From: an uncultured Candidatus Saccharibacteria bacterium
GTDB taxonomy: Bacteria > Patescibacteriota > Doudnabacteria > UBA920
Direction of reading: 5' to 3'
Length of the DNA: 64,000 nucleotides
NCBI GenBank assembly: GCA_964436545.1
Contig: CAYTCJ010000004.1
Location: 59,368 to 123,367, forward strand
The notes beneath the pieces were generated by a model, which worked only from the letters and a program-made list of their open reading frames with translations, did no database searches and was not told where the DNA came from. Shown one piece after another: positions 1-64,000 of the stretch. Numbering within the stretch: position 1 is the stretch's first letter; each line of letters starts with the position of its first letter. The position numbers were made by a program, and so were the translations under genes.

Positions 1-273
1 GCAGATAATAGTAAGGCATCAAATTTTATTCTAAGAGCAATAAAAGATTTTGCTCAGCAGAAGCAAGAAAATGGGGGTTTGGAAAATGATGGGAATGATG
101 TAATTGCGATCACACAAATAAAGCAAGATTTGCAAACAGGTTATAGTATTGTTTTTACAAATGTGCCACGTGGTGCACTGTATGTAACAGTCTTACAAAA
201 AGGAGATAGTAAAAAACCATTTGTTCATGATCAAGAAATTGAATTATCTGATTTAACAAATTTAAGTGAGTAA
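1..273 (+). CDS. 3' end of a hypothetical protein that continues upstream of the window
   Basis: The reading frame is open from nt 1 with no stop until TAA at 271-273. The tracked ORF 79..273 is the same frame. No recognisable motif. Confidence 0.4.
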   Translation, partial: ADNSKASNFILRAIKDFAQQKQENGGLENDGNDVIAITQIKQDLQTGYSIVFTNVPRGALYVTVLQKGDSKKPFVHDQEIELSDLTNLSE

Positions 274-306
274 GTTTAATTAAATTTAATTTAAGGAGAA
301 TAAATT

Positions 307-2178
307 ATGCCAAAAATTATAGGAATAGATTTAGGAACCAGCAATAGCGCTGCCAGCGTTATGCAAGGCGGGTCGCCGGTAATGATTCCGGCAGCCGAAG
401 GCACCAGTTTGGGCGGGAAAGCTTTTCCGTCCTATGTGGCATTTACCAAAGAAGGTCAATTATTGGTGGGGGAACCGGCGCGAAGGCAAGCGGTTACCAA
501 CCCCGAAGGCACCATTTTTGAAGCTAAGCGCAAAATGGGCACCAAGGAAAAATTTAGTATTTTAGGCAAAGATTATACCCCGGAACAAATTTCCGCTTTC
601 ATTTTGCAAAAAATTAAAAAAGATGCGGAAAGTTTTTTGGGCGAGCCGGTCGCTAAAGCGGTAATTACCGTACCCGCGTATTTTGACGACAGCCAAAGAC
701 AAGCGACTAAAAATGCGGGTGAAATTGCGGGGTTAGAAGTGGTGCGCGTAATTAATGAGCCTACGGCCGCGGCTTTTGCGTATGGCTTGGACAAAACCGG
801 CAAAGACCAAAAGATTTTAGTGTTTGACTTGGGTGGCGGAACCTTAGATGTAACCATTATGGATTTTGGCGAGCACGATGGCCAAGCGACTTTTGAAGTT
901 TTATCTACCAGTGGCGATACCAAACTTGGCGGTAAAGATATGGATAAAGCGTTAATTGATTTTATCACCAATGATTTTAAGGCGAGTAATGGCGTGGATT
1001 TGCAAAACGATAAAATGGCTATGAACCGCGTGAGGGAAGCGGCGGAAAAAGCTAAAATTGAGTTATCTACCACTTTGGAAACCGATATCAACTTACCGTT
1101 TATTACCGCAGATGCCAGCGGACCTAAGCACTTGCAAGTAAAAATTACTCGGGCCAAATTGGAAGAGCTGATAAAACCCATTGTGGAAAGAATGCGTCAG
1201 CCGGTAAGCCAAGCTTTGAGCGATGCCAAATTGACTCCGCAAAATATTGAAAAAATTATTTTAATCGGCGGACCCACTCGGATGCCCGCTGTGCAAAAAT
1301 TTGTGGAAGAGTTTATTGGCAAACAGATTGAACGAGGCGTGGACCCTATGGAAGCCGTAGCCAAAGGCGCGGCAGTGCAAGCGGGGATTTTAGGCGGAGA
1401 TGTGCAAGGTAAAGAAATTTTACTCTTGGACGTAACTCCCTTAACTTTGGGTTTGGAAACCTTAGGGGGAGTGAGAACTCCGCTTATTGAACGCAATACC
1501 ACTATTCCGACTTCCAAAAGCCAGACTTTTTCCACGGCTGCCGATAACCAAACCAGTGTGGAGATTCATGTTTTGCAAGGGGAGAGGGAATTTGCCAAAG
1601 ATAACAAGTCCTTAGGGCACTTTGTGTTAGATGGCATTCCACCGGCCCCGAGGGGTGTGCCTCAAGTGGAAGTTACTTTTGATATTGATGCCAGCGGGAT
1701 TTTAACCGTAAAAGCCAAAGACAAGGCCACGGGCAAAGAAAATAAAATCACTATTCAGGGATCTTCTAATTTAAGCAAAGAAGAAATTGAGAGAATGAAA
1801 AAGGAAGCCGAAAGCCATGCAGCGGAAGATAGAAAGCGCAAAGAAACCGTAGATATGCGCAACCAAGCCGATACGTTAATTGCCGTTTCGGAAAAAACTT
1901 TAAAAGATGCCGGAGAAAAAGTAAAAGCCGAAGACAAGACCGCGGTGGAAGAAAAAATCAAAGCCTTAAAAGACGTTAAAGATAAAGATAATATAGACGA
2001 GATAAAAAAGGCTATGGATGCTTTAAGTGAAGCTATTCAAAAAGTGGGAGCTGGTATGTATGCGGAACAGAAGCCTGAAGCTGGAAGTATGAATCAAGAA
2101 TCAGGCAAAACTACTGATAATCCTCAGGCAGGATCAGGACCGGTAGATGCGGAGTATAAGGAAGTCCCGAAAGAATAG
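307..2178 (+). CDS. dnaK: Molecular chaperone DnaK (Hsp70)
   Basis: N-terminal [14 protein letters not shown] motif, DLGGGTLDV, Hsp70 signatures and acidic C-terminal tail. AAGGAG RBS 8 nt upstream. Confidence 0.96.
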
Positions 2179-2201
2179 TATTAATATAATTTACGTCTTT
2201 G

Positions 2202-2318
2202 CTGTCATCCCGACCGACCGAATGCTTCTGAGGGAGTGGAGGGATCCCTTAAGTCTTGAATATATAAGGGATTCCTCGGCTCGTCGTTTAGCTGGCGGAG
2301 ACTCGCTCGGAATGACAG
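2202..2318. mobile_element. MITE-like palindromic element (family A, 'GGAATGACA' type) in the dnaK-dnaJ spacer
   Basis: About 117 bp bounded by terminal inverted repeats CTGTCATCCCGACCGA ... TCGCTCGGAATGACAG. Internal palindrome GAGGGATCCCTTA...TAAGGGATTCCTC. Same termini as the elements at 16834, 32028, 49646 and 63746. Confidence 0.45.
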
Positions 2319-2523
2319 AGGGGGTGTTTTGCAAAGGCGGAAGTCTAAGTAAGGCAAATTTGCCAGCATCTGAAGTTATGGGATCAAAGCTTGCAGAAAT
2401 AAAATTTACAGCCTCAAAAAGTAGAAATTATGAGGTATGAATTATGAATTATGGAAAAAAGTATTATTTTCATTATTTCCTTTTTGCAAGGTTTTACTAG
2501 ACAGGTAATTCTTAATTCAGCTT

Positions 2524-3702
2524 ATGTCTAAAAATTATTACGAGATTTTAGGAGTTGGTAAATCTGCTTCGGCCGACGAAATCAAACGCGCCTTTCGAAA
2601 AAAAGCTCACGAATACCACCCAGACAAGGGCGGAGGTAATGCGGAAAAATTTAAAGAAGTGAATGAAGCTTACCAGGTTTTGGGTGACGAAGGTAAAAAG
2701 AAAAATTACGATACTTATGGCACGGCCGAAGGCCCCATGGGTGGTTTTGGTGGTGGAGGGGGTCCGTTTGGTGGTTTTTCCGGCGGAGCTGGACCAGGCC
2801 CTGCCTGGGATTTTAGCGGGTTTTCTAACCAAGGGGGTATGGAATTCGATTTGGGTGATATTTTTGGGGATTTATTCGGTGGGGGTGGAGGCAGGGGACA
2901 AACCGCTTCCAGAAGAAATAAAGGGATAGATTTAGAAATGCCCATGCAAGTGAGTTTTGAAGAAGCGGTTTTTGGCGTGGAAAAAATTGTGAGTTTGGAA
3001 AAACGTGATGAATGCAAAATGTGCAAAGGCACCGGAGCGGAAGCAGGTACTAAAATCAGCACGTGTAGCAAGTGCCATGGTCAAGGGCAAATTCGCACTC
3101 AAAGAAGAACCATTTTTGGCAATGTGGCTTCGGCAGTGGCGTGTGATAATTGTGAGGGCACGGGTAAAACTCCGGACAGTCCCTGCAAAACTTGCAAAGG
3201 GGTGGGAAGTTTTCGGCAGGATAAAAAATTAAATGTAAAAATTCCCGCGGGCATAGATGACGGGCAGTCAATTCGCATACCCGGAGAAGGCGAAGCCGGA
3301 TACAGAGGTTCCAAACCCGGAGATTTATATTTGCGTTTAAGTGTTAAACCGCATAAAGATTTTGTGCGCGACGGCATTAATTTGTATAAAGATTTGCCAA
3401 TTAGTTTTACGCAAGCCAGCTTAGGGGCAAAATTATTGGTAAAAACTTTAGATGGCGAGATAGAATTAAAAATTCCCAGTGGCACCCAAAACGGAGTGCA
3501 GTTTAGAATAAAAAATAAAGGTGTGCCTCAGATAGATAATCGAGACCATCGAGGTGATTTGTTGTTAACCGCCCGCGTGATTGTGCCGACAAAACTGAGT
3601 AAAAACGAAAAAGAAATATTAAAAGCTTTAGCCAAGGAACGGGGCGAAAGTGTGGAAGTGGACAGTAATTTGTGGGACGAAATTAAGCATTCTTTTAGTT
3701 AA
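2524..3702 (+). CDS. dnaJ: Co-chaperone DnaJ
   Basis: J-domain (YYEILGV ... HPDK), Gly-rich linker, four CxxCxGxG zinc-finger repeats and a C-terminal client-binding domain. Confidence 0.95.
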
Positions 3703-3818
3703 CCTTGGGGTATTAGCACGGAAAATTTTTTCCTCTAAAAGAGGAATTGTGGTATAATGGTTAAAGTAATATGTAGGATAAGCTGAGAAGCAGGGTTGTT
3801 GTGAAATAAAAAACAAAA

Positions 3819-4373
3819 ATGGATATTTCCACTTTTTCGCAAACTAAAGACTTAGTTCAAACTTTTAACTGGAACACGCCTTCTTGGGACTTGTTTATTT
3901 TTTTATTTTGGGCCTGTGCCAGTGTGTTTTACGCTTTTAGTGCCGGACGAGGACGCATTATCAACATTTTAATTTCCGTGTATATGGCAAAGCTGTTAAC
4001 TTTGGAAGCGCCGTTTTTAAGCCGAGCCATTGAGGGGAGTTTGCCGAGTAATTTGCTGGCGGTCCAACAGTTAGTGGTGTTTGTGTTATTATTTGTGATC
4101 TTATTTGTTTTACTCGGTCGGTATGCGTTTAAGACTTCGGCAGATCACAGAAAAATTACTTCCATAGTTTATGGTTTGATTTTTGCGATTTTACAAATTG
4201 GGTTATTAATCAATACTGTCTTAACTTTACTGCCTATGGGTGTACAAAATAGTTTTAGCCAACTCATTCAAAAACTTTTTATTTATAATCCGGCCAGTTT
4301 TGTGTGGTTGCTTTTGCCTTTAGGGTATTTGGTCCTGTTGGGCAGACATTTAAGCCATCATGATGAATTTTAA
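3819..4373 (+). CDS. Integral membrane protein (CvpA-like?)
   Basis: 184 aa with 4-5 predicted hydrophobic helices. No catalytic motif. Confidence 0.45.
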   Translation: MDISTFSQTKDLVQTFNWNTPSWDLFIFLFWACASVFYAFSAGRGRIINILISVYMAKLLTLEAPFLSRAIEGSLPSNLLAVQQLVVFVLLFVILFVLLGRYAFKTSADHRKITSIVYGLIFAILQIGLLINTVLTLLPMGVQNSFSQLIQKLFIYNPASFVWLLLPLGYLVLLGRHLSHHDEF

Positions 4374-4449
4374 TTTTTAGCATTTAGGGGGTAGCGTTTA
4401 GTAAGTAGCTAATTTTACTCATATTATTTACTATATAGGAATATCAAAG

Positions 4450-4854
4450 ATGCATAAACATATAGTGCTTTTAATTGATGATGACGCGTTAATCATCAAC
4501 ACGCTTAAGCAGAGGTTTGCCACAAGGGAAATTGAACTGTTTACCGCCGGTAGTCCGGAGGAAGCTAAAAGTATTTTAGAAAAAATTACTCCGCAAATTG
4601 TGGTTTTGGACTTATTGTTAACCAGAGAAGACGGCAGTAGCGGGGTGTTGGATAAATTAAAAAGCCAAGAACGATTAAAGCATATTCCGGTTTTAGTGTT
4701 AACTAATTTAGATAAACCGGAATTAAGAACAATGTTATTAGGGCAAGGGGTTAAAGAGTATTTAATTAAAGGCAGTTTAAGTCTAGATGAGTTATACGAA
4801 AAGGTGCTTAGTTATTTGGAACCTAAGGAAGAAACTCTAAATCCGAAAAACTAA
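4450..4854 (+). CDS. Stand-alone response-regulator receiver domain (CheY-like)
   Basis: LLIDDD acidic pocket, phospho-acceptor Asp in VVLDLLL, and a conserved Lys in KEYLIKGS. 134 aa with no output domain. Confidence 0.7.
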   Translation: MHKHIVLLIDDDALIINTLKQRFATREIELFTAGSPEEAKSILEKITPQIVVLDLLLTREDGSSGVLDKLKSQERLKHIPVLVLTNLDKPELRTMLLGQGVKEYLIKGSLSLDELYEKVLSYLEPKEETLNPKN

Positions 4855-4944
4855 ACCTCTAAACAAGACATAAATTTTAAATCCGAAAAAATTACTTTGG
4901 TTATTCTGTTTGGGTTTGGTATGTGTTTGTTTAGTATTTAGAAT

Positions 4945-5847
4945 TTAGATTTTCGAATTTTTACTCCAACGTGAAAAAATTCCTGTGGATATAAAGCGGG
5001 AATTTTTTTGTTGCAAACAGAGTTCGCCGAATTCAATGTTGCCACCTCGGCCCTTGGCCATATCTTCCAGTAAATTGTTTAAGGCTACAGCCGAAGAATT
5101 AGTCGCGTAGCCGTTGATAATTAAAAATTGCGCTTGGGGTGACAAAAGTTTTAAAGCATCGTTTAACAGTTCGGGTAAATTTTGGTTAAACTTCCAAGGT
5201 TTGCCGGTGGGCGAATGGCCAAAAGCGGGAGGGTCCATAATAATCCCGTCATATTTAGCCCCTCTTTTAATTTCTCGTTTAACAAATTTTACACAGTCAT
5301 CCAGTATCCACCTCACCGAATCTTTTGGTAATTGGTTAAGTTGCCAATTTTCATTAGCCCAAGTTATGGCGGGTTTGCTGGCATCTACATGAGTCACTAA
5401 ATATCCGGCTTTGGCTAAGACCATAGTCGCTCCACCCGTGTAAGCAAACAAGTTGAGAATTTTAGGTTTTTCATTTTGATTTTTGAGGTTTGATTTTTCA
5501 ATTTTTTCCACCATCCATTCCCAATTATAGGCTTGTTCCGCAAATAAGCCGGTATGTTTAAAAGGGGAGAGTTTTAATAAGAATTGGACATTTTGGAATT
5601 TTATTATCCAAGGGTTAGGCAGGGGTTTTTTGATTTCCCATTGCCCTTTGCTGTCTTCATTGCCGGATTTAAAAATCGCCCAAGCTTTATCCCATTCGGT
5701 TTGGGGTAAGTGGGGTTGCCAAATAATTTGGGGGTCGGGTCTGGCTAAAATTACTTCCGCCCATTGTTCCAAGCGGTAACCATTGCCACTGTCCAATAAT
5801 TTATAATCCCAATTTTGACTAAAAGTTTGGAGTTCCAAAGTGTGCAT
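4945..5847 (-). CDS. Class I SAM-dependent RNA methyltransferase (RlmI/YccW-like)
   Basis: Motif I LNLFAYTGGATMV and the DPPAFG (DPPxF) motif typical of rRNA m5C/m2G methyltransferases. Confidence 0.6.
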   Translation of the reverse strand: MHTLELQTFSQNWDYKLLDSGNGYRLEQWAEVILARPDPQIIWQPHLPQTEWDKAWAIFKSGNEDSKGQWEIKKPLPNPWIIKFQNVQFLLKLSPFKHTGLFAEQAYNWEWMVEKIEKSNLKNQNEKPKILNLFAYTGGATMVLAKAGYLVTHVDASKPAITWANENWQLNQLPKDSVRWILDDCVKFVKREIKRGAKYDGIIMDPPAFGHSPTGKPWKFNQNLPELLNDALKLLSPQAQFLIINGYATNSSAVALNNLLEDMAKGRGGNIEFGELCLQQKNSRFISTGIFSRWSKNSKI

Positions 5848-6189
5848 TTATTTGGCAAAAATATCAATTAAGGAAAAATTTTCTAACGTGCCGTTAATTT
5901 TAAGGACGACCGGGGTGTTTAAGAGTTTGCTGTAGTCTCTGGTGGTGAATAAATAAATAGTTTGCTCAGCAGTTTCTAACATTAAGTTACCCCTTTGGCT
6001 ATGGTTGCTAATTTTTAATACCCCAGTAAGTTCTTGGGTCGTGGGTTTGATAGTTTCCACTTGGGGATTGGTAGGGGCAGAGGTAGTTGAGGGTTGGTTC
6101 GGGCGGTCCTTTTTAATTAACCATAAACCCACTAGCACAATTACAATGCCCACAATTTGGTAAGCGTGTTTTTTTACAAAAGTATTCAT
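5848..6189 (-). CDS. Small membrane-anchored hypothetical protein
   Basis: N-terminal TM helix (IVGIVIVLVGLWLI). The stop/start abuts the upstream methyltransferase. Confidence 0.4.
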   Translation of the reverse strand: MNTFVKKHAYQIVGIVIVLVGLWLIKKDRPNQPSTTSAPTNPQVETIKPTTQELTGVLKISNHSQRGNLMLETAEQTIYLFTTRDYSKLLNTPVVLKINGTLENFSLIDIFAK

Positions 6190-6253
6190 AAATTTTTGGT
6201 GAGTTAATTAAGTACTTGAAGGTAGTTTACTTTTTAACCATTAAAAAGTCAAA

Positions 6254-6709
6254 ATGTGGTATAATTTGGGTATGAATAACGGGTTAATTACCAGTCATAT
6301 TAGAGCCTATTTAAGCCATCGGCCACGATGGTATGCCTTTATTGCCGGCAGTGGCATAATTATTTTTTGGCGGGGGATTTGGCATTCGGCCGACACTTTA
6401 CATAGTTATTTTGATTCGGTTGCCAGAGGCTCCAGTATCGATTTAACCGCCTATCAATGGTGGGATGGCCCTTTGTCCTTAATTGTGGGATTTGTGGTTT
6501 TAAATTTTACCGGCACCTTTATTTCCAGTTTTATTGGGAATGAAATTATTCTAGCCGGTTTAAGGGGCGAGAAGCAGTTAGCCAGAAAAACTGAATCTGA
6601 AGTCAAAACCGAGGTGGGAGCATTGGCGGAAATTAAAGAAGAGTTGTTTTTACTTTCCACCAAACTGGAAGAATTGGAAAATAAACTTAAAAAACAAAAT
6701 TTAAATTAA
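6254..6709 (+). CDS. Hypothetical membrane protein with C-terminal coiled coil
   Basis: Two hydrophobic segments followed by a K/E-rich heptad tail. Confidence 0.4.
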   Translation: MWYNLGMNNGLITSHIRAYLSHRPRWYAFIAGSGIIIFWRGIWHSADTLHSYFDSVARGSSIDLTAYQWWDGPLSLIVGFVVLNFTGTFISSFIGNEIILAGLRGEKQLARKTESEVKTEVGALAEIKEELFLLSTKLEELENKLKKQNLN

Positions 6710-6771
6710 AATCCACCTGAAGGTGGATTTTATGATGATTTCTAAAGTCTAATACTGTTTTTAAAATATTT

Positions 6772-6847
6772 TGGTGGGAACGGTGGGGATCGAACCCACG
6801 ACAAACGGCTTAAAAGGCCGCTGCTCTACCGACTGAGCTACGTTCCC
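6772..6847 (-). tRNA. tRNA-Lys (anticodon UUU)
   Basis: The reverse complement reads GGGAACGTAGCTCAGTCGGTAGAGCAGCGGCCTTTTAAGCCGTTTGTCGTGGGTTCGATCCCCACCGTTCCCACCA. It has a canonical D-loop, a CUUUUAA anticodon loop, a GGTTCGATCC T-arm and an encoded CCA. Confidence 0.85.
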
Positions 6848-6934
6848 TTGATAGGAATGTTGTATATTTGACTAATCAATTAAATTTGGCGTATACCGAT
6901 CCCGACGCTCCTTTGGAAGTCGGGACTCCGACTT

Positions 6935-7095
6935 TGACGTCGGAGCTGAGCTACGTTCCCCCTACTACGTTTCCACCGTCGCCAAGGCTATGGTGGACAA
7001 GAAAGCTTCGAAGGGTGAAGGGTATTTATTGGCAATGTTTATTTTTTGCTTGCCCTCCATAGCATTTTGCGAAGGAGGGAGCTACGTTCCCAATA
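6935..7095. repeat. Three spaced copies of the tRNA-Lys 5' acceptor/D-stem 13-mer (GAGCTACGTTCCC), each next to a short hairpin
   Basis: GAGCTACGTTCCC occurs at 6835-6847 (inside the tRNA), about 6948-6960 and about 7080-7092. Adjacent hairpins: GTCGGGACTCCGAC and CCCTCC...GGAGGG. Confidence 0.5.
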
Positions 7096-7221
7096 TATGG
7101 AAATCTTTGTTATTTTACACTACTTTTAGCCTTTTATCAAGGCTGGCTTATCCACTTTAATCTTTAAGTTGGTTATGTTAAAATATAGCTAAATTATCTG
7201 AGAACCTATTAAAAAATCTTT

Positions 7222-7770
7222 ATGAGAAACAAAAATCAAAAAGGCTTTACCTCCACACCAAATTTTGGTGTGAGCCTGCCAAGCAGGCGGGGGTTCACCC
7301 TCATAGAACTTCTAGTCGTAGTGGCAATTATTGCGTTGTTAACTTCCGTGGCCTTAATTGCTTTAGTATCTGCCAGACAAAAAGCGAGAAATGCCAAACG
7401 GGCAGCCGACATGGTCCAAATGCTGAATGCTTTGGAATTGTTCAAGGCACAGCATGCCGGTTACCCGAATGACACCACTCCTCAAGATGGTATACCCGAT
7501 GGTGTATCGCCAAGATTTGCTTCTACTATTCCGAAAGCTCCGACTCCCGCTGATTCGGTGATTTGTGAAGCGAATTTCAGTCCGTGTGGCGGAGCCGGCG
7601 AACCCGCTTGTGTAATTGCCAATACTTATTACTATGTTCCCAAGGGTACTTGCGAGATAGTTAACAGTGTGGAAGTCTGTTCCGATTACGAATATTATTT
7701 TTGTTTAGGAGATAAAACGGGGAGTATTCCGGCCGGGGTAAAAATCATGGGACCAAAAGGGATAAGGTAG
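7222..7770 (+). CDS. Type IV pilin / pseudopilin (prepilin-type N-terminal cleavage/methylation domain)
   Basis: GFTLIELLVVVAIIALL class-III signal-peptide motif. Cys-rich C-terminal domain. Confidence 0.8.
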   Translation: MRNKNQKGFTSTPNFGVSLPSRRGFTLIELLVVVAIIALLTSVALIALVSARQKARNAKRAADMVQMLNALELFKAQHAGYPNDTTPQDGIPDGVSPRFASTIPKAPTPADSVICEANFSPCGGAGEPACVIANTYYYVPKGTCEIVNSVEVCSDYEYYFCLGDKTGSIPAGVKIMGPKGIR

Positions 7771-7860
7771 AAAAAAGCAATCAGTTTGTTAGCCAATCAG
7801 TAGTCATTAAGTCAGTAATCTGCACATTAGGGATAGGTATAGATTAAGCAAATACTAATA

Positions 7861-7890
7861 AATTCTCCTCTGCAAAGAGGAGAATTTTTT
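7861..7890 (+). terminator. Rho-independent terminator hairpin
   Basis: AATTCTCCTCTGCAAAGAGGAGAATTTTTT. Confidence 0.5.
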
Positions 7891-7907
7891 GTTATAATAA
7901 ATGCCAA

Positions 7908-9272
7908 ATGACCACCTACTTAAGCCAGTTAGTAACTTTAGTTTTAAAACAGCCCAATACTTTAAGCCAAATCTATAAACAGTATGGGAATTTAAGTCTT
8001 TTTGATTATGTAAATTTTTGGTCAGTAAACCGAGGTAAAGTAGATTCAGCTCTTACCCACACACTCAGTAAAGTCATTAAGGAATATTATCCTCAAGATT
8101 ATCAATCAATCGTTGAAAGTTTGTTGGCCTGTCCTATGGTTTCCACCATAGATCATTATGGTATATTAAATCATCCGTTTTTTATTAATGCTAATTTAGT
8201 TTACAGCTTAAGGCGGAATGTAAAATATTTAATTTGTTTTCCTACTGCCGGAGTTTCTTTAAACAATTCTTCTTGGCCCGGAAGTCTAATGAGGTTTTGT
8301 CCGACTCAAGCAGTTCGGTGGTCATTTTTTCCTGAAAAACTTAAGCACTTACCGGTATTGTCTGCCCCCACGATTCATTCAAATAATAAAATTTATGCTA
8401 GCTTGCCTGAGCCGGTAAAAAAATTATTTAAAGAGAATCAGATATTTTCCGCCAGTACGTATTTAAAACAAGCTTCAAGTTTAAGCAGTCATTTATGGCG
8501 AACCATTTTCCCCGAAGCGCCGTTAATGGTGTATGTGCCTTTGGAAAAACTTATTAATCAAATTTTAGTGGAGATAATTCTTCCCAACCGCAGTCATCCT
8601 TTAAATTTTTTATTATTTACTCGGGCGGGTTGGGATTTGTTAAGTAAATATTTTTGGGAAGTTAAAGGCGCCTTTGGAAAAAATTTCGGGAGTTTTTTAT
8701 TTTGGGGGATAGGGGCAACGGGCGAGCGAGTGGCCTTGGTTCAACAACAAAATTGGTTAATTGGCCAACAATTAAAATTTTCACTGAATGAGAATCAGCT
8801 TACAACCGCAATTCATTCCGGACAGTTATACCCAACTTCTTTAGTGTGTTTTATTGTGTTAATGCATTATGGTTTAACCGCTCTCGGGGGCTTTAATCAA
8901 GTTAATTGGTTAACTGAAATTAAGGCAAATTTAATCCAGCTTTGGCAAGCAGTCGGTAAAGTCGATTTGGCCAATCAATTAATGCATGTAGTTACCGAAA
9001 ATTTTGCCGAAGGTAATTTATCTTTTTTATTTTATAACGAACAAGTTTACAAACCATCGGGCATTGATATTTTGCTTAAAGCGTCTCAGGATTTGTACCC
9101 ACAGTATGTGAAATTATCCAAAAAACTTACAGTCGCCGAAAGCATAGAAACCTTGTTACCGGAAATTTATAAAATCACCGTGCCTCAAGCCCAACGAGAA
9201 CCGGGCTTGGAAAAGTTAACCGATGCAGATATGATTAAGGCATTAAATCTGACAGAAAAGTTAAAATTTTAG
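7908..9272 (+). CDS. Hypothetical protein (454 aa)
   Basis: Long ORF with no recognisable motif. Confidence 0.5.
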   Translation: MTTYLSQLVTLVLKQPNTLSQIYKQYGNLSLFDYVNFWSVNRGKVDSALTHTLSKVIKEYYPQDYQSIVESLLACPMVSTIDHYGILNHPFFINANLVYSLRRNVKYLICFPTAGVSLNNSSWPGSLMRFCPTQAVRWSFFPEKLKHLPVLSAPTIHSNNKIYASLPEPVKKLFKENQIFSASTYLKQASSLSSHLWRTIFPEAPLMVYVPLEKLINQILVEIILPNRSHPLNFLLFTRAGWDLLSKYFWEVKGAFGKNFGSFLFWGIGATGERVALVQQQNWLIGQQLKFSLNENQLTTAIHSGQLYPTSLVCFIVLMHYGLTALGGFNQVNWLTEIKANLIQLWQAVGKVDLANQLMHVVTENFAEGNLSFLFYNEQVYKPSGIDILLKASQDLYPQYVKLSKKLTVAESIETLLPEIYKITVPQAQREPGLEKLTDADMIKALNLTEKLKF

Positions 9273-9339
9273 CTTGATTTTTTGGAGTAAATATGCTAAA
9301 ATATACAGGCGTTTTTAAAAATTAAAGGAATTAATTGTT

Positions 9340-10884
9340 ATGAGTTTTTTTATTCGAATGAAAGAGTGGTTTACCAAAAAGCGTTTAATTTGGACAGTCA
9401 TTATTGGGCTGGTAGTGGTGCCCATGGCGGTTAAAATTATTAAAGGAGAGAATCCGGCGGATAAAATTCAGACCACTAAAGTTGCCACTAAAGATTTAAA
9501 AGCTACAGTTTTGGCTACCGGACAAGTAGTCTCGGAAACAGATTTAAACTTAAGTTTCAAAACCAGCGGGATAGTGGAACAGGTATTGGTTAAAGAAGGT
9601 GCCGTGGTCAAGCCGGGGCAAGTTTTAGCTTTGCTTTCACAAAGGGATCAATTAGCCAGCCTCACTACTGCCCGCGGGGCTTTAGCTCAAGCGGAAGCGA
9701 ACTATAATAAAGTTTTAGCCGGTGCTTCCAATGAGGACATTACAGCCATGCAAGTGGCTTTGGAGAATGCCAAGGTAAGTTTAGCCAACACTAAAAAACA
9801 ACAAGACACAGTAGTGAGTAATGCTTACAGCACTTTGTTAAATACTCCGTTCCAAGCTTTGGCTTCCACGGCGAACGCAGGTTCGGCAAGCGTTACGCTT
9901 TCTGGCACTTATGTGGGAACCGAACAAGGGGTTTATAAACTTACAATATATAACACGGGTTCGGAACAAAGATTTCAAATCAGTGGTTTAGAAAATGGTG
10001 ATGGTTTGGTAAAAAGCATTCCGGTAGCTTTGGGCAGTAAAGGGTTGTATGTGCAATTTTCAGGGACTGCTTATAGCGGAGATGTCTGGACAGTGAGTAT
10101 CCCCAATACGTTATCCTCCAGTTATGTAACCAATTACAATGCTTACCAAGCCGCGGTTAAAGCAAAAGATTTGGCGATTTCCACTGCGGAGAGTGTGGTG
10201 GCTTCCGCGCAAGCCAGTTTGGATTTGAAAAAAGCTTCGGCCAGACCGGCAGATTTACAAGTTGCTCAGGCCAGCATTCTTTCGGCGCAAGGTCAGGTGC
10301 AGTCTGCTTTGGCCAGTTTAGAGAATCAAATTATCCGGGCGCCATCGGGCGGAACCATTACCAATGTAGACATAAAAATTGGCGAATTGGCCACTGCTTT
10401 AAAAACTGTGATTGTGCTCCAAGACGTAAATAGTTTGCACGTGGAAGCCAATGTGAGCGAATCGAGTATTGCCAATTTGAAAGTGGGACAAAAAGTTAAT
10501 TTAACTTTTGATGCTTTGGGGTTGGACCGAGTGTTTACCGGAGAAATTCAAACAATTAACCCTGGAGCCACTGTGGTTTCGGGCATCATTAATTATAAAA
10601 TTATCGCCGGATTAGATACGCAAGTCGAAGCCATAAAACCGGGGATGACGGCGAATATTATTGTGTTAATTAGCGAAAAACCTCAAGTGTTAGCGGTTCC
10701 CCTGAGAGCCATTGTTAAAACTGAAGGTAAAAATTTTGTGCGAGTCATTACTGACAGTAAAACCAAAAGTTTTGAGTTAACAGAAGTAAGTTTGGGTATT
10801 CAAGCCGACGGCGGTTGGGTGGAGGTGTTGTCCGGAGTTAAAGCTGACGAGGAAATTGTAGAGAGCATTAAAGACAAAAAATAA
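9340..10884 (+). CDS. Efflux ABC-transporter periplasmic adaptor (HlyD/MacA-type membrane-fusion protein)
   Basis: N-terminal TM anchor, lipoyl/beta-barrel MFP motifs (VKPGQVLALL ... IIRAPSGGTITNV). Unusually long insertion between the coiled-coil helices. Confidence 0.75.
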   Translation: MSFFIRMKEWFTKKRLIWTVIIGLVVVPMAVKIIKGENPADKIQTTKVATKDLKATVLATGQVVSETDLNLSFKTSGIVEQVLVKEGAVVKPGQVLALLSQRDQLASLTTARGALAQAEANYNKVLAGASNEDITAMQVALENAKVSLANTKKQQDTVVSNAYSTLLNTPFQALASTANAGSASVTLSGTYVGTEQGVYKLTIYNTGSEQRFQISGLENGDGLVKSIPVALGSKGLYVQFSGTAYSGDVWTVSIPNTLSSSYVTNYNAYQAAVKAKDLAISTAESVVASAQASLDLKKASARPADLQVAQASILSAQGQVQSALASLENQIIRAPSGGTITNVDIKIGELATALKTVIVLQDVNSLHVEANVSESSIANLKVGQKVNLTFDALGLDRVFTGEIQTINPGATVVSGIINYKIIAGLDTQVEAIKPGMTANIIVLISEKPQVLAVPLRAIVKTEGKNFVRVITDSKTKSFELTEVSLGIQADGGWVEVLSGVKADEEIVESIKDKK

Positions 10885-10893
10885 TTTTTCATC

Positions 10894-12237
10894 GTGCAAA
10901 ATTTAAAACCGCAAAATTTACCCTCAGGTTTTTTTTCACCTCACTTGCGATGGTGGCAGTTTTGGAATTGGCTTACTTCGGTGAAGGTGGGCTTCTTTTT
11001 GGCCATTCGGCAAATTAAAAGAACCAGTAAATGGACCACGGGGCTCATTGTGTTTATTATGATGCTCGCGTTTTTGAATTTGGTGGTGGTTTCCGGTTTA
11101 TTAGTAGGCTTAATTACCGGATCATTTAAACAGTTTAGAGAAAATTATTCCGGAGAAGTGATTATTACGGCTGCTGCGGGGCGTGACTATATAGAAAATT
11201 CTCCCGGATTACTCGCGTATTTGGCAAATCATCCCAAAGTCACCTCCTTTTCTCCCAGGTATGGTTTAAGCGCTCAAATTTTAGGCACTTTGAGCGAAAA
11301 CCCCAAACCCAAAGAAAGGGCCAACAAAATTGGCGCCAGGTTAGTGGGGCTGGATCCGGCCAAGGAAGAAGTTTTAACCGGTTTTTCCAGGTTTCTTATT
11401 AAAGGCGAAAATTTACGGGTAGGTGAATCGGGCTATATTTTACTCGGCTCCAATTTACTGAAAGAATACTCTTCGTTTGCCGATGCGAATATCCCAGGAC
11501 TGGATTTGCTGAAAGGTTTAGACGTGGGCTCAAAAGTTAGAGCCAGCATTACCAGCGCCAGCGGAGAAACTATTTCTCGCGATTTTATTGTCAAAGGGAT
11601 TTTAAAAAGTAAAGTCGATGAAATTTCCGCTCGGTTTTTTGTGTTAGACACCGATTTAAAAACTTTAATGCAAAACAATAAAGAACAAGTGCAGGAAATT
11701 GCCATTCGCACAGACTATACTTTTGCCCCGGACTTAGTGGCTGAGCTGAAAGCCTATATGGGCAATTTTTCGGCTCGGATTCAAACTACCGATGAAGCCA
11801 TTCCTTCTTTTTTACGTAACATCGAAACCACTTTTAAAGTTTTAGGCAACGCACTGTCTTCCATTGCTTTAATTGTGGCTTCGATAACCGTATTTATTGT
11901 AATTTTTATTAATGCGGTTACTAAACGAAAGTTTATTGGGATTATGAAGGGGATTGGTATTACTCCGACTGCCATTCAGTTTTCCTATATCTTTCAAGCA
12001 CTGTTTTATGGGATTATTGGTTCGGGGATTGGGCTGTTTTTAACTTTTGGCATTTTAAAACCGTTTTTTGATAATAATCCGATCGATTTTCCTTTTTCCG
12101 ATGGTATTTTGGTTGTCACGCCCATGGGGGCCTTAATTAGAGTTTTGATTTTATTGACCATTACTCTTTTGGCCGGTTATTTACCCGCTAAATTAATTAT
12201 CCGAAAAAATACCTTGGACGCGATTTTGGGCAGATAA
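10894..12237 (+). CDS. ABC-transporter permease (FtsX/MacB-type)
   Basis: N-terminal TM helix, large extracytoplasmic domain and a C-terminal 3-TM FtsX-like bundle. Confidence 0.75.
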   Translation: MQNLKPQNLPSGFFSPHLRWWQFWNWLTSVKVGFFLAIRQIKRTSKWTTGLIVFIMMLAFLNLVVVSGLLVGLITGSFKQFRENYSGEVIITAAAGRDYIENSPGLLAYLANHPKVTSFSPRYGLSAQILGTLSENPKPKERANKIGARLVGLDPAKEEVLTGFSRFLIKGENLRVGESGYILLGSNLLKEYSSFADANIPGLDLLKGLDVGSKVRASITSASGETISRDFIVKGILKSKVDEISARFFVLDTDLKTLMQNNKEQVQEIAIRTDYTFAPDLVAELKAYMGNFSARIQTTDEAIPSFLRNIETTFKVLGNALSSIALIVASITVFIVIFINAVTKRKFIGIMKGIGITPTAIQFSYIFQALFYGIIGSGIGLFLTFGILKPFFDNNPIDFPFSDGILVVTPMGALIRVLILLTITLLAGYLPAKLIIRKNTLDAILGR

Positions 12238-12335
12238 TTTTAATAAGCAAAAATAAAAAAAATAAAAATTGGTTGGGATTTTAAAAAGTAATTTATGTCA
12301 ATTTTGTCATTTATTTAATTTTTTTCAATATTTTT

Positions 12336-13028
12336 ATGATTAGAGCTGAAAAACTAACGAAAATTTTTGGAGAAGGGGAATTGTCTTTTACTGCGCTGAG
12401 TGAAGTGGATTTAACGATTGCGGAAAAAGAATTTGTGGCCATTATTGGACCTTCGGGAGCGGGTAAGTCCACTTTACTTTACCAGTTATCTTTATTAGAC
12501 GATCCGACTTCCGGAGAAATCTATTTGGATACTCTTGCCACTTCTAATTTAAGCCAAAGCGAAAAAACTTTAAAGCGTTTAAATGAACTGGGGTATATTT
12601 TTCAAGATTATGCCCTCCTCCCTGAACTGACGGCTTTAGAAAATGTGGCTTTACCTTTGTTAATGCAAGGCTTAACTCGCCCGGAAGCTAATTGGAAAGC
12701 TTTGGAAGGTTTGGCGCGGGTGGGTCTGAAAGAGAAGGCCAAAAATTTACCGAGTCAGCTTTCCGGCGGTCAACAACAACGGGTCTCCATTGCCCGCGCA
12801 ATTGCCCATAATCCCAAAATTATTTTTGCCGATGAACCCACGGCCAATTTAGACACCAAAACTTCCACGGAGGTGTTAAAAGTTTTTATGGATTTACATC
12901 AACAAGGTCAAACCATTATTATGGTGACTCACGAACAAGAATTTGCCGATGTCGCGGAAAGAATTATTGAAATGAAAGACGGAAAAATTTTGTCCGATAA
13001 GTCTAAATCTCGCTTGGTCAAAAGTTAA
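12336..13028 (+). CDS. ABC-transporter ATP-binding protein (MacB/LolD-like)
   Basis: Walker A GPSGAGKST, ABC signature LSGGQQQR and Walker B IIFADEPT. Confidence 0.93.
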   Translation: MIRAEKLTKIFGEGELSFTALSEVDLTIAEKEFVAIIGPSGAGKSTLLYQLSLLDDPTSGEIYLDTLATSNLSQSEKTLKRLNELGYIFQDYALLPELTALENVALPLLMQGLTRPEANWKALEGLARVGLKEKAKNLPSQLSGGQQQRVSIARAIAHNPKIIFADEPTANLDTKTSTEVLKVFMDLHQQGQTIIMVTHEQEFADVAERIIEMKDGKILSDKSKSRLVKS

Positions 13029-13043
13029 CCACAACAAAGTTTT

Positions 13044-14282
13044 ATGCGAACCAAAACCCGCATTGTCATTTTAGGAGCCGGTTTTAGTGGCTTAAGTTTA
13101 GCTTTAAAATTGGCTAAATTGGTGAAGGCCGGTTTAGCTTGGGAAATTATCTTAATCGATAAGCGACCCTATCATTTATTTGTGCCCAATTTGTATTCGG
13201 TAGCCACGGGAGCGGAAGAATTGGCCAGCCAGCAGGAACTAAAAAAAAGTGTAGCTTTGAATTTTGAGGAAATTTTAAAGACTCAGCCCATTACTTTTGA
13301 ATTAGGTGAAGTTACGGGCGTAGATGAAACTCAAAAAGTGGTGAAGTTGTCCAACAAACAAATTCAGTATGATTGGTTGGTTTTGGCTTTAGGCTCCAAG
13401 GCCAGTTATTTAAATGTGCCGGGAGCGGAAAATTATGCTTTGCCTTTAAAGACTTTGCCCGATGCTTTACGGATAAAAAATGCAGTGGAGTTTGCCATTC
13501 AAGCCAGGCAATACGAGAAGCAAAAAAATAAAATTGTCATTATGGTGGCTGGGGGAGGTTATGCCGGTACGGAAATTGCTTGTGAACTGGCATCGTTATT
13601 GGATTTTTTGGCTTGGAAATACCAAGTTGTCAGAAGCCAGGTGGAAGTGGTAATAATTGAATCGGGTAAAGCGTTAGTTACCGCCATGGGGAGCCGAAGT
13701 AGTCGGGCAGTGTCGCGACGGTTGTCTGAGCTGGGTGTGGGGGTTAAACTGAATAGTCGGATTCACACTGTTCGAGAAAAAAGTGTGGAATTGGAAAACG
13801 GTGAAATTTTAAATTTTGATGTATTAATTTGGACAGTCGGCATTGCCGGAGTGGCTTTACCTGCGGGGCTTGAAGTGCCACTCGATAAACAACAGCGCAT
13901 TTTAACCGATAGCTATTTAAGAGTGCAGGGTAAGCACGAAATATTTGTCATTGGCGATTTGGCTAAAATTATTTACTCTGCCGGCGAAGTCCCGGCAAGC
14001 GCTCAAGATGCGATTCATCAAGCCCAATATTTGAGTCGGGCGCTCATCAGTTTTTCTAAAAATCAATTACCCGCGGTTTATAAACCAAAAAACCATGGGT
14101 TTATTTTAGCCATGGGTAAAGGACAAGCGATTTTAAATATTTGGCCGATCTTTTGGCAAGGGCGGTTAGCTTACCTAGCCCACGAAGTGGCTCAAATGGG
14201 CTACTATGCTTCCATAATTGGTTGGTGGAAAGCTGGGAGATATTGTTGGTTTTCTCAGAATATTTGGAAAAGGAAAAATTAA
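13044..14282 (+). CDS. FAD/NAD(P)-dependent oxidoreductase, type-II NADH dehydrogenase-like
   Basis: Two Rossmann GxGxxG motifs (VILGAGFSG; VAGGGYAGTE) and the VIGDLA motif. Confidence 0.65.
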   Translation: MRTKTRIVILGAGFSGLSLALKLAKLVKAGLAWEIILIDKRPYHLFVPNLYSVATGAEELASQQELKKSVALNFEEILKTQPITFELGEVTGVDETQKVVKLSNKQIQYDWLVLALGSKASYLNVPGAENYALPLKTLPDALRIKNAVEFAIQARQYEKQKNKIVIMVAGGGYAGTEIACELASLLDFLAWKYQVVRSQVEVVIIESGKALVTAMGSRSSRAVSRRLSELGVGVKLNSRIHTVREKSVELENGEILNFDVLIWTVGIAGVALPAGLEVPLDKQQRILTDSYLRVQGKHEIFVIGDLAKIIYSAGEVPASAQDAIHQAQYLSRALISFSKNQLPAVYKPKNHGFILAMGKGQAILNIWPIFWQGRLAYLAHEVAQMGYYASIIGWWKAGRYCWFSQNIWKRKN

Positions 14283-14293
14283 AACCGAGTAAG

Positions 14294-16657
14294 TTACTCG
14301 GTTTTCTTTTTGTAAACTTTTTTAGGTTTGGGCGGATTGGCTAACCAGTGTTTGTAGGCTTCATCGAGCTGTGTTTGGCTTTCTGGTTTTACATTCATTA
14401 CAAAAGTGCAGTCGGGAAAACGCGTGCAAGCAAAGAAGGGTTTGCCCCGACCTCGGGATTTTTTTTCTACCACATCACCCGGTTTGTCTTTGCGAGCATC
14501 GGTCGCTAAACAATTGGGACACTTGTAGCCGGTTTTGTTCCAAATTTTGCTAATGCCTTTACATTTAGGATAGTCCACACAACCTAAGAAAAACCCAAAC
14601 CTGCCCCGCCTTACACCCATTTGTTTTCCGCAAATTGGGCACATTTCGCCTTTGGTCTTTTCTTCCAATTCCTTAATTTTTACTGCTTCTTCGGGCATAG
14701 GCTGGGTAATTTTACTTTCCGGATCCGGACAGGCGAGAAATTTGCCATTCCTCCCGTACTTAATAAGCATCATTTTTCCGCAGTGGGTACAAGGAGTTGT
14801 GGAGACCTCGATTTGTTTTTCTACGGTTTTTTCTTTCTCAATTAAGTGTTGTTTAAAGGGCCCATAAAATTCGTTCATCACTTCCACCCATTTGATTTTG
14901 CCTTCGGCGATCAAATCCAATTCCGCTTCAATGTGGGAGGTAAAATTTATATCTACAATTTCCGGAAAATTTTCCACTAACATATCGTTTACCAAAAAAC
15001 CCTCTTCAGTGGGGGAGTAGCGTTTATCGAGCTTATTGACATAGCCACGGTCTTGAATGGTGGAAAGGGTGGGGGCGTAGGTAGAAGGCCTGCCCACTCC
15101 ATGGGCTTCTAAGGCTTTAATTAAAGTGGCGTCGCTATAGCGAGCCGGAGGTTCTGTAAAATGCTGAAGGGGTAACAGTTCGTGGAGTTTTAATTTTTCA
15201 TCGACCGATAGTTCAGGCAACACCCCTTCGATTTCGTCTTCCGCTTTTTCGTCCGTATCTTCGGTATAGGCGCGAATGAAGCCGTCAAATTTAATAACTT
15301 GCCCATGAGCGCGAAAGAGAAACGCCCCCGGCTTCGCCACCCCCTCTTTGGCCAAAGAGGGGGGAGGGGGAGTTGCCTTTATATCCACGGCGGTTTGTTC
15401 CAAGGTGGCGGGTGTCATTTGGCAAGCAATAGTGCGTTTCCAAATGAGACTGTAAATTTTTTTCTGTCCCGCGTCTAAGTACTGGGCTAGGTCTTCGGGT
15501 TTTCTTAAAACGTCCGTGGGCCTTATGGCTTCGTGCGCTTCTTGGGCGCCTTTGGATTTGTTCGTAAAGTGCCGAGGTTCAGCTAAGGCATATGCTTTCC
15601 CAAAATGACTCTCAATAACTTGTTTTATGGTATCCAGTGCGGATTTAGCTAAGTTCAAACTATCCGTTCTCATGTAAGTAATCAGTCCGGTATGGCCTTC
15701 TTGGCCTAAATTTATGCCTTCGTATAATTGTTGGGCAATGACCATGGTTTGCTTTGCCGACATGCCAAATTTGCGCGCAGCTTCTTGCTGGAGGGTGGAA
15801 GTGGTAAATGGGGCTGATGGGTTGCGTTTCACTTCTTTTTGGGAAATCTCCACCACCTTGTACGTGGCTCCATCTAGGTCTTGAACAATTTTTTTTGCGT
15901 CAATCTCTTTGTTAATATCCATCTTGCCCACAGCTTTTTCGTCGATTTTGTGAAGCTTCGCAGTAAAAACTTTTTTATCATCGGCAGGGGATAATTGAGC
16001 TTCTATGCTCCAGTATTCCTCTTTAACAAATTTTTGAATTTCTCTTTCTCTTTCCACCACCAGTCTTACCGCCACCGATTGCACCCGACCTGCGCTTAAA
16101 CCATAGCGAATTTTTCGCCACAAAAACGGTGACAGTTCATAGCCCACTAACCGGTCGAGCACCCTTCGGGCTTGCTGGGCATCTACTAAATTTAAATCTA
16201 AATCTCGGGGATTTTTTAGCGCTTCGTCAATGGCAGTTTTGGTAATTTCGTGAAAAACAATGCGCTTTATGCGTTTGTCTTCCTTGCCTTTGGCAATTTC
16301 CGCTTCGTCGCCCAAACCTAAAGCTTGCACCAAATGCCAAGAAATGGCCTCGCCTTCGCGGTCTTCATCAGTCGCTAATATAATAGAGGGGGCGGTTTTG
16401 GCGTCCTTTTTTAGTTCCGTAATAATTTCTTTGGCTTTGGGCGGAATAATATAAGTGGGTTCAAAATCCTTTTTAACATCAATAGAAATTTTACTTTTGG
16501 GCAAATCCCGCACATGACCAAAACTGGCCTTGACTGTATATCCATTCCCTAAAAAACGCGAAATGGTTTTCGCTTTGGTGGGGGACTCAACAATAATTAA
16601 AGGTTTGGACATAGGTAAGTGAATAATGCTTAGTGAATAGAGATAAGGATAAAACAT
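14294..16657 (-). CDS. topA: DNA topoisomerase I
   Basis: TOPRIM (LIIVESPTKAK ... LATDEDREGE), catalytic Tyr region (LITYMRTDS) and C-terminal Zn ribbons. The conserved N-terminus starts at the ATG at 16609; the 16657 start adds 16 aa. Contains an in-frame family-B palindrome at about 15338-15378. Confidence 0.92.
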   Translation of the reverse strand: MFYPYLYSLSIIHLPMSKPLIIVESPTKAKTISRFLGNGYTVKASFGHVRDLPKSKISIDVKKDFEPTYIIPPKAKEIITELKKDAKTAPSIILATDEDREGEAISWHLVQALGLGDEAEIAKGKEDKRIKRIVFHEITKTAIDEALKNPRDLDLNLVDAQQARRVLDRLVGYELSPFLWRKIRYGLSAGRVQSVAVRLVVEREREIQKFVKEEYWSIEAQLSPADDKKVFTAKLHKIDEKAVGKMDINKEIDAKKIVQDLDGATYKVVEISQKEVKRNPSAPFTTSTLQQEAARKFGMSAKQTMVIAQQLYEGINLGQEGHTGLITYMRTDSLNLAKSALDTIKQVIESHFGKAYALAEPRHFTNKSKGAQEAHEAIRPTDVLRKPEDLAQYLDAGQKKIYSLIWKRTIACQMTPATLEQTAVDIKATPPPPSLAKEGVAKPGAFLFRAHGQVIKFDGFIRAYTEDTDEKAEDEIEGVLPELSVDEKLKLHELLPLQHFTEPPARYSDATLIKALEAHGVGRPSTYAPTLSTIQDRGYVNKLDKRYSPTEEGFLVNDMLVENFPEIVDINFTSHIEAELDLIAEGKIKWVEVMNEFYGPFKQHLIEKEKTVEKQIEVSTTPCTHCGKMMLIKYGRNGKFLACPDPESKITQPMPEEAVKIKELEEKTKGEMCPICGKQMGVRRGRFGFFLGCVDYPKCKGISKIWNKTGYKCPNCLATDARKDKPGDVVEKKSRGRGKPFFACTRFPDCTFVMNVKPESQTQLDEAYKHWLANPPKPKKVYKKKTE
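15338..15378. repeat. GC-rich palindromic element (family B) in-frame inside topA
   Basis: CCACCCCCTCTTTGGCCAAAGAGGGGGGAGGGGGAG encodes the inserted peptide PPPPSLAKEGV. Confidence 0.6.
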
Positions 16658-16833
16658 TTTGTCTTTGCCTATTCTCTTTTCACTGCTCTCTTGTCGCTAA
16701 TTACAAAAGTGAGTTTAACCATAAAAAAAATAATTGTCAAACAGTAGGGAAAGAAGTATGAATTAGGAATTATGAATTATGAATAGGAAAAAAATAATAT
16801 TGAGGCATTTTACTTTATCATTCGTGTTTTTTC

Positions 16834-16925
16834 TTGTCATTCCCGCGTAGGCGGGAATCCAGTGCTTGTTTGGAAATAGATCCCGGATATTGTTCGGATG
16901 CACTCACAATTCCGGGATGACAACA
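16834..16925. repeat. Family-A palindromic element (two hairpins)
   Basis: GTCATTCCCGCGTAGGCGGGAATCCAG plus ATCCCGGATATTGTTCGGATGCACTCACAATTCCGGGATGACAAC. Termini TGTCATTCCCG / CCGGGATGACA. Confidence 0.5.
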
Positions 16926-16977
16926 GGTTGTGCTTGATTTTTAAAGAGAGAGAGTAGTGTATGGGGGAAAGGAGGTG

Positions 16978-17082
16978 CTGTGAGAAAAGCCTTGAGCCTT
17001 CTCGGTGTTGTCGCTTTTGTTTTGGGCCTTATGGCCCTAGCGTACTACATCGAGATGCCAGCGGGACACCTGCACACTGGGT
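16978..17082 (+). CDS. Candidate small hydrophobic peptide (34 aa), GC-rich
   Basis: Strong SD AAAGGAGGTG 7 nt before a GTG start. Sequence VRKALSLLGVVAFVLGLMALAYYIEMPAGHLHTG, followed by a CCGACG...CGTCGG hairpin and T-run. Lies directly downstream of a family-A palindrome. Not in the ORF track because it is under 60 aa. Confidence 0.3.
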
Positions 17083-17130
17083 GATCCCGTAGACCGACGT
17101 CAGGGGGCCTTAACCCCTTTGGCGTCGGTT

Positions 17131-18426
17131 TTATTTTAAAATTTTTGTATTTATATTAATTTTCTCTAAAATCTTTTGGGTTTCGGTTTCATTGGCTAAA
17201 CGGGGCGTGGAAAAGTTTTCTATTATGACTGGCAAAAGTTCAATGGAGTCGAGTGTGACAGGGGTTTTAGTGCCTTGCAGTTCATTTTGATTTTTGATTT
17301 TTGATATTTGAATTTTCAGTGTCAGTCCCTCTGTGGTTTCTTGGCTCCAGTCTTGGTCAAAAATAAAGTTGCCCAGAGAATAGAAAATGTATTTACAGTC
17401 TTTGCCCCCCTCCCTACCCCTCCCCACGAGGGGGAGGGAACTGGAAGCATTAGCCTCCATCTTGGGGAGTAAATTTTTATTTTCCTCTCCCTTGATGGGA
17501 GGGGTTAGGGGAGGGTGATTGTTGCTATTGGGACAATATTTTTCAATTGTCTGTATCCAATGCGGGTGAGCGCCAATTACCATATCCGCTCCCAAATCAA
17601 TGGCCTTATGGGCAAAATCTATTTGCGCCTTGTTAGGTGTGTATGTATATTCGGTTCCGGCATGCATTGTAGCCACCGTATAATCACACAGGGTTTTTGA
17701 TGTAGTAATGGATAATTTTAAATTTTCCATATCTTCTATTCTCGCTACGTAATCATTATTGCTTTTCCCATTGTCATTGATCGAAGCGTAAGACGCGCCC
17801 ACAAAACAGATTTTTATGCCGTTAGTTTCCACCACTGCCGGTTGCCAAGCTTGACTGAGGTCCAAGCCGGCTCCCACTGTTAAAACATTATTTTGCGTGA
17901 GAAGTTGTTTGGTGAACAGCAGTCCGTCTCGGCCTTTATCTAACGCATGGTTATTGGCTAAGTTGAGAACTTTAAATTTATTTTCCATTAAACCGCTTAA
18001 ACTGGAAGTGGGGGAGGCGAAAATTAGAGCACTGCCCCCAATAATGGGTTTTTCTGAAAAAGGGGTTTCTAAATTCCCAAAATTAAAATCTGTGGAGTTT
18101 AAGAGTGGGGAGAGTCTGGAAAAAGGCAAAAGCGGATTGTTGGCTTGTTTAATTTTTAAAGCAACTTTGCGTGAGAGCATAATGTCGCCCACAGCCAGAA
18201 AGGTCGTTTGAGTTTTTTCTACGGGTTTGTCTTTAGCAAGCGTTTGGGCTTTATTATAAAAAGCCCAAAGTTCGTTTTCGGCTGTTTTGGATAGTGCTAC
18301 GGTTTTAACATTGGGATGATTGATGCTGTAAGTTTTTTCTTTACGTTGCATTAAGCCTAAAGCTATGGCCAAAGCAAACAGGAGAGGAAGAATAAATTTT
18401 AAATATTTAGAGGGTATAAATTTCAT
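17131..18426 (-). CDS. CapA-family metallophosphoesterase (poly-gamma-glutamate synthesis-type)
   Basis: LAVGDIMLSR, ADMVIGAHPHW and YSLGNFIFD motifs. Carries two in-frame family-B palindromes (17405-17440 and 17484-17515) giving an about 45-aa insertion. Confidence 0.72.
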   Translation of the reverse strand: MKFIPSKYLKFILPLLFALAIALGLMQRKEKTYSINHPNVKTVALSKTAENELWAFYNKAQTLAKDKPVEKTQTTFLAVGDIMLSRKVALKIKQANNPLLPFSRLSPLLNSTDFNFGNLETPFSEKPIIGGSALIFASPTSSLSGLMENKFKVLNLANNHALDKGRDGLLFTKQLLTQNNVLTVGAGLDLSQAWQPAVVETNGIKICFVGASYASINDNGKSNNDYVARIEDMENLKLSITTSKTLCDYTVATMHAGTEYTYTPNKAQIDFAHKAIDLGADMVIGAHPHWIQTIEKYCPNSNNHPPLTPPIKGEENKNLLPKMEANASSSLPLVGRGREGGKDCKYIFYSLGNFIFDQDWSQETTEGLTLKIQISKIKNQNELQGTKTPVTLDSIELLPVIIENFSTPRLANETETQKILEKININTKILK

Positions 18427-18480
18427 TTTGTAATTTAAATTGAAAATTATTTAAAAATTATAAAATTCAAAAATTAGAAA

Positions 18481-19587
18481 TTATCTGCTCAGCACATACT
18501 GTTGCCCGCCCAGATTCCGAATCTGGCCTTTCATTTCTAAAAAAGTCAAGGTAGAAGCTACTTCGCCGGGGCTCAGTTTGGATAATTTGATTATATCATT
18601 AATAAAGGTCGGGGTTTTGCTTAAGCAAGTTAAAATGGTTTGTTCGGTTGGGTTTGGGGAGAAGAGAGCTTGAGTTTGGAGTTCATCGGGTAAGGATTTT
18701 AAGTTAAGATCTTCTAAAATATCTTCGGCTGTAGTGACCAGTTTGGCGCCCATTTTAATTAAATTGTTAGGGCCTTGACTTTGCGAGGAGTAGATGGGTC
18801 CGGGTACGGCATAAATTTGCCGATTTTGTTCCAAGGCGTGGTTTGCGGTAATTAAGGAGCCGGAATTTAAATCGCATTCAATCACTAAAGTGCCGACTGA
18901 CAAACCGGCAATTATGCGGTTTCTGGCAATAAAGTGTTGTTTAAAATTGGGGGTGAGGGGCGGATACTCGGAAATTAAACAGCCACCCTTGTCCAAAATT
19001 TCTTGGGCTAATAACTGGTGCTGTTTGGGATAAATGGATTCGGTGTCTAAGCCACCGCCTAAGACCGCAATGGTTTTTTGATTTTGTTTTAAAGCCAGTT
19101 TGTGGGCTTCACCATCTACGCCAAAAGCCATACCCGAAACAATAATGGCTCCGGAGGCGATTATGGGGTCCAGTAAATCGGGCATTACGGTTAAGCCATA
19201 GGTGGTAATTTTCCGACTGCCCACTACGGAAAAACACACTGCGTCGCTGGGAGGTAGGTGTCCTTTAATGTAAAGTAAAGGTGGAAATTTAGAAATTTCT
19301 AATAATAATTTGGGGTAGGCGGGACTTAAAAAACTCAGAAGTTGAATGTGGTGATGTTCTAAAGTAGTCTGCTGTTGAGCTAGATTTAAATGAGTTTTCT
19401 TCTCTAACCAGAGTTGAATGATGTCCGCTTCCAAGCCTGCCAATTTTAAATCAGAGGCAGGTGCAGAAAAGGCTAGTTTAAAATCATTATGAAAATATTG
19501 GGCTAACCGCATGATTCGGGCGGGGCCAATTTGAGGTAATAAATTAAAAGCGTGTATATATAGAGCGTTAGAGTCTAACATTGACAA
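18481..19587 (-). CDS. dprA: DNA-processing protein DprA (Smf)
   Basis: DprA Rossmann core (VVGSRK ... SGMAFGVDGEAH ... VLGGGLD ... ARNRIIAG ... VPGPI). TTG at 19587 or ATG at 19581 as start. Confidence 0.8.
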   Translation of the reverse strand: MSMLDSNALYIHAFNLLPQIGPARIMRLAQYFHNDFKLAFSAPASDLKLAGLEADIIQLWLEKKTHLNLAQQQTTLEHHHIQLLSFLSPAYPKLLLEISKFPPLLYIKGHLPPSDAVCFSVVGSRKITTYGLTVMPDLLDPIIASGAIIVSGMAFGVDGEAHKLALKQNQKTIAVLGGGLDTESIYPKQHQLLAQEILDKGGCLISEYPPLTPNFKQHFIARNRIIAGLSVGTLVIECDLNSGSLITANHALEQNRQIYAVPGPIYSSQSQGPNNLIKMGAKLVTTAEDILEDLNLKSLPDELQTQALFSPNPTEQTILTCLSKTPTFINDIIKLSKLSPGEVASTLTFLEMKGQIRNLGGQQYVLSR

Positions 19588-19610
19588 ATAGTTTAAAATA
19601 AGCTATAATA
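19582..19610 (+). promoter_or_regulatory. Consensus sigma-70 promoter (TTGACA-17-TATAAT) pointing away from dprA
   Basis: TTGACAaatagtttaaaataagcTATAAT. About 200 nt downstream is a bidirectional terminator hairpin (19806-19838) with no ORF in between. Confidence 0.4.
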
Positions 19611-19805
19611 ATATCCCAATAATTCCCTATAAATTATTAGGCAAATTCTTAAATTTAGTGTATTCTATTGGCAACTTTGTATTTATTACCCTGTCTGTAG
19701 GTCGCGAAATCTGAAAGACATCCCTCCTAACTTTTAGATATTAGCATTAAGAAAGGGTTTGCAAACATCTGTTTACAACTCTTCACCTGCAGGTGGGGTA
19801 ATGAA

Positions 19806-19838
19806 TGCAAAAATCCGCCCCGATAAATCGGGACGGAT
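19806..19838. terminator. Bidirectional intrinsic terminator (for pth and the candidate sRNA)
   Basis: AAAAATCCGCCCCGATAAATCGGGACGGATTTTAATTTT. A-run 5' and T-run 3'. Confidence 0.55.
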
Positions 19839-19839
19839 T

Positions 19840-20451
19840 TTAATTTTGTAATTTTGTAATTTTGTAATTTTTAAAATCAAAAAATTGATTTATTTCAGTT
19901 TTTATTTGAGGAAAAATATCCGCTTGTAGTTTTTGCATTTCATCAGCTGTGAAATTTTGGAGCACAAAAGCTTCGGTGGGTAAATCAGTTTTGGCTTGTC
20001 TGGTTTCCACGCCAACTCGGATGCGGTGGAAATTTTGGGTACCTAAGTGGTCTATAATGTCAGCTACGCCATTATGCCCGGCGGAAGAAGCCGAGGCAGT
20101 GGTTTTCAGTTTGCCCAAAGGCAGGTCAATATCATCGTGAATGACCAATAAATCTGTTTGTGTATTAAGTTTATAAAAATCCGTAAGGGTTTTAACGGCT
20201 TGGCCGGAAAGATTCATAAAAGTTTGGGGTTTGGCAAAAAGGAAATAACTCCCCCCGTCCCCCTCTTTGGAAAAGAGGGGGAGTGAGGCGGAGTGAGGAA
20301 CCTCTAAAATTTCCGAAGCGAATTTTTTTTGCCACTTCCCATTTGTAAATCCTAAATCTGCCATTAACCAATCTAAAACCATCCAGCCTACATTGTGGCG
20401 GGTACTTTTATATTTTTCTCCCGGATTGCCCAGTCCAACAATTATTTTCAT
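19840..20451 (-). CDS. pth: Peptidyl-tRNA hydrolase
   Basis: MKIIVGLGNPG ... TRHNVGW ... FMNLSG ... GHNG motifs. Carries an in-frame family-B palindrome (20251-20298) encoding LPLFSKEGDGGSY. Confidence 0.9.
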   Translation of the reverse strand: MKIIVGLGNPGEKYKSTRHNVGWMVLDWLMADLGFTNGKWQKKFASEILEVPHSASLPLFSKEGDGGSYFLFAKPQTFMNLSGQAVKTLTDFYKLNTQTDLLVIHDDIDLPLGKLKTTASASSAGHNGVADIIDHLGTQNFHRIRVGVETRQAKTDLPTEAFVLQNFTADEMQKLQADIFPQIKTEINQFFDFKNYKITKLQN

Positions 20452-20466
20452 AGAGTTCGTTAAAAC

Positions 20467-20538
20467 ATTCTAACATTTTAACATACTAACATTTTAACAT
20501 TCTAACATGCTAACATCTTAACATTCTAACAATATTCA
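20467..20538. repeat. Tandem 8-bp repeat (NNTAACAT) x about 9 upstream of pth
   Basis: TAAAACAT TCTAACAT TTTAACAT ACTAACAT TTTAACAT TCTAACAT GCTAACAT CTTAACAT TCTAACAA. Confidence 0.8.
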
Positions 20539-20562
20539 TAATTCAACTTCATACCTCTATTC

Positions 20563-21969
20563 TTACGTGCCGGCTTTTCTCTTTAAGTGAATTTTAACAG
20601 GCGTACCGTAAAAATCCAAGTCGCGGATAATTGAGTTTTCCAAATAGTGTTTAAATTGGGAGGAAATGGCTGGTGGAAAATTGACCAAAAGTTCAAAAGT
20701 CGGGGGGTTAATTTCAATTTGACTTAAATTATAAACTTTAGGGGCTTTTTGGTCCCACATTCTTTTGGGCGGTTGGGCTTTTAATTTTTTGGTTAAGAAA
20801 GCGGTTAGCTCGGTCGGGGAAATTTGTTTGTGTCGGCGAGTATAAATCGGCTGAATCGCTGTAAGGGCTTCCGACAAACCTTCGCCGGTTTTAGCAGAGA
20901 CAAAAAATACCGGGCACATCCACAAAAACGGAAAATGGTGGCTAATGTAATCTTGCAAAGATTGGTAAGTATTGTCGCTCTGACCTTTTTTTAAAGTTTT
21001 GCGAGTGATTTTGGGTTTGGCTTCAGCTAAGTATTGGTCCACTTTATTGACTAAAATTATGCAACCTTTTTGCATACTTAAAATTTCTTGCGCAATTTTT
21101 TGGTCTTGGACGGTAATGGGTTCAAGAGCGTCTAAGACTAATAAGCACACATCACTTTTGCGAATGGATTTAAAAGTTTGGTAACCGCTAAAAATATCCG
21201 GCTGGCTCTGTTTGTGGTCTTTTTTCTTCAGCCCGGCTGTGTCTATGAACGTGTAGGCTTGTTGGTTAAGAGTGAGGTGTTCATCTATGGAAGTTCGGGT
21301 AGTGCCCGGAATATTGGAAACCACGACTCGGGGAGCGTTGAGGATTTTATTGAACAAAGAAGATTTGCCCACATTGGGTTTGCCCACTATGGCGACTTTA
21401 ATGCCTTCGGGGAGGGTGGTGGGTTCCGAGGAGGGTGGGGGTAAAAGATTAACCGCGGTTTCCAATAAATCGCCCACGCCCACGCCGGTGAGGGCGGAAA
21501 TGGGGCATACGGGTTTTATGCCAAGGCGGGAAAATTCACTGGCTTGTACAATGCGTTTTTGGTTAGAGTCCAGTTTATTGACCGCCAAAATTTTGGGCAA
21601 AGGATTTTTTCGAAATTTAATTAAGACTTGTCTGTCTATGGCGCTTAAGGGGGCTTTGCCATCTACTACAAAAATTAGCACATCTGCTGTGCGTAAAGCG
21701 GTTTCAATTTGGGTTTGGATATTTTTTTCCAGTTCCGCTGAGTCAGCGTTGCGAGCCGAGGTGGGATGGTTAAACATTAAACCGGCGGTATCGGCCAAAA
21801 TAAATTCTCTTCCGGCAAAAGCGGTTTTGACATATTGTCGATCTCGGGTAGTACCGGCAATGTCGCTGGTAACGGCTAAAGCTCCGCCAATGATTTTATT
21901 CATCAAAGTGGATTTACCGGCGTTGGGTGGTCCAACGAGGGCAATAATGGGTAAGTGAGAGGTTGTCAT
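20563..21969 (-). CDS. der: Ribosome-associated GTPase Der (EngA)
   Basis: Two tandem GTPase domains (GPPNAGKST ... DTAG; GKPNVGKSS ... DTAG) plus a KH-like C-terminus. Confidence 0.9.
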   Translation of the reverse strand: MTTSHLPIIALVGPPNAGKSTLMNKIIGGALAVTSDIAGTTRDRQYVKTAFAGREFILADTAGLMFNHPTSARNADSAELEKNIQTQIETALRTADVLIFVVDGKAPLSAIDRQVLIKFRKNPLPKILAVNKLDSNQKRIVQASEFSRLGIKPVCPISALTGVGVGDLLETAVNLLPPPSSEPTTLPEGIKVAIVGKPNVGKSSLFNKILNAPRVVVSNIPGTTRTSIDEHLTLNQQAYTFIDTAGLKKKDHKQSQPDIFSGYQTFKSIRKSDVCLLVLDALEPITVQDQKIAQEILSMQKGCIILVNKVDQYLAEAKPKITRKTLKKGQSDNTYQSLQDYISHHFPFLWMCPVFFVSAKTGEGLSEALTAIQPIYTRRHKQISPTELTAFLTKKLKAQPPKRMWDQKAPKVYNLSQIEINPPTFELLVNFPPAISSQFKHYLENSIIRDLDFYGTPVKIHLKRKAGT

Positions 21970-21995
21970 ATAAGTAAGATTCGGAAATAATTAGT

Positions 21996-23501
21996 TTAAT
22001 TACCTAGCACAATAATCAGATCAACTTTGTCCGCATCGAGCTTAACTCCCGGAGGAGGCAAGCTTACCTCTTTGGCCTGAAAAGTGTTTTTAATAAATTC
22101 CAAAGAGGCGGGCTTGGGGTTGACGGTAAATACAATGGTTTGCGAGAGAAAGTCCGGAGTATAATTTAGTTTCCAGACTGTAAAATTATTGGCTAATAAT
22201 TTTTGTTCCGCCTGTTGATATTTTTTTGCATCAGTGGTGGAATTGGCGAGCCAAACTCGACTACGTTCGGCATTAAGTTTACCGTATAAAAAAGTATTTT
22301 TGAAATAGTCTCTTAAATCATCTAAGGTTTTACCCGGACAGGGGATTAAAATGTAAGCTCCGGTTTCGGCTTGAATTTCGGGGCAGACTAAGCCGGTTTC
22401 CAAACCTAAGTTTAAAGATAAAAATTGTTGAATGTTTTGGTTTTTAACCAATTCGTATAAACGGTAAATCTCGCCGGGGTTTAAGTTAGTATGAAAGTGG
22501 TCGGATAAGATGCCTAATAAATTATTGAGTTTATTGGGACTGGCTAACAGGTTTTTGCTGAACACTTTACTCTTAAACGCCATAATAACTTTTTGTTGTC
22601 GGAGACTGCGAGCAAAATCACTGCCTTCGTTATTATTACCATGGCGGGAGCGGGCAAAAATCAGGGCCCTTTGGCCGTCCATATGCTCGGGACCTTGAGT
22701 AAAAGTTTGGGTGGGCAAAAAGCCTAATTTTTCATCGGGAAATTGGGCGTCGGAAAAACTGTTTTCTATGTTCACCGTAATGCCACCCACTTCATTAATG
22801 GCTTTTTCAAAGCCGGCAAAATCGATTACCGCAAAATAAGGAATAGTTAAACCCGAAAGTCTTTCTACGGCTTGTCTGGCCCATTTACCGGCGGTATCGT
22901 AACTTTTGGTTCTTGCCATACCTTCGGCAAATACGCTGTTAATTTTTCTATCGCCTAAGTTATTTGGGAGGGTGGTAAGCCAATCCCTAGGAATGGAGAC
23001 AAAAGCAACTTCGGAAGTTTGGGGTTTAATTTGTGCGAGGAGCATACTGTCGGTTAAGTAAGGACCTTCGTGGCCACTCCCGCCAATCCCTAAGAGTAAA
23101 ACATTAATTTGCCCTTTATTTTCACCTTGGAGTTTTAAATTGCCGGTTGCTCCTCTTAAGGCTTCCCAGACTTTGCCAAACACTGTGGTGGTTTGACCGG
23201 TAAAAATTTTAGCCGAGAGGGTATTGGCGCGATGGAATACCCAAACAGCCATTAAACCGCAAAGCACAAAAATTAAGAGCCACCAAAATTTTTTACCGGT
23301 GGGCACTTTGGGATTTAAGGCTAATAAATCTATAGTTTGGGGAGATGGTGAGGGCGTTGGAGTTTTAGCGGTTAACGGGACTCCCGGAGTAATTGAGGGA
23401 GGGGAAGGTAGCGAAGTTTTTGGGGGTTTAACTATAGGTGGCACAGCTGAAGTTTTGGACAAAATGGGTTTTTGTGATGCGGAGTCTAAAGATTTTTTCA
23501 T
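21996..23501 (-). CDS. LCP-family (LytR-CpsA-Psr) cell-envelope protein
   Basis: Pro/Thr-rich N-terminus, TM helix, and the LCP core (LLLGIGGSGHEGPYLTDSMLL ... VSIPRD). Confidence 0.75.
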   Translation of the reverse strand: MKKSLDSASQKPILSKTSAVPPIVKPPKTSLPSPPSITPGVPLTAKTPTPSPSPQTIDLLALNPKVPTGKKFWWLLIFVLCGLMAVWVFHRANTLSAKIFTGQTTTVFGKVWEALRGATGNLKLQGENKGQINVLLLGIGGSGHEGPYLTDSMLLAQIKPQTSEVAFVSIPRDWLTTLPNNLGDRKINSVFAEGMARTKSYDTAGKWARQAVERLSGLTIPYFAVIDFAGFEKAINEVGGITVNIENSFSDAQFPDEKLGFLPTQTFTQGPEHMDGQRALIFARSRHGNNNEGSDFARSLRQQKVIMAFKSKVFSKNLLASPNKLNNLLGILSDHFHTNLNPGEIYRLYELVKNQNIQQFLSLNLGLETGLVCPEIQAETGAYILIPCPGKTLDDLRDYFKNTFLYGKLNAERSRVWLANSTTDAKKYQQAEQKLLANNFTVWKLNYTPDFLSQTIVFTVNPKPASLEFIKNTFQAKEVSLPPPGVKLDADKVDLIIVLGN

Positions 23502-23744
23502 AACTTTACTATTATATCTAATATCATTAAAATAAGCTATACGGTATGACTTGCTTTATGAGGTTTAGAATGGTATTATTTTGACACACTGCAAAGATTT
23601 TAAAGTATAAAAATTGGATAAATTAGGGTGAGGCGAGACGTAAAATTAATATCAACTGGTTATCTGCCTCTACCAGTCGGTAGACAGGTGCCGGCAGGCA
23701 GGGAGCGTTGCATTTTCACCCCGTTAAATTATTTGGTCGTATAG

Positions 23745-23943
23745 CTCAGTCTTGCCCTGTTAGATTTTTTGGACAATTAGCTCAGCTGGTTAGAGCGTTG
23801 CATTCACATTGCAAAGGTCACTGGTTCGAATCCAGTATTGTCCACCAAATCTAACAGGGTGAAGTTACCTGCCTGCCGGCAGGCAGGGAGCGCGCCGTTC
23901 ACATCGGCGAGGCCTCTAGTTCGAGTCCAGATACGACCACCAT
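23745..23943 (+). pseudogene. Split tRNA-Val-like gene (outer copy) interrupted in the D-loop by an about 125-bp insert that contains tRNA-Val(CAC)
   Basis: The 5' part GGTCGTATAGCTCAGTC (23745-23761) and the 3' part GGGAGCGCGCCGTTCACATCGGCGAGGCCTCTAGTTCGAGTCCAGATACGACCACCA together give a complete cloverleaf with anticodon CAC. The insert is bounded by the inverted repeats CCCTGTTAGATT / AATCTAACAGGG. The whole unit is flanked by CCCCGTTAAATT / AATTTAACGGGG. Confidence 0.4.
23771..23847 (+). tRNA. tRNA-Val (anticodon CAC)
   Basis: GGACAATTAGCTCAGCTGGTTAGAGCGTTGCATTCACATTGCAAAGGTCACTGGTTCGAATCCAGTATTGTCCACCA. Canonical cloverleaf with CCA encoded. Confidence 0.8.
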
Positions 23944-24156
23944 AATCACGACTAAATTTAACGGGGCAAGCATTGCAAAGGTACTGGCTTGCCCTGTTAA
24001 ATTCGCAAAGCGAATATTTAACAGGGTAAAAATCCAGTATTTTCTATCATTCTAAAAGTTTATCTACCTACCGTTTTTTTTGCTCTTGACCGAATTGGAA
24101 AAATCATTACAATTACACTACTGCTCACTCAATTAGAAAACTATTAAAAAAGTTTT

Positions 24157-24747
24157 ATGGAAACCCAAAATCTGCAAAATCAAAATGACAATTCGAGTTC
24201 AGTTAAAAGTTTTGTTTGGGATTTGGTAAAAATTATTACCATTTCTTTGGCGATTATTATTCCGTTTCGATTAATTATTGCCGAGCCGTTTGTGGTGAGC
24301 GGTTCTTCCATGTTGCCCAATTTCCACGACCGGGATTATTTAATTGTGAATCGGTTAACCTATCGCGAACACTTACCCAAGCGGGGAGATGTAATTGTAA
24401 TGAAGTATCCTAAAGATAACCGACAGTATTTTATTAAACGCATTATTGGGCTACCGGGCGAATCGGTAAGTTTGGTTAACGGTAAAGTTAAAATCAGTAA
24501 TGCCAACAATCCGGCGGGCTTTGTGCTGGAAGAAAGTTATTTACCCGCTGAGACACCGACTTTGGGTAAGCCCGGGCCCACCACTTTGGGCAGTGAAGAA
24601 TATTTTGTGTTGGGTGACAACCGCACCGCTTCCTCAGATTCGCGCGTGTGGGGAATTTTGCCTAAAAGTGATATTGTCGGTAAGGCTTGGCTCAGAGTGT
24701 TTCCTTTTAAAACTTTTGGGTTTATTCCTTCTGCCAGTTATTGGTAA
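24157..24747 (+). CDS. lepB: Signal peptidase I
   Basis: SGSSMLP (catalytic Ser), IKRIIGLPGE, and GDNRTASSDSR (catalytic Lys region). Confidence 0.9.
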   Translation: METQNLQNQNDNSSSVKSFVWDLVKIITISLAIIIPFRLIIAEPFVVSGSSMLPNFHDRDYLIVNRLTYREHLPKRGDVIVMKYPKDNRQYFIKRIIGLPGESVSLVNGKVKISNANNPAGFVLEESYLPAETPTLGKPGPTTLGSEEYFVLGDNRTASSDSRVWGILPKSDIVGKAWLRVFPFKTFGFIPSASYW

Positions 24748-24819
24748 GAGTTATATTTGCTCAGTAGCTGATGATACTTTTTACTTTATCAACTTTCAAA
24801 CTTTATAACTGTTTACAAT

Positions 24820-26118
24820 ATGGGTCGACCGAAAAAAAATCCTACAATTTCTGCTGTGCCTCAAGCAAAAAAATTGAATGCTTTGCCCGGGTGTTTTGAT
24901 GTCCACACAGGTTTAGATATGGCTTGGAATGTTTTACTTAAAAACTTTTTAAAAACTTGTCGGATGTATGGGTTTGCCAAGGCCGAGGCCCCACTGTTAG
25001 AAGATGCTAGGCTGTATAGTTTATTTTATGAACAAGAAACTCCGCCGGCTCGGTTATTAACCTGGCCCATGGGCAATTTAACCACGGCTTTTCGGCCCAC
25101 CCAACTGCCGGGATTAATTCGGAGCTTTGTGGAAAAAAAATTATACGATCAACCGGGTTTGCAAAAGTGGTACTATACCGGACCGGTGGTGGAACAAACC
25201 GCCCAGCATCAATTAGTGAGCGATTACGAATTCGGTGCCGAAATTTTAGGCCAATTTAATCATTTAAACGAAGCGCAGGTAATTGCACTCGCTTGGACCT
25301 TTTTTAATTCTCTAGGGTTAGAGGAAGTGAGTTTGGAAGTGAATAATTTAGGCAGTGTGGAAAGTAAAAAATTATATACCGAAACGCTTACCGAGGCGAT
25401 CTTGCCCAAAAAATACGATTTATGCGATGACTGTGAAGGCTGGTTGGAGCTTAACCCCCTCCAGATGTTTCGCTGTTCCAATTTAGATTGCCAAACTATT
25501 TTAGCCGATAGCGGACCCAGCGTTTTAGATTTCTTAGATGAAACCGCTAACCAAAATTTTACTTTGGTTCTGGAATCTTTAGAAGAGATGAATATTCCTT
25601 ACCAACTTAACCCTTTTTATACCGGTAAGCCCGGGGCGACTAAAAGTATTTTTGTGTTTAAGTTTAAAAGTAAAGAACAAACTTTAATTTTAGCCGAAGG
25701 TGGACATAGGCAAAGTTTTGCGGAAAAATTATCGGGTAAGCCCATTGGCGCGTTTGGTTTTAACGGGAGTTTTGTGGAGCTTAAAAATAAGTTGGCTGAA
25801 CTGACGCCTTTGGAAGCCGGTCGCATAAATAGTGAAGTGTGTTTGGTGCCTCTGGGAGACTTGGCCGCTAAACGCAGTTTGCGTTTGTTTAAAGATTTAA
25901 CCGAACAGAAAATTACGGTTTATGACCATTTTGGTCAAAGCGGGGTGAAAAACCAATTAAAAGTGGCCCAGACTCACGAAGTGCCGATTGCTTTAATTAT
26001 GGGACAGAAAGAAGCCATTGATGAAATGGTAATTTTAAGGGATGTAAAGTCCGGTATGCAAGAAATTATTTCTTATGATAAGATTATTGATGAAGTCAAG
26101 AAACGATTGGGGCGTTAA
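24820..26118 (+). CDS. Histidyl-tRNA synthetase-like class-II aaRS paralogue (motif 2 degenerate)
   Basis: HisRS-like core (WYYTGPV ... in place of YYxGPxFRYERPQ, with catalytic Arg/Glu absent) and a class-II anticodon-binding domain (LVPLGD ... IALIMGQKE). Could be a divergent HisS or a HisZ-like regulator. Confidence 0.5.
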   Translation: MGRPKKNPTISAVPQAKKLNALPGCFDVHTGLDMAWNVLLKNFLKTCRMYGFAKAEAPLLEDARLYSLFYEQETPPARLLTWPMGNLTTAFRPTQLPGLIRSFVEKKLYDQPGLQKWYYTGPVVEQTAQHQLVSDYEFGAEILGQFNHLNEAQVIALAWTFFNSLGLEEVSLEVNNLGSVESKKLYTETLTEAILPKKYDLCDDCEGWLELNPLQMFRCSNLDCQTILADSGPSVLDFLDETANQNFTLVLESLEEMNIPYQLNPFYTGKPGATKSIFVFKFKSKEQTLILAEGGHRQSFAEKLSGKPIGAFGFNGSFVELKNKLAELTPLEAGRINSEVCLVPLGDLAAKRSLRLFKDLTEQKITVYDHFGQSGVKNQLKVAQTHEVPIALIMGQKEAIDEMVILRDVKSGMQEIISYDKIIDEVKKRLGR

Positions 26119-26265
26119 AAGTTGTAAGTAGTAAGTTGTAGGTTGTAGGTAACTTACTACTTATTTACTTACAACTTACAACTAATTTTATGGACCCCGT
26201 TAGAAGTTTAAACAATTATTAAAGCAACTTGATTAACTTAAAATAAATTATTACAATTTTTACTT

Positions 26266-26619
26266 ATGATTACTTCTAACGGGGTGGACGATTGTGTATT
26301 TTGTAACATTATTAATAAAACCATTGAGGCTACCGTAGAAATGGAAGACGCTGAGGTGCTGGTAATTCGGGATATTTTGCCCAAAGCGCCGGTGCACTTG
26401 TTAATTTTGCCCAAAATTCATTTGGTCTCGGTTAATGAATTAACTCAGGAACACAGCGCTTTGGTGGCCAAGTTGGTTTTGACAGCTAAAGCCATGGCGG
26501 AAAAGTTTGGCATAAACCAGACGGGTTATAAGTTAATTTTTAACGTGGGGAGAGACGGCGGTATGGTAATTCCCCATTTGCATTTACATTTGTTGGGTGG
26601 TAAAAATTTGGGGGAATAG
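26266..26619 (+). CDS. HIT-family (histidine triad) hydrolase
   Basis: HLHLHLL histidine-triad motif. Confidence 0.88.
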   Translation: MITSNGVDDCVFCNIINKTIEATVEMEDAEVLVIRDILPKAPVHLLILPKIHLVSVNELTQEHSALVAKLVLTAKAMAEKFGINQTGYKLIFNVGRDGGMVIPHLHLHLLGGKNLGE

Positions 26620-26766
26620 TCCCGTTAGAAGTAAGATACCAGAAGTATCTGCAGTTGTGCCTAAGGCACAACTGACTTCTAACGGGATTTTGTTTGACTA
26701 AAAATGTTAAATTCAGTATACTTAGCTAAGTATTAAATCTAAAATTGAAAGGATAGGTGAATTTAA

Positions 26767-27006
26767 GTGGTTGAAGTAAAAAAGAAAGACGGAGAAAGTT
26801 TTGACTCTTTGTTCCGCAGATTTTCCAGAAAAATCCAACAAAGTGGCGTGCTTATTCGTGCCCGCCGAACCCGTTTTTATACTCGGGAAAAAAGTCGCAA
26901 TTTGCAAAAAGTGGCTGCCAGAAGAAGAGCTAAAAATCGAGAAGAGCGAGAAGAGCTGAAAAAATTAGGCAAGCCAATGCCAGTAAGAAAATATGGACGA
27001 AGATAA
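26767..27006 (+). CDS. rpsU: 30S ribosomal protein S21
   Basis: GTG start. FRRFSRK ... GVLIRARRTRFYTREKSR and a basic tail. Confidence 0.82.
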   Translation: MVEVKKKDGESFDSLFRRFSRKIQQSGVLIRARRTRFYTREKSRNLQKVAARRRAKNREEREELKKLGKPMPVRKYGRR

Positions 27007-27108
27007 ACTAAATGGCAAAAATTAAAAAATGACAAAATTGACAAAAATAACCGCAGTTTAATTTTTTGTTCACTTCCGTCGTTTTTGTCATTTTTATTTA
27101 CTTACAAA

Positions 27109-27546
27109 ATGAATTTACAAGAAATAGAAACTCAATTAAAAGATGCCATGAAAGCCAAAGACACGGTAGCCGTGGGAGTTTTACGTGGGTTAAAAACTCG
27201 GGTGCAAAACGAGCAAATCGCCAAACAAAAAACTTTGGAAGCCGAAGAAATTTTTGCCCTGATTCGCAGTGAAATTAAAAAGCGCAAAGAAGCTTCCGAG
27301 AGTTACACCACCGGGGGCAGGTTGGATTTGGCGGAAAAAGAAAGTCAAGAAGCGGAAATGCTAACCAAGTTTTTACCCGCTCAAATGCCCGAAGCCGAAG
27401 TTTTAACTCACATTGAGCAAGTGTTGGCTGGGCAGAGTTTTACTGCCAGCGATTTTGGGAAAGCGATGGGTGCGGTAAAAGCCAAGCTCGGCAATAATGT
27501 AGATAACGCTTTGGTTGCCAAATTATTGAAACAGAAACTAAAATAA
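27109..27546 (+). CDS. GatB/YqeY-domain protein
   Basis: YqeY-like helical protein (LKDAMKAKD ... LRGLKT ... ). Start taken at MNLQ; the tracked ORF starts 24 nt earlier at 27085, inside an upstream TGTCA motif. Confidence 0.75.
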   Translation: MNLQEIETQLKDAMKAKDTVAVGVLRGLKTRVQNEQIAKQKTLEAEEIFALIRSEIKKRKEASESYTTGGRLDLAEKESQEAEMLTKFLPAQMPEAEVLTHIEQVLAGQSFTASDFGKAMGAVKAKLGNNVDNALVAKLLKQKLK

Positions 27547-27643
27547 TCTCGATCCGAATGCTCCAAATTAAATCCGAATGAACCTAATGTTCTTGAAGCA
27601 TAATTCGGATAATTCGGATGTATTCGTTGATTAGGATCGCCTT

Positions 27644-28900
27644 ATGAGTAAAGAACAATACATCACCGGCTTAGATATAGGCACGTCGGCCATTCGGGCG
27701 GTGCAAGGGCGCATTAATCCGGAAGACGGAGTTTTAAATGTGATTGGCGTTTCGGAAAGTGAAAGTTTTGGAATTCGTAAAGGTGTCCTAGTGGACATTG
27801 AAGAAGCTGTTTCCGGGATTTCCAGTGTGCTGGAGAAAGTGGAGCGCATGACCGGTGTGCCCATTGCGAGCGCTTATGTTTCCGTTTCCGGCAGTCATAT
27901 TTCTACTTTGCAAAGTCACGGAGTAATTGCCGTGTCTCGGGCCGATGGGGAAATTAGCGAAGCCGATGTAGTGAGGTGTGTAGATGCCAGCCAAGCGATT
28001 TCGGTTCCGCAAAACCGAGAAATTTTACACGTGTTTCCGAAAAGCTTCACCCTAGACGGCCAAACAGGCATTCGGGATCCGCTCGGAATGAGCGGGGTGC
28101 GTTTGGAAGTGGATACTTTAATTGTGCAGGCAGGCTTGCCGTTTATTCGGAATTTAAGTCGCACTGTGGTGCAGGCCGGTTTGGAAATTAACGATTTAGT
28201 CTTAGCGCCTTTGGCTACTGCCGAATGCGTATTAACCAAACGACAAAAAGATTTAGGCGTAGCAGTGGTGGATTTGGGTGGTGGCACTACCAGTGTGGCG
28301 GTGTTTGAAGAAGGGGATTTGCTCCACGCTTCGGTGTTGCCCATTGGACAACAACATTTAACTAACGATTTAGCCATTGGCCTAAGAAGCAGTATTGAAA
28401 CAGCGGAAAAAGTTAAACTGCTCTATGGTCATACCGACCCTAAGGTGGTAAATAAATTAGAGGAAATTGATTTGTCCAAAATTGACGAGCAGGAAAAGGA
28501 AAGTGTGGAAAGGGGCTATGTGGCGGAAATTATGGAAGCTAGACTGGAAGAAATTTTGGCCATGGTGGCTAAGGAACTTAAAAATATTGGCCGAGATGGC
28601 AAACTGCCTTCCGGCATAGTGCTTACCGGCGGAGGCGCCAAACTGCCGGGCATTGTGGAATTGGCTAAAAAACATTTGCGTTTGCCGTGTATTTTAGGCA
28701 AACCGCAAAATATTACTACGGTGATAGATAAAATTGACGATCCCAGTTTTGCGACTGTGGTGGGGTTATTGCTGTGGGGACAAAAATTTGGACAAGCGAG
28801 CAGTTTTAGCTCAGGCACCATGTTGGCTTCGGTCAAAAGCGCTTTTTCCCGCCCGGGCGCGGAAAAGGTAAAAAAGTGGTTGAGATCATTTCTTCCTTAA
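27644..28900 (+). CDS. ftsA: Cell-division protein FtsA
   Basis: Actin-fold ATPase motifs (GLDIGTSAIRAV; VVDLGGGTTSVAVF; GIVLTGGGAKL). Confidence 0.9.
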   Translation: MSKEQYITGLDIGTSAIRAVQGRINPEDGVLNVIGVSESESFGIRKGVLVDIEEAVSGISSVLEKVERMTGVPIASAYVSVSGSHISTLQSHGVIAVSRADGEISEADVVRCVDASQAISVPQNREILHVFPKSFTLDGQTGIRDPLGMSGVRLEVDTLIVQAGLPFIRNLSRTVVQAGLEINDLVLAPLATAECVLTKRQKDLGVAVVDLGGGTTSVAVFEEGDLLHASVLPIGQQHLTNDLAIGLRSSIETAEKVKLLYGHTDPKVVNKLEEIDLSKIDEQEKESVERGYVAEIMEARLEEILAMVAKELKNIGRDGKLPSGIVLTGGGAKLPGIVELAKKHLRLPCILGKPQNITTVIDKIDDPSFATVVGLLLWGQKFGQASSFSSGTMLASVKSAFSRPGAEKVKKWLRSFLP

Positions 28901-29142
28901 TATAGACGAAACCCTAGATCTGTCCTTTGAAGTCCACGAGAGATGGACGAAGGAGGAAGCCTTGGCGAAGTAGGGCTCAAGTCCTTTCTGCCCTAGATGA
29001 AATCTTGCGTATGATTCGGTTTTTTAGTAATTTTTTTTGTAAGGTAAAGGATTATATGGATAGTTTTTAATATAATATCCGGCTTTAATAAGCCGGATAT
29101 TATATTTTTAAACTTATTTAAGATGAAAAATAAGCCAAAACC

Positions 29143-29171
29143 TTGACATAAAGTAAAAAATGTTATATAAT
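29143..29171 (+). promoter_or_regulatory. Consensus sigma-70 promoter (TTGACA-17-TATAAT) with no downstream ORF
   Basis: cTTGACAtaaagtaaaaaatgttaTATAATg. The next about 290 nt are non-coding with several hairpins before the repeat/GC-island region. Confidence 0.4.
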
Positions 29172-29466
29172 GCGAAGTTATATTATTATTCCTAACTTTC
29201 CAGTTTGGGAAGATCATATAACACAGCTCTTTAAATTATCCCTTAAGGAGGGATTAGACCCTAGTTAAATAGTGCCAATTTGGTTTGGAAATTTAACAGG
29301 GTAGAGTGTTACTTTTTAACCGCGGATTTGTGGCTGAGTTTAAAGTCAGTTGCAAATTAATTGCGGATGGTTTGGGTCTGCCAAGTGGCAGAAGTTGATG
29401 GCGAACGAATGCATAAAGGGCATTTGTCCCATGCGATAGAGATTTCATTTTATTTCACAGATGTTA

Positions 29467-29505
29467 GCGATGCGAATATACGAATGCATGCTAATGATAC
29501 GAATG
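29467..29505. repeat. 39-bp direct repeat, copy 1 of 4, bounding the GC-rich cassettes
   Basis: GCGATGCGAATATACGAATGCATGCTAATGATACGAATG. Other copies at 31079-31117, 31200-31238 and 34444-34480. Confidence 0.75.
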
Positions 29506-29635
29506 AATACGGATAGGGGAATCATAACTCCCCCTACCCCCTCTTTGGAAAAGAGGGGGGAAGAGAGGAATAAAAATGGAATAGCTATTGCATGGGGCAA
29601 ACAGACAAGCCCCCAATGCAGAAAGGAGCACAAAA

Positions 29636-30769
29636 ATGTGCTCATCAATCACGCGTCTTATCCTCGCCGTGGGTCTCGCGACCCTCGGCACAACCGTGTC
29701 CGCACAGTACGCCCCGACGCCCGACCCGGGCGAGCGAGCGCTCCGGCAGCAGCAGGCGCCACCCCCGCCGGCTCCGAAGCCCGAGGCTCCGAAGCCCGAG
29801 GCTCCGAAGCCCGAGGCTCCGAAGCCCGACCCGTTTTTTGATGGTAGCTGGGGAGGATGGAGGGCTTGGCTCGGAGGGATCGCCCTCCTGATCGCCGCCG
29901 GCATCGGGGTGGTGGTTTGGCGTCGCCGGCGGAACAACCGCCCCGCACACGACGATCATGGCAACGACCCCCAGCCCCCCGCGAACCCGAACCCGAACCC
30001 GAACGCGCCGCCGCCCCCCACGCCTGTCAACCACATGATAGCGTTGATGCTCGTCGGTGGTGCGCTCGCACTCGCAACCCTCGGTGCCCCGTCCGTGTCC
30101 GCCGCCCCTATGGAGGGGTGTGTGGTGACGGCTGTCAACGGGATGGTCGGCGACGCTGAAATGCCAGTGTTGGTGTCCGGCGCGGACAATTTCGTTTCGT
30201 GCCACGCCCCCGGCGTGTCGGAAGTGAAGCTCACGGATGGGAAGGGGCAGGTTGTTCCCGTCAAGAAGCTGGTAAAGACCAGCGATGGGTTCAATTTCTC
30301 GTACACGCCCCCGGCCGGAACCGCTGCGGAGTTGCATGTGCAAGCTGGTAGTCGCAAGGTTGCCTCGCTTTACACTAACAGCGCCTTCGGCGCCTGGACT
30401 GCCTACACGGCGGTTCAGAGCGTCCGGCCGGAGATCCGCGCCGCGGCCACGGACGCCAGCGCCGCGCTCACCGCCGCCAAGTCCGCGGCCGAGGCGGTGA
30501 CGAAGCTCACCGGCGTGGTGGCCGACCACGGCACCCGCATCACCGCGCTGGAGTCTCGGCCCGCCCCGACGGTCGACCTCTCGGCCTACGACCGCCGGCT
30601 TCGCGAGCTCGACGGCGAGCTCGCGAAGGTTAAGGCCGCACAGGTCGCCACCGACGCCCAGGTAGCCAAAAACGCCGAGGGGCTGGAAGCCCTCGGCAAT
30701 CGCCGAGTCGGCAAGGGCGGAATTTTCGGCAGGTCGGGCAGGCTCGCCGACCTGCCCGAGGCCAAGTAG
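29636..30769 (+). CDS. GC-rich (about 68%) secreted/anchored Pro-rich repeat protein with a coiled-coil C-terminus (possibly two fused cistrons)
   Basis: RBS AAAGGAG then ATG; signal peptide MCSSITRLILAVGLATLGTTVSA; (PKPEA)x4 encoded by a 15-bp tandem DNA repeat at 29762-29821; TM helix plus RRRR; second signal-like segment at 30037. Codon usage is foreign to the host. Confidence 0.55.
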   Translation: MCSSITRLILAVGLATLGTTVSAQYAPTPDPGERALRQQQAPPPPAPKPEAPKPEAPKPEAPKPDPFFDGSWGGWRAWLGGIALLIAAGIGVVVWRRRRNNRPAHDDHGNDPQPPANPNPNPNAPPPPTPVNHMIALMLVGGALALATLGAPSVSAAPMEGCVVTAVNGMVGDAEMPVLVSGADNFVSCHAPGVSEVKLTDGKGQVVPVKKLVKTSDGFNFSYTPPAGTAAELHVQAGSRKVASLYTNSAFGAWTAYTAVQSVRPEIRAAATDASAALTAAKSAAEAVTKLTGVVADHGTRITALESRPAPTVDLSAYDRRLRELDGELAKVKAAQVATDAQVAKNAEGLEALGNRRVGKGGIFGRSGRLADLPEAK

Positions 30770-31078
30770 CCGGCGGCCAAGAAGGCGCCGGCGAAAAAAG
30801 AAAAAGAAGAAGAAAAGGAGGAAGAAGGAGAGGTCTAACCTTTCCCCCTACGCATAGCCAGTGCAGGCTATGAGTAGGGTAACAACCAAGCATGGGGGAT
30901 TTGTGCACTCAAATCCCTCCAGTTCTTTCTTTCTGTTTTGGGTAGTTTTTACCCCCTCCCTTAACCCTCCCCACAAGGGGGAGGGAAAAAGCAGGGTGAA
31001 TACCACCCCCTCCGATTAACATTGGAGAACATCTCCTATTTTAGGAGGAGAAGAGAAAGAGGGAAATGGAGAAAAATC

Positions 31079-31117
31079 GCGATGCAAATATACGAATACA
31101 TGCTAATGATGCGAATT
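31079..31117. repeat. 39-bp direct repeat copy 2
   Basis: GCGATGCAAATATACGAATACATGCTAATGATGCGAATT. Confidence 0.7.
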
Positions 31118-31199
31118 TACGGATTCTACAGATATCTACAGATGAAGACAAAAGACACAAATATTGGTCCACAGATCACACGGATACACAGATATTAGT

Positions 31200-31238
31200 G
31201 CGATGCGAATATACGAATGCACGCGAATGATGCGAATG
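31200..31238. repeat. 39-bp direct repeat copy 3
   Basis: GCGATGCGAATATACGAATGCACGCGAATGATGCGAATG. Confidence 0.7.
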
Positions 31239-31353
31239 TATATAAATAGTTAATAATAGTTGTAAGTTGTAAGTTGGTAAGTAAAACAGAAATCAGCAAA
31301 GCAGTAAGCACATTAAAAAATCCCGCCAGTAGGGCGGGTGAGAATAAGAAAAA

Positions 31354-31611
31354 TTAAAAAGGAATAGGTATACCGGTTTTAGCTGATACTTGTTTTGCCC
31401 AATCTTCTAGTCTTTCTATTCGGTGGCGATTGACTATCATTTCCTGTTCAAAGCCTTTTACGGTTTTACAAAGATAATCCAGAGTGGAGGTTATGGAGTC
31501 AACTTTTTGTTCTAATTTGTTAAAGCGAGTGTCAATATCCGCCTTCATTTCATCTAAATATTCAAATAAGGGCTGAAAGTTTGTGGTTGTCGTGGGAGTT
31601 TTTTTAGGCAT
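31354..31611 (-). CDS. Small hypothetical coiled-coil protein (85 aa)
   Basis: AT-rich ORF inside the island. No motif. Confidence 0.35.
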   Translation of the reverse strand: MPKKTPTTTTNFQPLFEYLDEMKADIDTRFNKLEQKVDSITSTLDYLCKTVKGFEQEMIVNRHRIERLEDWAKQVSAKTGIPIPF

Positions 31612-31864
31612 AAGGATAGAAAAAATTATGTTTATTATATTATATCAAGTTATTGAATTTTTGGAAATATACAGCTAAAATATAATGCGGTTTTTTGGTG
31701 GGTAGCTTTTTTTACCCCCTCCTTCCGATGTGTATCGGAAGACTCCCCCTATGTTAGGGGGAGAGGGGAGAAGAGAGGTACCCGGCAAGAAAACGCGGTA
31801 CAAGTGTCCCTTGCCGGGATGCGAAAAATTTTGAGGAGGAAAAATATCAATTGCAAGATGATAG

Positions 31865-31913
31865 TTTACGGATGTTACAGATACCTACAGATGGGGACAA
31901 AAAGGCACGGATG
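31865..31913. repeat. 45-49-bp ACRGAT-phased repeat unit (copy U1)
   Basis: TTTACGGATGTTACAGATACCTACAGATGGGGACAAAAAGGCACGGATGG. Related units at 33048-33096, 34303-34351 and 34361-34407. Confidence 0.65.
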
Positions 31914-32027
31914 GAAAATCATAACCCCCTCCTAACCTCCCCTTCCGCCAGAGGCGGACAGGTATCTTAAGGGGAGGAAGAAGAGAGAAAAACCGGATGA
32001 GCAAGAAAGGACATTTTTTGTCATTCC

Positions 32028-32111
32028 GAATCCTGATATTCATCAGGACAAGTTTAATTTGGAATCCAGAAAATGGATTCCCGTTTTCACGGGAATGACA
32101 GCAAATAAGCA
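32028..32111. repeat. Family-A palindromic element immediately upstream of the 32234 cassette gene
   Basis: TGTCATTCCGAATCCTGATATTCATCAGGACAAG ... GGATTCCCGTTTTCACGGGAATGACAG. Confidence 0.55.
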
Positions 32112-32233
32112 ATTTTATTATTGCTATAAGCTGATCACTGGGCACTTACCACTGATCACTAATTTGTGTTTTTTCTTGCTCGTCCGGTGCCTTTGGGCAA
32201 ACCAATCCGGACAGGCGAGAAAGGAGAATTCGC

Positions 32234-32968
32234 ATGAGTTTACTCATTGTGATTGGTCTCCTGATTTTCGCCCCATGGTGCGCCCAGGGGCAAACTCGGC
32301 TGCTGGTCCCGCGGGCGGACTCGGCTACCGCCATGGTGCGGTGCGGGGCCAATCTGGAAAGCGTAAAGGCGGAGAATCAATTGACCCGTCAGTACGTTTT
32401 TACAGGGGAGGAGACTCTGACGGGGATGCAATACTGTGTTGAGAGTCGCCACGCTCTCGTGGATGACCGCAACCGGTACCGTGTTCCGGCAGGGACCATT
32501 GGCTGGTTGTCTTCGGACGGCCAGTCGGTGGTTCTGGAGCAGTGCGTCAATATGGCGCACTGCGAGGGTTGTCCTCCCGCCCCACCTCCTCCGCCCCCGC
32601 CCCCGCCGGCGCCGAAGCCGGAACCCAAGCCGGAACCGCCCCCACCGGCACCCGAGCCCCCGGCGCCAAAGCCGGAACCCACCCCCGAGCCGGTGGTTGT
32701 CCGGCCCGAGCCACCCCCGCGGGTGGTTTTGCCCAAGCCCGAGCCACTGGCGCCGGCGCCGAGGCCCGCTCCCGTGGTCAAGAGGGGCGGGCACGGGAAG
32801 CTTATCGGGGGGTTGGTTGGGGCGGGGGTCGCGGGGGCAGTGGCGTATTTCGCCACTCGCGACCGCCACGACGCGTCCGCCCCGCCGGCCCCGGGCGTAA
32901 AGCCGGGGGTGCCGGTAGTTTCCCCGGCCTCACGGCCGGGGGGAGCCGGATTCGCCATCCGGTTCTGA
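32234..32968 (+). CDS. GC-rich (about 70%) secreted Pro-rich surface protein with a C-terminal TM anchor
   Basis: RBS AAAGGAGAATTCGC then ATG; signal peptide MSLLIVIGLLIFAPWCAQG; Cys-containing domain; PPAPPPPPPPPPAPKPEPKPEP linker; LIGGLVGAGVAGAVAYFA TM. Confidence 0.55.
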   Translation: MSLLIVIGLLIFAPWCAQGQTRLLVPRADSATAMVRCGANLESVKAENQLTRQYVFTGEETLTGMQYCVESRHALVDDRNRYRVPAGTIGWLSSDGQSVVLEQCVNMAHCEGCPPAPPPPPPPPPAPKPEPKPEPPPPAPEPPAPKPEPTPEPVVVRPEPPPRVVLPKPEPLAPAPRPAPVVKRGGHGKLIGGLVGAGVAGAVAYFATRDRHDASAPPAPGVKPGVPVVSPASRPGGAGFAIRF

Positions 32969-33047
32969 CATCTTGCCCCAAGCGGTAATGGGCGAATTTT
33001 ACCGCAAAGACAGGAACTTCGTGTGTCCTGTCTTTTTTCGTTTACAG

Positions 33048-33096
33048 TTTACGGATGCTACAGATAACTACAGATGGGGACAAAATATACGGATGC
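33048..33096. repeat. ACRGAT-phased repeat unit (copy U2)
   Basis: TTTACGGATGCTACAGATAACTACAGATGGGGACAAAATATACGGATGC. Confidence 0.65.
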
Positions 33097-33270
33097 AGAG
33101 TTTTATACGACGTATAGGACTCCGCCAGCTGGCGGATAAGTAGTATAAGACCTATACAAATATAGTAAGGAATTTTAACTTATTCTAAAGATTGACAAAA
33201 ATAGCAAAATGTGTTAAAATTGAATGTCCCAAAATTTTGGGGATTTTTGTGAGGTGGTATTTTTAGAACT

Positions 33271-33300
33271 GGATTCCGGCTCAAGGCCGGAATGACAAAA
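33271..33300. repeat. Family-A palindrome upstream of the protease cassette
   Basis: GGATTCCGGCTCAAGGCCGGAATGACAAAA. Confidence 0.55.
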
Positions 33301-33367
33301 ATCGGGATCACAGTCAAGGATAAGCCTTAGAAATATCACTTTCCAAAAATTCCATAGGAGGTGGGCG

Positions 33368-34144
33368 ATGGCCCAAGAAAATCCTCGTCGCTGGAGCGAC
33401 GAGGATCTGCTGCTTTTAATAGTGGCTCTCTTGTGCCTGTCAGCAGGTTTGTTGCTGATAGGAGATGAGAGTGGGGAAACGGTTCCCCACGGGCCAGTTG
33501 CCCCGCCCCAGCAACAATACCAAACCCCCCGCCCGAGGGAAGAGTATCGGGCGCCCCGCCGGTGGGAAGAACCGGCACCTCGACAGGAGGCACCTGCCCC
33601 GGCCCCTCAGCGAACCACACCCGCCCCTGGGGTGTGGGAGGACATTCGGTCGAGGAATGTCCTTGTCCGGCAAGGGGCTGGACAGGGAAGCGGGGTCCTC
33701 ATTGGCCACGGGCTGGTCCTGACGGACTTTCACGTGGTTGATGGGGGATGGGGGGCGGTGATTGACGGTCACGGGACCGCAATCGTGCAAGCTTGGGACG
33801 AGGGTAATGACCTCGCAATCCTTAAGCTTGTGGGATATGACCCCACACCCCGTCTGGACTTCGCGTTTGACCCGGACTTGCTCCGTCCGGGCACACGTCT
33901 GGTTACCGTGGGTAACCCTAGAGGGGTCACGGTGTCTCAGACTGGGTGGGTGGAAGCCGGGTCAGGTCAAGGCTTCTGGGCCAGGATGGACACCTGGTCC
34001 GGGCCCGGGGCGAGTGGGAGCTTAGTATACTCGCTGGATGGTGCCCCGGTGGGCATTGTCCAGCAGTGGGACGGAACCGGCATTCGGGTGAAGTGCCGAG
34101 ATCTCCGTCCCATTGTCCGACTCCTCAACTATATTGGGCGCTAA
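33368..34144 (+). CDS. GC-rich trypsin-like (S1 family) serine protease with N-terminal membrane anchor and Pro-rich linker
   Basis: RBS TAGGAGGTG. Catalytic triad contexts: VLTDFHVV (His), NDLAILKL (Asp) and GPGASGSLVY (Ser). Confidence 0.68.
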   Translation: MAQENPRRWSDEDLLLLIVALLCLSAGLLLIGDESGETVPHGPVAPPQQQYQTPRPREEYRAPRRWEEPAPRQEAPAPAPQRTTPAPGVWEDIRSRNVLVRQGAGQGSGVLIGHGLVLTDFHVVDGGWGAVIDGHGTAIVQAWDEGNDLAILKLVGYDPTPRLDFAFDPDLLRPGTRLVTVGNPRGVTVSQTGWVEAGSGQGFWARMDTWSGPGASGSLVYSLDGAPVGIVQQWDGTGIRVKCRDLRPIVRLLNYIGR

Positions 34145-34302
34145 TTGCGCCTACCTTTCCAGAGGCAGGGTTCAAGTCCTCTGGCGCGTGCTTAGACAAC
34201 ACGCGAAAGGTTTTTTACGAACAAGGCGGGTTAAACCGACCTTAAGTAGAAAAATCACTTAATTGTCTCCGCTCAGAGCTTTGTGCTTCTGGGCGGTTTT
34301 TT

Positions 34303-34407
34303 TGTTTACAGATGCTACGGATGTCTACAGATGGGGACAAAAAGACACGGATAAATACAGCTTACAGATGCTACGGATGTCTACAGATGGGGACAAAAGA
34401 CACGGAT
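34303..34407. repeat. Two tandem ACRGAT-phased units (U3, U4; 58-bp period)
   Basis: TTACAGATGCTACGGATGTCTACAGATGGGGACAAAA(A)GACACGGAT twice. Confidence 0.7.
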
Positions 34408-34443
34408 ATTGGTTCACAGATCATGGATTTACACAGATGTTAT

Positions 34444-34480
34444 GCGATGCGAATATACGAATGCATACGAATGATACTAA
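34444..34480. repeat. 39-bp direct repeat copy 4
   Basis: GCGATGCGAATATACGAATGCATACGAATGATACTAAT. Confidence 0.65.
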
Positions 34481-34602
34481 TAAAAACAGATTGCAGATAA
34501 TTTATATGACATATTAGACCTATAAGTCGCATTATCTTTATCATTTGACACAGAAAAAAAACAGTGTCATAGTAATTAAAAATAAGCGAATGAAATAAAA
34601 AT

Positions 34603-34932
34603 ATGCCAACTCATAACATAAATATCGCAGAACAAAAATTAAGAGACTTTGCCTTAAAGCTGTTAGAAGAAAAACAGTTAGACATTGGTGATGAAGAATT
34701 AAAAGCCCAATTAGCCGAAGATTTATACGAGCGTTTGGAGGAACGGGTGAATGCGGAAATTTTAGCCGGGTTGCCCCCGGAAAAACTGGAAGAGTTTGAT
34801 AAACTGTTAACCAGTGGAAGCAATGAGCAATTAAGCGAGTTTTGTTTAAAAAATATTCCCCATTTACAAGAACTCTTAAATACCACTTTAACCCAATTTA
34901 GAGTAAGGTATTTAGGTTTGGAACAAAAATAA
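34603..34932 (+). CDS. Small acidic hypothetical protein (109 aa)
   Basis: ORF directly upstream of the giant gene. Helical and E/L-rich. Confidence 0.45.
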   Translation: MPTHNINIAEQKLRDFALKLLEEKQLDIGDEELKAQLAEDLYERLEERVNAEILAGLPPEKLEEFDKLLTSGSNEQLSEFCLKNIPHLQELLNTTLTQFRVRYLGLEQK

Positions 34933-34952
34933 GTATAGTCAAATAAATTATA

Positions 34953-34980
34953 GATTCCGCATCAAGTGCGGAATGACAAA
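34953..34980. repeat. Family-A palindrome overlapping the start of the giant ORF
   Basis: GATTCCGCATCAAGTGCGGAATGACAAA. Confidence 0.55.
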
Positions 34981-34983
34981 CCC

Positions 34984-37900
34984 ATGAGTGAATACGGTCG
35001 CTTTTTGTCACCAGAAGCTCGGCACGAAGCGGAAAAACCAAAATTTGTTTTTACAGATATTAGCGACATTCAAGAAGGAATGGCGCAAGATGCTTCGTTG
35101 GCGCAATTTAACGAAAAACCTGAAGCGCTGGAAGAGAATAATGTTTCTTGGTGGAAGAAACCTTTTAAAAAGGCTTTTTGGAAAAATGTAGGGAAGCGAG
35201 GAACCAGTTTAGGCCGAAGTATTTGGAAACAAAATTTAGCTCGGGATTATTACGAAGTTTCGGGAAAAAAACAAGCCGAGGCCAAAATGCAGGCAAGTGG
35301 CAGTTTGTTTGCAGTGGAAAAAAAGTTTGACCCCAATGAGCCGGGCATAAGCGAAGCCGAAAAACAAAACCGACTTAAAGCGCAAAAAACCGCGCATGAT
35401 GAATATGTAAGTGCCATTACCCGAAGGTTTGCGGGAGCTACGGGTGAACTGGCAGGTGATTTTGTCCATAAAGAACACGGCGGTGAAGCGGTGGAAACTT
35501 TAGGCAGGACTGAGGCGGAAGTCCAGATTAAGCGAAAATTAGAAGAAACGGTTAGGGCTTTTGCCGGCGGGGAGATTAGCGAAGAACAGGTTCTGGAAAA
35601 AGAAAAGGCCATTTGGGCAGAAATTAAAGGGGTTAAACCGGAAGTGGTTAAAAAGGGGAAAATGTATGCGAGTAATTTGTTAGAAATGGCCAAATGGGCA
35701 AAGGAAGAAGTAGAAAAACAAGTGAGACAGAATATTGACCACAACTTGGCTGTGAGAAATTTACAGTTAGATTTTGATGTGGTAGTAGGTAGGGCAAAAA
35801 GTGGCGCAAAAACCGAGGCGCAATTTAATGCTGTGGAAAACGCGGTAGATAAAATTATGGCTAAAACCCGAGGTTTGCCTAGCATTATTTTTAACGAAGC
35901 CACAATTACTGCTGCGGTTACCGCTGCCTATTTTGTAGAAAAGAGTTTATTTACCAAGGGGCTTTATAGTGTTGCTGGTTTAGTAGGATTTGGAGTGGGG
36001 GCAGGTGCGACAGCGGCTTTTAAAGAAGGTAAGACTTTAGAAAAAGAAAGAATGCAACATGCCCGGGAAATGGCGCAAGGTAGAAAGTTTGAGGAAAGTA
36101 GTGCAACTCGGCGGAAGGAGTTGGAAAAATTCCGTTTAAAGTTTCAGACAGCCGAAGAATTGGAACAGAATTTAGACGCCAAGTTGTTTAATTTTTTGGA
36201 AAGTGGAACAGATTTACGAACACTAAGTCCGGAAGGGTATAAACAAGCTTTAGAAGCCGTGGCCGAAATTGACGCGCGCATTTTGGAAGGCGAGAGGGGA
36301 GTAGTGGTAAAGAAAAGAAAATGGTTAAAGTTTTGGAAAAAAGAGTATAAAGAAGAAAGACATAGTGCCGACTTAATTGGTTATTCCGATCCTACGCAAA
36401 TTGCCAAAGAAGAAGGTCAGTTAGATATGGCTCGGGCTGCCGCCAAAATCGCCTTAAAAAAGTGGTGTTTGGCCAATGGTAAAACCGAAGCTCAGTTTAA
36501 AGCAGATTTGCAAGCGAGTGTAGAAGCCAAGATTCATGGGTTTTATGCAGGTGAGGAAGGGATAGACAAACAGAACGAAAGATTTAAGGAATTTAAAAAG
36601 AAAAAAATGTGGCAGGCGGGGAAAAAGGCTGCGGTATGGGGGACAATTTTTGGCACGGCTATTCAAGAAGCCAGTGCCTTTAAGCAGGACCACACTTACG
36701 GACTTGCAGAACATGCTTGGGATGCCTTTAGGGGGAACGAGCATCATTTGGCTCCAGAGGAAACCGCTACAGCCCTAGAGAATGCTTTTGCCTATGGGCA
36801 AAAAAATATCAACGAAGGTTTGGATTATTTATTTCCTACAGCGCACGCAGCCGGTCCGAATATAGAAGTACAGATTGGTGGGAGTAAATACAGTCTGCCC
36901 GATGGTTTTAGATTAGAAGACAATCCGGCTACGGCTAATCCGAACGATAAAGTTTTAATTGATAGCAAAGGTGTTTCGCATACGTTAGAGTTTAAAGCCG
37001 ACGGCACGCCCACGGCTGATAGCAAAAAGTGGTTGTTAGATAATGGTTATAAACTTGATGAAATAATTTCGCCCGCCGGTCCCAAAGGGATTCATAGTTT
37101 GGATGTAGACGCTACCAAAAAACAATTTCCTGACCTCGCGCATCATACGCGTATAGACTGGCACGATGAACCGGGTAAGTTTAAAAGCGCAATTCATAAT
37201 ATGTGGCTGGAGTTTGAAGGTAAACAGCAAATGGGTTATTTGGTAACTCGAGGAGACAAAGTATATTTAGACTGCAGTAAAGTGATTCAAAATTTTGTGA
37301 AAGAGGTATCTGAAAGAATTAACGATCCGAGTTTTGGCCAAGTGGAAGGGTATACTAATGCAGACGGCAGTCCGTTTGTGGACAGTAAAATGATGCACTT
37401 AAAGGACCAAATTCAGCAGGCCATTAATAATGGCGACATTAATAGATATTTTCAAGCTGTGGTGATTCCCACCGAAGGGGCGAATAGCGCAGGTTTGAGC
37501 GATTTAGTGCAAGGTGCAGACAGTAGTGGTTTAATTGAGCTGAACGGCAAGTATGATTGGTCTAAAATGTTTATTGATCCGGCTACGGGCCATGTAGACC
37601 CTAAAATGCTACACGATGGGCATTTGCCGTTTCGGTTTTTGGAAATGCGGTTTGATGGCCACGTAATGAACACGGCCCAAGGAGCCGGAGAAGCCGGACC
37701 TATGCCTTTCTTTAAACTAACGCCACCGCTAGATGAATTGCCACCGACTACTTTCCCGCCCCTAACTTATGTGGGGAGAAGAAAAGGTTTGGAGGAAACT
37801 AACTGGACACCACCCCCTCAGCGTCCAAAACGAGAACCTTTGCCAGAAATACCATATTATGGATATTATAATAGTCCAGAACGAAGTGAATATTATCGTC

Positions 37901-40311
37901 AGAGAATATCTCCAACGTTAAGAGAAAATCCAGATGCTATTTTAGATTTTAATAGAGAGATGGATTGGTACATTTCTAATCTTGAAAATCAAAACCCAGA
38001 ATACGCAGATGAATTAAGAGAGTTAATGCAACAGCCTGATATGTTAATTCCAATGTCTAATGAATGTAAGGCTGTTGCTTGCATTCCAGTTTATGCTTTA
38101 GGTGAGGGAAAAGGTATAGAACACACTCTTGAACAGTATAGGAAACAAATTATAAATGGTTCGGTAAAATCTGATGAATTTGAGTTATTGTTATTCTTGA
38201 ACCATCCACAAGATAGACTTAAAGGTATGACTATTTTATCTGGGGCAGAAGAAAGAGTTAGAAATGGGAATCCGGAAGCGTATGACACAGCTGAGGTGAT
38301 TAGGCAGTATAAACTCAAGCATCCTGAATTAAAAATTAGAGTACTAGAAAAAGAATACGAAACCAGACCAAAGTGGGGAGTAATAATTAAATCAGTTTAT
38401 GATGTTGCTTGTTTAAGGGCTAAGTCGCGTTCCAATCCAGTAAGTAAGGATATAGTTTTACTTACAAATGATGCGGATGTGAGAGATATGTCCGATACGT
38501 ATTTAAGATTAGTCATTGATGAGTTTGATAAAAGTGATGGTAGTAAACAGATTGATGGGTTAGCTACTAGAATGGATGATGACCCCAATGTTTATAGAAA
38601 ATGGCCAAATTTCTTTTTGGCAAATCGTTTTCGTCAATTTCTTGAAGCTCAAACCAGAGCAGGCATAAGTGGTTCTGGGGAAATAAATTCATTACCTTAT
38701 AATTTCTCATCCCGTGGTTCAAAAGAAAAGTATATTAATACTTGGGGCGCCAGTACGGCTTTGAGAGGTAGTACGTATTGTGGGATAGGCGGGGCAGATT
38801 TGAGTGTAGATGCAGGGGCCGATTCTGAGTTAGGGAGAGTAATTACCAATTCCAGAAGAGGTGGTAAGAGAAAATTAGATAATGCAAATTTTCCCATAAA
38901 GTTTTTGAATTCCGCATGGCTTGAGACAGACCCTAGAAGGCCGTTGGGGATTTATAAGAAAGGTAAGCCATTAGTAGCTACTTGGAGCGAATGGGATGAA
39001 ATGAATGTTTATGGAGAGACTCTTGCAGATCAGAATGAAGGCGATTCAGAAGCTTTAGATCCGGTAAGACTTTCCAAAGAAATAAACGTCATGATGAAGT
39101 CATGGTGGGGTTTGGATGCTGATTCAATGGTTGTTAAAAAAGCATTAGGCTGGTTAGGATTAAAAGAAGGTGATTATGATATCGTGGATATTGGATATAC
39201 AGATAGGGTAGGTGTTCAAAAAACTTACAGAGGAATCAAAATTAATAATATTTCGAATTTAAAGACTGGAGTAGATGCTTGGAAAACCAAGCGGGAAAGA
39301 CTTGATGAGGCGAAAGCAAATCGTTTGAAAAAAGCTCAAGCGGTGAAAAGTATTGGACAAGCATCAACCCCTTCAAACCCAGATAATGGCAAAATATGGG
39401 ATGAAGAAACTTTTAGATTTATTGAACCTCAGCCGGAAGCGCCAATTAATCAAACCACAGAAGATGATGATTTGTGGGATGATGAAGGTAATAGGCCTGT
39501 GCCCAAAAATTTAAAATCGGGTAAGCTTCCTTCTGTGGCTAGTGAGCCTAGCAGACTGCCAGAAAGCGGTGGAAATACTAAACCGGTTGAGTCAGGGCCT
39601 GGCAGGGGAGCAAACGAGCCAGTACAATCAGCTCAAAGAGAAGCTCCGGCACCCAAAGCTGAACAAGGTAATGTGAGAGAAAGAGAATCTAGGGAAACCA
39701 AAATGATTGAGCTATTAAATGCTTTTGATGCCAATCCTTATGAATTTATTTATGACAAAGGATTAGCAAGAGTTAGCGAAGCCGGGTTTAGCACCAATAG
39801 GTTTTTAAAAGAATTAAGACTTCAACATGGTATCAGTAATGCCGATTTGGCAACCATAAAACAAAGAACTAGAGTTATGAGTCCCAAAGGTCCAATAATG
39901 GGGAAAGGCAGAGAAGTGGCGCAATATGCAAGGATGATTTTAGCCACTAAACCCGAGATGCGTGCACAATGGATAGGATTGGATGACGGAAGGTATAATA
40001 AATTTTCTAAGGAGTTGATTGTTGCGGAAGTAAAAAAAGATATTAGCCAAAAAACTTTTAATCCAGATAAGATTGTAGAGTTAGAAAGGGAATTCGCACA
40101 AGGGCCGATTTTTGTGCTGGACAGTGTTTTGTCGGCTAATCCGGCTGTGTTAAGAAAAGCTAATGAGGCTTTTAAACAGGCAATAAACAATGGCGAAGCG
40201 CAAGATAATTCAGATGATAAAGCTAGAGTTTTTAAAACTACCTTAGACGCATACCAACAAGGTTCATTAAAGCTTACCAAGCAACGAGGCAGAAAAAGCC
40301 AGAAAAAATAG
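34984..40311 (+). CDS. Giant (1776-aa) membrane-anchored protein of unknown function; possible GT-A-like central domain
   Basis: Continuous ORF. K/E-rich coiled-coil N-terminal third; two TM helices around aa 300-350 (TAAVTAAYFV ... GLVGFGVGAGATAAF). Central segment with IPVYALGEG ... LLTNDADV, reminiscent of nucleotide-sugar transferase IPVYN/DxD motifs (weak). Alternative GTG start at 34966. Confidence 0.7.
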   Translation: MSEYGRFLSPEARHEAEKPKFVFTDISDIQEGMAQDASLAQFNEKPEALEENNVSWWKKPFKKAFWKNVGKRGTSLGRSIWKQNLARDYYEVSGKKQAEAKMQASGSLFAVEKKFDPNEPGISEAEKQNRLKAQKTAHDEYVSAITRRFAGATGELAGDFVHKEHGGEAVETLGRTEAEVQIKRKLEETVRAFAGGEISEEQVLEKEKAIWAEIKGVKPEVVKKGKMYASNLLEMAKWAKEEVEKQVRQNIDHNLAVRNLQLDFDVVVGRAKSGAKTEAQFNAVENAVDKIMAKTRGLPSIIFNEATITAAVTAAYFVEKSLFTKGLYSVAGLVGFGVGAGATAAFKEGKTLEKERMQHAREMAQGRKFEESSATRRKELEKFRLKFQTAEELEQNLDAKLFNFLESGTDLRTLSPEGYKQALEAVAEIDARILEGERGVVVKKRKWLKFWKKEYKEERHSADLIGYSDPTQIAKEEGQLDMARAAAKIALKKWCLANGKTEAQFKADLQASVEAKIHGFYAGEEGIDKQNERFKEFKKKKMWQAGKKAAVWGTIFGTAIQEASAFKQDHTYGLAEHAWDAFRGNEHHLAPEETATALENAFAYGQKNINEGLDYLFPTAHAAGPNIEVQIGGSKYSLPDGFRLEDNPATANPNDKVLIDSKGVSHTLEFKADGTPTADSKKWLLDNGYKLDEIISPAGPKGIHSLDVDATKKQFPDLAHHTRIDWHDEPGKFKSAIHNMWLEFEGKQQMGYLVTRGDKVYLDCSKVIQNFVKEVSERINDPSFGQVEGYTNADGSPFVDSKMMHLKDQIQQAINNGDINRYFQAVVIPTEGANSAGLSDLVQGADSSGLIELNGKYDWSKMFIDPATGHVDPKMLHDGHLPFRFLEMRFDGHVMNTAQGAGEAGPMPFFKLTPPLDELPPTTFPPLTYVGRRKGLEETNWTPPPQRPKREPLPEIPYYGYYNSPERSEYYRQRISPTLRENPDAILDFNREMDWYISNLENQNPEYADELRELMQQPDMLIPMSNECKAVACIPVYALGEGKGIEHTLEQYRKQIINGSVKSDEFELLLFLNHPQDRLKGMTILSGAEERVRNGNPEAYDTAEVIRQYKLKHPELKIRVLEKEYETRPKWGVIIKSVYDVACLRAKSRSNPVSKDIVLLTNDADVRDMSDTYLRLVIDEFDKSDGSKQIDGLATRMDDDPNVYRKWPNFFLANRFRQFLEAQTRAGISGSGEINSLPYNFSSRGSKEKYINTWGASTALRGSTYCGIGGADLSVDAGADSELGRVITNSRRGGKRKLDNANFPIKFLNSAWLETDPRRPLGIYKKGKPLVATWSEWDEMNVYGETLADQNEGDSEALDPVRLSKEINVMMKSWWGLDADSMVVKKALGWLGLKEGDYDIVDIGYTDRVGVQKTYRGIKINNISNLKTGVDAWKTKRERLDEAKANRLKKAQAVKSIGQASTPSNPDNGKIWDEETFRFIEPQPEAPINQTTEDDDLWDDEGNRPVPKNLKSGKLPSVASEPSRLPESGGNTKPVESGPGRGANEPVQSAQREAPAPKAEQGNVRERESRETKMIELLNAFDANPYEFIYDKGLARVSEAGFSTNRFLKELRLQHGISNADLATIKQRTRVMSPKGPIMGKGREVAQYARMILATKPEMRAQWIGLDDGRYNKFSKELIVAEVKKDISQKTFNPDKIVELEREFAQGPIFVLDSVLSANPAVLRKANEAFKQAINNGEAQDNSDDKARVFKTTLDAYQQGSLKLTKQRGRKSQKK

Positions 40312-40340
40312 GAAATAAGGGAATTAATATGTTCGGTTCC

Positions 40341-40367
40341 AAACCCCCCGATATTCTCGGGGGGTTT
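40341..40367 (+). terminator. Intrinsic terminator after the giant ORF
   Basis: AAACCCCCCGATATTCTCGGGGGGTTT plus a T-run. Confidence 0.55.
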
Positions 40368-40418
40368 GGGTTTAAATTTGGCATTTTTTACTTTTGTGCT
40401 ATACTGATTTTATATAAA

Positions 40419-40586
40419 GGGTCTGTTTCCAAATGTCATTTTGTCTGCAACTGTAAAATTTTGGCTACTTGTCACAAAAAATTTTTCCGCTTATCCTACG
40501 GATAAGCATCAAAATTTATTTGTGCCAATTTGCTCTAATTTAATAGTTTCGTCTTAAAAGCACATTCGGAAACAGACCCAAAACAA
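40419..40586. repeat. About 168-bp element bounded by 18-bp inverted repeats upstream of ftsZ
   Basis: GGGTCTGTTTCCAAATGT ... ACATTCGGAAACAGACCC. Internal CTTATCC-TAC-GGATAAG hairpin. Confidence 0.4.
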
Positions 40587-40685
40587 ATATCAAAATAAAA
40601 AATCAATCGTTTGTATTTTAAGGTTAACCTTTCAACACGTTTGATTTTTTGTTTGATTTAATTTATTCTGAAATTATCAACTAAA

Positions 40686-41912
40686 ATGAAATCACAAAAT
40701 CGTATGGGAGAAGTTAAACCAAAAGTTCAAAGTTTTGCCAGAATTAAAGTTTTAGGCGTGGGCGGGAGTGGCACCAGCGCTGTTAACCGTATGAGCGAAC
40801 TCGGCATTAAAGGCGTAGAATTTATTGCCATTAATACCGATGCGCAGGCTCTGCATAATAATAATGCAGATGTAAAAGTGCATATTGGGAAAAATATTAC
40901 CAAAGGTCTAGGCAGTGGCATGAATCCGGATTTAGGTCGGCAAGCGGCGGAAGAAAGCATTGAGGAGCTGGAGGAAGTGGTAGACAATGCCGATATGGTG
41001 TTTATCACTTGCGGGCTAGGGGGCGGAACCGGCACCGGAGCTTCGCCCATTGTCGCGGAGCTCGCTAAGAATAAAGGCGTCTTAACCGTTGCAGTCGTGA
41101 CCCGTCCGTTTACTTTTGAAGGCAGTAAAAGAAAAGAAGTGGCCGATGCTGGCTATGATAATTTAAAAGATAAAGTCGATGCCATTATTGCCATCCATAA
41201 CGATAGGATCCTGCAAATTATAGACAAGAAAACTTCACTCATAGATTCGTTTAAAACCGTAGACGAAGTTTTAAGGCAAGGCATTTCCGGTATTTCGGAT
41301 TTAATTACCACACATGGTTTGGTGAATGCTGACTTTGCCGACGTGCGTGCCATTATGCAAGACGCGGGCACAGCCATGATGGGGATTGGGCGAGCGAGTG
41401 GCGAGAACCGTGCGAGCGAAGCTGCGAAGCTCGCGGTAAATTCTCCGCTGTTAGATATGTCCTTAGACGGCGCAAAAGGAGTACTCTTTAATATTACCGG
41501 CGGAAAAGATTTGGGTATGTTTGAAATTGACGAAGCCGCGAAAGTGATTACCAAAAATATTGACTCCGATGCCAAAGTTAAGTTTGGCGCGGTGATAGAT
41601 GAAAACTTAACCGATGAAATTAAGATCACGGTCATTGCCACGGGCTTTGATGGCAACAATCGTTTAAGTGGTATGTCGCCCATAAGTTTTGATGAACCCA
41701 AAAAAGGTTTTTTGGGCACAGGCAATTTTAGCGCTCAACCCCAGAGCCCTCCGCAAACTGCGGTGGAATTAAGACGACCACTTTTTAACCCTAAACCAAT
41801 TGAACCTAAACAACCCCCAGTCATTCAAACTACTCAACCGACAGAAAATTTAAATGCAGATAACGAAGACGAATTGGAAATCCCGGCGTTCATTAGAAAG
41901 AAAATGAAGTGA
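40686..41912 (+). CDS. ftsZ: Cell-division GTPase FtsZ
   Basis: Tubulin signature GGGTGTG (GLGGGTGTGASPIVAE), T7 loop, and a variable C-terminal linker with conserved tail. Confidence 0.95.
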   Translation: MKSQNRMGEVKPKVQSFARIKVLGVGGSGTSAVNRMSELGIKGVEFIAINTDAQALHNNNADVKVHIGKNITKGLGSGMNPDLGRQAAEESIEELEEVVDNADMVFITCGLGGGTGTGASPIVAELAKNKGVLTVAVVTRPFTFEGSKRKEVADAGYDNLKDKVDAIIAIHNDRILQIIDKKTSLIDSFKTVDEVLRQGISGISDLITTHGLVNADFADVRAIMQDAGTAMMGIGRASGENRASEAAKLAVNSPLLDMSLDGAKGVLFNITGGKDLGMFEIDEAAKVITKNIDSDAKVKFGAVIDENLTDEIKITVIATGFDGNNRLSGMSPISFDEPKKGFLGTGNFSAQPQSPPQTAVELRRPLFNPKPIEPKQPPVIQTTQPTENLNADNEDELEIPAFIRKKMK

Positions 41913-41980
41913 GGCGGAGAAAGTTGTAAGTTGGTAAGTGAGTAAGTTGTAAGTAGTAGAGTTCTAAGTAAACAAAGAAT

Positions 41981-42337
41981 ATGATAATTAAGTCATTTAC
42001 AGAAATTATTGCTTGGCAAAAATCTCACCAATTAGTTTTAGATGTTTATATTTTAACATCAGAGTATCCAAAACACGAGATGTTTGGTTTAGTCAGTCAG
42101 AGTCGTAGGTGTGCGGTATCTATTCCTTCTAATATTGCGGAAGGTTTTAAGAGAAAATCGCTTAACGATTCATTGCATTTTTATAATATCGCGGAAGCGT
42201 CATTAGAAGAGCTAAAGTATCAACTTTTACTCGCTAAAGATTTAAAATACGTTTCAGAATTTAAATATCAAAAAGTTTTTGAACTATGTGAGGAGGTTGG
42301 AAAGTTAATTTATGGTTGGATAAAAATTCAAAAATAA
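41981..42337 (+). CDS. Four-helix-bundle protein (TIGR02436 / '23S rRNA IVS protein' family)
   Basis: IPSNIAEGFKRKS hallmark motif. The gene is bracketed by inverted GTAAGTTG-word arrays (41915-41960 and 42340-42375). Confidence 0.7.
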   Translation: MIIKSFTEIIAWQKSHQLVLDVYILTSEYPKHEMFGLVSQSRRCAVSIPSNIAEGFKRKSLNDSLHFYNIAEASLEELKYQLLLAKDLKYVSEFKYQKVFELCEEVGKLIYGWIKIQK

Positions 42338-42728
42338 CTTACAACTTATTTACTTACAACTTACTACATTACAAATCCGCTCTTGCGGATTTTTAAAATA
42401 TGTGCTATAATATATAAAAGTGATATAAAAAGGTCGAGCGTTGATTTCGCAAACATAACGAAACAGCGAATATCCTTAGGCTAAATAACCCTTTAAATAA
42501 CAATTTGTTTAAGGGGTGAAGGAAACACAAATAAAATTAAAATTTAGATTTTAACAACAAAATTTTGTTAAAATCATAGGTGAGTAAATTGGCTTTTTTG
42601 AATTCAAAAGCGAATTTTACCCCATACCCCAAAAACTTTATTTTTTTTTGGAAGTTTGGGACCTATGTCAATCAAATACTCAGCATTAAAACTTAAGAGT
42701 TTTGGTGAGTGGGTAAACTTATAAATTT

Positions 42729-43166
42729 ATGCAAGAGTTTTTAACCGAAGAAACGCCGGGCAAGGTAATGGCTTTATTAGGAGGTACATTATTTTCTCTC
42801 GCGTTGTTATTTGCTGTGAATGTAAGCGGAGCCAGTTTAGGTGGCAGTACGGAATATGCTTTGCCCGATCCGTTTGCGCCAGCTAAAGTTGTTAAGGCCA
42901 TAGATAATTTTTCCGCTTGGTATAGTAGCGGACTGGTGGCTTTTGCCGAGCCAGCCACAGAAGCAGTGAAGGCTCATACCGAAGCCATGGCTTGGGCTAT
43001 GGACGAAGCCAGTGTGCCTTTAGTGAGAGTTTTGGGTCTGGAGAGTTTGACTGAATATGAGAGTCAACCTCAAGTAGCCGGAGTTAGCACTAAAGCAAAT
43101 TTTGGTTTTTTAGGTTTTGGGAGTTTAAGTGTGGATCATTTATATAGTTTAATGTTAGGGGAGTAG
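42729..43166 (+). CDS. Hypothetical exported protein
   Basis: N-terminal hydrophobic segment. Followed by the hairpin AAACGCCC...GGGCGTTTTT at about 43258-43300. Confidence 0.45.
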   Translation: MQEFLTEETPGKVMALLGGTLFSLALLFAVNVSGASLGGSTEYALPDPFAPAKVVKAIDNFSAWYSSGLVAFAEPATEAVKAHTEAMAWAMDEASVPLVRVLGLESLTEYESQPQVAGVSTKANFGFLGFGSLSVDHLYSLMLGE

Positions 43167-43332
43167 TTATATATTCCACAGATCACTGATCCGCCAGCTG
43201 GCGGACACGGATACACAGATATTAGTGCGATGTGAATTGGTTATTAGAAAAAAATAAATAGCAATGAAAAACGCCCTTAGAGTTCTGGTTGAACCTTTGG
43301 GCGTTTTTGCTTTTGCGGGGAATGAACTCTGG

Positions 43333-44220
43333 TTAGAGTTCGCTACCCGTGATGAGGCGGTACGCCTCACGATACTTCTCGCTGGTGCGCGCGACCACGT
43401 CGTCCGGCAGCCCCGGCGCCGGCGGTTGCTTGTTCCACCGAATCTCTTCCAAATAATCGCGAACGAACTGCTTGTCGTAGGAGGGTTGTGGACCGCCTGG
43501 CCGGTACGAATCGGCGGGCCAGAAGCGCGACGAATCGGGCGTGAGCACCTCGTCGGCGAGCACGAGTTCATCGCCCACGAATCCGAACTCGAATTTGGTG
43601 TCGGCTAGCAGAATGCCGCGCGAAGCGGCGTACTCGGAGGCTTTGCCGTAGATCCGGAGCGTGAGATCCCGCAGACGGGCTGCAGTTTCGGCGCCCGTGA
43701 TCCGCTCCACCTGCTCGAAGGGAATGTTCTCGTCGTGACCGCTTTGCGCCTTGGTGGCGGGTGTGAAGAGCGGTTGCGGGAGACGGTCGCTTTCGACCAG
43801 ACCGGCGGGGAGCGGAATCCCGCAGACCGAACCTTGGGCCTTGTACTCCTTCCAGCCGGAGCCCGCCAGATTGCCGCGCGCCACGCATTCCACGTCGATC
43901 ATCTTGGCGCGGCGGACCAGCATGGAGCGGCCCTCGAGCTGATCGCGGAACGGCTGGAGTTCCACCGGATATTCATCGACGTTCGCGGTGAGGAAGTGGT
44001 TCGGGACGACGTCGCGGAGGAAGTTGAACCAGAACATCGAGATCCGCGTCAGCACGCTGCCCTTGTCCGGGATGCCGGTCGGCAGGATGTAGTCGAACGC
44101 GGAGATGCGGTCGGTCGCGACGATGAGCAGGTCTGCGCCGACGGCGTAGTTGTCGCGGACCTTACCACGCCCGATCAAATCAATTCCGGGCAGACTTGTT
44201 TCTAAAAGGACATTACTCAT
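43333..44220 (-). CDS. purC: Phosphoribosylaminoimidazole-succinocarboxamide synthase (SAICAR synthetase), GC-rich, apparently acquired
   Basis: GKVRDNY, LLIVATDRISAFD and LADTKFEFG motifs. True start is MSNVLL with RBS AAGGAGG. About 62% GC versus about 40% host. The tracked ORF's N-terminal extension into AT-rich DNA is rejected. Confidence 0.85.
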   Translation of the reverse strand: MSNVLLETSLPGIDLIGRGKVRDNYAVGADLLIVATDRISAFDYILPTGIPDKGSVLTRISMFWFNFLRDVVPNHFLTANVDEYPVELQPFRDQLEGRSMLVRRAKMIDVECVARGNLAGSGWKEYKAQGSVCGIPLPAGLVESDRLPQPLFTPATKAQSGHDENIPFEQVERITGAETAARLRDLTLRIYGKASEYAASRGILLADTKFEFGFVGDELVLADEVLTPDSSRFWPADSYRPGGPQPSYDKQFVRDYLEEIRWNKQPPAPGLPDDVVARTSEKYREAYRLITGSEL

Positions 44221-44428
44221 TTGTAATGTCCTCCTTTCTTTTTGATTTCTCCTCCGTAGGAGATGACTTAGGATAACAAAGTAAGGGGGGATTGTAAAGG
44301 CAGAAAAGTTAATAAGTTTATAAGTAGTAAGTTGTAAGTAAAAAGCAATCAGTAAATAATTCAATTTTGTTTGGGGATAAGTGGGCGGGGGTTTTTAAAA
44401 AATTTAGGTTTTCGCGGGTTTGCACGTA

Positions 44429-44446
44429 AATACTATATGTAGTATT
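44429..44446. promoter_or_regulatory. Putative NrdR box upstream of nrdR-nrdJ
   Basis: The near-palindrome AATACTATATGTAGTATT resembles the NrdR operator consensus (acaCwAtATaTwGtgt-like). Confidence 0.4.
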
Positions 44447-44569
44447 ATCATAAAGCTTAAATCTACTATAGGTTGAATTAGGAGTTATGAGTCAAGAGTT
44501 AAGAAAATACAGATTTTTGCTAAGATTTTATTCTTAATTCATAACTCATACTTCTTAACTCTATCAAAA

Positions 44570-45016
44570 ATGCGTTGTCCTAAATGCCAATTTGCAGATA
44601 CTAAAGTTTTAGACTCCCGACCAGTGGAAGAGGGCGAGGCAATTCGGCGTCGGCGGGAATGCGAAAAATGCGGATTTAGGTTTTCTACCTATGAAGAAAT
44701 AGAAATCTTAGATTTAAACATTTTAAAAAAGGACGGTCGGAAGGAATTGTTTAGTAAGGAAAAATTAGAGCGGGCCATACGGTTGCCTTTAGCTAAACGT
44801 CCGCATACTGACGAAACCTTTAGGAAATTGCTGTCATCAATTGAGATTGAAATTCAGCAAAAGGCTAATAACGGGGAAATAAAAAGTTCGGAAATTGGGG
44901 AAATTGTAATGAAGAAATTAAAAAAGGCCGATAAGGTCGCGTATGTGCGGTTTGCAGCCGTGTATAGACAATTTGAAGATGTAGAGGAGTTTAAGGAAGA
45001 ACTCAAAAAGTTGTAA
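44570..45016 (+). CDS. nrdR: Transcriptional repressor NrdR
   Basis: MRCPKCQ ... CEKCGFRF zinc ribbon plus ATP-cone. Confidence 0.93.
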   Translation: MRCPKCQFADTKVLDSRPVEEGEAIRRRRECEKCGFRFSTYEEIEILDLNILKKDGRKELFSKEKLERAIRLPLAKRPHTDETFRKLLSSIEIEIQQKANNGEIKSSEIGEIVMKKLKKADKVAYVRFAAVYRQFEDVEEFKEELKKL

Positions 45017-45292
45017 GTTGGTAAGTTGCCTGCCTGACGGCAAGGCAGGTAAGTAGTAAGTTGGTAAGTTGTAAGTCAATCAGTAGACAGCTCATCAGCA
45101 AAGAATAAAGCAAACAGCGATTAGGTATTAGTTGTAGAAACCGGTCGGGTGTTAAGTAAGTGGTGGTAAGTCATTTAAAATCAATAAACTTATGACTATT
45201 TTCTATACCGGATTCTATAATTTTAAACTTATAACAAAACTGAATTTAAATTTATTTAAAAATTAAAAATTTGTAATTAAAAATTTTATTCT

Positions 45293-47968
45293 ATGCAAAT
45301 TAAAGAAAATCTTCAAACTAGAACTCAGAACGCACTTTCCGAATTAGGCGAAAAAATATTTTTAGATCGCTATGCGGTGAAAGATGTAAAAAGGGAAAGT
45401 TTAGCCGTGGGGGACACTGTGGTGGTATTGGTAAATCCCAAAACCGGCCAGAGAGAAATTGGGATTGTGCAAAGTTTAAATTTGGCAGAAAAGTCCGCGG
45501 AAATTATGTTGAGAAACGGGGAAGTGGAAATGCGCGCTATTGAACATTTAGACAAACCGCTGGAAACCGTGCCGGAACAAATGTTTGAACGCATTGCCAA
45601 GCATATTGCCAGTGTGGAAACTACAACCGAAAAACAAGCCGAATGGCAAACCAAGTTTCGAGAGTTAATGGATGATTGGAAATACGTGCCAGCGGGGAGA
45701 ATTTTTACCGGCGCGGGTACCGGCCAAAATTTAACTTTTTATAATTGTTATGTTATTCCGCACCCGAAAGACAGTCGGCAAGGGATTTTTGAAACTCTAT
45801 CGCAAATGGCGGAAATTATGAGCCGAGGCGGCGGAGTGGGAATTAACGTGTCTTCTTTGCGTCCGCGTTATGCTTATGTGAAAGGTGTGAACGGCCGAAG
45901 CAGTGGGGCGGTATCGTGGGCTTCTTTATATTCTTTTGTGACAGGTTTAATTGAACAAGGTGGGAGTAGGCGGGGAGCGTTGATGCTCATTTTAAATTGC
46001 TGGCATCCCGATGTGATTGATTTTATTAATGCCAAAAAAGAAGCGGGCAAAATTACCAATGCTAACATTAGCGTGGGCATAACGGATGATTTTATGGAAG
46101 CCGTGAAGCAAGATAAGCCATGGGATTTGGTGTTTCCGGATACGAATGATCCGCTATATTCCACCAAGTGGGATGGTAATTTAGCGAGATGGAAGTCGAT
46201 TGGCGGAAAAGTGGTAAAACACAAAACCGTTAGAGCTCTGGATATTTGGGATAATATTATTACTTCGGCTTGGAGTAGCGCGGAGCCGGGTATGTATTTT
46301 ATTGACCGCGCCAATTATTTTTCCAATTCTTACTATTTTGCCGATTTACCATGCACGAATCCTTGCGGGGAACAACCTTTGCCGGCTTGGGGAGTATGTA
46401 ATTTGGGGCATGTGAATTTAGCCAAACACATTAACAAAGATACGGGTGAGGTCTTGTGGGATAAATTAAAACAAACCGTGCAATATGCCGTCCGGTTTCA
46501 GGATAATGTAATAGATGCCACCCCTTACTTTTTTGAAGAAAATAAACATCAGCAATTAGGGGAGAGACGCGTGGGGATGGGCACCATTGGTTTGGCGGAA
46601 ATGTTAATTTATAAAGGTTTAAGGTATGGCAGTGCCGAGGGAGTAAAGTTTATAGATAAGCTGTATCAGTTTATTGCTTTAACCGCTTACGAAGAGAGCG
46701 TGGAGCTGGCCCGCGAAAAAGGCGCGTTTAAAAATTTTGTAGCGGAAAAATATTTGCAAAGCGGGTTTATGAAAAATATGCCCGAGTACATTCGAGATTT
46801 GGTGAAAGAGTATGGAATAAGAAATGTGACTATTTTAACCCAAGCACCCACGGGCACAGTGGGTACTATGGTGGGGACTTCCACGGGGATTGAGCCATTT
46901 TTCTCTTGGACTTATTTTCGTAAATCTCGTCTGGGCGTGCACGAAGAAAAAATTAAATTGGCGCAAGATTGGTTAGATAAGCACCCAGGACAAGAATTGC
47001 CTGAATATTTTGCTACGGCTATGGATTTAGCTCCCGAAGAACACGTCAAAGTCCAAGCAGCGGTGCAAAAGTGGACTGATTCCGCCATTAGTAAAACCGT
47101 TAACGCACCTCAAAATTACACTATTGAACAAACGAAGCAATTATACACTTTAATGTATGACTTAGGCTGTAAGGGTGGCACGATTTACCGTGATGGAAGC
47201 CGAGATGAGCAAATTTTAGCCACGGATCATAAAAAATTAGGGAAAGACGCGTCGGAACAAGTCGAGGCCAAACTGGTAGAGGCGGGCGGATCCGCTTCTG
47301 ACGTTGGGGTCGGGATTTCGCCGGTAAGACCGACTCAAGAAGTTATGTCTATTTCGGGGGATAATGTACAAATTAAAATTGCACCAAGAGAAAGACCGAA
47401 TGCCATGAATGGCGTGACGTATAAAATGAACACGGCCTATGGGAATTTATATGTTACGGTTAACGAAGACGAGCATGGTCCGTTTGAGGTTTTTGCGCAA
47501 ATGGGTAAAGCGGGTGGGTTCTTTTCCGCTCAGACCGAAGCCATTACTCGGCTCATTTCTTTATCTTTACGTTCCAATATTGCGATTGAAGAAATTATTG
47601 CTCAGCTTAAAGGTATTCGGGGACCTGACGTGTCTTTCTCCGAAGAAGGGATGGTGTTTTCTTTGCCCGATGCAGTAGCTAAAGTTTTGGAAAAACATAT
47701 TAAACGGGGAGTAAAACAGTTAGCTATGGATTTACCCCAGAAGAATGCTTTAATTGCCAAAGCTTCGGAGCCTATGCAATTAACGCAAATGGAAACTGTG
47801 GTCGAAGAAAAAATTGCGGTGAATGGCACCATGGCTTATAAAACTTCGCAAAAAATTTCCATTGCCAATTTGGGTAATGCGCCAGTGTGTCCGTCTTGCA
47901 GTAATATGATGATTTTTGCCGAAGGTTGTATGAAGTGTGAGGCTTGTGGGTATAGTAAGTGTGGCTAG
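45293..47968 (+). CDS. nrdJ: Class II (adenosylcobalamin-dependent) ribonucleotide reductase
   Basis: Active-site region PCTNPCGEQPL with the CNLG thiyl-radical loop; about 890 aa; C-terminal CxxC...CxxC redox tail. Confidence 0.88.
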   Translation: MQIKENLQTRTQNALSELGEKIFLDRYAVKDVKRESLAVGDTVVVLVNPKTGQREIGIVQSLNLAEKSAEIMLRNGEVEMRAIEHLDKPLETVPEQMFERIAKHIASVETTTEKQAEWQTKFRELMDDWKYVPAGRIFTGAGTGQNLTFYNCYVIPHPKDSRQGIFETLSQMAEIMSRGGGVGINVSSLRPRYAYVKGVNGRSSGAVSWASLYSFVTGLIEQGGSRRGALMLILNCWHPDVIDFINAKKEAGKITNANISVGITDDFMEAVKQDKPWDLVFPDTNDPLYSTKWDGNLARWKSIGGKVVKHKTVRALDIWDNIITSAWSSAEPGMYFIDRANYFSNSYYFADLPCTNPCGEQPLPAWGVCNLGHVNLAKHINKDTGEVLWDKLKQTVQYAVRFQDNVIDATPYFFEENKHQQLGERRVGMGTIGLAEMLIYKGLRYGSAEGVKFIDKLYQFIALTAYEESVELAREKGAFKNFVAEKYLQSGFMKNMPEYIRDLVKEYGIRNVTILTQAPTGTVGTMVGTSTGIEPFFSWTYFRKSRLGVHEEKIKLAQDWLDKHPGQELPEYFATAMDLAPEEHVKVQAAVQKWTDSAISKTVNAPQNYTIEQTKQLYTLMYDLGCKGGTIYRDGSRDEQILATDHKKLGKDASEQVEAKLVEAGGSASDVGVGISPVRPTQEVMSISGDNVQIKIAPRERPNAMNGVTYKMNTAYGNLYVTVNEDEHGPFEVFAQMGKAGGFFSAQTEAITRLISLSLRSNIAIEEIIAQLKGIRGPDVSFSEEGMVFSLPDAVAKVLEKHIKRGVKQLAMDLPQKNALIAKASEPMQLTQMETVVEEKIAVNGTMAYKTSQKISIANLGNAPVCPSCSNMMIFAEGCMKCEACGYSKCG

Positions 47969-48053
47969 AGCGTAGCACTATATTATTCTCCCCTGGCGAG
48001 GGGAGATGTCCTGAAGGGACAGAGAGGTGGTTGGTCATCAAGTTATAAAATAA

Positions 48054-48086
48054 GGCGTCCCGACGGCCGTCGGGACGCCTTTAAAA
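48054..48086 (+). terminator. Intrinsic terminator after nrdJ
   Basis: GGCGTCCCGACGGCCGTCGGGACGCCTTT. Preceded by a family-B-like hairpin TCTCCCCTGGCGAGGGGAGA at about 47987-48006. Confidence 0.5.
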
Positions 48087-48090
48087 AAAT

Positions 48091-48750
48091 ATGAGAAGAA
48101 AAAAGATAACCATACCGCAGGAGTTTAGTAGTGAACCTAGGGGTTTAGTGATTGCCTATTTAGGCGCCGGCAAAGGGAAGACCACAGCTGCTATGGGTAT
48201 GGCCATAAGAGCTTCGGGAGCTGGGATGAATGTCTATATTTTGCAGTTTGTAAAAGCCAAAGGCGCATCAGTAGATAAAATAAAAGACGGGGAATGGCCG
48301 GTAAGTAGTGAAATAGATTTTTTTAATGCAATGGGCTCATATCACCCCCCAGCCCCCTCTTACTTTAAGAGGGGGGAGGGCCAAATTGGCAAAATTGAAA
48401 ATGAACAATTGGGTTTGGGTTTTGTTGGGATTTTGGGGGATAAAAAACAAAAGGCTATTCATATTAAAGCCGCAATCGATGGTTTATCCCGCGCCAGAGA
48501 AATTATCACTTCCGGTGAATATCAAGTAATTATTTTAGATGAAATCATTTCAGCTTTGGAAAGTCAGCTAATAGAAGAGCGGGATATTATTGATTTAATT
48601 CAACTCAAGTCGCCACTTCAGCATTTAGTCTTGACTGGGCATAATAAATATCCTAAGCTGTTAAAATATTGCGATTTAGTGACGGAAATGAAAATGGTTA
48701 AGCATCCTTACTATAAGGGAATTTTGGCACAGAGGGGGATAGACTATTAA
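48091..48750 (+). CDS. Cob(I)alamin adenosyltransferase (CobO/BtuR-type)
   Basis: P-loop GAGKGKTTAA ... QFVK and C-terminal LDEI ... VLTGHN ... DLVTEM ... KHPY. Carries an in-frame family-B palindrome at 48345-48380. Confidence 0.8.
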   Translation: MRRKKITIPQEFSSEPRGLVIAYLGAGKGKTTAAMGMAIRASGAGMNVYILQFVKAKGASVDKIKDGEWPVSSEIDFFNAMGSYHPPAPSYFKRGEGQIGKIENEQLGLGFVGILGDKKQKAIHIKAAIDGLSRAREIITSGEYQVIILDEIISALESQLIEERDIIDLIQLKSPLQHLVLTGHNKYPKLLKYCDLVTEMKMVKHPYYKGILAQRGIDY

Positions 48751-49221
48751 TTGACAAAAATGACAAAATTTAAAAAATTGACAAAAATTATTTTGCCGAT
48801 TTTGATTGTAGTGTTTTTGGCTGTGGGGTGTCAGAAGACAAGCAGTCAGCAGTCAGCCAGACAGCCAATCAGCCAGACGGTGAATCAGCAAACAGCTAAT
48901 CAGATAATTAGCAATCAGCAATCAGTAAAGCAAGAAATAAAATTTACTCATTTAGTTGTTGGAGTAGATAATGAGGCAAAGGAGTTCACAACAGTAGATA
49001 AAACCACGGCTTTACAGTTTTTAAAAAGTAAGCTTAAGGTAGAGACTAAAACTTTTTCCGGCGTGGGGGAATATGTGGTAGCCATAAATGGTCTAACGGA
49101 AACCACTGGAAAAAACTTTTGGGCGTTTTATGTAAATGGCAAACAGGCGAAAGTGGGAGCAGGAGATTATGTTTTACAAGCGGGCGATAAAGTAGAGTGG
49201 AAATTGGAGGAGATTCGTTAG
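48751..49221 (+). CDS. Lipoprotein with DUF4430-like (transcobalamin-like, putative B12-binding) domain
   Basis: Lipobox LAVGC, Q-rich linker, and C-terminal GEYVVAINGL ... WAFYVNGK ... GDYVLQAGDKVEW. Confidence 0.5.
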   Translation: MTKMTKFKKLTKIILPILIVVFLAVGCQKTSSQQSARQPISQTVNQQTANQIISNQQSVKQEIKFTHLVVGVDNEAKEFTTVDKTTALQFLKSKLKVETKTFSGVGEYVVAINGLTETTGKNFWAFYVNGKQAKVGAGDYVLQAGDKVEWKLEEIR

Positions 49222-49388
49222 TAGTAAGCAGTAAGTTGATAAGTTGTAAGTAGAAATCAAATTTTCTGATGAGTTAAGAATTAAGAGTTATGAATTATGA
49301 GTATATACAAAAGAAAGCGAACCATTTGCAATCAGCTGGTCGGTAATCGGATAACTCAATAAGTTGTAAATAACTAAGTAATAAAACT

Positions 49389-49991
49389 ATGATTTTATAT
49401 TTAATAATAATTACAGCAGTGGTAAGTAGGTTTGTGCCTCATCCGGTCAATTTTGCTCCCATTACAGCCATTGCCATATTTGGCGCTTATCACTTGGGCT
49501 GGAAACAAGCTGTGGGTTTAACTTTAGTTATTCGGTTAGTGAGCGACTTATTTTTAGGATTGGTCGCCTGGCCCATGATGGTGGCAATTTACGCCTCGCA
49601 TTTGGTGGGGGTGTTGTTGGGGGTCTGGATTCGAAACTCAAAGAATGTCATTCCGGAAACCCGCCTTGGCGGGGTATCCGGAATCCAGAAACAAACAATG
49701 GATCCTGGCTCACAGGCCGGGATGACACTAGGAAAATGGGTAAGAATAATTATTGCTTCTTTAGGTGCCTCTGTAATTTTCTTTTTAGTTACTAATTTTG
49801 CTTTTTTGTATTCTAATTATTCTCACAACTTATCAGGCATTATAGAAAGTTATATTAACGGACTGCCTTTTTTGCGAGGCACTCTAATGGGCGATCTGGT
49901 TTATTCCGTGGTTTTATTTGGCGGGTTGGCGTTAGTGGAAAAATATGAAATATTAAAATTTAAATCTCCAAATTTTAAACATCAAATATAA
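49389..49991 (+). CDS. Multi-pass membrane protein (possible ECF-type substrate-binding S component); contains an in-frame family-A palindromic element
   Basis: 5-6 TM helices. The element at 49646-49727 encodes the loop NVIPETRLGGVSGIQKQTMDPGSQAGM. Confidence 0.45.
   Translation: MILYLIIITAVVSRFVPHPVNFAPITAIAIFGAYHLGWKQAVGLTLVIRLVSDLFLGLVAWPMMVAIYASHLVGVLLGVWIRNSKNVIPETRLGGVSGIQKQTMDPGSQAGMTLGKWVRIIIASLGASVIFFLVTNFAFLYSNYSHNLSGIIESYINGLPFLRGTLMGDLVYSVVLFGGLALVEKYEILKFKSPNFKHQI
49646..49727. repeat. Family-A palindromic element inserted in-frame in a membrane-protein gene
   Basis: TGTCATTCCGGAAACCCGCCTTGGCGGGGTATCCGGAATCCAG ... GGATCCTGGCTCACAGGCCGGGATGACA. Confidence 0.55.
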
Positions 49992-49998
49992 AACAGGT

Positions 49999-50871
49999 AT
50001 GCAAAAAGGTGTAGATTTTACAGGAGAAAGGCCAATAGCTAGTGAGGCTTCATTGTCCGCGGAAATTATTGAACATCAAGAAATTGCCGAATTAGCAGAG
50101 CCTGTCAGTAGAATTTTAGAAGCCTTAAGATTGGAATTGGAACGCGGAACTTATTCTTTAATTATTGGCATAGATGACTCCGGTCGGATTCCGGCTTTAT
50201 TAATGGCAGAGACCATAACTCATATTTATAAAAAACGGGGAATACCTAAACCCCAAATTTTATTTTTTCCCAGTTATGGCACTTTGCCAAAGGCGGAGCA
50301 GGTAAGCATTGGGCAATTACAAGCAGAAAAATTACAACAGTTTTTAGCACGAAGAAACGTAGTTTTAACAGATAAAAAGGCACTAATAGTAGACGATGCT
50401 ATAAAGACGGGAAAAAGCATCACCCAAATTGTTTTGGAGTTAGATAAAATGGGTGTGAATATGGATATTACGGTGATAGGGTTAATTCGGCAAGAGAATC
50501 AGGTTTTAATGGACACAGTTATGGATTCAGCCTCCCAAGCTTCGGAAATAAGAGTGGTGTTTGGTCAAAGTGGTAATTCAGGATTATATAGACAAAAACA
50601 ACTTGGTGGTACTAGAAAAACTAAAGAAATTTGGTCTAGAGGGTTAGTGGCTACTTTAAAGCAAGGGGTAAAAAAATTAGAAGATGATGCACAGAGAGGT
50701 TGGAAGCATAAGAGAAGATTTAAAACCTGGCAAAGGAAGTTTGGAGATGTTAATGTGTTAGGGGAAAAATTAAATACTGAAGGTATAGGACGAGCTAGAC
50801 AAGATATAAAAATTTTAGCTGGTCGGTTAGCCGAAACTTTTGAAAATAAACATTCTTTACCAAAAAATTAA
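49999..50871 (+). CDS. Phosphoribosyltransferase-domain protein (type I PRTase fold)
   Basis: PRPP-binding motif ALIVDDAIKTGKSI. Shares a 41-bp 5' end (including the first 9 codons) with the next gene. Confidence 0.55.
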   Translation: MQKGVDFTGERPIASEASLSAEIIEHQEIAELAEPVSRILEALRLELERGTYSLIIGIDDSGRIPALLMAETITHIYKKRGIPKPQILFFPSYGTLPKAEQVSIGQLQAEKLQQFLARRNVVLTDKKALIVDDAIKTGKSITQIVLELDKMGVNMDITVIGLIRQENQVLMDTVMDSASQASEIRVVFGQSGNSGLYRQKQLGGTRKTKEIWSRGLVATLKQGVKKLEDDAQRGWKHKRRFKTWQRKFGDVNVLGEKLNTEGIGRARQDIKILAGRLAETFENKHSLPKN

Positions 50872-50891
50872 TAAGCAAATATAAAACAGGT

Positions 50892-51329
50892 ATGCAAAAA
50901 GGTGTAGATTTTACAGGGATATGTGTGGTGTTTGTGTGTCATGACGGCGCGGGTAATATTTTAATGCAAAAACGAGGAAAAAATACTCGGGATGAACAGG
51001 GAAAATGGGATGTGGGTGCGGGAGGTATGGAATTTGGCGATAGTGCAGAAGATACTTTAAAAAAAGAACTTTTAGAAGAATATTGTTGCCAAATTATTGA
51101 GCATGAATTTTTAGGTTTTCGGGAAATTCATAGAGAACATAACGGCCAAAAGACGCATTGGATAAGTTTGGATTTTAAAGTTTTGGTTGATCCTAAGCAA
51201 GTAAAAAATGGCGAACCTCATAAATTTGAAGAGATTGGTTGGTTTCGTTTGCCCGATTTTCCCAATCATGAGAAATTACATTCTCAATTACCATTTTTTT
51301 TAAAGAAATATGCCAGTAAATTAAAATAA
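50892..51329 (+). CDS. NUDIX hydrolase
   Basis: Nudix box GGMEFGDSAEDTLKKELLEE. Confidence 0.8.
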   Translation: MQKGVDFTGICVVFVCHDGAGNILMQKRGKNTRDEQGKWDVGAGGMEFGDSAEDTLKKELLEEYCCQIIEHEFLGFREIHREHNGQKTHWISLDFKVLVDPKQVKNGEPHKFEEIGWFRLPDFPNHEKLHSQLPFFLKKYASKLK

Positions 51330-51369
51330 TCCCCCTCTTGTGAGAGGGGGATTATTTTAAAATTTTAGT

Positions 51370-52125
51370 TTAATTGAGTCGCCAATCAGACATCTCCATA
51401 ACCGAAATTCTGGGTAGCTGGGTATCGGCTTGGTTCATGGACACTACCAGTTGGGTCTTACCCCCGTTATTCGTAAAGATTTCCATGGTGGTAATGGGCA
51501 TAAGACCTAATTCGGTTACCAAATAAATTTGTTTGCCTTGTTTTACCCAGCTTCCCCAAGGATGCCAGTCGGTGGCTTTTTCTATCATATAACCGGAATT
51601 AGGAATATGTGCCAAACTGCCAATATAACTAATTTGATTAAGTTTATAACCTAAGCCGGTAAAGGCCGGGTAATTGGTAAAGGGAGTTTTGGTGTGTTTA
51701 TAAATTATGTAAACCGTACTGCCATCTAAAGCTAATTGACCATTTTTTAGCATTGGTGCGTCGGCAGTGTAGCTTTCTGGATCGGTTACTGTAATTAACA
51801 AAGTAATGCACTCAGTAGTATAATCATTACAGACCCGAGAAGCGGACAGACCTTTACTTAAAGCGGTAAAGGCCACTAGATCTTTTTCTACAAAATCCAT
51901 TTCTACCACATTTGGGTTGGTGTTGTCAGCCGGATACCAGCCGGGAATTTCCGAAAGTTGTAATACAGCTTCGGTTTGGGGTTTTAAAATTTTAGTAAAA
52001 GTTCCTAGTTTGGTTTCGCTATTAACTTTGCTGTTGGAAATTTCGTAATAACCCAAGCTAAATTTGGGCCAAACCACAGTAGTGGTTAAAAAAATAGCTG
52101 TCCAGAGTAGAAGTTTTTTGTTCAT
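51370..52125 (-). CDS. Secreted hypothetical protein
   Basis: Signal peptide MNKKLLLWTAIFLTTTVVW. No motif. Confidence 0.5.
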   Translation of the reverse strand: MNKKLLLWTAIFLTTTVVWPKFSLGYYEISNSKVNSETKLGTFTKILKPQTEAVLQLSEIPGWYPADNTNPNVVEMDFVEKDLVAFTALSKGLSASRVCNDYTTECITLLITVTDPESYTADAPMLKNGQLALDGSTVYIIYKHTKTPFTNYPAFTGLGYKLNQISYIGSLAHIPNSGYMIEKATDWHPWGSWVKQGKQIYLVTELGLMPITTMEIFTNNGGKTQLVVSMNQADTQLPRISVMEMSDWRLN

Positions 52126-52188
52126 TTAAATTAATTTAATACTTAAATTGACTATTTATTATATAGAAAGTAAGACTTTTGTCAAGAT

Positions 52189-53661
52189 ATGTCCGGTTTA
52201 GCTATTACTAAATCTCAGGTTTTTATTGGGTTTTGCATAGTTTTTGCCATGGGTATATTTTTAGCTTCCAAAGTTTCTATTTCCAATGTGTGGGTGTATA
52301 GTATGTGGTTCTGTTTAAGCTTAATTTGGTTAATTCGCTTGGTTAATCAACACCCTTACGGTATTATCAGTTTTGTGATTTTAGGTTTTTGGGTGATGAC
52401 TTTAGGCATGTGGCGTTTGAATATTGCAGACCAAGTAAATATTTTTGAACCTGTATTTAATACCTCGCAAAGTCTGGAAGGGGTTATTACGGAAGATATA
52501 GATATAAGAGAGAATAAACAATTAATTCGGTTTCAGCCTAATTACGTTCCGCAACAAATTTTAATTACCACCAATAAAACCCAAGAATTTTTTTACGGGG
52601 ATTATTTATTGGTTATGGGCCAAATTAAGTCAGCCAAAAATTTTGACGATTTTGATTATCAGGCTTATTTGGAACGGTATAATATTTATGGGGTAATGGC
52701 GTACCCAAAAATTTTAATTTTAAAAACTAATCGGGCGAGTAAAGTAAAATTTTGGTTATTAAAAATTAAACAAAGTTTTACGAATCGTTTGGGGAAATTT
52801 TTACCCGAACCGCAAAATAGTCTCGCGTTAGGTGTGTTAATTGGTGCTAAGCGGGGATTACCTTCCGGAATTTTGGAAAATTTTAATCGTTCCGGTACTT
52901 CACACATTGTGGCCGTGTCGGGTTATAATATTGCAATAATTGTAAGTGCTTTAAGTATCTTAGCTTGGGTTTTGGGCCGAAAACTTAGTTTTTGGGTTTC
53001 TTTATTGTTTATCTGTAGTTTTGTGATTATTGCCGGAGCCTCGCCGTCGGTAGTCCGAGCTGGGGTGATGGGGATGTTGTTATTGCTAGGTTTTAAAATT
53101 GGTCGGTTATATTCAGTGATCCCCGCTTTAATGTTAGCTGGTGTTTTGATGTTATGGATGAACCCAAAAATTTTACTTGCCGATATTGGCTTCCAATTAT
53201 CTTTTTGCGCTACGCTGGGTATTATTTTATTTATGCCCTTGTGGGAAGAACTGGCGAAAAATTGGCCTAAGTTGGCTGGTTTAAAAAGTATTTTTTTTGT
53301 TTCCGTTTCCGCTATTTTGGCGACTTTGCCTATTACTTTACCCACTTTTTCCCAACTGAGTTTAGTCGCGTTGCCGGCAAATTTATTGGTTTTGCCGGCT
53401 GTGCCCTTGGCTATGTTATTTGGATTTTTAACGGTTTTGCCTGTGGTGGCGCCGGGTTTTGCTTTTTTGGCCAATGGATTTTTAACTTATATTTTGTTAG
53501 TGGTGGAAAAATTAGGTCAATTACCTATGGCAGTTTTAAATTTTCAAGTTGGGAAGTCCGGACAATTTATGCTTTGGTTAGTTTTAGCTTTAATGTATTG
53601 GGGGTTAAAGTATTGGGTTTTGAAAAAAAATCAAAAGAGTGTTAAGATTAGCTGTAAGTAA
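52189..53661 (+). CDS. comEC: ComEC/Rec2-family competence membrane protein (N-terminal plus competence domains, no beta-lactamase domain)
   Basis: DUF4131-like N-terminus, then GTSHIVAVSGYNIAII competence motif, with more than 10 TM helices. Confidence 0.72.
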   Translation: MSGLAITKSQVFIGFCIVFAMGIFLASKVSISNVWVYSMWFCLSLIWLIRLVNQHPYGIISFVILGFWVMTLGMWRLNIADQVNIFEPVFNTSQSLEGVITEDIDIRENKQLIRFQPNYVPQQILITTNKTQEFFYGDYLLVMGQIKSAKNFDDFDYQAYLERYNIYGVMAYPKILILKTNRASKVKFWLLKIKQSFTNRLGKFLPEPQNSLALGVLIGAKRGLPSGILENFNRSGTSHIVAVSGYNIAIIVSALSILAWVLGRKLSFWVSLLFICSFVIIAGASPSVVRAGVMGMLLLLGFKIGRLYSVIPALMLAGVLMLWMNPKILLADIGFQLSFCATLGIILFMPLWEELAKNWPKLAGLKSIFFVSVSAILATLPITLPTFSQLSLVALPANLLVLPAVPLAMLFGFLTVLPVVAPGFAFLANGFLTYILLVVEKLGQLPMAVLNFQVGKSGQFMLWLVLALMYWGLKYWVLKKNQKSVKISCK

Positions 53662-53672
53662 AAAAATTAATC

Positions 53673-54425
53673 TTGAGAGAAAATATGAATAATAAGACAT
53701 TAGCCTATTTAATTTTGGCTGTGGTAGTTATTTGTTCCGGTATATTCGCGCTGGTGAGATTACGAGGGGATAGTTCACAGCAGTTGGGAAATATGACTAA
53801 GGAACAAGCTAATCCGCCCAGCGCTGAAATCAAACCAATAGAAACCCCACCGATGGCCAAAACTGAACCGAAAAAAGAAATTATTAATGGATGTGAAAAA
53901 ATGTTTGATCAAACTAAAATGCAAGAACAAATTAATTTAGCTAATAATAAAGTGGAAGTAAATGTTAAGGGCTACGGTAAATTTACTGTCGTGCTAGATA
54001 CCAAAGAGGCTCCAAAAACTTCTGAAAACTTTTTAAAATTAGTTAATGCCGGGTTTTATGACTGTTTAACTTTTCATCGGTTAGCTAAGGGTTTTGTGGT
54101 CCAAGGTGGAGATCCGGCTGGAAACGGTACGGGGGGTCCGGGTTATACGGTGCCGGCGGAAATTGGGCTTAAGCATAAGAAGGGGAGTATTGCCATGGCT
54201 CGTTTAGGTGATCAGGTTAACCCTAATAAAGAATCATCGGGCAGTCAGTTCTATATTGCTTTGCAAGATTTGCCTCAGTTAGATGGTGAATATACGGTGT
54301 TTGGAAATGTGGTTTCGGGCTTAGAGGTAATAGAAAAAATCGCTTCGGCTAAAGTAGTCGGCAATGCCCCAGATGGCCCGCCGGTAACACCAATTGTTAT
54401 GGAAAAATTAATTATTATTAAATAA
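53673..54425 (+). CDS. Cyclophilin-type peptidyl-prolyl cis-trans isomerase, membrane-anchored
   Basis: FHRLAKGFVVQGGDP ... GSQFYI cyclophilin signature. N-terminal TM. Confidence 0.88.
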   Translation: MRENMNNKTLAYLILAVVVICSGIFALVRLRGDSSQQLGNMTKEQANPPSAEIKPIETPPMAKTEPKKEIINGCEKMFDQTKMQEQINLANNKVEVNVKGYGKFTVVLDTKEAPKTSENFLKLVNAGFYDCLTFHRLAKGFVVQGGDPAGNGTGGPGYTVPAEIGLKHKKGSIAMARLGDQVNPNKESSGSQFYIALQDLPQLDGEYTVFGNVVSGLEVIEKIASAKVVGNAPDGPPVTPIVMEKLIIIK

Positions 54426-54511
54426 ATGATATAAATTAAATAAATGGTAAAAGTTTAGCTAGTAATTTTTGTCATTTTTGTTCAATTTTGTCATTCTTGT
54501 CAATTTAATTT

Positions 54512-55102
54512 ATGCAACATTTAAAACAACAGAAAACTTTGGCTTTGGTAAAACCCGATGGAGTTAAGCGCGGGTTAATTGGGGAAGTGATTAAGCGGAT
54601 AGAGAGACGAGGTTTAAAAGTTATTGCTTTAAAAATGGTTTGGGCGGGTAAGGAGCATATCCATTCGCATTTGCCTAAAAGCGAAGAGTGGGTGGAAAGA
54701 CTGGGTAATAAAACTTTAAAAACTTTTGCCGAATACGGGATTGATCCGGCCACGGCTCAAGGCACGAGTGACCCCAAAGAGATTGGGAAAATGGTTAAAG
54801 CTTCTTTAATTGAGTATTTAACCAGTGGTCCGGTGGTGGCCATGGTGATTCAAGGTATTCATGCTATTGATATGGTGAGAAAATTAGCCGGGCATACTTT
54901 ACCGGTGTTTGCGGAAATGGGCACGGTGAGAGGAGATTTTAGTGTCGATAGTCCCAGTGTCGCCAATATTGAAAAACGGGCAATTCATAATATTATGCAT
55001 GCGAGTGAAACGCCGGAAGAAGCCGAGAATGAAATTGGTTTGTGGTTTTCTCCAGCGGAGATTCATGAGTATAAGCGAGTGGAAGAAGATATTATGTTTT
55101 AA
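54512..55102 (+). CDS. ndk: Nucleoside-diphosphate kinase
   Basis: TLALVKPDGV ... NIMHASE (NxxH active-site His) ... with a lineage-specific insertion. Confidence 0.88.
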   Translation: MQHLKQQKTLALVKPDGVKRGLIGEVIKRIERRGLKVIALKMVWAGKEHIHSHLPKSEEWVERLGNKTLKTFAEYGIDPATAQGTSDPKEIGKMVKASLIEYLTSGPVVAMVIQGIHAIDMVRKLAGHTLPVFAEMGTVRGDFSVDSPSVANIEKRAIHNIMHASETPEEAENEIGLWFSPAEIHEYKRVEEDIMF

Positions 55103-55249
55103 TCCCACAGATACACAGACTGCACGGATAACACAAATCCTAATAAAACCTGCTCTTAATTTTTTAAGAGCAGGTTTTAAAATTCAGTGGGACTGGTGCA
55201 TAAACTCGTTGGCGGATAATACATTTAAGTTTTAAATAAAGGATTTTAT

Positions 55250-55816
55250 CTAAATTTTGGTTTTATCTTCAGGCTTAACAGCTATATGCAGGGCTTGAAT
55301 GGTAGTTTCTTCAATTAAATTAATTTCCCCTTGCTGGTCTTGTTGAGTTAAAATTGTCATTAAGTTTTGATAGGCTGTAGGTGCATGAGTTTTTAGCCAT
55401 TGAATGCCAATATCAAAGGCTCCCAGTTTTGTGTGGGTGCTATTTTTTACTGCTGGGTAGCCTTGCCGGATTAATTCTGCTTGGTATTGGGTGGTTCGGG
55501 CTAAAGAAGTTATAACTAAAAATAAATCTTTTTGGTCAGCTGGCAGTCCAGCATGCCACTTAGAACTAATTTCTTGTAATTTGGCCAAAGCCTGTGGGCT
55601 TAAAAATTTAAATTCTGTTTTTACAGTGGTAGCTAATTTATAGCCCTCGCCGGTTTCGGGAACTGCCAAAGCTTGTCCTGTTTCCTGAGCCTGTTGAATA
55701 TCTGCCAGTAATTCCATAGCCGGATAAGTCTGATACCAGTCAGCTTCTCTTTGCTGAGTTTTAATAATAGTTTCCATTTCTTCAGGTGGAGTGGTGGAGA
55801 TTTCGGCTTGAGACAT
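55250..55816 (-). CDS. Hypothetical protein, possibly M15-family (VanY-like) zinc D,D-carboxypeptidase
   Basis: STHTKLGAFDIG resembles the SxHxxGxAxD zinc-ligand motif, with a second His in ALHIAV. Weak. Confidence 0.4.
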   Translation of the reverse strand: MSQAEISTTPPEEMETIIKTQQREADWYQTYPAMELLADIQQAQETGQALAVPETGEGYKLATTVKTEFKFLSPQALAKLQEISSKWHAGLPADQKDLFLVITSLARTTQYQAELIRQGYPAVKNSTHTKLGAFDIGIQWLKTHAPTAYQNLMTILTQQDQQGEINLIEETTIQALHIAVKPEDKTKI

Positions 55817-55817
55817 A

Positions 55818-57335
55818 TTATTTTCTCCTTAAAAATCTTTTAATAGAGAGATCTTCCAATTTTAATTCTTTAATTCTGGCAATTAAACCCGGGTCATGTT
55901 CGGTTAAGTAATGCCGGATTTTATTTCTAGCATTGTGAGTTTTGGCGGACTTGAGCCAGTCGCGAGAGATTTTAGCCGGTTGTTTGGTTTTGAGAATTTC
56001 AATTACGTCACCTTTACTAAGTTCGTCGTAAATGCTGGCCATTTTATTATTGATTTTGGCTCCCATCATGTGTAGGCCTAAGTCGGTATGCACAGCAAAA
56101 GCAAAATCAATGACCGTGGCGCCTTTGGGTAAATCTTTAATGTCGCCTTTGGGGGTGTAAACAAAAATTCGATCCGAGAAAAAATCAATTTTTAAGTTTT
56201 CTAAGAATTCTTCGGGGTTGTCGGTTTCTTCTTGCCAAGCCCTTAGTTCTTTGAGCCAATCGTTTTGTAAACCCAAAAGTTGATTTTTAGCATCTTTATG
56301 CTCGGAATAAAACCAGTGGGCTGCTACCCCTCTTTCCGCTGCTTCATCCATTAAATCTGTCCTGATTTGAATTTCAAAAATCATGTCATTTTTACAAAAC
56401 ACCGTGGTATGCAAACTTTGGTAACCATTGGGTTTAGGAGAGGAAATATAATCTTTAATTCTGCCGGGCACCGGTTTATAGTGTTCGTGAATGGCTCCTA
56501 AAGCTGAATAGCAATCGGCGGTGGAACGGGTAATTATTCTCAAAGCAACAATGTCGTAAATTTTGGCAATTTCACCCTGGTACTTTTGGATTTTTTTAAA
56601 GAGGGAGTAAGGGCGTTTGACCCGACCCTTAACTTCTAAAAATTTTATACTTTGTTGTTTTAAAGTTTGGGCCAAACTTTTTTCCATAATTTTTAAGTTT
56701 TCTTGACGTTTTTCCAGCTCAGCTTTAAGTAAATTCTGCATTAGCTTATAATTGTCTGAGTCAACAATTTTAAAAGCCAAGTCTTCCAGTTCGTCTTTCC
56801 ATGTCCCTATGCCCAGACGACCGGCAATGGGCGCATAAATTTCCAAAGTTTCTTTGGCAATTTTTATTTGTTTCTCTGGCGGAATAAATTCCAAAGTGCG
56901 CATATTATGCAAACGATCGGCTAGTTTGATTAAAATCACCCGAACGTCTTTGCTGGTGGCTAAAAAGAGTTTTCTTAAATTTTCCACGTAAAATTTATCT
57001 TGACTGTTTTTCATTCTCACATGCCCAAGTTGAGTTACACCATCTACTAAGTGGCTGATTTCTTCTCCAAATTCGGCTTTAATAGTTTCTAAAGACACCG
57101 AGGTATCTTCGGGCACATCGTGCATGAGGGTGGCAGATAGAGTGGGGGGGTCGGGAAAAATTTGGCCTAAGATGATGGAAGCTTGTTTGCAATGTTCAAA
57201 ATAATCTTCCCCGCTTTTACGTTTTTGACCTTTATGGGCGTTATGTGCCAAATCAAAAGCACGCATAATCAAATCTTCTTGGGCTGGGGTAAACTTATGC
57301 GGTATGGCTTTGATATAGGTTTTAAATTGGTTCAT
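55818..57335 (-). CDS. rel: RelA/SpoT-family (p)ppGpp synthetase/hydrolase (short, lacking TGS/ACT)
   Basis: HD-domain His/Asp motifs plus the synthetase motif YQSLHTTV. Confidence 0.88.
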   Translation of the reverse strand: MNQFKTYIKAIPHKFTPAQEDLIMRAFDLAHNAHKGQKRKSGEDYFEHCKQASIILGQIFPDPPTLSATLMHDVPEDTSVSLETIKAEFGEEISHLVDGVTQLGHVRMKNSQDKFYVENLRKLFLATSKDVRVILIKLADRLHNMRTLEFIPPEKQIKIAKETLEIYAPIAGRLGIGTWKDELEDLAFKIVDSDNYKLMQNLLKAELEKRQENLKIMEKSLAQTLKQQSIKFLEVKGRVKRPYSLFKKIQKYQGEIAKIYDIVALRIITRSTADCYSALGAIHEHYKPVPGRIKDYISSPKPNGYQSLHTTVFCKNDMIFEIQIRTDLMDEAAERGVAAHWFYSEHKDAKNQLLGLQNDWLKELRAWQEETDNPEEFLENLKIDFFSDRIFVYTPKGDIKDLPKGATVIDFAFAVHTDLGLHMMGAKINNKMASIYDELSKGDVIEILKTKQPAKISRDWLKSAKTHNARNKIRHYLTEHDPGLIARIKELKLEDLSIKRFLRRK

Positions 57336-57466
57336 ATGGGTATTATATCAGGCAATAATGTAGGCGAAAAGATGTTATAATGTGAATATTAAAAATAAAA
57401 ATGACAAAAGCGACGAAAATAATTTTTTTCATTTATGTCAATTTTGTCATTTTTGATCATTGAGTT

Positions 57467-58393
57467 ATGCCCGAATTACCCGAAGTAGAAACCGTGGCCA
57501 GAGAATTGCACAAAAAATTAAAAAACCGAGTGATTCAGTCGGTCTGGGTTAGGGCGCCTAAAATGGTGAGTGTGGGTCCGGCTACTTTACCACCTAAGCG
57601 GATAAGTAGCGGTTTCCAGGTAACAAAATTTGTTCAAGCTCTTCAAGGTAAAAATATTTTACAAGTTAAACGGAGAGCTAAGGTATTAATTTTTAAATTA
57701 TCTGACGGTTTATTTTTGCTTGTACATTTAAAAATGACCGGTCAATTTATTTTTGAAGATAAACAGCTTCGGGCACAAACGCAAGGCAAGTATCGGTTGT
57801 TGAATAAAGCCAATGCTCCGTTGGTAAGTTTGCCGAGTAAACATACACACGTGATTTTTAATTTTCCAGATGCCTCCACATTATTTTTTAACGATGTTAG
57901 AAAATTTGGGTATTTAAAGTTAGTTAACCGGTACGAATTTGCTCAAGTTAAAGAATTAAACATATTTGGGCCAGAGCCTTTAGAACCAAATTTTACAGCC
58001 TTGAAGTTTTTGCAAATTCTCAAGCGGTATCCACGGAGAAAAATCAAAGAGGTTTTGGTAGATCCCACTGTCGTGGCGGGGATTGGGAATATTTATAGTG
58101 ACGAGATCTTGTTTTTAGCCGGAATTAGACCGGCTAGGCGGGTATTAAGTATAAAGGTTAATGAATTAAAGCAAATCTATAAGTATATAAAAGTAGTTTT
58201 AAAACAAGGGATTAGAGCAAAAGGTTCCAGTGTGGGGGAATACGTTAGAACCGATGGTTCTTGGGGTCAAATGGGTAAATTTCACTTCGTTTATGGCCGA
58301 AAGGGGCAGAAATGCAAAAAATGTGGTAGCATAATAGCAAGCCTCAAGTTAGGTGGCCGAACCGGCAGTTTTTGTCCTAAATGCCAGAGATAG
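57467..58393 (+). CDS. mutM: Formamidopyrimidine-DNA glycosylase
   Basis: MPELPEVE N-terminus (catalytic Pro2, Glu3), H2TH, and C-terminal CxxC-N16-CxxC zinc finger. Confidence 0.93.
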   Translation: MPELPEVETVARELHKKLKNRVIQSVWVRAPKMVSVGPATLPPKRISSGFQVTKFVQALQGKNILQVKRRAKVLIFKLSDGLFLLVHLKMTGQFIFEDKQLRAQTQGKYRLLNKANAPLVSLPSKHTHVIFNFPDASTLFFNDVRKFGYLKLVNRYEFAQVKELNIFGPEPLEPNFTALKFLQILKRYPRRKIKEVLVDPTVVAGIGNIYSDEILFLAGIRPARRVLSIKVNELKQIYKYIKVVLKQGIRAKGSSVGEYVRTDGSWGQMGKFHFVYGRKGQKCKKCGSIIASLKLGGRTGSFCPKCQR

Positions 58394-58452
58394 TGAGAAA
58401 AGTATGAATTTGGAATTAAGAATTATGAATAAAAATTAAAAAAATAAATTCT

Positions 58453-58647
58453 ATGGAAAATCAAAATATATCTGCCGATGAAGTGTTAAGACAAATTTTA
58501 GAGAATACGCAAAAGACCAAAAAATATATGCAATGGCAATTTTATGTAACTATTGTATTGGTGGTGTTGCCCATTCTGGCCATGGTATTTATTTTGCCGT
58601 CGATTTTAAGTAATTTAGGGAGTGTGTATGGCGGAGCGTTGCAGTAA
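58453..58647 (+). CDS. Small single-TM protein
   Basis: 64 aa, one hydrophobic helix. Confidence 0.4.
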   Translation: MENQNISADEVLRQILENTQKTKKYMQWQFYVTIVLVVLPILAMVFILPSILSNLGSVYGGALQ

Positions 58648-58717
58648 ACATTCTAACCTGTTAACAGATAACAATTGTTAGAATGATAGGATGTTAAAAT
58701 GATAAAATGTTAAATCT

Positions 58718-59065
58718 ATGACCAATGAAAAATGGGAACAATTAGTGGAAATGATTAAACAAAATTTTACTCAGGTAAGAGAGTGGCAAGAGGATATTAT
58801 TTTAGAAACCGAAGATGGTCGGGAAAAGCTGGGTGTGAAGGAAATTGTGGAATTTCTTCATCCAACCAGAATTAATTATCGGTTAGTAAGAGAGAGTCGT
58901 CCGTTGGTGCTGGAAAAAAAAGAACATTTTTCTCATCGAATGGGGGATACTGCCCGAGTGGAGTATAAACATTCCCAAACGGAATTTACCCATAAGCTAA
59001 AAGTGTATAAAGAAAGTAATTTTGACGAGTGGGAGGAGATAACTTTAGATCGGTTAGGTTTATAG
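58718..59065 (+). CDS. Hypothetical protein (115 aa)
   Basis: Stop TAG overlaps/abuts the ATG of the downstream NTase gene (translational coupling). Confidence 0.45.
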   Translation: MTNEKWEQLVEMIKQNFTQVREWQEDIILETEDGREKLGVKEIVEFLHPTRINYRLVRESRPLVLEKKEHFSHRMGDTARVEYKHSQTEFTHKLKVYKESNFDEWEEITLDRLGL

Positions 59066-60001
59066 ATGAATCAATTTATGCTTAAAGCTAGAATTCTATC
59101 TACCCTGCGTTTTTTTGATTTGCAAGAGATTCCTTTAACCTGGTTGGAACTTCACCGGTTTTTATTGGCGGATTGGGCTTCAATGCATGCCCATCAAAAT
59201 GAAGAGTATGAATTTGTGGCTGGGGAGAATATGGTTAATTCAGGCGCGCTAGTTGAGCCGGCTGAGATTTTAGCATGTATTGAGACCGAGTGCCAAACAG
59301 AATTGGCTTACGTTTTAGGTTATTATTGTTTGGCAGGCAGGGAAGATTTGTGTATTCGGCGTTGGAAAAATTATCCTTACGGTGTGTTTAGAGAAAGAAG
59401 AATTAGTAAGTTTGTTCCGTGGTTAAAACATTTTCCATTTATTCGGGCTGTGGCTTTGGGGGGGAGCCAAGCTTTAGGTCAACCGAAAAGATCTTCGGAT
59501 ATTGATTTGTTAATTGTGGTTAAACCCGGGTTTTTGTGGTTGGTGAGGACAATGGTAAGTTTGTATTTCCAAATTTTAGGTTTACGTCGGCATGGTAAAA
59601 AAATTGCCAATCGCTTTTGTTTAAATCATTATATTGCCGAACAGAAAGTAGTGGACCGAGAAAGAAATTTATACAAGGCCATGGAATATATTAGGCTTAG
59701 ACCTTTGGTTTATCCGCAAGGGTTAAGGGAGTTTTTAAAGCCGAATGAATTTTGGCTCAGGGCTTTTTTGCCCAATTGGCGCATGGATACGGGGTGTGAG
59801 TTGCCGAGTAAGTGGCAAAAATTTTTAGAGTGGGCGTTAGATAATGTTGTGGGCAGAAGTTTGAATTATGGCTTGGGTGTTGGACAAAAATTAAAAATCA
59901 GACAAGATGAATTTACTTTTGTCTTGTCCGATGAATTATCGTTTCATCCTCAGAGCCAGCATAAAACTTTATTGCACAATTTTTTTAAATCGGTTAACTA
60001 A
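59066..60001 (+). CDS. Nucleotidyltransferase-domain protein (Pol-beta superfamily)
   Basis: GGSQALGQPKRSSDIDLLIV matches the GS-x(9-13)-DxD NTase motif. Confidence 0.55.
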   Translation: MNQFMLKARILSTLRFFDLQEIPLTWLELHRFLLADWASMHAHQNEEYEFVAGENMVNSGALVEPAEILACIETECQTELAYVLGYYCLAGREDLCIRRWKNYPYGVFRERRISKFVPWLKHFPFIRAVALGGSQALGQPKRSSDIDLLIVVKPGFLWLVRTMVSLYFQILGLRRHGKKIANRFCLNHYIAEQKVVDRERNLYKAMEYIRLRPLVYPQGLREFLKPNEFWLRAFLPNWRMDTGCELPSKWQKFLEWALDNVVGRSLNYGLGVGQKLKIRQDEFTFVLSDELSFHPQSQHKTLLHNFFKSVN

Positions 60002-60732
60002 CGAGTAAACTCCATTAAAATAAAGATTGGGAATTGATTTAATCGAAAAGCTAAATTGTAAGTAGCGGTTTTTTCTTTTACATAAATATCTTGTATGTGA
60101 GAGAGTTTAAATCCGGCTGAGGTAAATGTATTAATCTGCTCAGGGAGAGTGTAAAAATAAGAGGTTAGGTGGTTATTTGCCCATCTAAATTCTCGGTTGG
60201 ACTTAGTGGCCCAAGGTACATAGGGTGTAAGGGTTAATTGTGGTGGGCGCTTAAAAAGTTTACTCCAAAAGGTGTGTTTCCATTCGCCGACGGGAAAACC
60301 ATAGTAAGGGTTTACAGCCATGAGGAGTAGTCGTTTATCTAAAATGCGATACATTTCTTGAGCTAACTGATGGAGATTTTTTATATCTAACACTGAGACA
60401 TTAAAAATGCCGGTTTCAAATTGGTGTGGGGTAAAAGGTAGGGGAGAATTTAAATCCACTGTTTGAAACTGAATATGCGGATAGTTTTGGTTAGCAAGTT
60501 TTATTAGTTCTTTAGAAATATCACAGCCCATTACTGAATAGCCGTGCGAGGTAAGTAAATTACTTAGCCAGCCATTGCCACAACCCGCGTCTAAAATAGT
60601 GGAAGTGGGCTGAGTGTTTAAGCGAGCTAAAATTTGGTTAGAGAGGGTTGACTGAAAAATTTGCCCGTCCGGAGACTTAATAAAGTCTAAGTAACTTTGA
60701 ATACCTTGTGGAGTTTGGTAAGTAGAATTCAT
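59998..60732 (-). CDS. Class I SAM-dependent methyltransferase
   Basis: Motif I ILDAGCGNGWLS. Confidence 0.8.
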   Translation of the reverse strand: MNSTYQTPQGIQSYLDFIKSPDGQIFQSTLSNQILARLNTQPTSTILDAGCGNGWLSNLLTSHGYSVMGCDISKELIKLANQNYPHIQFQTVDLNSPLPFTPHQFETGIFNVSVLDIKNLHQLAQEMYRILDKRLLLMAVNPYYGFPVGEWKHTFWSKLFKRPPQLTLTPYVPWATKSNREFRWANNHLTSYFYTLPEQINTFTSAGFKLSHIQDIYVKEKTATYNLAFRLNQFPIFILMEFTR

Positions 60733-60888
60733 AAGACAATTATAGCACCAATTTTCTTAAGCAAATAGCATTATCACTCCTCTTGACAGAGTGATAAGAT
60801 TGTATATAATGCATAAGCAATCATTAATTAACGGACCTAAATTTACGAATACACCTGTTCGAATTATTTGGGTCATAGGGACTAGAAT

Positions 60889-61194
60889 ATGAAAATCAAA
60901 CCAATGGGTAACCGAGTCTTGGTAAAACAAGAGAGTCAAGAAGAAGTTACCAAATCGGGTATAGTTTTACCCGATACCGCAGACAAAGAAAAAAAAGCCA
61001 TTGGCGTAATTGTCGCTTTGGGGACTGGGGCGGAAATTAGCCAGTTGGGTTTAAAAATTGGCGATAAAGTGGTGTTTGGTAAATATGCCGGCGATGAAGT
61101 AGAAGTAGATGAAGAGGGTAAAAAACAAGAATATAAAGTTTTAAATGTGGGTAAAGAAAAAGACGATAGCGATGTCTTGGCAATAATAGAATAA
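60889..61194 (+). CDS. groES: Co-chaperonin GroES
   Basis: IKPMGNRVLVK ... GIVLPD mobile loop. Confidence 0.95.
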   Translation: MKIKPMGNRVLVKQESQEEVTKSGIVLPDTADKEKKAIGVIVALGTGAEISQLGLKIGDKVVFGKYAGDEVEVDEEGKKQEYKVLNVGKEKDDSDVLAIIE

Positions 61195-61306
61195 TCATTA
61201 ACACGGATCTACGGATTTAACACGGATCTACGGATTCCTACGGATTGAATTTATATCAGTAGGCATCGGTAAATCAGTAAGTTATCGGTAGATCAGAATT
61301 ATATTT

Positions 61307-62977
61307 ATGTCAAAAATTATCAAATACGGCTTTGAAGCCAAACAGGCCATTGCAAATGGCGTAAATAAAGCAGCGAATGCCATTAAGGTGACTTTGGGTC
61401 CCACGGGTAAAGCTGTCATTTTACATAAAACTTTTGGGAGCCCCACCATTACTGACGATGGCGTCACCGTGGCCAAAGATATTGAATTGGAAGACAAGTT
61501 TGAGAATATCGGCGCTTCTTTAATTCAAGAAGTGGCGAATAAAACCAACGAAGAAGCCGGTGATGGCACTACCACCGCTACCGTGTTAGCTCAAAAAATG
61601 ATTGAAACGGCTTTTGAAGCTGCGGCTTTGGCCAGCACTCAGGCTAATGAAATTAAAAAAGGCATGGACAGCGCAGTAAAATTTGTGGTGGAAAATTTAC
61701 GCAAAGTTAAAAAAGAAGTTAAAACCAAGGAAGAAGTTCAGCAAGTGGCCACCATTGCTTCGTTAGATAGCGAAGTCGGAAAATTAATTGCCGAAGCTAT
61801 GGAAGAAGTGGGTCACGATGGCGTAATTACCGTGGAAGAAGGTCAGACCACGGGACTGGAAAAAGAAGTGGTTAAAGGGATGCGCTTTGATAAGGGTTAT
61901 GTGAATCCGTATATGGTGACGAATGCGGAAAGGATGGAAGCGGTGTGGGAAAATCCTTACATTTTAATTACCGATAAAAAAGTGGCAAGTGTGCAAGAGG
62001 TCTTGCCGGTTTTAGAAAAGGTGGCGCAAAGCGGAAAAAAAGAATTGGTGATTATTGCGGACGAAGTGGAAGGCGAAGCTTTGGCAACTTTTGTGGTCAA
62101 CAAACTGCGTGGCACTTTTAGCGTTTTGGCGGTTAAGGCTCCGGGCTTTGGCGATAGACGCAAAGAAATGCTTCAGGATATTGCCGTATTAACCGGCGGA
62201 CAAGTAATTACGGAGGAAATGGGACTTAAGTTAGACGCAACTTCGTTAAACCAATTGGGTAAAGCGAGGAAAGTGATTGCCACCAAAGAGCATACCACCA
62301 TTGTCGATGGTCAGGGCGATAAAAAGAACATTGAAGATAGAGTCAATCAAATTAAGAATGAATTTAAAAATTCTACTTCCGATTACGACAAGGAAAAATT
62401 GCAAGAACGTTTGGCGCGCTTAGCCGGTGGGGTAGGGGTAATTAAAGTGGGTGCTTTTACGGAAACCGAAATGAAAGCCAAAAAATTTAAAATTGAAGAT
62501 GCGCTGAATGCCACTAAGGCTGCGGTAGAAGAAGGAATTGTGGCCGGAGGTGGTTCGGCGTTAGTGAAAATTGCCCCAACTTTAGATGCGGAAATGGCTA
62601 AAATTTCCGGAGCCCAAAGAACGGGTTATAAAATTGTAAAGAAAGCTTTGGAAGCGCCTTTAAGACAAATTGCGGAAAATTCCGGTGTGGAACCTACCGG
62701 CATTATTAGCTATATCCAAAAAGCTTCCGGACAGGCTGGGTATGATTTTACCAAATACGAAGAGTCTAATTGGGAACAGGGGAAAGTGGAAGATATGATG
62801 AAAGCCGGCATTGTGGATCCGCTGAAAGTTACTCGCTTGGCTTTAGAGCATGCGGTGTCCATTGCTTCCACTTTAGTCACTACCGAAGCCATTGTGGCAG
62901 ATAAACCTGAATCTAAGACTCCGGCTCCAGCTATGGGTGGCGGTATGCCTGGTGGAATGGGTGGAATGGATTACTAG
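61307..62977 (+). CDS. groEL: Chaperonin GroEL
   Basis: ATP-binding motifs ([10 protein letters not shown]; GGGSALV) and a GGM-repeat C-terminus. Confidence 0.96.
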
Positions 62978-63034
62978 AAACGCGGAATTGACGCTGAATA
63001 AAGAAACGCTGAATATACGCGGAAAATTATATAG

Positions 63035-63068
63035 AAACCCCTCGGACTTTTAAAAGTCCGAGGGGTTT
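63035..63068 (+). terminator. Intrinsic terminator after groEL
   Basis: AAACCCCTCGGACTTTTAAAAGTCCGAGGGGTTT. Confidence 0.6.
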
Positions 63069-63082
63069 GGTATTATGGGCAT

Positions 63083-63403
63083 ATGTCATATAAGCCAAGA
63101 AGATTACAAGGTCAACCTGAACCAAAAGACTTACCTAATGTAGAAGCGTCTTTAGATTTGTCTAATCCAGATTCTGAATTAAGGAGAAAACTTGTTAGTA
63201 AAACACTAGAATTAGCAAATAATTTAGTTACAGCCACAGCAGAAAGTGAAAGTCGTTTAATTACTAATTTTCAAGCTTATTTTGATAGCTTGAATTCAAA
63301 TACCGCAGTTTTAATGCACATAATTGATGAAGAAATTAGTAAAAATCCAAATTTAGCTCAACAATTAAAGCAAATCAAACTAAGTTACAATAAACCTGAT
63401 TAA
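63083..63403 (+). CDS. Hypothetical protein (106 aa)
   Basis: ORF only. Confidence 0.4.
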   Translation: MSYKPRRLQGQPEPKDLPNVEASLDLSNPDSELRRKLVSKTLELANNLVTATAESESRLITNFQAYFDSLNSNTAVLMHIIDEEISKNPNLAQQLKQIKLSYNKPD

Positions 63404-63745
63404 ATAATTTTCTTTTAAATAAGCCAGATTCTAACCGCCTTTAATGCTTGACAAATGGGCGGTTTTAGTTTACAATGTTTGGTCGTGTTAAAAAGCGCAC
63501 ATTTTTATGGTTCTGGTTATTTGTTGTAAATTATCAGTTATTAGTTATTAGTAAAAACCTATGCTCCTAATTTCGCCTAAATCGGATTGGGGGCGCTAAA
63601 TAGCCGTGAACAAGAACAATATTACTTTGGTTCTCCTGTCCACGGTTTTTTTGCGCCTTTTTTGGTTTTTATGCTAGTATGGGTTTTAAATATAGTCGCT
63701 TGCCAAATTTATTTGTTTAGAATTAGTATCTTATAAATAAGATAT

Positions 63746-63772
63746 GGATTCCCGCTTTCGCGGGAATGACAG
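63746..63772. repeat. Family-A palindrome directly upstream of a GC-rich small ORF
   Basis: GGATTCCCGCTTTCGCGGGAATGACAG. Confidence 0.55.
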
Positions 63773-63796
63773 AAGAGCAAATTTGGGAGGTGACTA

Positions 63797-63943
63797 TGGT
63801 CACAGCTTTGTACATTTTTGGTTTTCTCGCGGGACTATGTGTCGCGAGCGTGTTGTGCGTCTTGGTCGTCGCCGGCGTTTACGCATGGCGGCGACGCAAG
63901 GTCCCTTGGCGGATTGACATCCGTCTTGGGTCGGGCAACTAGC
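63797..63943 (+). CDS. Candidate GC-rich small membrane peptide (48 aa), followed by a second GC-rich gene start at 63975
   Basis: RBS TGGGAGGTGACT then ATG. MVTALYIFGFLAGLCVASVLCVLVVAGVYAWRRRK ... then AAAGGAGGTGAAAA-ATG at 63975 running off the window. About 60% GC. Confidence 0.35.
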
Positions 63944-64000
63944 CCCATCTTGGGGCAGAAAGGAGGTGAAAAATGGACATCGGTTTTTTTGCCGGCGTGG

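Follow-up and report, generated by a model that had tools for sequence, protein, structure and literature searches.

The adjacent genes ftsA and ftsZ are among the most conserved bacterial gene pairs. The Patescibacteria (CPR) are ultra-small and many of the known divisome parts are missing in them. In integrons, the attC sites are imperfect palindromes that form single-stranded DNA hairpins, and the cassettes are mostly promoterless. Gene gain in Patescibacteria genomes from an aquifer has been described in PMC12455944, with genomic islands, single transferred genes and prophages being present, with competence and pili being proposed as the route of DNA uptake, and with the GC signature fading in old transfers. 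The text of PMC12455944 has no occurrence of 'ftsZ', and our literature search found no paper describing a split ftsA-ftsZ pair in Patescibacteria.

Here, we analyse a stretch of 64,000 nucleotides (called the window) of a Patescibacteria genome. As in the dcw cluster, ftsA and ftsZ both occur here, in canonical order and on one strand. However, the last base of ftsA is at 28900 and the first base of ftsZ at 40686, confirming the split that the initial annotation had reported, with a gap of 11,785 bp. We consider it fairly probable that the gap is an old locus, specific to this lineage, in which envelope genes evolve fast, and that it is also a hotspot of gene gain. With GC1, GC2 and GC3 denoting the three GC-rich genes of the gap, the inherited core, as shown by synteny, consists of a GC1-family surface protein, a DUF5663 protein and a giant membrane protein beside ftsZ, while the comparison with relatives shows the stretch 3' of ftsA and around GC1 to be the variable part, with quick turnover. 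The variable cargo is strain-specific secreted or membrane proteins, here GC2 and the protease GC3; in the relatives, toxin-antitoxin genes (AbiE) and a gene of a phage virion protein are found in this part.

The interval between ftsA and ftsZ

The features of the interval and its borders are as follows.

27644..28900, + strand: ftsA (Pfam FtsA 6.7e-35, SHS2_FTSA 3e-28)
28976..28996, + strand: in-frame relic (LKSFLP*) of the C-terminal end of FtsA, 96 nt past the real ftsA stop
29069..29106, + strand: 17-bp perfect inverted repeat (100% complementary), then a T-run; likely the ftsA terminator
29143..29171, + strand: putative GC1 promoter, TTGACA-17 nt-TATAAT (12/12 of the sigma-70-type consensus, pattern match)
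29636..30769, + strand: GC1, 377 aa, membrane-anchored (69% GC, third-codon GC 0.81)
30842..31075, + strand: structured element of ~235 nt directly 3' of GC1 (folding z-score -8.45)
31354..31611, - strand: small AT-rich gene, coiled-coil-like product of 85 aa; a promoter-like site (31667-31639) and a terminator (31338-31322) of its own
32234..32968, + strand: GC2, 244 aa, orphan (69% GC, third-codon GC 0.75)
33192..33220, + strand: GC3 promoter-like site, TTGACA-17 nt-TG-TAAAAT (11/12 matches)
33368..34144, + strand: GC3, 258 aa, membrane-anchored trypsin-like serine protease (Pfam Trypsin_2 6.5e-11, full profile; 62% GC, third-codon GC 0.64)
34269..34296, + strand: intrinsic terminator 3' of GC3 (pattern match)
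34603..34932, + strand: DUF5663 gene (Pfam DUF5663 2.4e-10; host-like 36% GC), with a promoter-like site at 34545-34573
34966..40311, + strand: giant membrane protein gene, of host-like composition and without known domain
40338..40405, + strand: terminator with a 14-bp stem, then the ftsZ promoter-like site, TTGGCA-16 nt-TG-TATACT
40686..41912, + strand: ftsZ (Pfam Tubulin 1.3e-45, FtsZ_C 3.3e-37)
41981-42337: Avd-like gene (TIGR02436 four-helix-bundle family, 119.9 bits, above the cut-off)
43333..44220, - strand: purC (SAICAR synthetase), a fourth GC-rich gene (63% GC), past ftsZ and outside the gap

Upstream of the gap, the order S26 peptidase, hisS, HIT, S21, yqeY and ftsA is common to the window and its relatives. 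It was claimed initially that the gap is without housekeeping genes and the window without recombinase, and the Pfam scans of 37 window ORFs, which are nearly all of those of at least 150 aa in the 64 kb, bear out both: no housekeeping gene is in the gap, and 0 of the 37 ORFs is an integrase, transposase or recombinase. No reverse transcriptase is among the scanned ORFs either, and a diversity-generating retroelement was rejected, with the DGR Avd model giving 48.4 bits against a cut-off of 80. The giant ORF, reported earlier with 1776 aa, is real, while its length is 1781 aa from GTG and 1775 aa from the first ATG; the protein has no match in Pfam, NCBIfam, PHROGs or PDB sequences. The product of the small gene at 31354..31611 has no family match above threshold, and in our literature search DUF5663 was mentioned in no paper.

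At the Rfam gathering thresholds the whole window has two tRNAs and nothing else, and ARAGORN places no tRNA within the gap. The permissive Rfam scan of 28.85-34.65 kb gave chance-level matches only, so that the GC-rich blocks there do not correspond to known structured RNAs. A tRNA-like att site made of 'GGTTCAAGTCC' strings was also considered and rejected, these strings being terminator hairpins or the FtsA relic. Based on the predicted host-type sigma-70-like promoters and intrinsic terminators, each gene would be an autonomous unit, and from these pattern matches it follows that ftsA and ftsZ are probably transcribed separately.

The three genes are indeed GC-rich as had been noted, with 62-69% GC and a third-codon GC of 0.64-0.81 versus 0.40 in the host, and the bias is present across all amino-acid families. 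The atypical composition is limited to these three genes, i.e., to ~2.6 kb of the 11.8 kb, and host-like DNA separates them from one another. Moreover, the region of 34.5-40.3 kb, which is about half of the gap and contains the DUF5663 and giant genes, is host-like in composition. The tetranucleotide check speaks against foreignness of the gap as a whole, since the correlation with the host is r = 0.92 for the giant gene and 0.78-0.80 for the non-coding DNA.

Such a mosaic might be thought to result from a chimeric assembly, in which short repeats led to GC-rich reads of a co-occurring organism being built into the CPR contig. The contig is metagenome-assembled, and the Logan contig L001 from the same read set, which matches the window at 26382-29554 with 100% identity, stops inside a repeat just 5' of GC1. 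By contrast, the Logan contig L002 from the same read set matches the window at 32922-34335 with 100% identity, and it crosses the GC/AT junctions at both ends of GC3 as well as the one at the 3' end of GC2. The GC shifts fall at the start and stop codons, 3' of host-type ribosome-binding sites, and GC1 homologs in four other assemblies (L011, L034, L124 and L127) have the same pattern, with a GC-rich coding sequence and AT-rich flanks. We regard the chimera as scarcely credible.

Repeat modules and the region 3' of ftsA

The repeat modules pointed out in the initial annotation are real and dense.

31078..31257, + strand: modules D4, D1, D4 (hexamers ACAGAT/ACGGAT/CGAATG, 9-10 bp phasing)
29456-29510, 31860-31911, 33043-33094 and 34300-34490, + strand: further module copies

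All modules are on the + strand and within 29.4-34.5 kb, except one partial copy at 43205-43237. They are absent from the 116 loci compared, this genome's own contigs excepted. In viral contigs, seven exact matches to a 16-mer of D1 were found, which may be due to chance. It is noted that short-period tandem repeats are widespread in the intergenic DNA of this genome.

With these modules it might be argued that the gap is an integron-like cassette array, i.e., an attC cluster without integrase, where the modules are the recombination sites. As in integrons, small genes of the same orientation are present here, copies of repeated non-coding modules lie between each of them, all on the + strand, and a related module adjoins the transferred purC. 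In contrast to attC sites, the modules lack dyad symmetry, being direct repeats of phased hexamers, and the single-stranded folding of D1 and D4 is no better than that of shuffled sequences for either strand (z from +0.7 to +1.5). Moreover, the genes bear their own predicted consensus promoter-like sites and terminators, no tyrosine recombinase or IntI is among the scanned window ORFs, the modules are missing from the relatives' loci, and intergenic short-period tandem repeats are, as noted, common in this genome. The cassette-array explanation is thus extremely unlikely.

We now consider the region just 3' of ftsA. A six-frame search for [KR]SFLP* in the window and the loci compared with it gives genuine FtsA ends plus one extra copy, which is the relic at 28976..28996 and which is confirmed in the independent Logan contig L001; no copy of the FtsA terminus was found near the ftsZ end of the gap. 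The homology to relatives with 93% FtsA identity stops at base 28899, i.e., at the ftsA stop codon, and the gap content of these relatives differs from that of the window. One of them, L004, has 3' of ftsA a gene of a phage virion/tape-measure protein (phrog_14476, 4e-40), and L003 and L004 share just 291 bp there. The majority of the relatives' contigs break 54-900 bp past ftsA. In the more distant L124 the gap contains AbiEii (toxin-antitoxin) and DUF6922 genes.

Comparison across the clade and the GC1 family

The loci compared in the split state are from related Patescibacteria, and those in the adjacent state come mostly from more distant lineages. The two genes are adjacent in 52 loci, with a spacing of 33-1054 bp, and split in 20 related loci, 5 of them measured and 15 inferred. 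This supports the earlier claim of an interrupted conserved pair, with the gap being the derived state relative to the 52 adjacent, mostly more distant, loci. In the FtsZ neighbour-joining tree, all split loci but one (19 of the 20) are in one region, the exception being L092 (gap 1883), and one group in the adjacent state falls inside this region. The split may have arisen twice, or may have reverted, or the FtsZ tree may be unreliable at that depth.

The other in-clade loci that show both genes, L011, L047 and L124, have an FtsA identity of 67-70% to the window. In L011 and L124, with gaps of 7.1 kb and 12.5 kb, respectively, the same order of ftsA, GC1-family gene, DUF5663 gene, giant protein gene and ftsZ is present, with the GC1 homologs occupying the same slot and the DUF5663 homologs being directly 5' of the giant gene. 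Homologs of the giant protein, forming a 10-member family with lengths of 1,000-2,000 aa across the clade, are encoded 5' of ftsZ in 10 loci. Across the clade the distance between ftsA and ftsZ is from 3.3 kb up to more than 12 kb, and no empty site is found among the in-clade relatives. Other GC-elevated families of secreted proteins are also common to the relatives. The gap proteins of L047 were considered as GC1 or GC2 homologs and rejected, since the architecture is alike while homology is undetectable.

It was proposed in the initial annotation that the gap is a genomic island. If it is a single recent foreign island, it would be an integrative element whose recombinase is outside the window or lost. 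This proposal can explain that three genes are strongly GC-rich and that the homology to the 93%-identity relatives stops exactly at the ftsA stop, and the FtsA-terminus relic and the phage gene of L004 would fit an integration at the ftsA 3' end. It is largely refuted by L011 and L124, in which the core recurs with its gene order kept. It is also inconsistent with the host-like composition of 6 kb of the gap, with the GC-rich genes being apart in host-like DNA, each with a predicted host-type promoter, with the lack of a recombinase among the scanned ORFs of the 64 kb, and with the two copies of the ftsA end being only 96 nt apart rather than bracketing the 11.8 kb. A single recent island is very unlikely. 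What stands of the proposal is that variable or foreign DNA accumulates here: the core is shared with the relatives, which refutes a recent insertion, while GC2, GC3 and the repeat modules were found in none of the relatives' loci compared.

We now turn to GC1. The predicted layout of its product is a signal peptide, a transmembrane (TM) segment, a Pro-rich linker, a further TM segment, an Ig-like beta-sandwich and a coiled coil, with moderate confidence for the Ig-like fold (pLDDT 75-84). The signal peptides, TM segments, Pro-rich linkers and Ig-like fold predicted for the gap proteins suggest an envelope function. Between the putative promoter and the gene there is a leader of ~460 nt. In L011, TTGACA-17-TATAAT also precedes the GC1 homolog, and in L034 patches of the leader and the hairpin adjoining the ribosome-binding site are kept. 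The 3' element has 84% identity to L034 over 239 nt, versus ~68% for the coding sequence, and has two compensatory pairs, both in one hairpin.

An exhaustive profile search among 1.84 billion representative proteins gives 10 representatives of the GC1 family; all recovered contexts are CPR-like, and no non-CPR relative is among the proteins searched. The scan of metagenome contigs with the GC1 alignment gave no match, and in the exact-sequence look-up GC1 and GC2, with the starts used, are not on record. Between the window and L034, the dS of GC1 is ~1.0, compared with 0.76-1.6 for housekeeping genes between sister lineages, and at this dS the third-codon GC is kept at 0.81 (window) and 0.83 (L034) between AT-rich flanks. 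The dN of GC1 is 0.44 versus 0.04-0.09 for housekeeping genes, and therefore the protein is fast-evolving. Neither of the marks of a xenolog, a donor match and absence in sister genomes, is found for GC1. On these sequence comparisons, GC1 is not a recent import and its high GC is a maintained family trait; its codon usage, previously read as a foreign sign, is stably kept within a small family that is seen in CPR-like contexts only.

It might be considered alternatively that all the GC-rich genes, including GC1, were re-imported or exchanged repeatedly, with their shared position reflecting a site preference. This would be in line with purC, which proves that unameliorated import from GC-rich bacteria occurs, and with the GC1 codon usage, which correlates with that of an Acidobacteriota-like contig at r = 0.83. 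Moreover, there is a mild conflict between the GC1 identities and the FtsA and FtsZ relationships: the GC1 copy of L124 has 31% identity to that of the window and 26% to that of L011, yet L011 and L124 are the closer genomes, and therefore exchange among CPR lineages may have occurred. If repeated import is true, however, it would not be expected that the exhaustive search gives no GC1 relative outside CPR-like contexts, that the AT-rich promoter, the hairpin at the ribosome-binding site and the 3' element are conserved along with GC1 itself when the window is compared with L034, and that the GC1 dS is near that of housekeeping genes. We consider repeated import unlikely, and prefer for GC1 the inheritance with the old locus.

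Gene gain and comparison with known systems

The candidates for recent gain in the gap are only GC2 and the GC3 protease, both genome-specific orphans. GC2 is predicted to have a secreted Cys-containing domain, a Pro-rich linker and a C-terminal TM anchor, and has no relative in the fetched loci, which for the closest relatives come from short contigs. In the GC3 translation the His/Asp/Ser motifs are readable, and among 5.8 billion proteins its nearest non-self relative over most of the length has 29% identity, with one match of 39% identity spanning just 46%. Scans of viral contigs with GC2 and GC3 gave no relatives. Both genes were probably imported recently from GC-rich donors, the two signs on which this is based being the atypical composition and the orphan status.

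For purC, both a donor match and absence in relatives are found, and it is the only gene for which this is so. Its identity to a gene of a non-CPR contig with 62.7% GC is 85% at the aa level and 81.5% at the nt level, its named matches are from Bryobacteraceae, Solibacterales and Thermoanaerobaculia, and it is missing from the relatives. This demonstrates a recent transfer from an Acidobacteriota-like donor. The sequence thus gives direct evidence for gene flow into this episymbiont lineage, with Acidobacteriota-like bacteria as the source, and the donor may hint at the host of the episymbiont.

For the old locus with gene gain that we favour, the DNA would probably enter by natural transformation; the window has genes for ComEC, DprA and a type IV pilin. 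In addition, elements may integrate at the ftsA 3' end, as would be suggested by the FtsA relic here and the phage gene in the relative. Subsequent trimming of the incoming DNA would leave the coding sequence that is under selection.

We also tentatively propose, as a possibility with less than an even chance, that a family-level clade recruited the giant protein together with DUF5663 and the Ig-like/coiled-coil protein as new divisome or envelope (host-contact) components, with the third-codon GC of the latter being actively held at 0.65-0.83 in genomes of 40-45% GC by selection or biased gene conversion. If this is true, the vertically inherited GC1 would be a compositional 'island' that mimics horizontal transfer. 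In any case, GC1 gives a caution for composition-based detection of horizontal transfer, in that a strongly atypical gene can be no recent import, and, with its giant protein and its fast-evolving surface proteins, the clade-wide split offers concrete candidates for functions in division or host attachment.

Finally, we compare the locus with known systems. Like chromosomal integration hotspots, it has core-gene flanks, content that is variable among close relatives and atypical genes, with surface proteins, toxin-antitoxin/abortive-infection genes and phage remnants. It differs from them in being located within the dcw cluster, between ftsA and ftsZ, in having a vertically inherited core (GC1 family, DUF5663 and giant protein) across a family-level clade, and in having no integrase and no tRNA. 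Different from the usual dcw cluster, ftsA and ftsZ in this clade are far apart and apparently in separate transcription units. In contrast to integrons, the locus has no integrase, no hairpin attC sites among its modules and genes with their own predicted promoters. As with the islands of PMC12455944, the CPR genome here also has a transferred gene, of which purC is a clean example; by contrast with those islands, GC1 is non-recent and yet has retained its atypical GC.

Composition, assembly and transcription of the interval

The window is a typical chromosome segment of Patescibacteria (CPR), its genes including dnaK, dnaJ, topA, dprA, der, hisS, S21, yqeY, ftsA, ftsZ, nrdR, ribonucleotide reductase, comEC, relA and groEL, and the relatives of its FtsA come from Patescibacteria assemblies in every case. 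Between ftsA and ftsZ lie 11,785 bp, where three blocks, each matching one ORF (GC1, GC2 and GC3), stand out with 62-72% GC against a background of about 40%.

Genes of the ftsA-ftsZ interval (third-codon GC of host genes, 0.40)
27644-28900, ftsA, Pfam-confirmed
29636-30769, GC1, third-codon GC 0.81
32234-32968, GC2, third-codon GC 0.75
33368-34144, GC3, third-codon GC 0.64
34966-40311, giant membrane protein
40686-41912, ftsZ, Pfam-confirmed

Since the GC bias of the three genes is present across all synonymous families, their Pro/Ala-rich composition is not its sole cause. No recombinase was found among the 37 window ORFs scanned, which include nearly every ORF of at least 150 aa. Thus the initial annotation described the gap, the three GC-rich ORFs and the lack of a recombinase among these ORFs correctly.

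The GC-rich blocks are not an assembly artefact. Two Logan contigs of the same run as the window (SRR11567520) match it at 100% identity, the first covering 26382-29554 and the second (32922-34335) the end of GC2, the AT-rich spacer, the whole of GC3 and the flank 3' of it. Of the Logan contig ends, at least two lie inside repeats (29526-29559; tandem copies of the repeat module D1), none of these at GC transitions, and the transitions themselves fall on start or stop codons, 3' of AT-rich AGGAG-type ribosome-binding sites. The same layout, a GC-rich coding sequence with AT-rich flanks, is present for GC1 homologs in four further assemblies (L011, L034, L124 and L127).

Promoter-like sites, which are pattern matches only, and a structured element
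29143-29171, site of GC1, TTGACA-17-TATAAT, 12 of 12 matches, with a leader of about 460 nt
30842-31075, structured element of 235 nt directly 3' of GC1, with much stronger folding than shuffled sequence (z = -8.45)
33192-33220, site of GC3, 11 of 12 matches, with an extended -10 element
34545-34573, site of the DUF5663 and giant genes
40378-40405, site of ftsZ, just past a terminator with a 14-bp stem (40338-40370)

Predicted terminators lie 3' of ftsA, GC3, the giant gene and, as read by eye, GC2. Judged by these terminators and by their own promoter-like sites, the interval genes look as if each were transcribed separately in host style, which is easier to reconcile with domesticated genes than with a block inserted of late. 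The structured element is 84% identical to L034 1863-2098, as compared with about 68% for the GC1 coding sequence and with neutral sites saturated, and one of its hairpins has two compensatory changes between the window and L034. It is probably a functional RNA or DNA element, with no match in Rfam. Similar polypurine/polypyrimidine hairpin modules occur at 29520-29575, 31686-31800 and 31919-31990.

The split pair among relatives and the conserved core

Genome and metagenome scans located 57 loci with both ftsA and ftsZ. The gap is 33-1054 bp in 52 of them, and a measurable split is present in five: the window (11.8 kb), L124 (12.5 kb), L011 (7.1 kb), L047 (3.3 kb) and L092 (1.9 kb). In 15 more CPR loci, ftsA is missing from the 1.7-10 kb available upstream of ftsZ. 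In a neighbour-joining tree of FtsZ, 19 of the 20 split CPR loci fall in one region, with FtsZ at least 72% identical to that of the window, L092 being the sole one outside. One adjacent-state group is placed among the split loci, so that more than one history is possible at that tree depth.

The gene order in L011 (FtsA 70% identical) is ftsA, GC1 homolog, DUF5663, 1561-aa protein and ftsZ, while that in L124 (FtsA 67% identical) is ftsA, AbiEii, a 154-aa gene, GC1 homolog, a 343-aa secreted protein, DUF6922/AbiEii, DUF5663, 1607-aa protein and ftsZ. The giant proteins upstream of ftsZ constitute a family of 10 members, and those of the window and L011 match across the transmembrane region with E = 7e-13. 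In GC and third-codon GC the giant gene and DUF5663 resemble the host, and their tetranucleotide usage correlates with that of the rest of the window at r = 0.92 (about 0.8 for the interval non-coding DNA). From the shared gene order and the host-like composition it follows that about half of the supposed 11.8-kb insertion is native DNA, in place before these lineages diverged. Upstream of the giant gene, five relatives (L036, L051, L055, L061 and L068) have GC-elevated signal-peptide/transmembrane genes without Pfam domains, some of which form shared families.

The GC-rich genes

The GC1 protein has a signal peptide, a transmembrane helix, a Pro-rich linker, a second hydrophobic helix, a beta-sandwich and a long coiled coil. 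The beta-sandwich, modelled at pLDDT 75-84, bears only a generic likeness to filamin-type Ig and S-layer domains (Foldseek E about 2e-3). Searched exhaustively with a profile, 1.84 billion representative proteins gave a family of 10 members only, and all the recovered contexts look CPR-like (AT-rich flanks or ftsA synteny). The coding sequence exceeds its flanks or genome in GC in L034 (0.65), L127 (0.64), L124 (0.60 versus 0.44), L125 and L011; L126 lacks this elevation. In the comparison of the window with L034, GC1 has dS of about 1.0 and dN of 0.44, as compared with dS of 0.76-1.6 and dN of 0.04-0.09 for housekeeping genes between the window and 91-93% relatives. The protein evolves 5-10 times faster than housekeeping proteins. 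The synonymous sites of GC1 have thus turned over about once, and its third-codon GC is still 0.81-0.83 in AT-rich surroundings; the GC-richness is maintained, rather than being a fading trace of import. The bias may stem from selection that acts on the coding sequence, from biased gene conversion or from exchange that recurred between lineages; the identities within GC1 are in mild conflict with FtsA and FtsZ. This persistently GC-rich native gene is the most curious residue.

GC2 encodes a secreted domain that contains Cys, followed by a Pro-rich linker and a transmembrane anchor, and GC3 a membrane-anchored Trypsin_2 protease with the His/Asp/Ser triad intact as read in the sequence. For GC2, neither a relative nor a donor was found in any of the fetched loci and viral contigs. 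For GC3, 5.8 billion proteins gave no donor and no non-self relative more than 29% identical over most of its length, with one 39% match covering just 46% of it. The two genes are the best candidates for recent acquisition and would be foreign in origin.

A fourth GC-rich gene serves as the positive control for transfer.

43333-44220, minus strand, purC (SAICAR synthetase), 63% GC, 1.4 kb past ftsZ

It shares 85% amino-acid and 81.5% nucleotide identity with a gene from a non-CPR contig that has 62.7% GC, its named matches are Bryobacteraceae, Solibacterales and Thermoanaerobaculia, and it is absent from the corresponding position in relatives. These findings make purC a clear case of recent transfer, with an Acidobacteriota-like donor, and this may hint at the host of the episymbiont. 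The codon usage of purC and GC1 correlates with that of the non-CPR contig at r = 0.93 and 0.83, respectively, correlations that are partly generic to GC-rich genomes.

The probable ftsA-proximal hotspot, repeats and comparison with known systems

Relatives at 93% FtsA identity (83% in nucleotides) are collinear with the window through base 28899 and unrelated beyond. Two of them, L003 and L004, with FtsA identical to each other, have a common downstream stretch of just 291 bp; L003 has another GC-rich gene at its contig end downstream of ftsA, and L004 has, about 270 bp downstream of ftsA (4453-6276, minus strand), a gene for a 607-aa phage virion or tape-measure protein (phrog_14476, 4e-40), which may represent a prophage located in this hotspot. 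Among the contigs of close relatives, most end 54-900 bp past ftsA, such breaks being the usual mark of strain-variable or repeat-rich DNA. The ftsA-adjacent part of the interval is hypervariable.

28976-28996, relic FtsA C-terminus in frame (LKSFLP*), 96 nt beyond the genuine stop (WLRSFLP*)

When the window and all the loci fetched by then are translated in six frames, [KR]SFLP* is restricted to genuine FtsA ends and this relic, which suggests that the very 3' end of ftsA was once the site of an insertion or replacement. Defence-type genes gather in the hotspot as well, as seen in L124, where AbiEii toxin and DUF6922 genes of the abortive-infection or toxin-antitoxin type lie within the interval (5487-6110 and 11191-12085).

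The region downstream of ftsZ is variable too, because L035, the closest relative on this side (FtsZ 91% identical), differs in content from the window: its stretch from ftsZ to the orf145 homolog holds a different GC-rich gene (2330-3277; 315 aa, no solid Pfam match) and a PD-(D/E)XK nuclease gene, and purC is absent.

41981-42337, plus strand, four-helix-bundle protein (TIGR02436) directly after ftsZ

This gene is kept after ftsZ in several relatives (L046, L053, L055, L066 and L079). The protein resembles Avd of diversity-generating retroelements but scores below the Avd cut-off, and no reverse transcriptase is near its gene; membership in such a retroelement was rejected in favour of a general four-helix-bundle protein.

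The modules D1 and D4 are arrays of the hexamers ACAGAT, ACGGAT and CGAATG with a phasing of 9-10 bp, on the plus strand without exception, located between the genes of 29.4-34.5 kb, with a partial copy adjoining purC. They are absent from every relative's locus and resemble short-period tandem repeats of many intergenic regions in the same genome. Having no dyad symmetry and folding no better than shuffled sequence, they were rejected as attC-like sites; one possibility is that they are phased protein-binding sites. Short-period (7-19 nt) tandem repeats, e.g., AAGTTGT, AAATGACAA and ATTTTTGTC, lie immediately 3' of many window genes.

Examples of short-period tandem repeat sites
26119-26147
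27010-27048
41921-41970
45008-45076
54465-54506
61198-61296

Eight times a hairpin ends in GGAATGACA, and 'AATGACAG' hairpins of a similar kind are present in L034 and L127. The intergenic tandem repeats and hairpins look like a genome-wide repeat family.

It was proposed in the initial annotation that the interval is a single foreign genomic island. The hypervariability next to ftsA is in agreement with this proposal, but the core conserved in L011 and L124 and the native half of the interval are not. The best-supported reading, which replaces the single island, is that of an old clade-specific locus of rapidly evolving envelope proteins between ftsA and ftsZ, the ftsA-proximal part of which is a gain-and-loss hotspot; the envelope function is what we infer for these proteins. 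DNA would enter by competence or by integration at the ftsA end, and would then be trimmed down to coding sequence. A plausible uptake route for the acquisitions is encoded in the window.

7222-7770, type IV pilin-like protein (N_methyl motif)
18481-19587, DprA
52189-53661, ComEC

The literature gave us no account of ftsA and ftsZ being split, of the giant protein being paired with DUF5663, or of the GC1 family. Patescibacteria have documented cases of horizontal transfer, islands and prophages (PMC12455944). Compared with known systems, the locus does not pass as a classical integrase-borne island or as an integron, whereas it behaves like a chromosomal hotspot or flexible island.

Follow-up and report, generated by a model that had tools for sequence, protein, structure and literature searches.

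GC-rich genes in an AT-rich cell-division cluster

Within the 64-kb stretch of DNA analysed here (the window), three neighbouring genes, g1, g2 and g3, are far richer in GC than those around them, which raises the question of where they came from and what they specify. The order in the window is ftsA, an island of ∼5.7 kb, a DUF5663 gene, a gene for a 1781-aa protein and ftsZ, and the island holds:

29636..30769, + strand: g1, predicted 377-aa membrane protein
31354..31611, − strand: small ORF, 85 aa, 36 % GC, coiled-coil-like (promoter-like site 31667–31639, terminator-like site 31338–31322)
32234..32968, + strand: g2, predicted 244-aa type I membrane protein
33368..34144, + strand: g3, putative 258-aa N-terminally anchored serine protease

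We found GC contents of 68.5, 68.6 and 62.2 % for g1, g2 and g3, with GC3 values of 0.81, 0.75 and 0.64, respectively, compared with 36–47 % and 0.31–0.46 for adjoining genes and 42.1 % GC for pooled host genes (n=19); the ORF ends are the positions of the GC steps. A preliminary description of this locus had reported GC3-rich codons, which these values bear out, and a GC range of 64–70 %, which holds for g1 and g2 but not for g3, slightly under it. When host codon usage was applied to the three proteins, the expected GC was 54–58 %, against 62–69 % observed and 42 % in the host, and host-rare codons made up 19–24 % of codons. About half of the GC excess stems from an Ala/Pro/Gly/Arg/Val-rich protein make-up and the other half from G/C-ending codons. 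The genome itself was previously proposed to be CPR-like; its gene content (DUF5663, DUF6580, ComEC, DprA, pilin and an rpsU–YqeY–ftsA cluster) agrees with this, an assignment based on gene content and synteny, not phylogeny.

Such steps would also arise if foreign GC-rich fragments had been joined to an AT-rich contig during assembly or binning. Run SRR11567520 was also assembled separately in Logan; that assembly holds window positions 26382–29554 but breaks at 29554 and resumes at 32922, with short repeats at the breakpoints, such that g1 and most of g2 are not independently assembled in it. Against this, one contig of that assembly (L001) matches 32922–34335 at 100 % identity, covering the 3′ end of g2, the spacer, g3 and the right flank, and the arrangement of low-GC leader, GC-rich g1-like ORF and low-GC terminator is seen again in at least five further assemblies of different samples. 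Furthermore, the GC steps fall exactly at Shine–Dalgarno-preceded starts and stops, four times in this one window. For most junctions a chimera can be excluded; only at the start of g2 does the junction have no independent support, and an artefact is, overall, highly improbable.

Expression signals and repeats

Each of the three genes has a Shine–Dalgarno sequence, promoter-like sites lie 5′ of g1 and g3, terminator-like hairpins lie 3′ of all three, and every one of these signals is situated within the AT-rich spacers. The features, on the + strand where a strand applies, are:

29143..29171, +: sigma-70-type promoter of g1 (TTGACA, 17 nt, TATAAT; 12/12 matches)
29172..29635, +: long AT-rich 5′ leader of g1, with a C-rich/G-rich hairpin
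29466–29524: D2 repeat copy in the leader
∼29588–29621: conserved hairpin directly 5′ of the Shine–Dalgarno
29622–29628: Shine–Dalgarno AAAGGAG of g1
29770..29829, +: perfect 15-nt × 4 tandem repeat (family D3) encoding APKPE repeats
30770..30838, +: in-frame Lys/Glu-rich tail after the g1 TAG (translation)
30894..30945, +: intrinsic terminator of g1, a GC-rich hairpin then a T-rich run
31078..31257, +: dispersed short repeats after g1, in the order D2, D1, D7, D2
31860..31911, +: D1 copy 5′ of g2
33043..33094, +: D1 copy in the g2–g3 spacer
33192..33220, +: promoter-like site of g3 (TTGACA, 17 nt, TAAAAT, extended −10 TG)
34269..34296, +: terminator-like hairpin and T-run 3′ of g3
34300..34501, +: repeat cluster (D1 × 2, D7, D2) at the island's right edge, adjoining the DUF5663 gene

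Copies of the same short repeats bracket every GC-rich gene, and elsewhere in the 64-kb window only single weak matches were seen. The g1 start at 29636 is backed by a Shine–Dalgarno and an ATGTGC that are both kept in homologues; a 393-aa version starting from TTG 29588 is probably too long. Aligned leaders from the window, L089, L090, L091, L092 and L094 have in common the motif TTGCAnGGG...CCC...CAnAAAGGAGcACACAATGTGC, with compensating changes in the hairpin stem; no Rfam family was matched, and a promoter resembling that of g1 was also found 5′ of the homologue in L091. The intrinsic terminator of g1 lies in a conserved flank of 230 nt; this flank, at 30842–31073, is 84 % identical to L089:1863–2098, and its hairpin shows compensating changes.

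The tandem array had been noted before as a 15-bp × 4 repeat, correctly except that its coordinates (29762–29821) were off by about 9 nt. Read onward in frame, the DNA past the TAG of g1 (30767–30769) gives PAAKKAPAKKEKEEEKEEEGEV and then a TAA whose last base is 30838, so that translation confirmed the K/E-rich extension described previously. Relatives P0024 and P0023, as well as the L094 protein introduced below, carry Lys/Ala/Glu-rich tails at their C-termini, and the stretch after the TAG is probably the severed remainder of an ancestral C-terminal tail.

Predicted proteins

From sequence and structure models, the three products are predicted to be organized as follows:

g1, residues 1–23: signal-like N-terminus (hydrophobicity, AxA-like motifs)
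g1, residues 79–95: transmembrane segment, then RRRR
g1, residues 134–157: second hydrophobic segment, separated from the first by a Pro/Asn linker
g1, residues ∼158–248: Ig-like beta-sandwich (structure model)
g1, residues ∼249–355: long helical hairpin (structure model)
g2, residues 1–19: signal-like segment
g2, residues 20–113: small Cys-containing beta-rich domain (low-confidence model, pLDDT 51.5)
g2, residues 114–187: Pro-rich stalk of 74 residues
g2, residues 188–208: transmembrane segment, then a Pro-rich tail
g3, residues 13–32: sole transmembrane segment, N-terminal
g3, residues 33–88: Pro/Gln-rich linker
g3, residues 89–258: trypsin-fold domain with His122, Asp148 and Ser216, without a PDZ domain

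Each protein has a Pro-rich stretch and a transmembrane segment, in keeping with the earlier description of Pro-rich, membrane-anchored proteins that include an S1-type protease. Signal peptides had been ascribed to all three; where the term denotes hydrophobicity and AxA-like motifs only, g1 and g2 are signal-like, but the N-terminal segment of g3 has the appearance of a signal anchor rather than of a signal peptide that is cleaved off. For g1, no family was matched in Pfam, NCBIfam or PHROG, and the modelled beta-sandwich (pLDDT 75–84), accompanied by long helices, gave weak Ig/filamin-type matches. Searches of Pfam, NCBIfam, PHROG and clustered proteins returned neither family nor homologue for g2, which is an orphan.

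The g3 product matched Pfam Trypsin_2 (E=6.5e-11) and carries an HtrA-like protease domain with an intact His-Asp-Ser triad, its motifs TDFH, NDLA and GASGS having been placed by alignment to the HtrA structure 1l1j. Like HtrA/DegP (S1C) and MarP, it has a trypsin fold anchored through an N-terminal transmembrane segment. It differs from HtrA/DegP in having no PDZ domain and from MarP (Rv3671c), which has four transmembrane helices, in having one, and it is distant from both: NCBIfam matches to DegP/HtrA and MarP were weak and far under family cutoffs, and the best non-self matches were 29–39 % identical across half to four-fifths of the protein.

In architecture the proteins recall the surface proteins with wall-spanning Pro-rich regions of monoderms (Gram-positives and Actinobacteria), with a signal sequence, a displayed domain, a PxPE/PPPP stalk and a membrane anchor, a likeness that the preliminary description had already pointed out. 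Here, however, the anchor is a transmembrane helix, and direct reading of g1, g2 and g3 revealed neither an LPXTG sortase motif nor a lipobox. Protein searches found no sequence homology to actinobacterial proteins.

The g1 family in low-GC relatives

A g1 profile search of 1.84 billion representatives returned 10 proteins at E ≤ 0.001, eight of which (g1 included) were taken as credible members of what is a very small family; the DNA-context comparison covered members other than P0022, P0023 and P0025. Every homologue with visible context lies in a low-GC, CPR-like setting, and every such copy exceeds its own flanks in GC. Two genomes have the window's slot, with DUF5663 and the giant protein 3′: in L090 the locus reads rpsU, YqeY, ftsA, AbiEii genes, the g1 homologue (GC 0.60, GC3 0.65), a further protein, DUF5663 and the giant protein, and in L093 the g1 homologue (GC 0.62 vs ∼0.49), DUF5663, the giant protein and ftsZ. 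An additional protein with signal peptide, Pro linker and transmembrane segment (GC 0.57) is specified beside the L090 homologue. The other relatives have the window's flank or leader sequence; among them, the L089 homologue has 65 % GC between flanks of 27–47 % GC, and L091 and L092 likewise hold a GC-rich homologue in low-GC surroundings.

Compared with its L089 homologue, g1 shows 48 % amino-acid identity and a dS of about 1.0–1.1, with dN/dS of 0.22 in the Ig-like core and 0.5–0.8 in linkers and coiled coil, and GC3 is 0.81 and 0.83 in the two. At conserved four-fold-type codons the third base differs in 62/125 cases, and since C↔G is the commonest difference, the divergence of g1 accrued under a GC-rich regime. 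By these comparisons g1 appears to belong to a gene family long resident in its lineage and not to have been newly captured from an actinobacterial host, and its GC-rich state appears old and lineage-wide.

The actinobacterial capture put forward in the preliminary description was consequently not upheld. No homologue of g1, g2 or g3 came from Actinobacteria or any high-GC genome, and the relatives of g1, all GC-enriched and anciently diverged, occur only in low-GC contexts, that is, as the lineage-specific composition in low-GC relatives that was named beforehand as contradicting transfer. Moreover, the sole GC-rich gene in the window with a nameable donor, purC, points to Acidobacteriota, not Actinobacteria.

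Possible recent acquisition and the purC import

The purC gene lies 9 kb from the three-gene island and likewise has an ORF-exact GC step and flanking repeats:

43333..44220, − strand: purC (SAICAR synthetase), GC 62.6 %, GC3 0.79, a fourth GC-rich unit of the window and a single-gene island
43205–43237: D7-like repeat near purC

Its closest relatives among GTDB species genomes were Acidobacteriota/Bryobacterales (71–75 % amino-acid identity), whose loci match its GC (62–66 %), and it is a real, clear cross-phylum import. Together with an uptake apparatus (ComEC, DprA, pilin), this import means that compositional foreignness can signify transfer in this genome. Recent acquisition of at least g2 and g3 from a high-GC donor via the competence machinery would accord with this, as well as with the GC3 and host-rare codons of the three genes and with g2 and g3 being singletons absent from those of the relatives' islands that were seen. 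Horizontal transfer and genomic islands are, additionally, documented in Patescibacteria (PMC12455944), which counts in the same direction.

The locus resembles the variable islands of that report in being a hotspot of a CPR-like genome that differs among close relatives, with competence genes and a cross-phylum import present. It departs from them in having no mobility gene (no integrase, transposase or tRNA was found in the island), in its single-gene GC-rich units set in AT-rich spacers and in a g1 unit that is shared and ancient in the lineage, not recently acquired. Also weighing against recent acquisition, no donor-side homologue of the three was found in 5.8 billion clustered proteins, phages and plasmids, the best non-self match of g3 being 29 % identical; related low-GC genomes also have g1, two of them at the corresponding position, and the gene is synonymously saturated yet GC-rich; and the GC steps fall exactly at ORF ends, with host-type expression signals. 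We regard recent acquisition as possible but on the unlikely side and, were it to apply, Acidobacteriota would on present evidence be a more likely donor than Actinobacteria.

We instead favour, at slightly better than an even chance for the whole, the explanation that the genes are real, belong to a strain-variable island and encode surface proteins, with a GC content that does not derive from recent actinobacterial capture. The placement of g2 and g3 in the class of g1 is extrapolated from g1 and the common architecture; as neither has detectable relatives, both may instead have been imported recently, from donors not yet sampled.

A variable site with proposed GC-rich alleles

In relatives with 83 % nucleotide identity, collinearity with the window extends to the ftsA stop, after which the sequences differ. 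At the island position, one relative has a phage-like gene and another AbiEii toxin–antitoxin genes. Close relative L094 (DUF5663 85 % identical) has there a different, 443-aa protein of 63–72 % GC, with a leader and Met-Cys-starting N-terminus as in g1, and in more distant relatives the DNA 5′ of DUF5663 holds no GC-rich gene. Between g1 and L089 the non-coding flanks share 84 % identity; the synonymous sites have diverged much further (p about 0.56), a difference that fits recombinational allele replacement better than simple vertical descent.

These observations would suit an expression site that is itself conserved but takes up interchangeable GC-rich gene bodies, whose alleles recombine among related CPR strains and whose high GC is kept by GC-biased gene conversion at a hotspot or by mRNA selection. 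Consistent with such exchange are the common leader and first residues joined in L094 to a body that is unrelated but built alike, the repeats bracketing each GC-rich gene and the dominance of C↔G changes at conserved four-fold sites. On the other hand, purC, which is metabolic and foreign, has the same pattern without a sign of hypervariability and, to our knowledge, the effects of biased conversion that have been reported for bacteria fall well short of a 40-point GC3 gap. This arrangement, which we judge improbable as formulated, is compatible with the favoured surface-island explanation and refines it.

Hypervariable surface-antigen loci of pathogens also have conserved flanks and undergo allele replacement. 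In the present case, flanks, leader and signal peptide are similarly conserved around a divergent or replaced body, and the alleles of the g1 locus are older than their flanks. The locus differs from those of pathogens in that neither a silent cassette archive nor a recombinase was seen, that the host is an uncultivated CPR-like bacterium and that the alleles carry an extreme, persistent GC bias, which is not known to be a feature of classical surface-antigen systems.

Implications for the cell surface

The most interesting residue of the finding is a GC3 near 0.8 inside an AT-rich genome whose own GC3 is near 0.4. The favoured explanation offers no established mechanism for keeping GC3 at that level, which counts against it.

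Under that explanation, g1, g2 and g3 would be real, separately expressed genes of a strain-variable island splitting the cell-division cluster, and their products are probably surface-exposed. A transmembrane helix would hold each protein, with the Pro-rich stalks spacing it off the membrane. In this arrangement g1 would display an Ig-like domain and helical hairpin, g2 a small Cys-containing beta-rich domain and g3 a PDZ-less HtrA-like serine protease. We infer that the three genes evolve fast and are under diversifying selection, and their surface roles may comprise adhesion or recognition and proteolysis where the cell meets a partner cell or phage.

Three GC-rich genes between ftsA and the DUF5663 gene

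In 1-kb bins, the GC content of the window stays within 34–48 %, with four bins excepted: 30001–31000 (64 %), 32001–33000 (62 %), 33001–34000 (54 %) and 43001–44000 (56 %). At 200-nt resolution, the rises and falls in GC match three plus-strand ORFs, g1, g2 and g3, which are held in an island of ∼5.7 kb between ftsA and the DUF5663 gene:

29636–30769, plus strand: g1, GC 68.5 %, GC3 0.81
32234–32968, plus strand: g2, GC 68.6 %, GC3 0.75
33368–34144, plus strand: g3 (protease), GC 62.2 %, GC3 0.64

These scans and per-gene values bear out the GC richness reported in the preliminary description, and the deviation from the host is strong, both in GC (62–69 % vs a host mean of 42.1 % over 19 pooled genes) and in GC3 (0.64–0.81 vs 0.31–0.46 in neighbouring genes). 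Under host codon usage, the same three proteins would be encoded at a predicted 54–58 % GC. Protein composition accounts for about half of the GC excess and synonymous codon choice for the remainder, with GC-rich synonymous choice present across every domain of all three proteins.

The window is part of a small-genome bacterial chromosome. Its left part carries dnaK, dnaJ, a pilin gene, an ABC/HlyD/FtsX exporter, topA, dprA, pth, der and genes for an LCP protein and signal peptidase; the middle reads hisS, HIT, rpsU, YqeY, ftsA, the island, DUF5663, a 1781-aa protein and ftsZ; and to the right lie genes for a 23S-rRNA-IVS/bAvd-like protein, purC, nrdR, a class II ribonucleotide reductase, comEC, ndk, relA/spoT and fpg. 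The presence of DUF5663, DUF6580 and a competence set is consistent with a CPR/Patescibacteria organism, a placement made by gene content and not by phylogeny. The 23S-rRNA-intervening-sequence/bAvd-like gene (41981–42337) encodes a four-helix protein, and short tandem repeats of the TTACAAC type come after it; the ORFs scanned in the window included no reverse transcriptase.

An assembly chimera, raised in the preliminary description as a possible source of the GC-rich segment, is very unlikely. A separate assembly of run SRR11567520 (Logan) carries 32922–34335 at 100 % identity, a stretch that spans the end of g2, an AT-rich spacer, the whole of g3 and its AT-rich right flank, and also carries 26382–29554. 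Moreover, five assemblies from other samples show the arrangement seen at g1, in which the GC-rich ORF stands between a low-GC leader and a low-GC terminator. The 5′ junction of g2 is the only one without independent support.

The g1 family and its genomic slot

For the C-terminal part of g1 we found one relative, P0017, at 58 % identity (48 % for the full-length proteins), and P0018, P0020, P0021, P0022, P0023 and P0024 joined it when 1.84 billion representatives were searched with a profile. Members share a signal-like start, which reads Met-Cys in the closest of them, and then an AQYAPTENPA motif; a linker separates a transmembrane segment from a second hydrophobic segment, after which come an Ig-like domain and a coiled coil, with a KTGxFRS motif close to the C-terminus. 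Alignments, the profile search and gene contexts agree on this architecture and on placement between ftsA and DUF5663. Two candidates were rejected: P0019, a repetitive adhesin-like protein of 2318 aa in which a short motif was matched 18 times, and a 443-aa protein at locus L094, which shares only its N-terminal 60 residues with the g1 profile.

Loci from other assemblies place these genes in the same setting. At L090 the order rpsU, YqeY, ftsA, AbiEii genes leads to the g1 homologue, followed by a protein with a signal peptide, Pro-rich linker and transmembrane segment, DUF6922 and AbiEii genes, DUF5663 and a giant protein; at L093 it is g1 homologue, DUF5663, giant protein, ftsZ. The non-coding flanks of L089 are common to the window, the downstream flank being 84 % identical over 239 nt and including a terminator hairpin with compensating changes, whilst the leader hairpin and the ATGTGC start are conserved at L091, L092 and L094.

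GC content (as a fraction) of g1-like genes and surrounding DNA in other assemblies
L089: gene 0.65; surrounding DNA 0.27–0.47
L090: gene 0.60; surrounding DNA about 0.36–0.46
L091: gene 0.56; surrounding DNA about 0.3–0.5
L092: gene 0.64; surrounding DNA about 0.3–0.5
L093: gene 0.62; surrounding DNA 0.49

Each of these g1-like genes is richer in GC than the DNA around it. All g1 relatives with visible context lie in low-GC DNA that shares synteny, or a flank or leader, with the window. Far from being absent in relatives, g1 has counterparts in the same slot at L090 and L093 and common flanks at L089. From these contexts we conclude that g1 belongs to a family occupying the ftsA–DUF5663 slot in related low-GC genomes. 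The DUF5663 gene and the gene for the giant protein (1781 aa, no domain match) occupy 34603–40311 of the window; the pair also adjoins ftsZ in L093, and the same succession is seen in L090.

The preliminary description had proposed that g1–g3 were captured from a high-GC Gram-positive (actinobacterial) host. No actinobacterial or other high-GC homologue of g1, g2 or g3 was found, leaving this origin unsupported, and for g1 alone it is contradicted: the best homologues sit in low-GC relatives and have similar GC, the very outcome that the description had named as speaking against transfer.

Age of the GC-rich state

Synonymous divergence between g1 and its closest relative is saturated (dS ∼1.0–1.1), with dN/dS of 0.22 in the Ig-like core and 0.5–0.8 in the linkers and coiled coil. 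The two genes have GC3 values of 0.81 and 0.83, vs ∼0.4 in the host. Third bases differ at 62 of 125 conserved four-fold-type codons, and as C↔G is the commonest difference, the two genes diverged under a GC-rich regime. An import predating this divergence should have drifted towards the host GC3 of ∼0.4, which has not happened, and the GC-rich state of g1 is therefore old. Much less divergence has built up in the g1 flanks than at its synonymous sites, which suggests that alleles have been replaced through recombination within the lineage. That GC3 should stay near 0.8 while the genome is AT-rich poses a small, testable evolutionary puzzle.

A true transfer into the same genome: purC

A fourth single-gene GC island lies outside the main finding:

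43333–44220, minus strand: purC (SAICAR synthetase), GC 62.6 %, GC3 0.79

Among the best 80 relatives listed from GTDB species genomes, nearly all are labelled Acidobacteriota; the best are Bryobacterales, with 71–75 % amino-acid and 73–76 % nucleotide identity, at loci of 62–66 % GC. No other purine-synthesis gene was found among the ORFs scanned in the window. Judged from these sequence relationships, purC is a real transfer, and its relatives indicate that the genome imports genes from a high-GC phylum, namely the Acidobacteriota. Natural competence is a plausible route of uptake, given that the genome encodes ComEC, DprA and a pilin. Genomic islands and horizontal transfer have already been documented in Patescibacteria (PMC12455944). 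A gene-sized GC spike alone is not proof of recent transfer here, because g1 has kept its composition through saturating divergence; purC is the counter-caution, a real cross-phylum import that gives the same compositional picture as g1.

Variability of the slot and its repeats

The distance from ftsA to ftsZ is 11.8 kb (28900–40686), and an insertion hotspot lies just 3′ of ftsA, where each relative differs in content (L004:5730–7019, L005:4180–6378, L090:1950–8900). Relatives at 83 % nucleotide identity are collinear through the ftsA stop codon and diverge completely beyond it. One carries a phage virion or tape-measure-like gene in this stretch, another the end of a different GC-rich gene (66 % GC at L004:6897–7019), and L090 its AbiEii toxin–antitoxin genes. 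At L094:278–1609, in a close relative, the rejected 443-aa protein (63–72 % GC) is encoded directly upstream of a DUF5663 gene 85 % identical to that of the window; the protein, preceded by a g1-type leader, starts Met-Cys-Asn and includes two hydrophobic segments as well as a poly-Pro stretch and a tail that is helical, such that its first residues and architecture are those of g1 whilst its body is unrecognized by the g1 profile. In more distant relatives, the stretch upstream of DUF5663 has no GC-rich gene.

The short repeat families CTACAGATGGGGACAAAA and GCGATGCGAATATACGAATGCA bracket every GC-rich gene, purC included, and elsewhere in the window give only single weak matches. They are built from heptamer-like units (TACAGAT/TACGGAT and ACGAAT) and fall in AT-rich spacers:

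29456–29559, 31079–31238, 31863–31912, 33043–33094, 34304–34477 and 43205–43237: dispersed repeats

The same spacers hold C-rich/G-rich hairpins and GTCATTCC...GGAATGAC hairpins. At the outer edges of the island is a 16-nt AT-rich direct repeat (29123–29138 and 34575–34590, 88 % identical), the only direct repeat flanking it, which may have arisen as a target duplication or by chance.

No tRNA was found near the island and no integrase or transposase domain among the ORFs scanned in the window. An origin as an integron, integrative element or prophage was rejected, as no recombinase or phage gene was found in the island. Integron cassettes in particular do not fit: a tyrosine-recombinase domain is missing from the scanned ORFs of the 64-kb window, promoter-like sites stand in front of g1 and g3, where a cassette would hold promoterless ORFs, and the spacers measure 0.4–1.5 kb. 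The island resembles the strain-variable islands of Patescibacteria but differs in having no mobility genes; its conserved flanks recall hypervariable antigen loci, although neither a recombinase nor a cassette archive was seen.

Sequence, leader and product of g1

The database version of g1 starts at TTG 29588 (393 aa); we prefer ATG 29636 (377 aa), because a Shine–Dalgarno sequence and ATGTGC are conserved among homologues. A promoter-like site matching the consensus at 12/12 positions lies 465 nt upstream of g1. By sequence reading, the upstream region and its counterparts are:

29143–29635 of the window: promoter-like site and ∼465-nt leader of g1
L089:200–700, L090:4780–5000, L091:2040–2252, L092:1–58 and L094:90–277: leader counterparts

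A hairpin directly 5′ of the g1 Shine–Dalgarno sequence is conserved with compensating changes at six loci. Further upstream, the leader contains an AGGAGG...GTGTTAC motif that could begin a short leader ORF. At gathering thresholds, Rfam returned only two tRNAs for the whole window, both away from the island, and at permissive E-values 28850–34650 gave no more than chance-level matches; the g1 leader corresponds to no known RNA family.

The fourfold 15-nt tandem array noted in the preliminary description is present and perfect, at 29770–29829, the original placement (29762–29821) being ∼9 nt too far left. The in-frame Lys/Glu-rich tail described beyond the TAG at 30767 was likewise confirmed by translation: the TAG is followed in frame by PAAKKAPAKKEKEEEKEEEGEV and a TAA ending at 30838. 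This segment (30767–30838) comprises 22 Lys/Glu-rich codons and, as Lys/Ala/Glu-rich tails end other members of the family, looks like a recently truncated end of g1.

Hydrophobicity and an AlphaFold model give g1 a signal-like N-terminus, APKPE repeats and a transmembrane helix followed by RRRR, and thereafter a Pro/Asn linker, a second hydrophobic helix and a folded C-terminal part. The latter is modelled as a beta-sandwich (pLDDT 75–84) followed by two long helices; a fold search returned generic Ig/filamin-like matches alone, and these were weak (E ≥ 2 × 10−3).

The g2 and g3 products

By hydrophobicity and AlphaFold models, the g2 protein begins with a signal-like N-terminus and a beta-rich domain of ∼95 residues with six Cys; 74 residues rich in Pro lead from there to a transmembrane helix, beyond which lies a short tail. 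The g3 protein has one transmembrane helix at its N-terminus, joined by a linker rich in Pro and Gln to a protease domain that matches Pfam Trypsin_2 (E = 6.5 × 10−11, passing the cutoff). These layouts and the Trypsin_2 match support the earlier interpretation of g1–g3 as Pro-rich, membrane-anchored surface-type proteins, one of them a protease. All three genes are preceded by a Shine–Dalgarno sequence; g3 has a promoter-like site (11/12 match, extended −10), terminator hairpins lie 3′ of g1 and g3, and a hairpin with a T-run is directly visible 3′ of g2 (33009–33038).

Each of the three proteins is a singleton at 90 % identity among ∼15 billion proteins. A homologue search with the g2 N-terminal domain was empty, and its single-sequence structure model (pLDDT 51.5) was too poor to serve as a search query; the best non-self match of g3 has 29 % identity and lies on an unrelated 52 %-GC contig. 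Neither g2 nor g3 was seen in the few relatives available. A likeness of g2 to the 343-aa protein adjoining the L090 g1 homologue was rejected, as BLASTP was negative and the architecture alone is alike. Searches of mobile elements were similarly unproductive: tblastn of g1 and g3 against phage genomes and a scan of viral contigs with g3 gave no match, g3 found only generic DegQ-like proteins on plasmids (28–36 % identity), and in PHROGs g1 and g2 had no match whilst g3 had two weak ones, to a family of unknown function (E = 4.1 × 10−8) and a generic protease (E = 4.2 × 10−4). A metagenome scan with poorly chosen patterns from a two-sequence g1 alignment gave no match.

g3 shares with HtrA/DegP (S1C) proteases the trypsin-fold domain and His-Asp-Ser triad, with His122, Asp148 and Ser216 falling on the catalytic motifs in an alignment with HtrA structures. 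One or two C-terminal PDZ domains would be expected in that family, but g3 has no PDZ match and ends 28 residues beyond the Trypsin_2-matched stretch, and its score against the NCBIfam DegP/HtrA model (30.5 bits vs a cutoff of 416) places it outside HtrA. By analogy, g3 probably works like a membrane-tethered HtrA/MarP-type protease. The stalked architecture of g1–g3 is similar to that of wall-spanning surface proteins of monoderms, but g1–g3 have neither an LPXTG motif nor a lipobox. Sortase (LPXTG) and lipoprotein (L-[AS]-[GA]-C) anchoring were rejected on direct reading of the three translations, where LPEAK in g1 and APWC in g2 come closest to these motifs.

Possible function and significance

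We suggest that the g1–g3 products are inserted into the membrane, where the Pro-rich segments would serve as extended stalks across the envelope, and that the Ig-like/coiled-coil module, the small Cys-rich domain and the protease would act at the cell surface. Their role there may be contact with a partner cell, or they may be targets and defences in phage encounters; this would account for their fast turnover.

A bolder and, in our judgement, unlikely reading is that the ftsA–ftsZ interval contains a dedicated expression site, with a strong promoter and with leader hairpin and signal peptide both conserved, into which interchangeable surface-protein bodies are swapped, their GC3 being held at ∼0.7–0.9 by an unusual force. 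Such a force might come from a recombination hotspot with very strong GC-biased gene conversion, or from genes still being exchanged with a partner of high GC, e.g. Acidobacteriota, as purC hints. If this were true, composition would mark the host-interface genes of the symbiont and could point to its host.

What is new here is an uncharacterized set of surface proteins; the variable island itself is of a known kind, and the compositional puzzle is unusual. CPR/Patescibacteria are believed to spend their lives in attachment to other cells and, to our knowledge, the proteins mediating this contact are almost unknown beyond a few cultivated Saccharibacteria. The locus provides a concrete candidate set of proteins predicted to be displayed on the envelope, namely an Ig-like/coiled-coil family and, on stalks, a small domain and a protease, all encoded in a hypervariable slot.

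Follow-up and report, generated by a model that had tools for sequence, protein, structure and literature searches.

The window analysed here, a stretch of 64,000 nucleotides, comes from a reduced-genome Patescibacteria relative, in keeping with the reduced-genome symbiont lineage that an earlier note on this DNA had suggested. On its + strand lies a single open reading frame that runs from an ATG at 34984 to 40311 and comprises 1775 codons plus a stop, which bears out the giant frame of that note (counted there as 1776 aa). A small gene encoding a DUF5663 protein lies directly 5′ on the same strand, and the resulting operon is located between ftsA and ftsZ. The elements of the locus are as follows.

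34269–34296: terminator-like hairpin, 5′ of the promoter match
34545–34573, + strand: sigma-70-like promoter match, TTGACA-17-CATAGT with TG (a match to the consensus alone)
34603–34932, + strand: DUF5663 gene, 109 aa (PF18908, E = 2.4e-10, 41.3 bits against a cut-off of 23.7)
34954–34974, + strand: intergenic hairpin with a 9-bp stem, containing the GTG at 34966 (MFE z-score −3.25; unique in the window)
34984–40311, + strand: giant gene
40338–40370, + strand: strong terminator-like hairpin, 27 nt past the giant-gene stop, with 9 GC pairs among its 14

The promoter-like match precedes the DUF5663 start by about 30 nt, and the DUF5663 protein is acidic and helical, without a hydrophobic segment. 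Searches returned no Rfam match at 28000–42500 of the window and no tRNA at 28000–35000. The core of the intergenic hairpin, TTCCGCA-TCAAG-TGCGGAA, occupies 34955–34973, with arms reaching 34954–34974. The start codon of the giant gene had been described as embedded in a palindrome of a repeated ‘family A’; neither part of that description holds. The ATG sits 10 nt 3′ of the hairpin, only an alternative in-frame GTG at 34966 falls inside it, and the exact hairpin is present once in the window and is therefore not a repeated family as written. Homologues begin at the ATG position (MSEY or MPEY); the hairpin is not kept in relatives, in which the DUF5663 and giant genes abut or overlap. Just upstream of the giant gene is an island of foreign composition (GC 0.48–0.58).

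The giant frame is real, intact and full-length relative to its homologues. It is collinear from Met1 to the C terminus with proteins of 1616–1689 aa from independent assemblies (50–61% identity), and its GC content of 0.38–0.43 is native-like when compared with 0.405 for the genome. The frameshifts or stop codons by which the earlier note would have recognized a pseudogene are not present in the assembled frame; this statement is based on the uninterrupted frame and the end-to-end alignment with homologues. Conservation and structure prediction divide the protein into the following parts, all on the + strand.

34984–35868 (aa 1–295): first part of the N-module, a compact alpha/beta plus helical domain, pLDDT mostly at least 90
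35872–36024 (aa 297–347): Gly/Ala-rich hydrophobic hairpin, a candidate membrane anchor, with near-invariant N304-E305
36055–36081 (aa 358–366): QHAREMAQG motif, directly after the hydrophobic hairpin
36619–36681 (aa 546–566): third conserved hydrophobic helix, with G557 and Q561-E562, at the end of a 41-residue helix
36706–37713 (aa 575–910): third part of the N-module, a mixed alpha/beta domain
37714–37863: Pro-rich linker with a near-invariant R933-x-x-L936-E937 motif
37876–39354 (aa 965–1457): putative glycosyltransferase region, AF2 pLDDT mostly 80–96
38470–38478: DxD motif, D1163-A-D1165, after beta-4
39361–39654 (aa 1460–1557): disordered linker rich in P, S, E and G, pLDDT 30–47
39655–40257 (aa 1558–1758): C-terminal all-helical domain, found in close relatives only

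The most conserved part of the protein is the non-enzymatic module of about 950 aa at its N terminus. Invariant residues of its first part include W81, F149, G167 and N231; H359, R361, A364 and G366 of the QHAREMAQG motif are invariant in 40 sequences, and the third part conserves R723, W726, D728, G849, E887, T897 and G900. Outside the low-pLDDT hydrophobic hairpin, the first 950 or so residues are confidently modelled by AlphaFold. The coiled-coil N terminus proposed previously gave way in the model to a compact alpha/beta domain and helical bundles with pLDDT above 90 and no single long coiled coil. The module had no match in Pfam, NCBIfam, the PDB or viral structures, and its fold search yielded no fold match, with best E values of 0.68 (PDB) and 0.055 (BFVD).

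A signal peptide is absent, as the note had stated, because there is no hydrophobic stretch at the N terminus. The two transmembrane helices that it placed near aa 300–350 stand as hydrophobic segments, at aa 297–319 and 321–348; their transmembrane character is marginal, as they are Gly/Ala-rich, with Kyte–Doolittle values of 1.3–1.4, simple-sum Hessa free energies of +3.9 to +5.3 kcal/mol and AlphaFold pLDDT of 31–55. Family-wide there are just three conserved hydrophobic peaks, with mean Kyte–Doolittle values of 1.2–1.4 and median simple Hessa sums of +3.6 to +5.9 kcal/mol, all positive. The third, at aa 546–566, had been overlooked in the note. It is preceded by a strongly K/R-rich flank and followed by an acidic one, and in the window protein it is the least insertion-competent of the three (+9.8 kcal/mol).

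The C-terminal half was modelled as a multidomain span of 851 residues (aa 925–1775; mean pLDDT 77.6). Here the putative glycosyltransferase region consists of a helical lead-in, a GT-A core at approximately aa 1030–1325 and a subdomain of helices and a beta-hairpin. The strand order of the core is the beta-alpha-beta order typical of GT-A, with NDAD following strand 4. All of the top PDB matches in Foldseek were GT-A nucleotide-sugar enzymes (E 8e-5 to 1e-3, probability 1.00), among them hyaluronan synthase 7sp7 (E = 8.2e-5), chitin synthase 7stm, RmlT 8bz5 and MPG synthase 2zu7; TM-scores were low (0.2–0.35) and rmsd high, partly because the query is an 851-residue multidomain model. Thus the AlphaFold and Foldseek check that had been proposed for aa 950–1300 returned a GT-A fold and not a structure devoid of any enzymatic fold. 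The two motifs that had first raised this possibility are both present, CIPVYALGEG at aa 1033–1042 and LLTNDADV at aa 1159–1166. The likeness to glycosylating toxins that they had called to mind did not carry over to the structural neighbours, which are GT2-type synthases and transferases plus mannosyl-3-phosphoglycerate synthase, with no toxin chain among the 50 matches listed.

Sequence comparison of the window protein with Pfam and NCBIfam gave no glycosyltransferase family even at E ≤ 1. Searches of Pfam, NCBIfam and PDB sequences with the whole protein produced chance-level matches alone (GvpG, KinB_sensor and YfkN), and PDB searches with a whole-family profile and with a profile of the glycosyltransferase region found no relevant chain. 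The assignment therefore rests on structure prediction together with aligned homologues. One homologue (P0010) matches PF13641 at 32.9 bits (cut-off 27) over its aa 839–1051, and another (P0008) matches PF00535 at 23.6 bits (cut-off 23.3); both matches fall in the stretch aligned to aa 1020–1340 of the window protein. Across the glycosyltransferase domains of the family, D1140 and G1270 are present in 105/105, R1291 in 104, D1163 in 101 and D1165 in 100; D1280 is found in 100 of the 105 and is preceded by E in 77. D1140, the DxD pair and D1280 are the acidic positions that an active GT2 enzyme would be expected to keep. Model, fold search and aligned homologues together uphold the GT-A-like core with a DxD motif, and we describe it as a predicted GT-A-fold, GT2-like, DxD glycosyltransferase domain. 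Conservation of the DxD and ED acidic residues at 95–100% over 105 diverged domains argues for catalysis, and we infer from these alignments that the domain is probably active.

Judged by sequence homology, the giant protein belongs to a large, undescribed Patescibacteria family paired with a DUF5663 gene. In an exhaustive search of cluster representatives, a profile of aa 1–960 matched 1277 clusters (50% identity) at E ≤ 1e-3 and 852 at E ≤ 1e-30; alignment-based word-index searches added no members. The window protein shares N-module homology with the family, including the QHxRE and QE motifs, and the QHAREMAQG motif served as the search pattern that recovered members among genomes. Genome matches come from many classes, including Saccharibacteria, Doudna-, Parcu-, Morani- and Nomurabacteria and other Patescibacteria metagenome-assembled genomes (MAGs); outside these, matches were limited to two MAGs labelled Gammaproteobacteria. 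The earlier note had asked after synteny in relatives: of 27 distinct related loci, 26 share with the window a DUF5663 homologue directly 5′ of the giant gene and in the same orientation. What follows 3′ of the giant gene changes from locus to locus and consists of unrelated housekeeping genes. We found no papers that name DUF5663 or PF18908 in a literature search. A phage or defence origin was considered and rejected, with no relatives on viral contigs and no PHROGs or PADLOC match.

The enzymatic part of the protein varies among relatives and is discordant with N-module relatedness. In a length-biased sample of the family, it comprises two GT2 subtypes or GT9 (an unrelated GT-B fold that can replace the GT-A domain), with an added Ser/Thr kinase (Pkinase) or YkuD, calpain-like or DUF362 domains. 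The glycosyltransferase core with its catalytic residues is retained in most members. The poorly conserved linker at aa 1460–1557 varies in length, and the position of the C-terminal helical domain is taken in other members by a kinase, YkuD, DUF362 or nothing. The C-terminal 400 residues had been singled out as highly charged; at 23–34 K+R+D+E per 100 residues they do not stand apart from the rest of the protein (20–38). Stand-alone glycosyltransferase modules were recovered by word-index search and start at the junction formed by the Pro-rich linker and its R933-x-x-L936-E937 motif; one of them, horizontally transferred, adjoins recombinase, McrBC and PemK genes in a bacterium of high GC content.

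On balance, we lean towards reading the giant protein as a Patescibacteria-specific, membrane-associated, cytoplasm-facing multidomain glycosyltransferase of envelope biogenesis, encoded in a two-gene operon with DUF5663. The hydrophobic hairpin at aa 297–347 and the helix at aa 546–566 are probably what keeps the protein at the membrane, on its cytoplasmic side. The Pro-rich linker would connect the N-module with a divergent DxD domain of GT2 type and GT-A fold. This domain would take a sugar from a nucleotide-sugar, with D1163 and D1165 holding a divalent metal and D1280 acting as the catalytic base in sugar transfer. The N-module, possibly with DUF5663, may select or position the acceptor, most likely an envelope precursor close to the membrane, be it a lipid carrier, wall glycopolymer or envelope protein. 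Membrane association, orientation and the kind of acceptor are what we infer from these features as a whole. A cytoplasmic orientation is suggested by the absence of a signal peptide, by the GT2, GT9 and C-terminal Ser/Thr kinase domains sharing one side with no hydrophobic segment between them, and by two members with a YkuD-type SxGC motif, in each of which the YkuD domain is immediately preceded by an additional hydrophobic segment whose N-flank is rich in K/R. These extra segments score about +6 (simple Hessa sum), no better than the others. As a counterpoint, the flank charges of segment 3 are such as an N-in/C-out anchor could have, which would export the whole C-terminal half.

More tentatively, the N-module and DUF5663 may form a Patescibacteria-wide, possibly essential, membrane-associated carrier of new fold that presents interchangeable enzymatic heads to one target; we regard this as possible, although doubtful. 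The heads would then be the two GT2 subtypes, GT9, the Ser/Thr kinase, an L,D-transpeptidase, a calpain-like protease and DUF362. In Southlakia epibionticum, SEML1_0161 is a Tn-seq-essential hypothetical gene beside two DUF5663 genes (PMC10633639, Tables S1/S2) and is a possible candidate link to such a carrier machine. The main text of that study does not discuss the giant protein (PMC10633639).

A scaffold of division or envelope assembly, for example one tethered to the membrane between FtsA and FtsZ, would make the glycosyltransferase-like domain a nucleotide-sugar sensor or catalytically irrelevant. This explanation draws on the position of the gene between ftsA and ftsZ, on ftsZ downstream in three close relatives (L001, L005 and L014) and ftsA upstream in another (L006), on the non-enzymatic module being the most conserved part, and on the ability of an unrelated GT-B fold to stand in for the enzymatic domain. 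However, the division-gene adjacency is confined to close relatives and is absent in most loci, the DxD and ED acidic residues are nearly invariant, and the substitute for the GT-A domain is again a glycosyltransferase, which suggests that selection acts on glycosyl transfer as such. We consider the scaffold improbable.

Still less probable is a surface-exposed or host-delivered effector, in which helix 3 would be an internal signal-anchor and the C-terminal half, with its exchangeable glycosyltransferase, kinase or protease heads, would be injected into the host bacterium or displayed on it and would modify host targets with host nucleotide-sugars. Segment 3, flanked by 6.4 K/R on its N-terminal side and by a net-acidic stretch on the other, does resemble an N-in/C-out anchor; the variable C-terminal enzymatic part, out of step with N-module kinship, and the horizontally transferred stand-alone module beside recombinase, McrBC and PemK are also compatible with an effector, as is the episymbiotic life of cultivated Patescibacteria (PMC10633639). 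Against this, the same segment is the least insertion-competent of the three; the protein has no signal peptide or secretion-system marker domain; housekeeping genes, and no conserved immunity-like gene, follow downstream; toxin GT-A families are missing from the 50 structural matches listed; and the core with its catalytic residues is kept in most members, not freely swapped, in a family spread over many Patescibacteria classes. With the ATP- and nucleotide-sugar-dependent domains of relatives also on the glycosyltransferase side, the earlier suggestion of a host-interaction factor finds little footing here. A pseudogene, assembly chimera or spurious long frame can be set aside as vanishingly improbable: the foreign-composition island immediately upstream makes local assembly problems conceivable, but no interruption breaks the frame, homologues from independent assemblies align with it end to end, its GC content is native, its operon partner is conserved and its domains are modelled with confidence.

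Patescibacteria account for a large share of bacterial diversity, and the majority of the conserved proteins specific to this lineage still lack an assigned role. The present family has more than 1000 clusters at 50% identity, a fixed small partner gene, a large folded module without matches and, in the predicted DxD glycosyltransferase domain, a recognizable catalytic handle; it is therefore experimentally tractable in genetically accessible Saccharibacteria. Its study could bring to light a step, peculiar to the lineage, in building the envelope or at the interface with the host bacterium. If the carrier-machine reading is true, the family would represent a lineage-specific apparatus of envelope biogenesis or of the host interface without counterpart in other bacteria.

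Among known systems, the glycosylating toxins TcdA and TcdB (GT44) and Legionella Lgt/SetA share with the giant protein a GT-A fold (predicted here) and a DxD motif within a very large multidomain protein. They differ in that the giant protein lacks a translocation, receptor-binding or autoprotease domain and an export signal (no export or translocation Pfam domain was found in 40 family members), and in that its gene is a conserved chromosomal Patescibacteria gene. Polymorphic toxins (Zhang et al. 2012, PMC3482391) similarly combine a conserved N-terminal part with recombining C-terminal modules that have stand-alone copies elsewhere. Unlike them, the giant protein has no secretion-linked N-terminal domain or adjacent immunity gene, the glycosyltransferase is kept in most members, and the conserved neighbour (DUF5663) lies upstream, not downstream.

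The inverting GT-A enzymes of family GT2 (PF13641, Glyco_tranf_2_3; PF00535, Glycos_transf_2) have the predicted Rossmann-like GT-A core in common with the giant protein, and the nearest solved structures are Chlorella virus hyaluronan synthase (7sp7), chitin synthases (7stm and 8k3t) and Listeria monocytogenes RmlT (8bz5). Shared elements are CIPV...E at the start of strand 1, the DxD after strand 4, a G-x-N/S-x-A-x-R...GG segment and, in (E/A)D1280, a candidate counterpart of the GT2 ‘ED’ catalytic-base motif. In contrast to GT2 enzymes, the giant protein itself reaches no Pfam or NCBIfam glycosyltransferase model, has an insertion of about 30 residues after strand 2 and a long low-confidence insertion at aa 1229–1246, and carries its glycosyltransferase behind a module of about 950 aa with a DUF5663 partner (26/27 loci); processive synthases have a multi-helix membrane channel, which the giant protein does not.

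Polyprenyl-phosphate GT2 enzymes of the GtrB, DPMS and ArnC type are approximately 300–400 aa long, with transmembrane helices directly after the glycosyltransferase domain. None ranked among the top sequence or structural matches, and the hydrophobic hairpin of the giant protein instead lies about 700 residues before the glycosyltransferase domain. The likeness is one of arrangement, in that a cytoplasm-facing GT-A domain, as predicted here, would be tethered by a few hydrophobic helices. By analogy with these enzymes, the conserved charged juxtamembrane motif QHxREMAQG could bind lipid phosphate.

The window contains a single long open reading frame (ORF) on the plus strand, ending with a stop codon at 40311 and encoding 1781 amino acids from the first GTG (34966) or 1775 from the ATG at 34984. 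We take the ATG as the start, because homologues begin there (MSEY or MPEY at the aligned position) and an identical 1775-residue protein is already recorded on an NCBI contig. Homologues of 1616–1689 amino acids (50–61% identity) are collinear with the ORF from end to end; the frame is thus real and intact, and a pseudogene or chance ORF is ruled out. The gene and its surroundings are arranged as follows.

27644–28900, ftsA, one flank of the DUF5663 and giant-gene pair
29466; 31078–31257; 31860; 33043; 34300–34501, copies of an AT-rich unit
29588–30769, island ORF with Pro/Ala/Gly-rich 12–15-nt repeats
32234–32968, island ORF with Pro/Ala/Gly-rich 12–15-nt repeats
33368–34144, island ORF encoding a Trypsin_2 peptidase
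34269–34296, terminator-like hairpin ending the upstream transcription unit
34545–34573, promoter match TTGACA-17-CATAGT
34603–34932, DUF5663 ORF of 109 amino acids (PF18908, E = 2.4e-10)
34954–34974, spacer hairpin (9-bp stem, folding z-score −3.25)
34984–40311, plus strand, giant ORF, after a 51-nt spacer
40338–40370, 14-pair hairpin 3′ of the giant-gene stop codon
40686–41912, ftsZ, the other flank of the pair

The start codon had been placed inside a palindrome by the earlier note; the spacer hairpin in fact sits 10 nt 5′ of the ATG and includes only the unused GTG. Its core (34955–34973) occurs once in the window. The spacer with its hairpin is lineage-specific, because the two genes abut or overlap in most relatives, and the hairpin could influence how the giant gene is translated. 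The giant gene has a GC content of 0.38–0.43, in line with the remaining window (0.405); just upstream, between ftsA and the DUF5663 gene, positions 29000–34500 are compositionally foreign (0.48–0.58 versus 0.40 for the genome). In this island, presumably the 'cassette array' of the earlier note, high-GC ORFs alternate with the recurring AT-rich unit (around 50–190 nt), the final copy of which adjoins the giant-gene operon on its upstream side.

The giant protein alone has no sequence match in Pfam, NCBIfam or the PDB. An alignment of the homologues first retrieved (n = 10) over amino acids 1020–1340 reveals the motifs CIPV..EG, FE..LF.NHP, SNDAD, GAN.A.R.S.Y.A.GG, (E/A)D..LG and RR, and in the aligned stretch two homologues match glycosyltransferase (GT) families: P0010 matches PF13641 (32.9 bits; cut-off 27) and P0008 matches PF00535 (23.6 bits; cut-off 23.3). 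The motifs that had suggested a GT-A-like core are present as CIPVYALGEG (1033–1042) and LLTNDADV (1159–1166). An AlphaFold2 model of amino acids 925–1775, built on 15 sequences, has a mean pLDDT of 77.6, and residues 965–1457 (mostly 80–96) adopt the GT-A beta-alpha-beta order with NDAD after strand 4. The top of the Foldseek list against the PDB consists of GT-A nucleotide-sugar enzymes throughout (E = 8e-5 to 1e-3, probability 1.00), among them hyaluronan synthase, chitin synthases, RmlT and mannosyl-3-phosphoglycerate synthase. Among 105 family GT domains recovered with a family profile, hardly any variation is seen at the acidic positions expected in an active GT2 enzyme: D1140 is conserved in 105, D1163 in 101, and D1165 and D1280 in 100 each. 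The central GT inference therefore holds on the homologue matches, model, fold search and residue conservation; its toxin-type colouring does not, as no glycosylating toxin is among the 50 PDB matches listed. The prediction is a divergent enzyme of GT2-like rather than toxin type.

The N-module (the first ~950 amino acids) has a different character. A model of amino acids 1–960, built on 40 sequences (mean pLDDT 78.5), comprises a compact alpha/beta domain (1–295, pLDDT about 90–96), helical bundles (350–570) and a mixed alpha/beta domain (575–910), with no sign of the long coiled coil previously proposed. Searches with its fold gave nothing significant in either the PDB (best E = 0.68) or BFVD (best E = 0.055), and in none of the 40 members scanned is it covered by a Pfam or NCBIfam model. 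Only three hydrophobic peaks recur family-wide. The first two (301–319 and 328–346), where two transmembrane helices had been claimed, form a Gly/Ala-rich hairpin of low AlphaFold confidence, directly followed by an invariant QHxREMAQG motif; the third (542–560) carries an invariant Q-E pair and is preceded by a strongly K/R-rich flank. The three give median simple Hessa sums of +3.6 to +5.9 kcal/mol. All are marginal transmembrane candidates, so membrane association appears plausible rather than firm. Behind the GT region lie a disordered linker (1460–1557) and an all-helical domain (1558–1758) common to close relatives only; the last 400 residues, described earlier as highly charged, are no more so than the remaining protein. 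Overall, the earlier note was largely right in observation and partly right in interpretation.

An exhaustive search of 1.84 billion representative proteins with the 1–960 profile recovered 1277 proteins at E ≤ 1e-3, of which 852 reach E ≤ 1e-30; full-length members among the matches listed are mostly 1000–2050 amino acids long. Scanning GTDB species genomes with one peptide pattern yielded 22 loci. Their sources are Saccharibacteria, Doudnabacteria, Parcubacteria, Moraniibacteria, Nomurabacteria and unclassified Patescibacteria MAGs, while a Gammaproteobacteria label on two MAGs probably reflects a binning error. Of 27 distinct loci, 26 have a DUF5663 homologue immediately 5′ of the giant gene and in the same orientation; the other one lacks DNA on that side. 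ftsZ lies downstream in close relatives only. Several Saccharibacteria loci (L019, L021, L022, L023 and L027, ~8200–9100) have, besides the upstream gene, one or two more divergent DUF5663-like ORFs 3′ of the giant gene. Structural annotation of Southlakia epibionticum (Wang et al. 2023, PMC10633639, Table S2) likens a DUF5663 protein to trigger-factor C-terminal and LTXXQ chaperone folds, which would fit a role as adaptor or chaperone. In that organism, SEML1_0161, a 767-amino-acid hypothetical gene that is growth-defective or essential by Tn-seq (PMC10633639, Tables S1/S2), is followed by two DUF5663 genes (together SEML1_0161–0163) and lies between IF-2 and fmt/def; the family member at locus L003 has the same neighbourhood, and SEML1_0161 may be a shortened homologue of the N-module.

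The enzymatic part is modular. P0006 and P0017 carry a GT9 (GT-B) domain at the position of GT2 in others, and at least 9 members among the matches listed have the GT9 strand-1 motif there. Among 29 members, chosen with a deliberate bias towards long proteins, 7 terminate in a Ser/Thr kinase domain that follows the GT domain, and other additions are YkuD (2), DUF362 (1) and a calpain-like peptidase (1). GT2 subtype is discordant with N-module relatedness: P0004 shares ~66% identity in the N-module and 33% in the GT region, whereas a Doudnabacteria protein with 33% N-module identity has a closely related GT domain (468 bits). Stand-alone copies of the GT module (P0013, P0014 and P0015; 49–51% identity to 961–1440) begin at the Pro-rich linker motif; P0015 has a HicA-like N-terminus. 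The P0014 gene (L029, 8001–9620; GC 0.52 within a 0.67-GC non-Patescibacteria contig), with recombinase, McrBC and PemK toxin neighbours, looks like a horizontal transfer.

Three features favour a cytoplasm-facing C-terminal half: the nucleotide-dependent GT2, GT9 and kinase domains are all on one side and no hydrophobic segment separates them; the giant protein has no signal peptide, as noted earlier; and the two YkuD-type members have an additional hydrophobic segment just before this normally extracytoplasmic domain. Export of the protein, or a role as an effector, has a low probability, kept alive by the charge pattern around the third segment. The simplest interpretation is a glycosyltransferase tethered to the membrane, for which the conserved N-module would select the acceptor, perhaps joined by DUF5663.

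Elsewhere, the window encodes a LytR-CpsA-Psr family ligase (21996–23501, minus strand) and a ComEC competence channel (52189–53661, plus strand), consistent with wall-glycopolymer attachment and natural competence. Given the ligase, the organism probably makes wall-linked glycopolymers. Directly 3′ of ftsZ (41981–42337) is a gene for a 23S rRNA-intervening-sequence protein or bAvd-like four-helix bundle, and in the syntenic locus L001 the second gene past ftsZ encodes a reverse transcriptase (RVT_1), which hints at a diversity-generating-retroelement-type context in relatives.

The pairing of N-module and DUF5663 is outside Pfam and NCBIfam, and a full-text literature search found no paper on it. 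We therefore regard the gene as encoding a predicted GT-A glycosyltransferase that forms part of a giant-protein family, lineage-wide and so far undescribed. The family is not surprising in principle; it is an unknown of Patescibacteria cell biology that is well defined, widespread and open to experiment. Judged by fold and motifs, the predicted catalytic domain would work like a GT2 enzyme, although its own sequence scores below the curated family cut-offs. The domain falls outside the toxin GT families, and the giant gene differs from polymorphic toxin systems in lacking their defining immunity gene and secretion domain.
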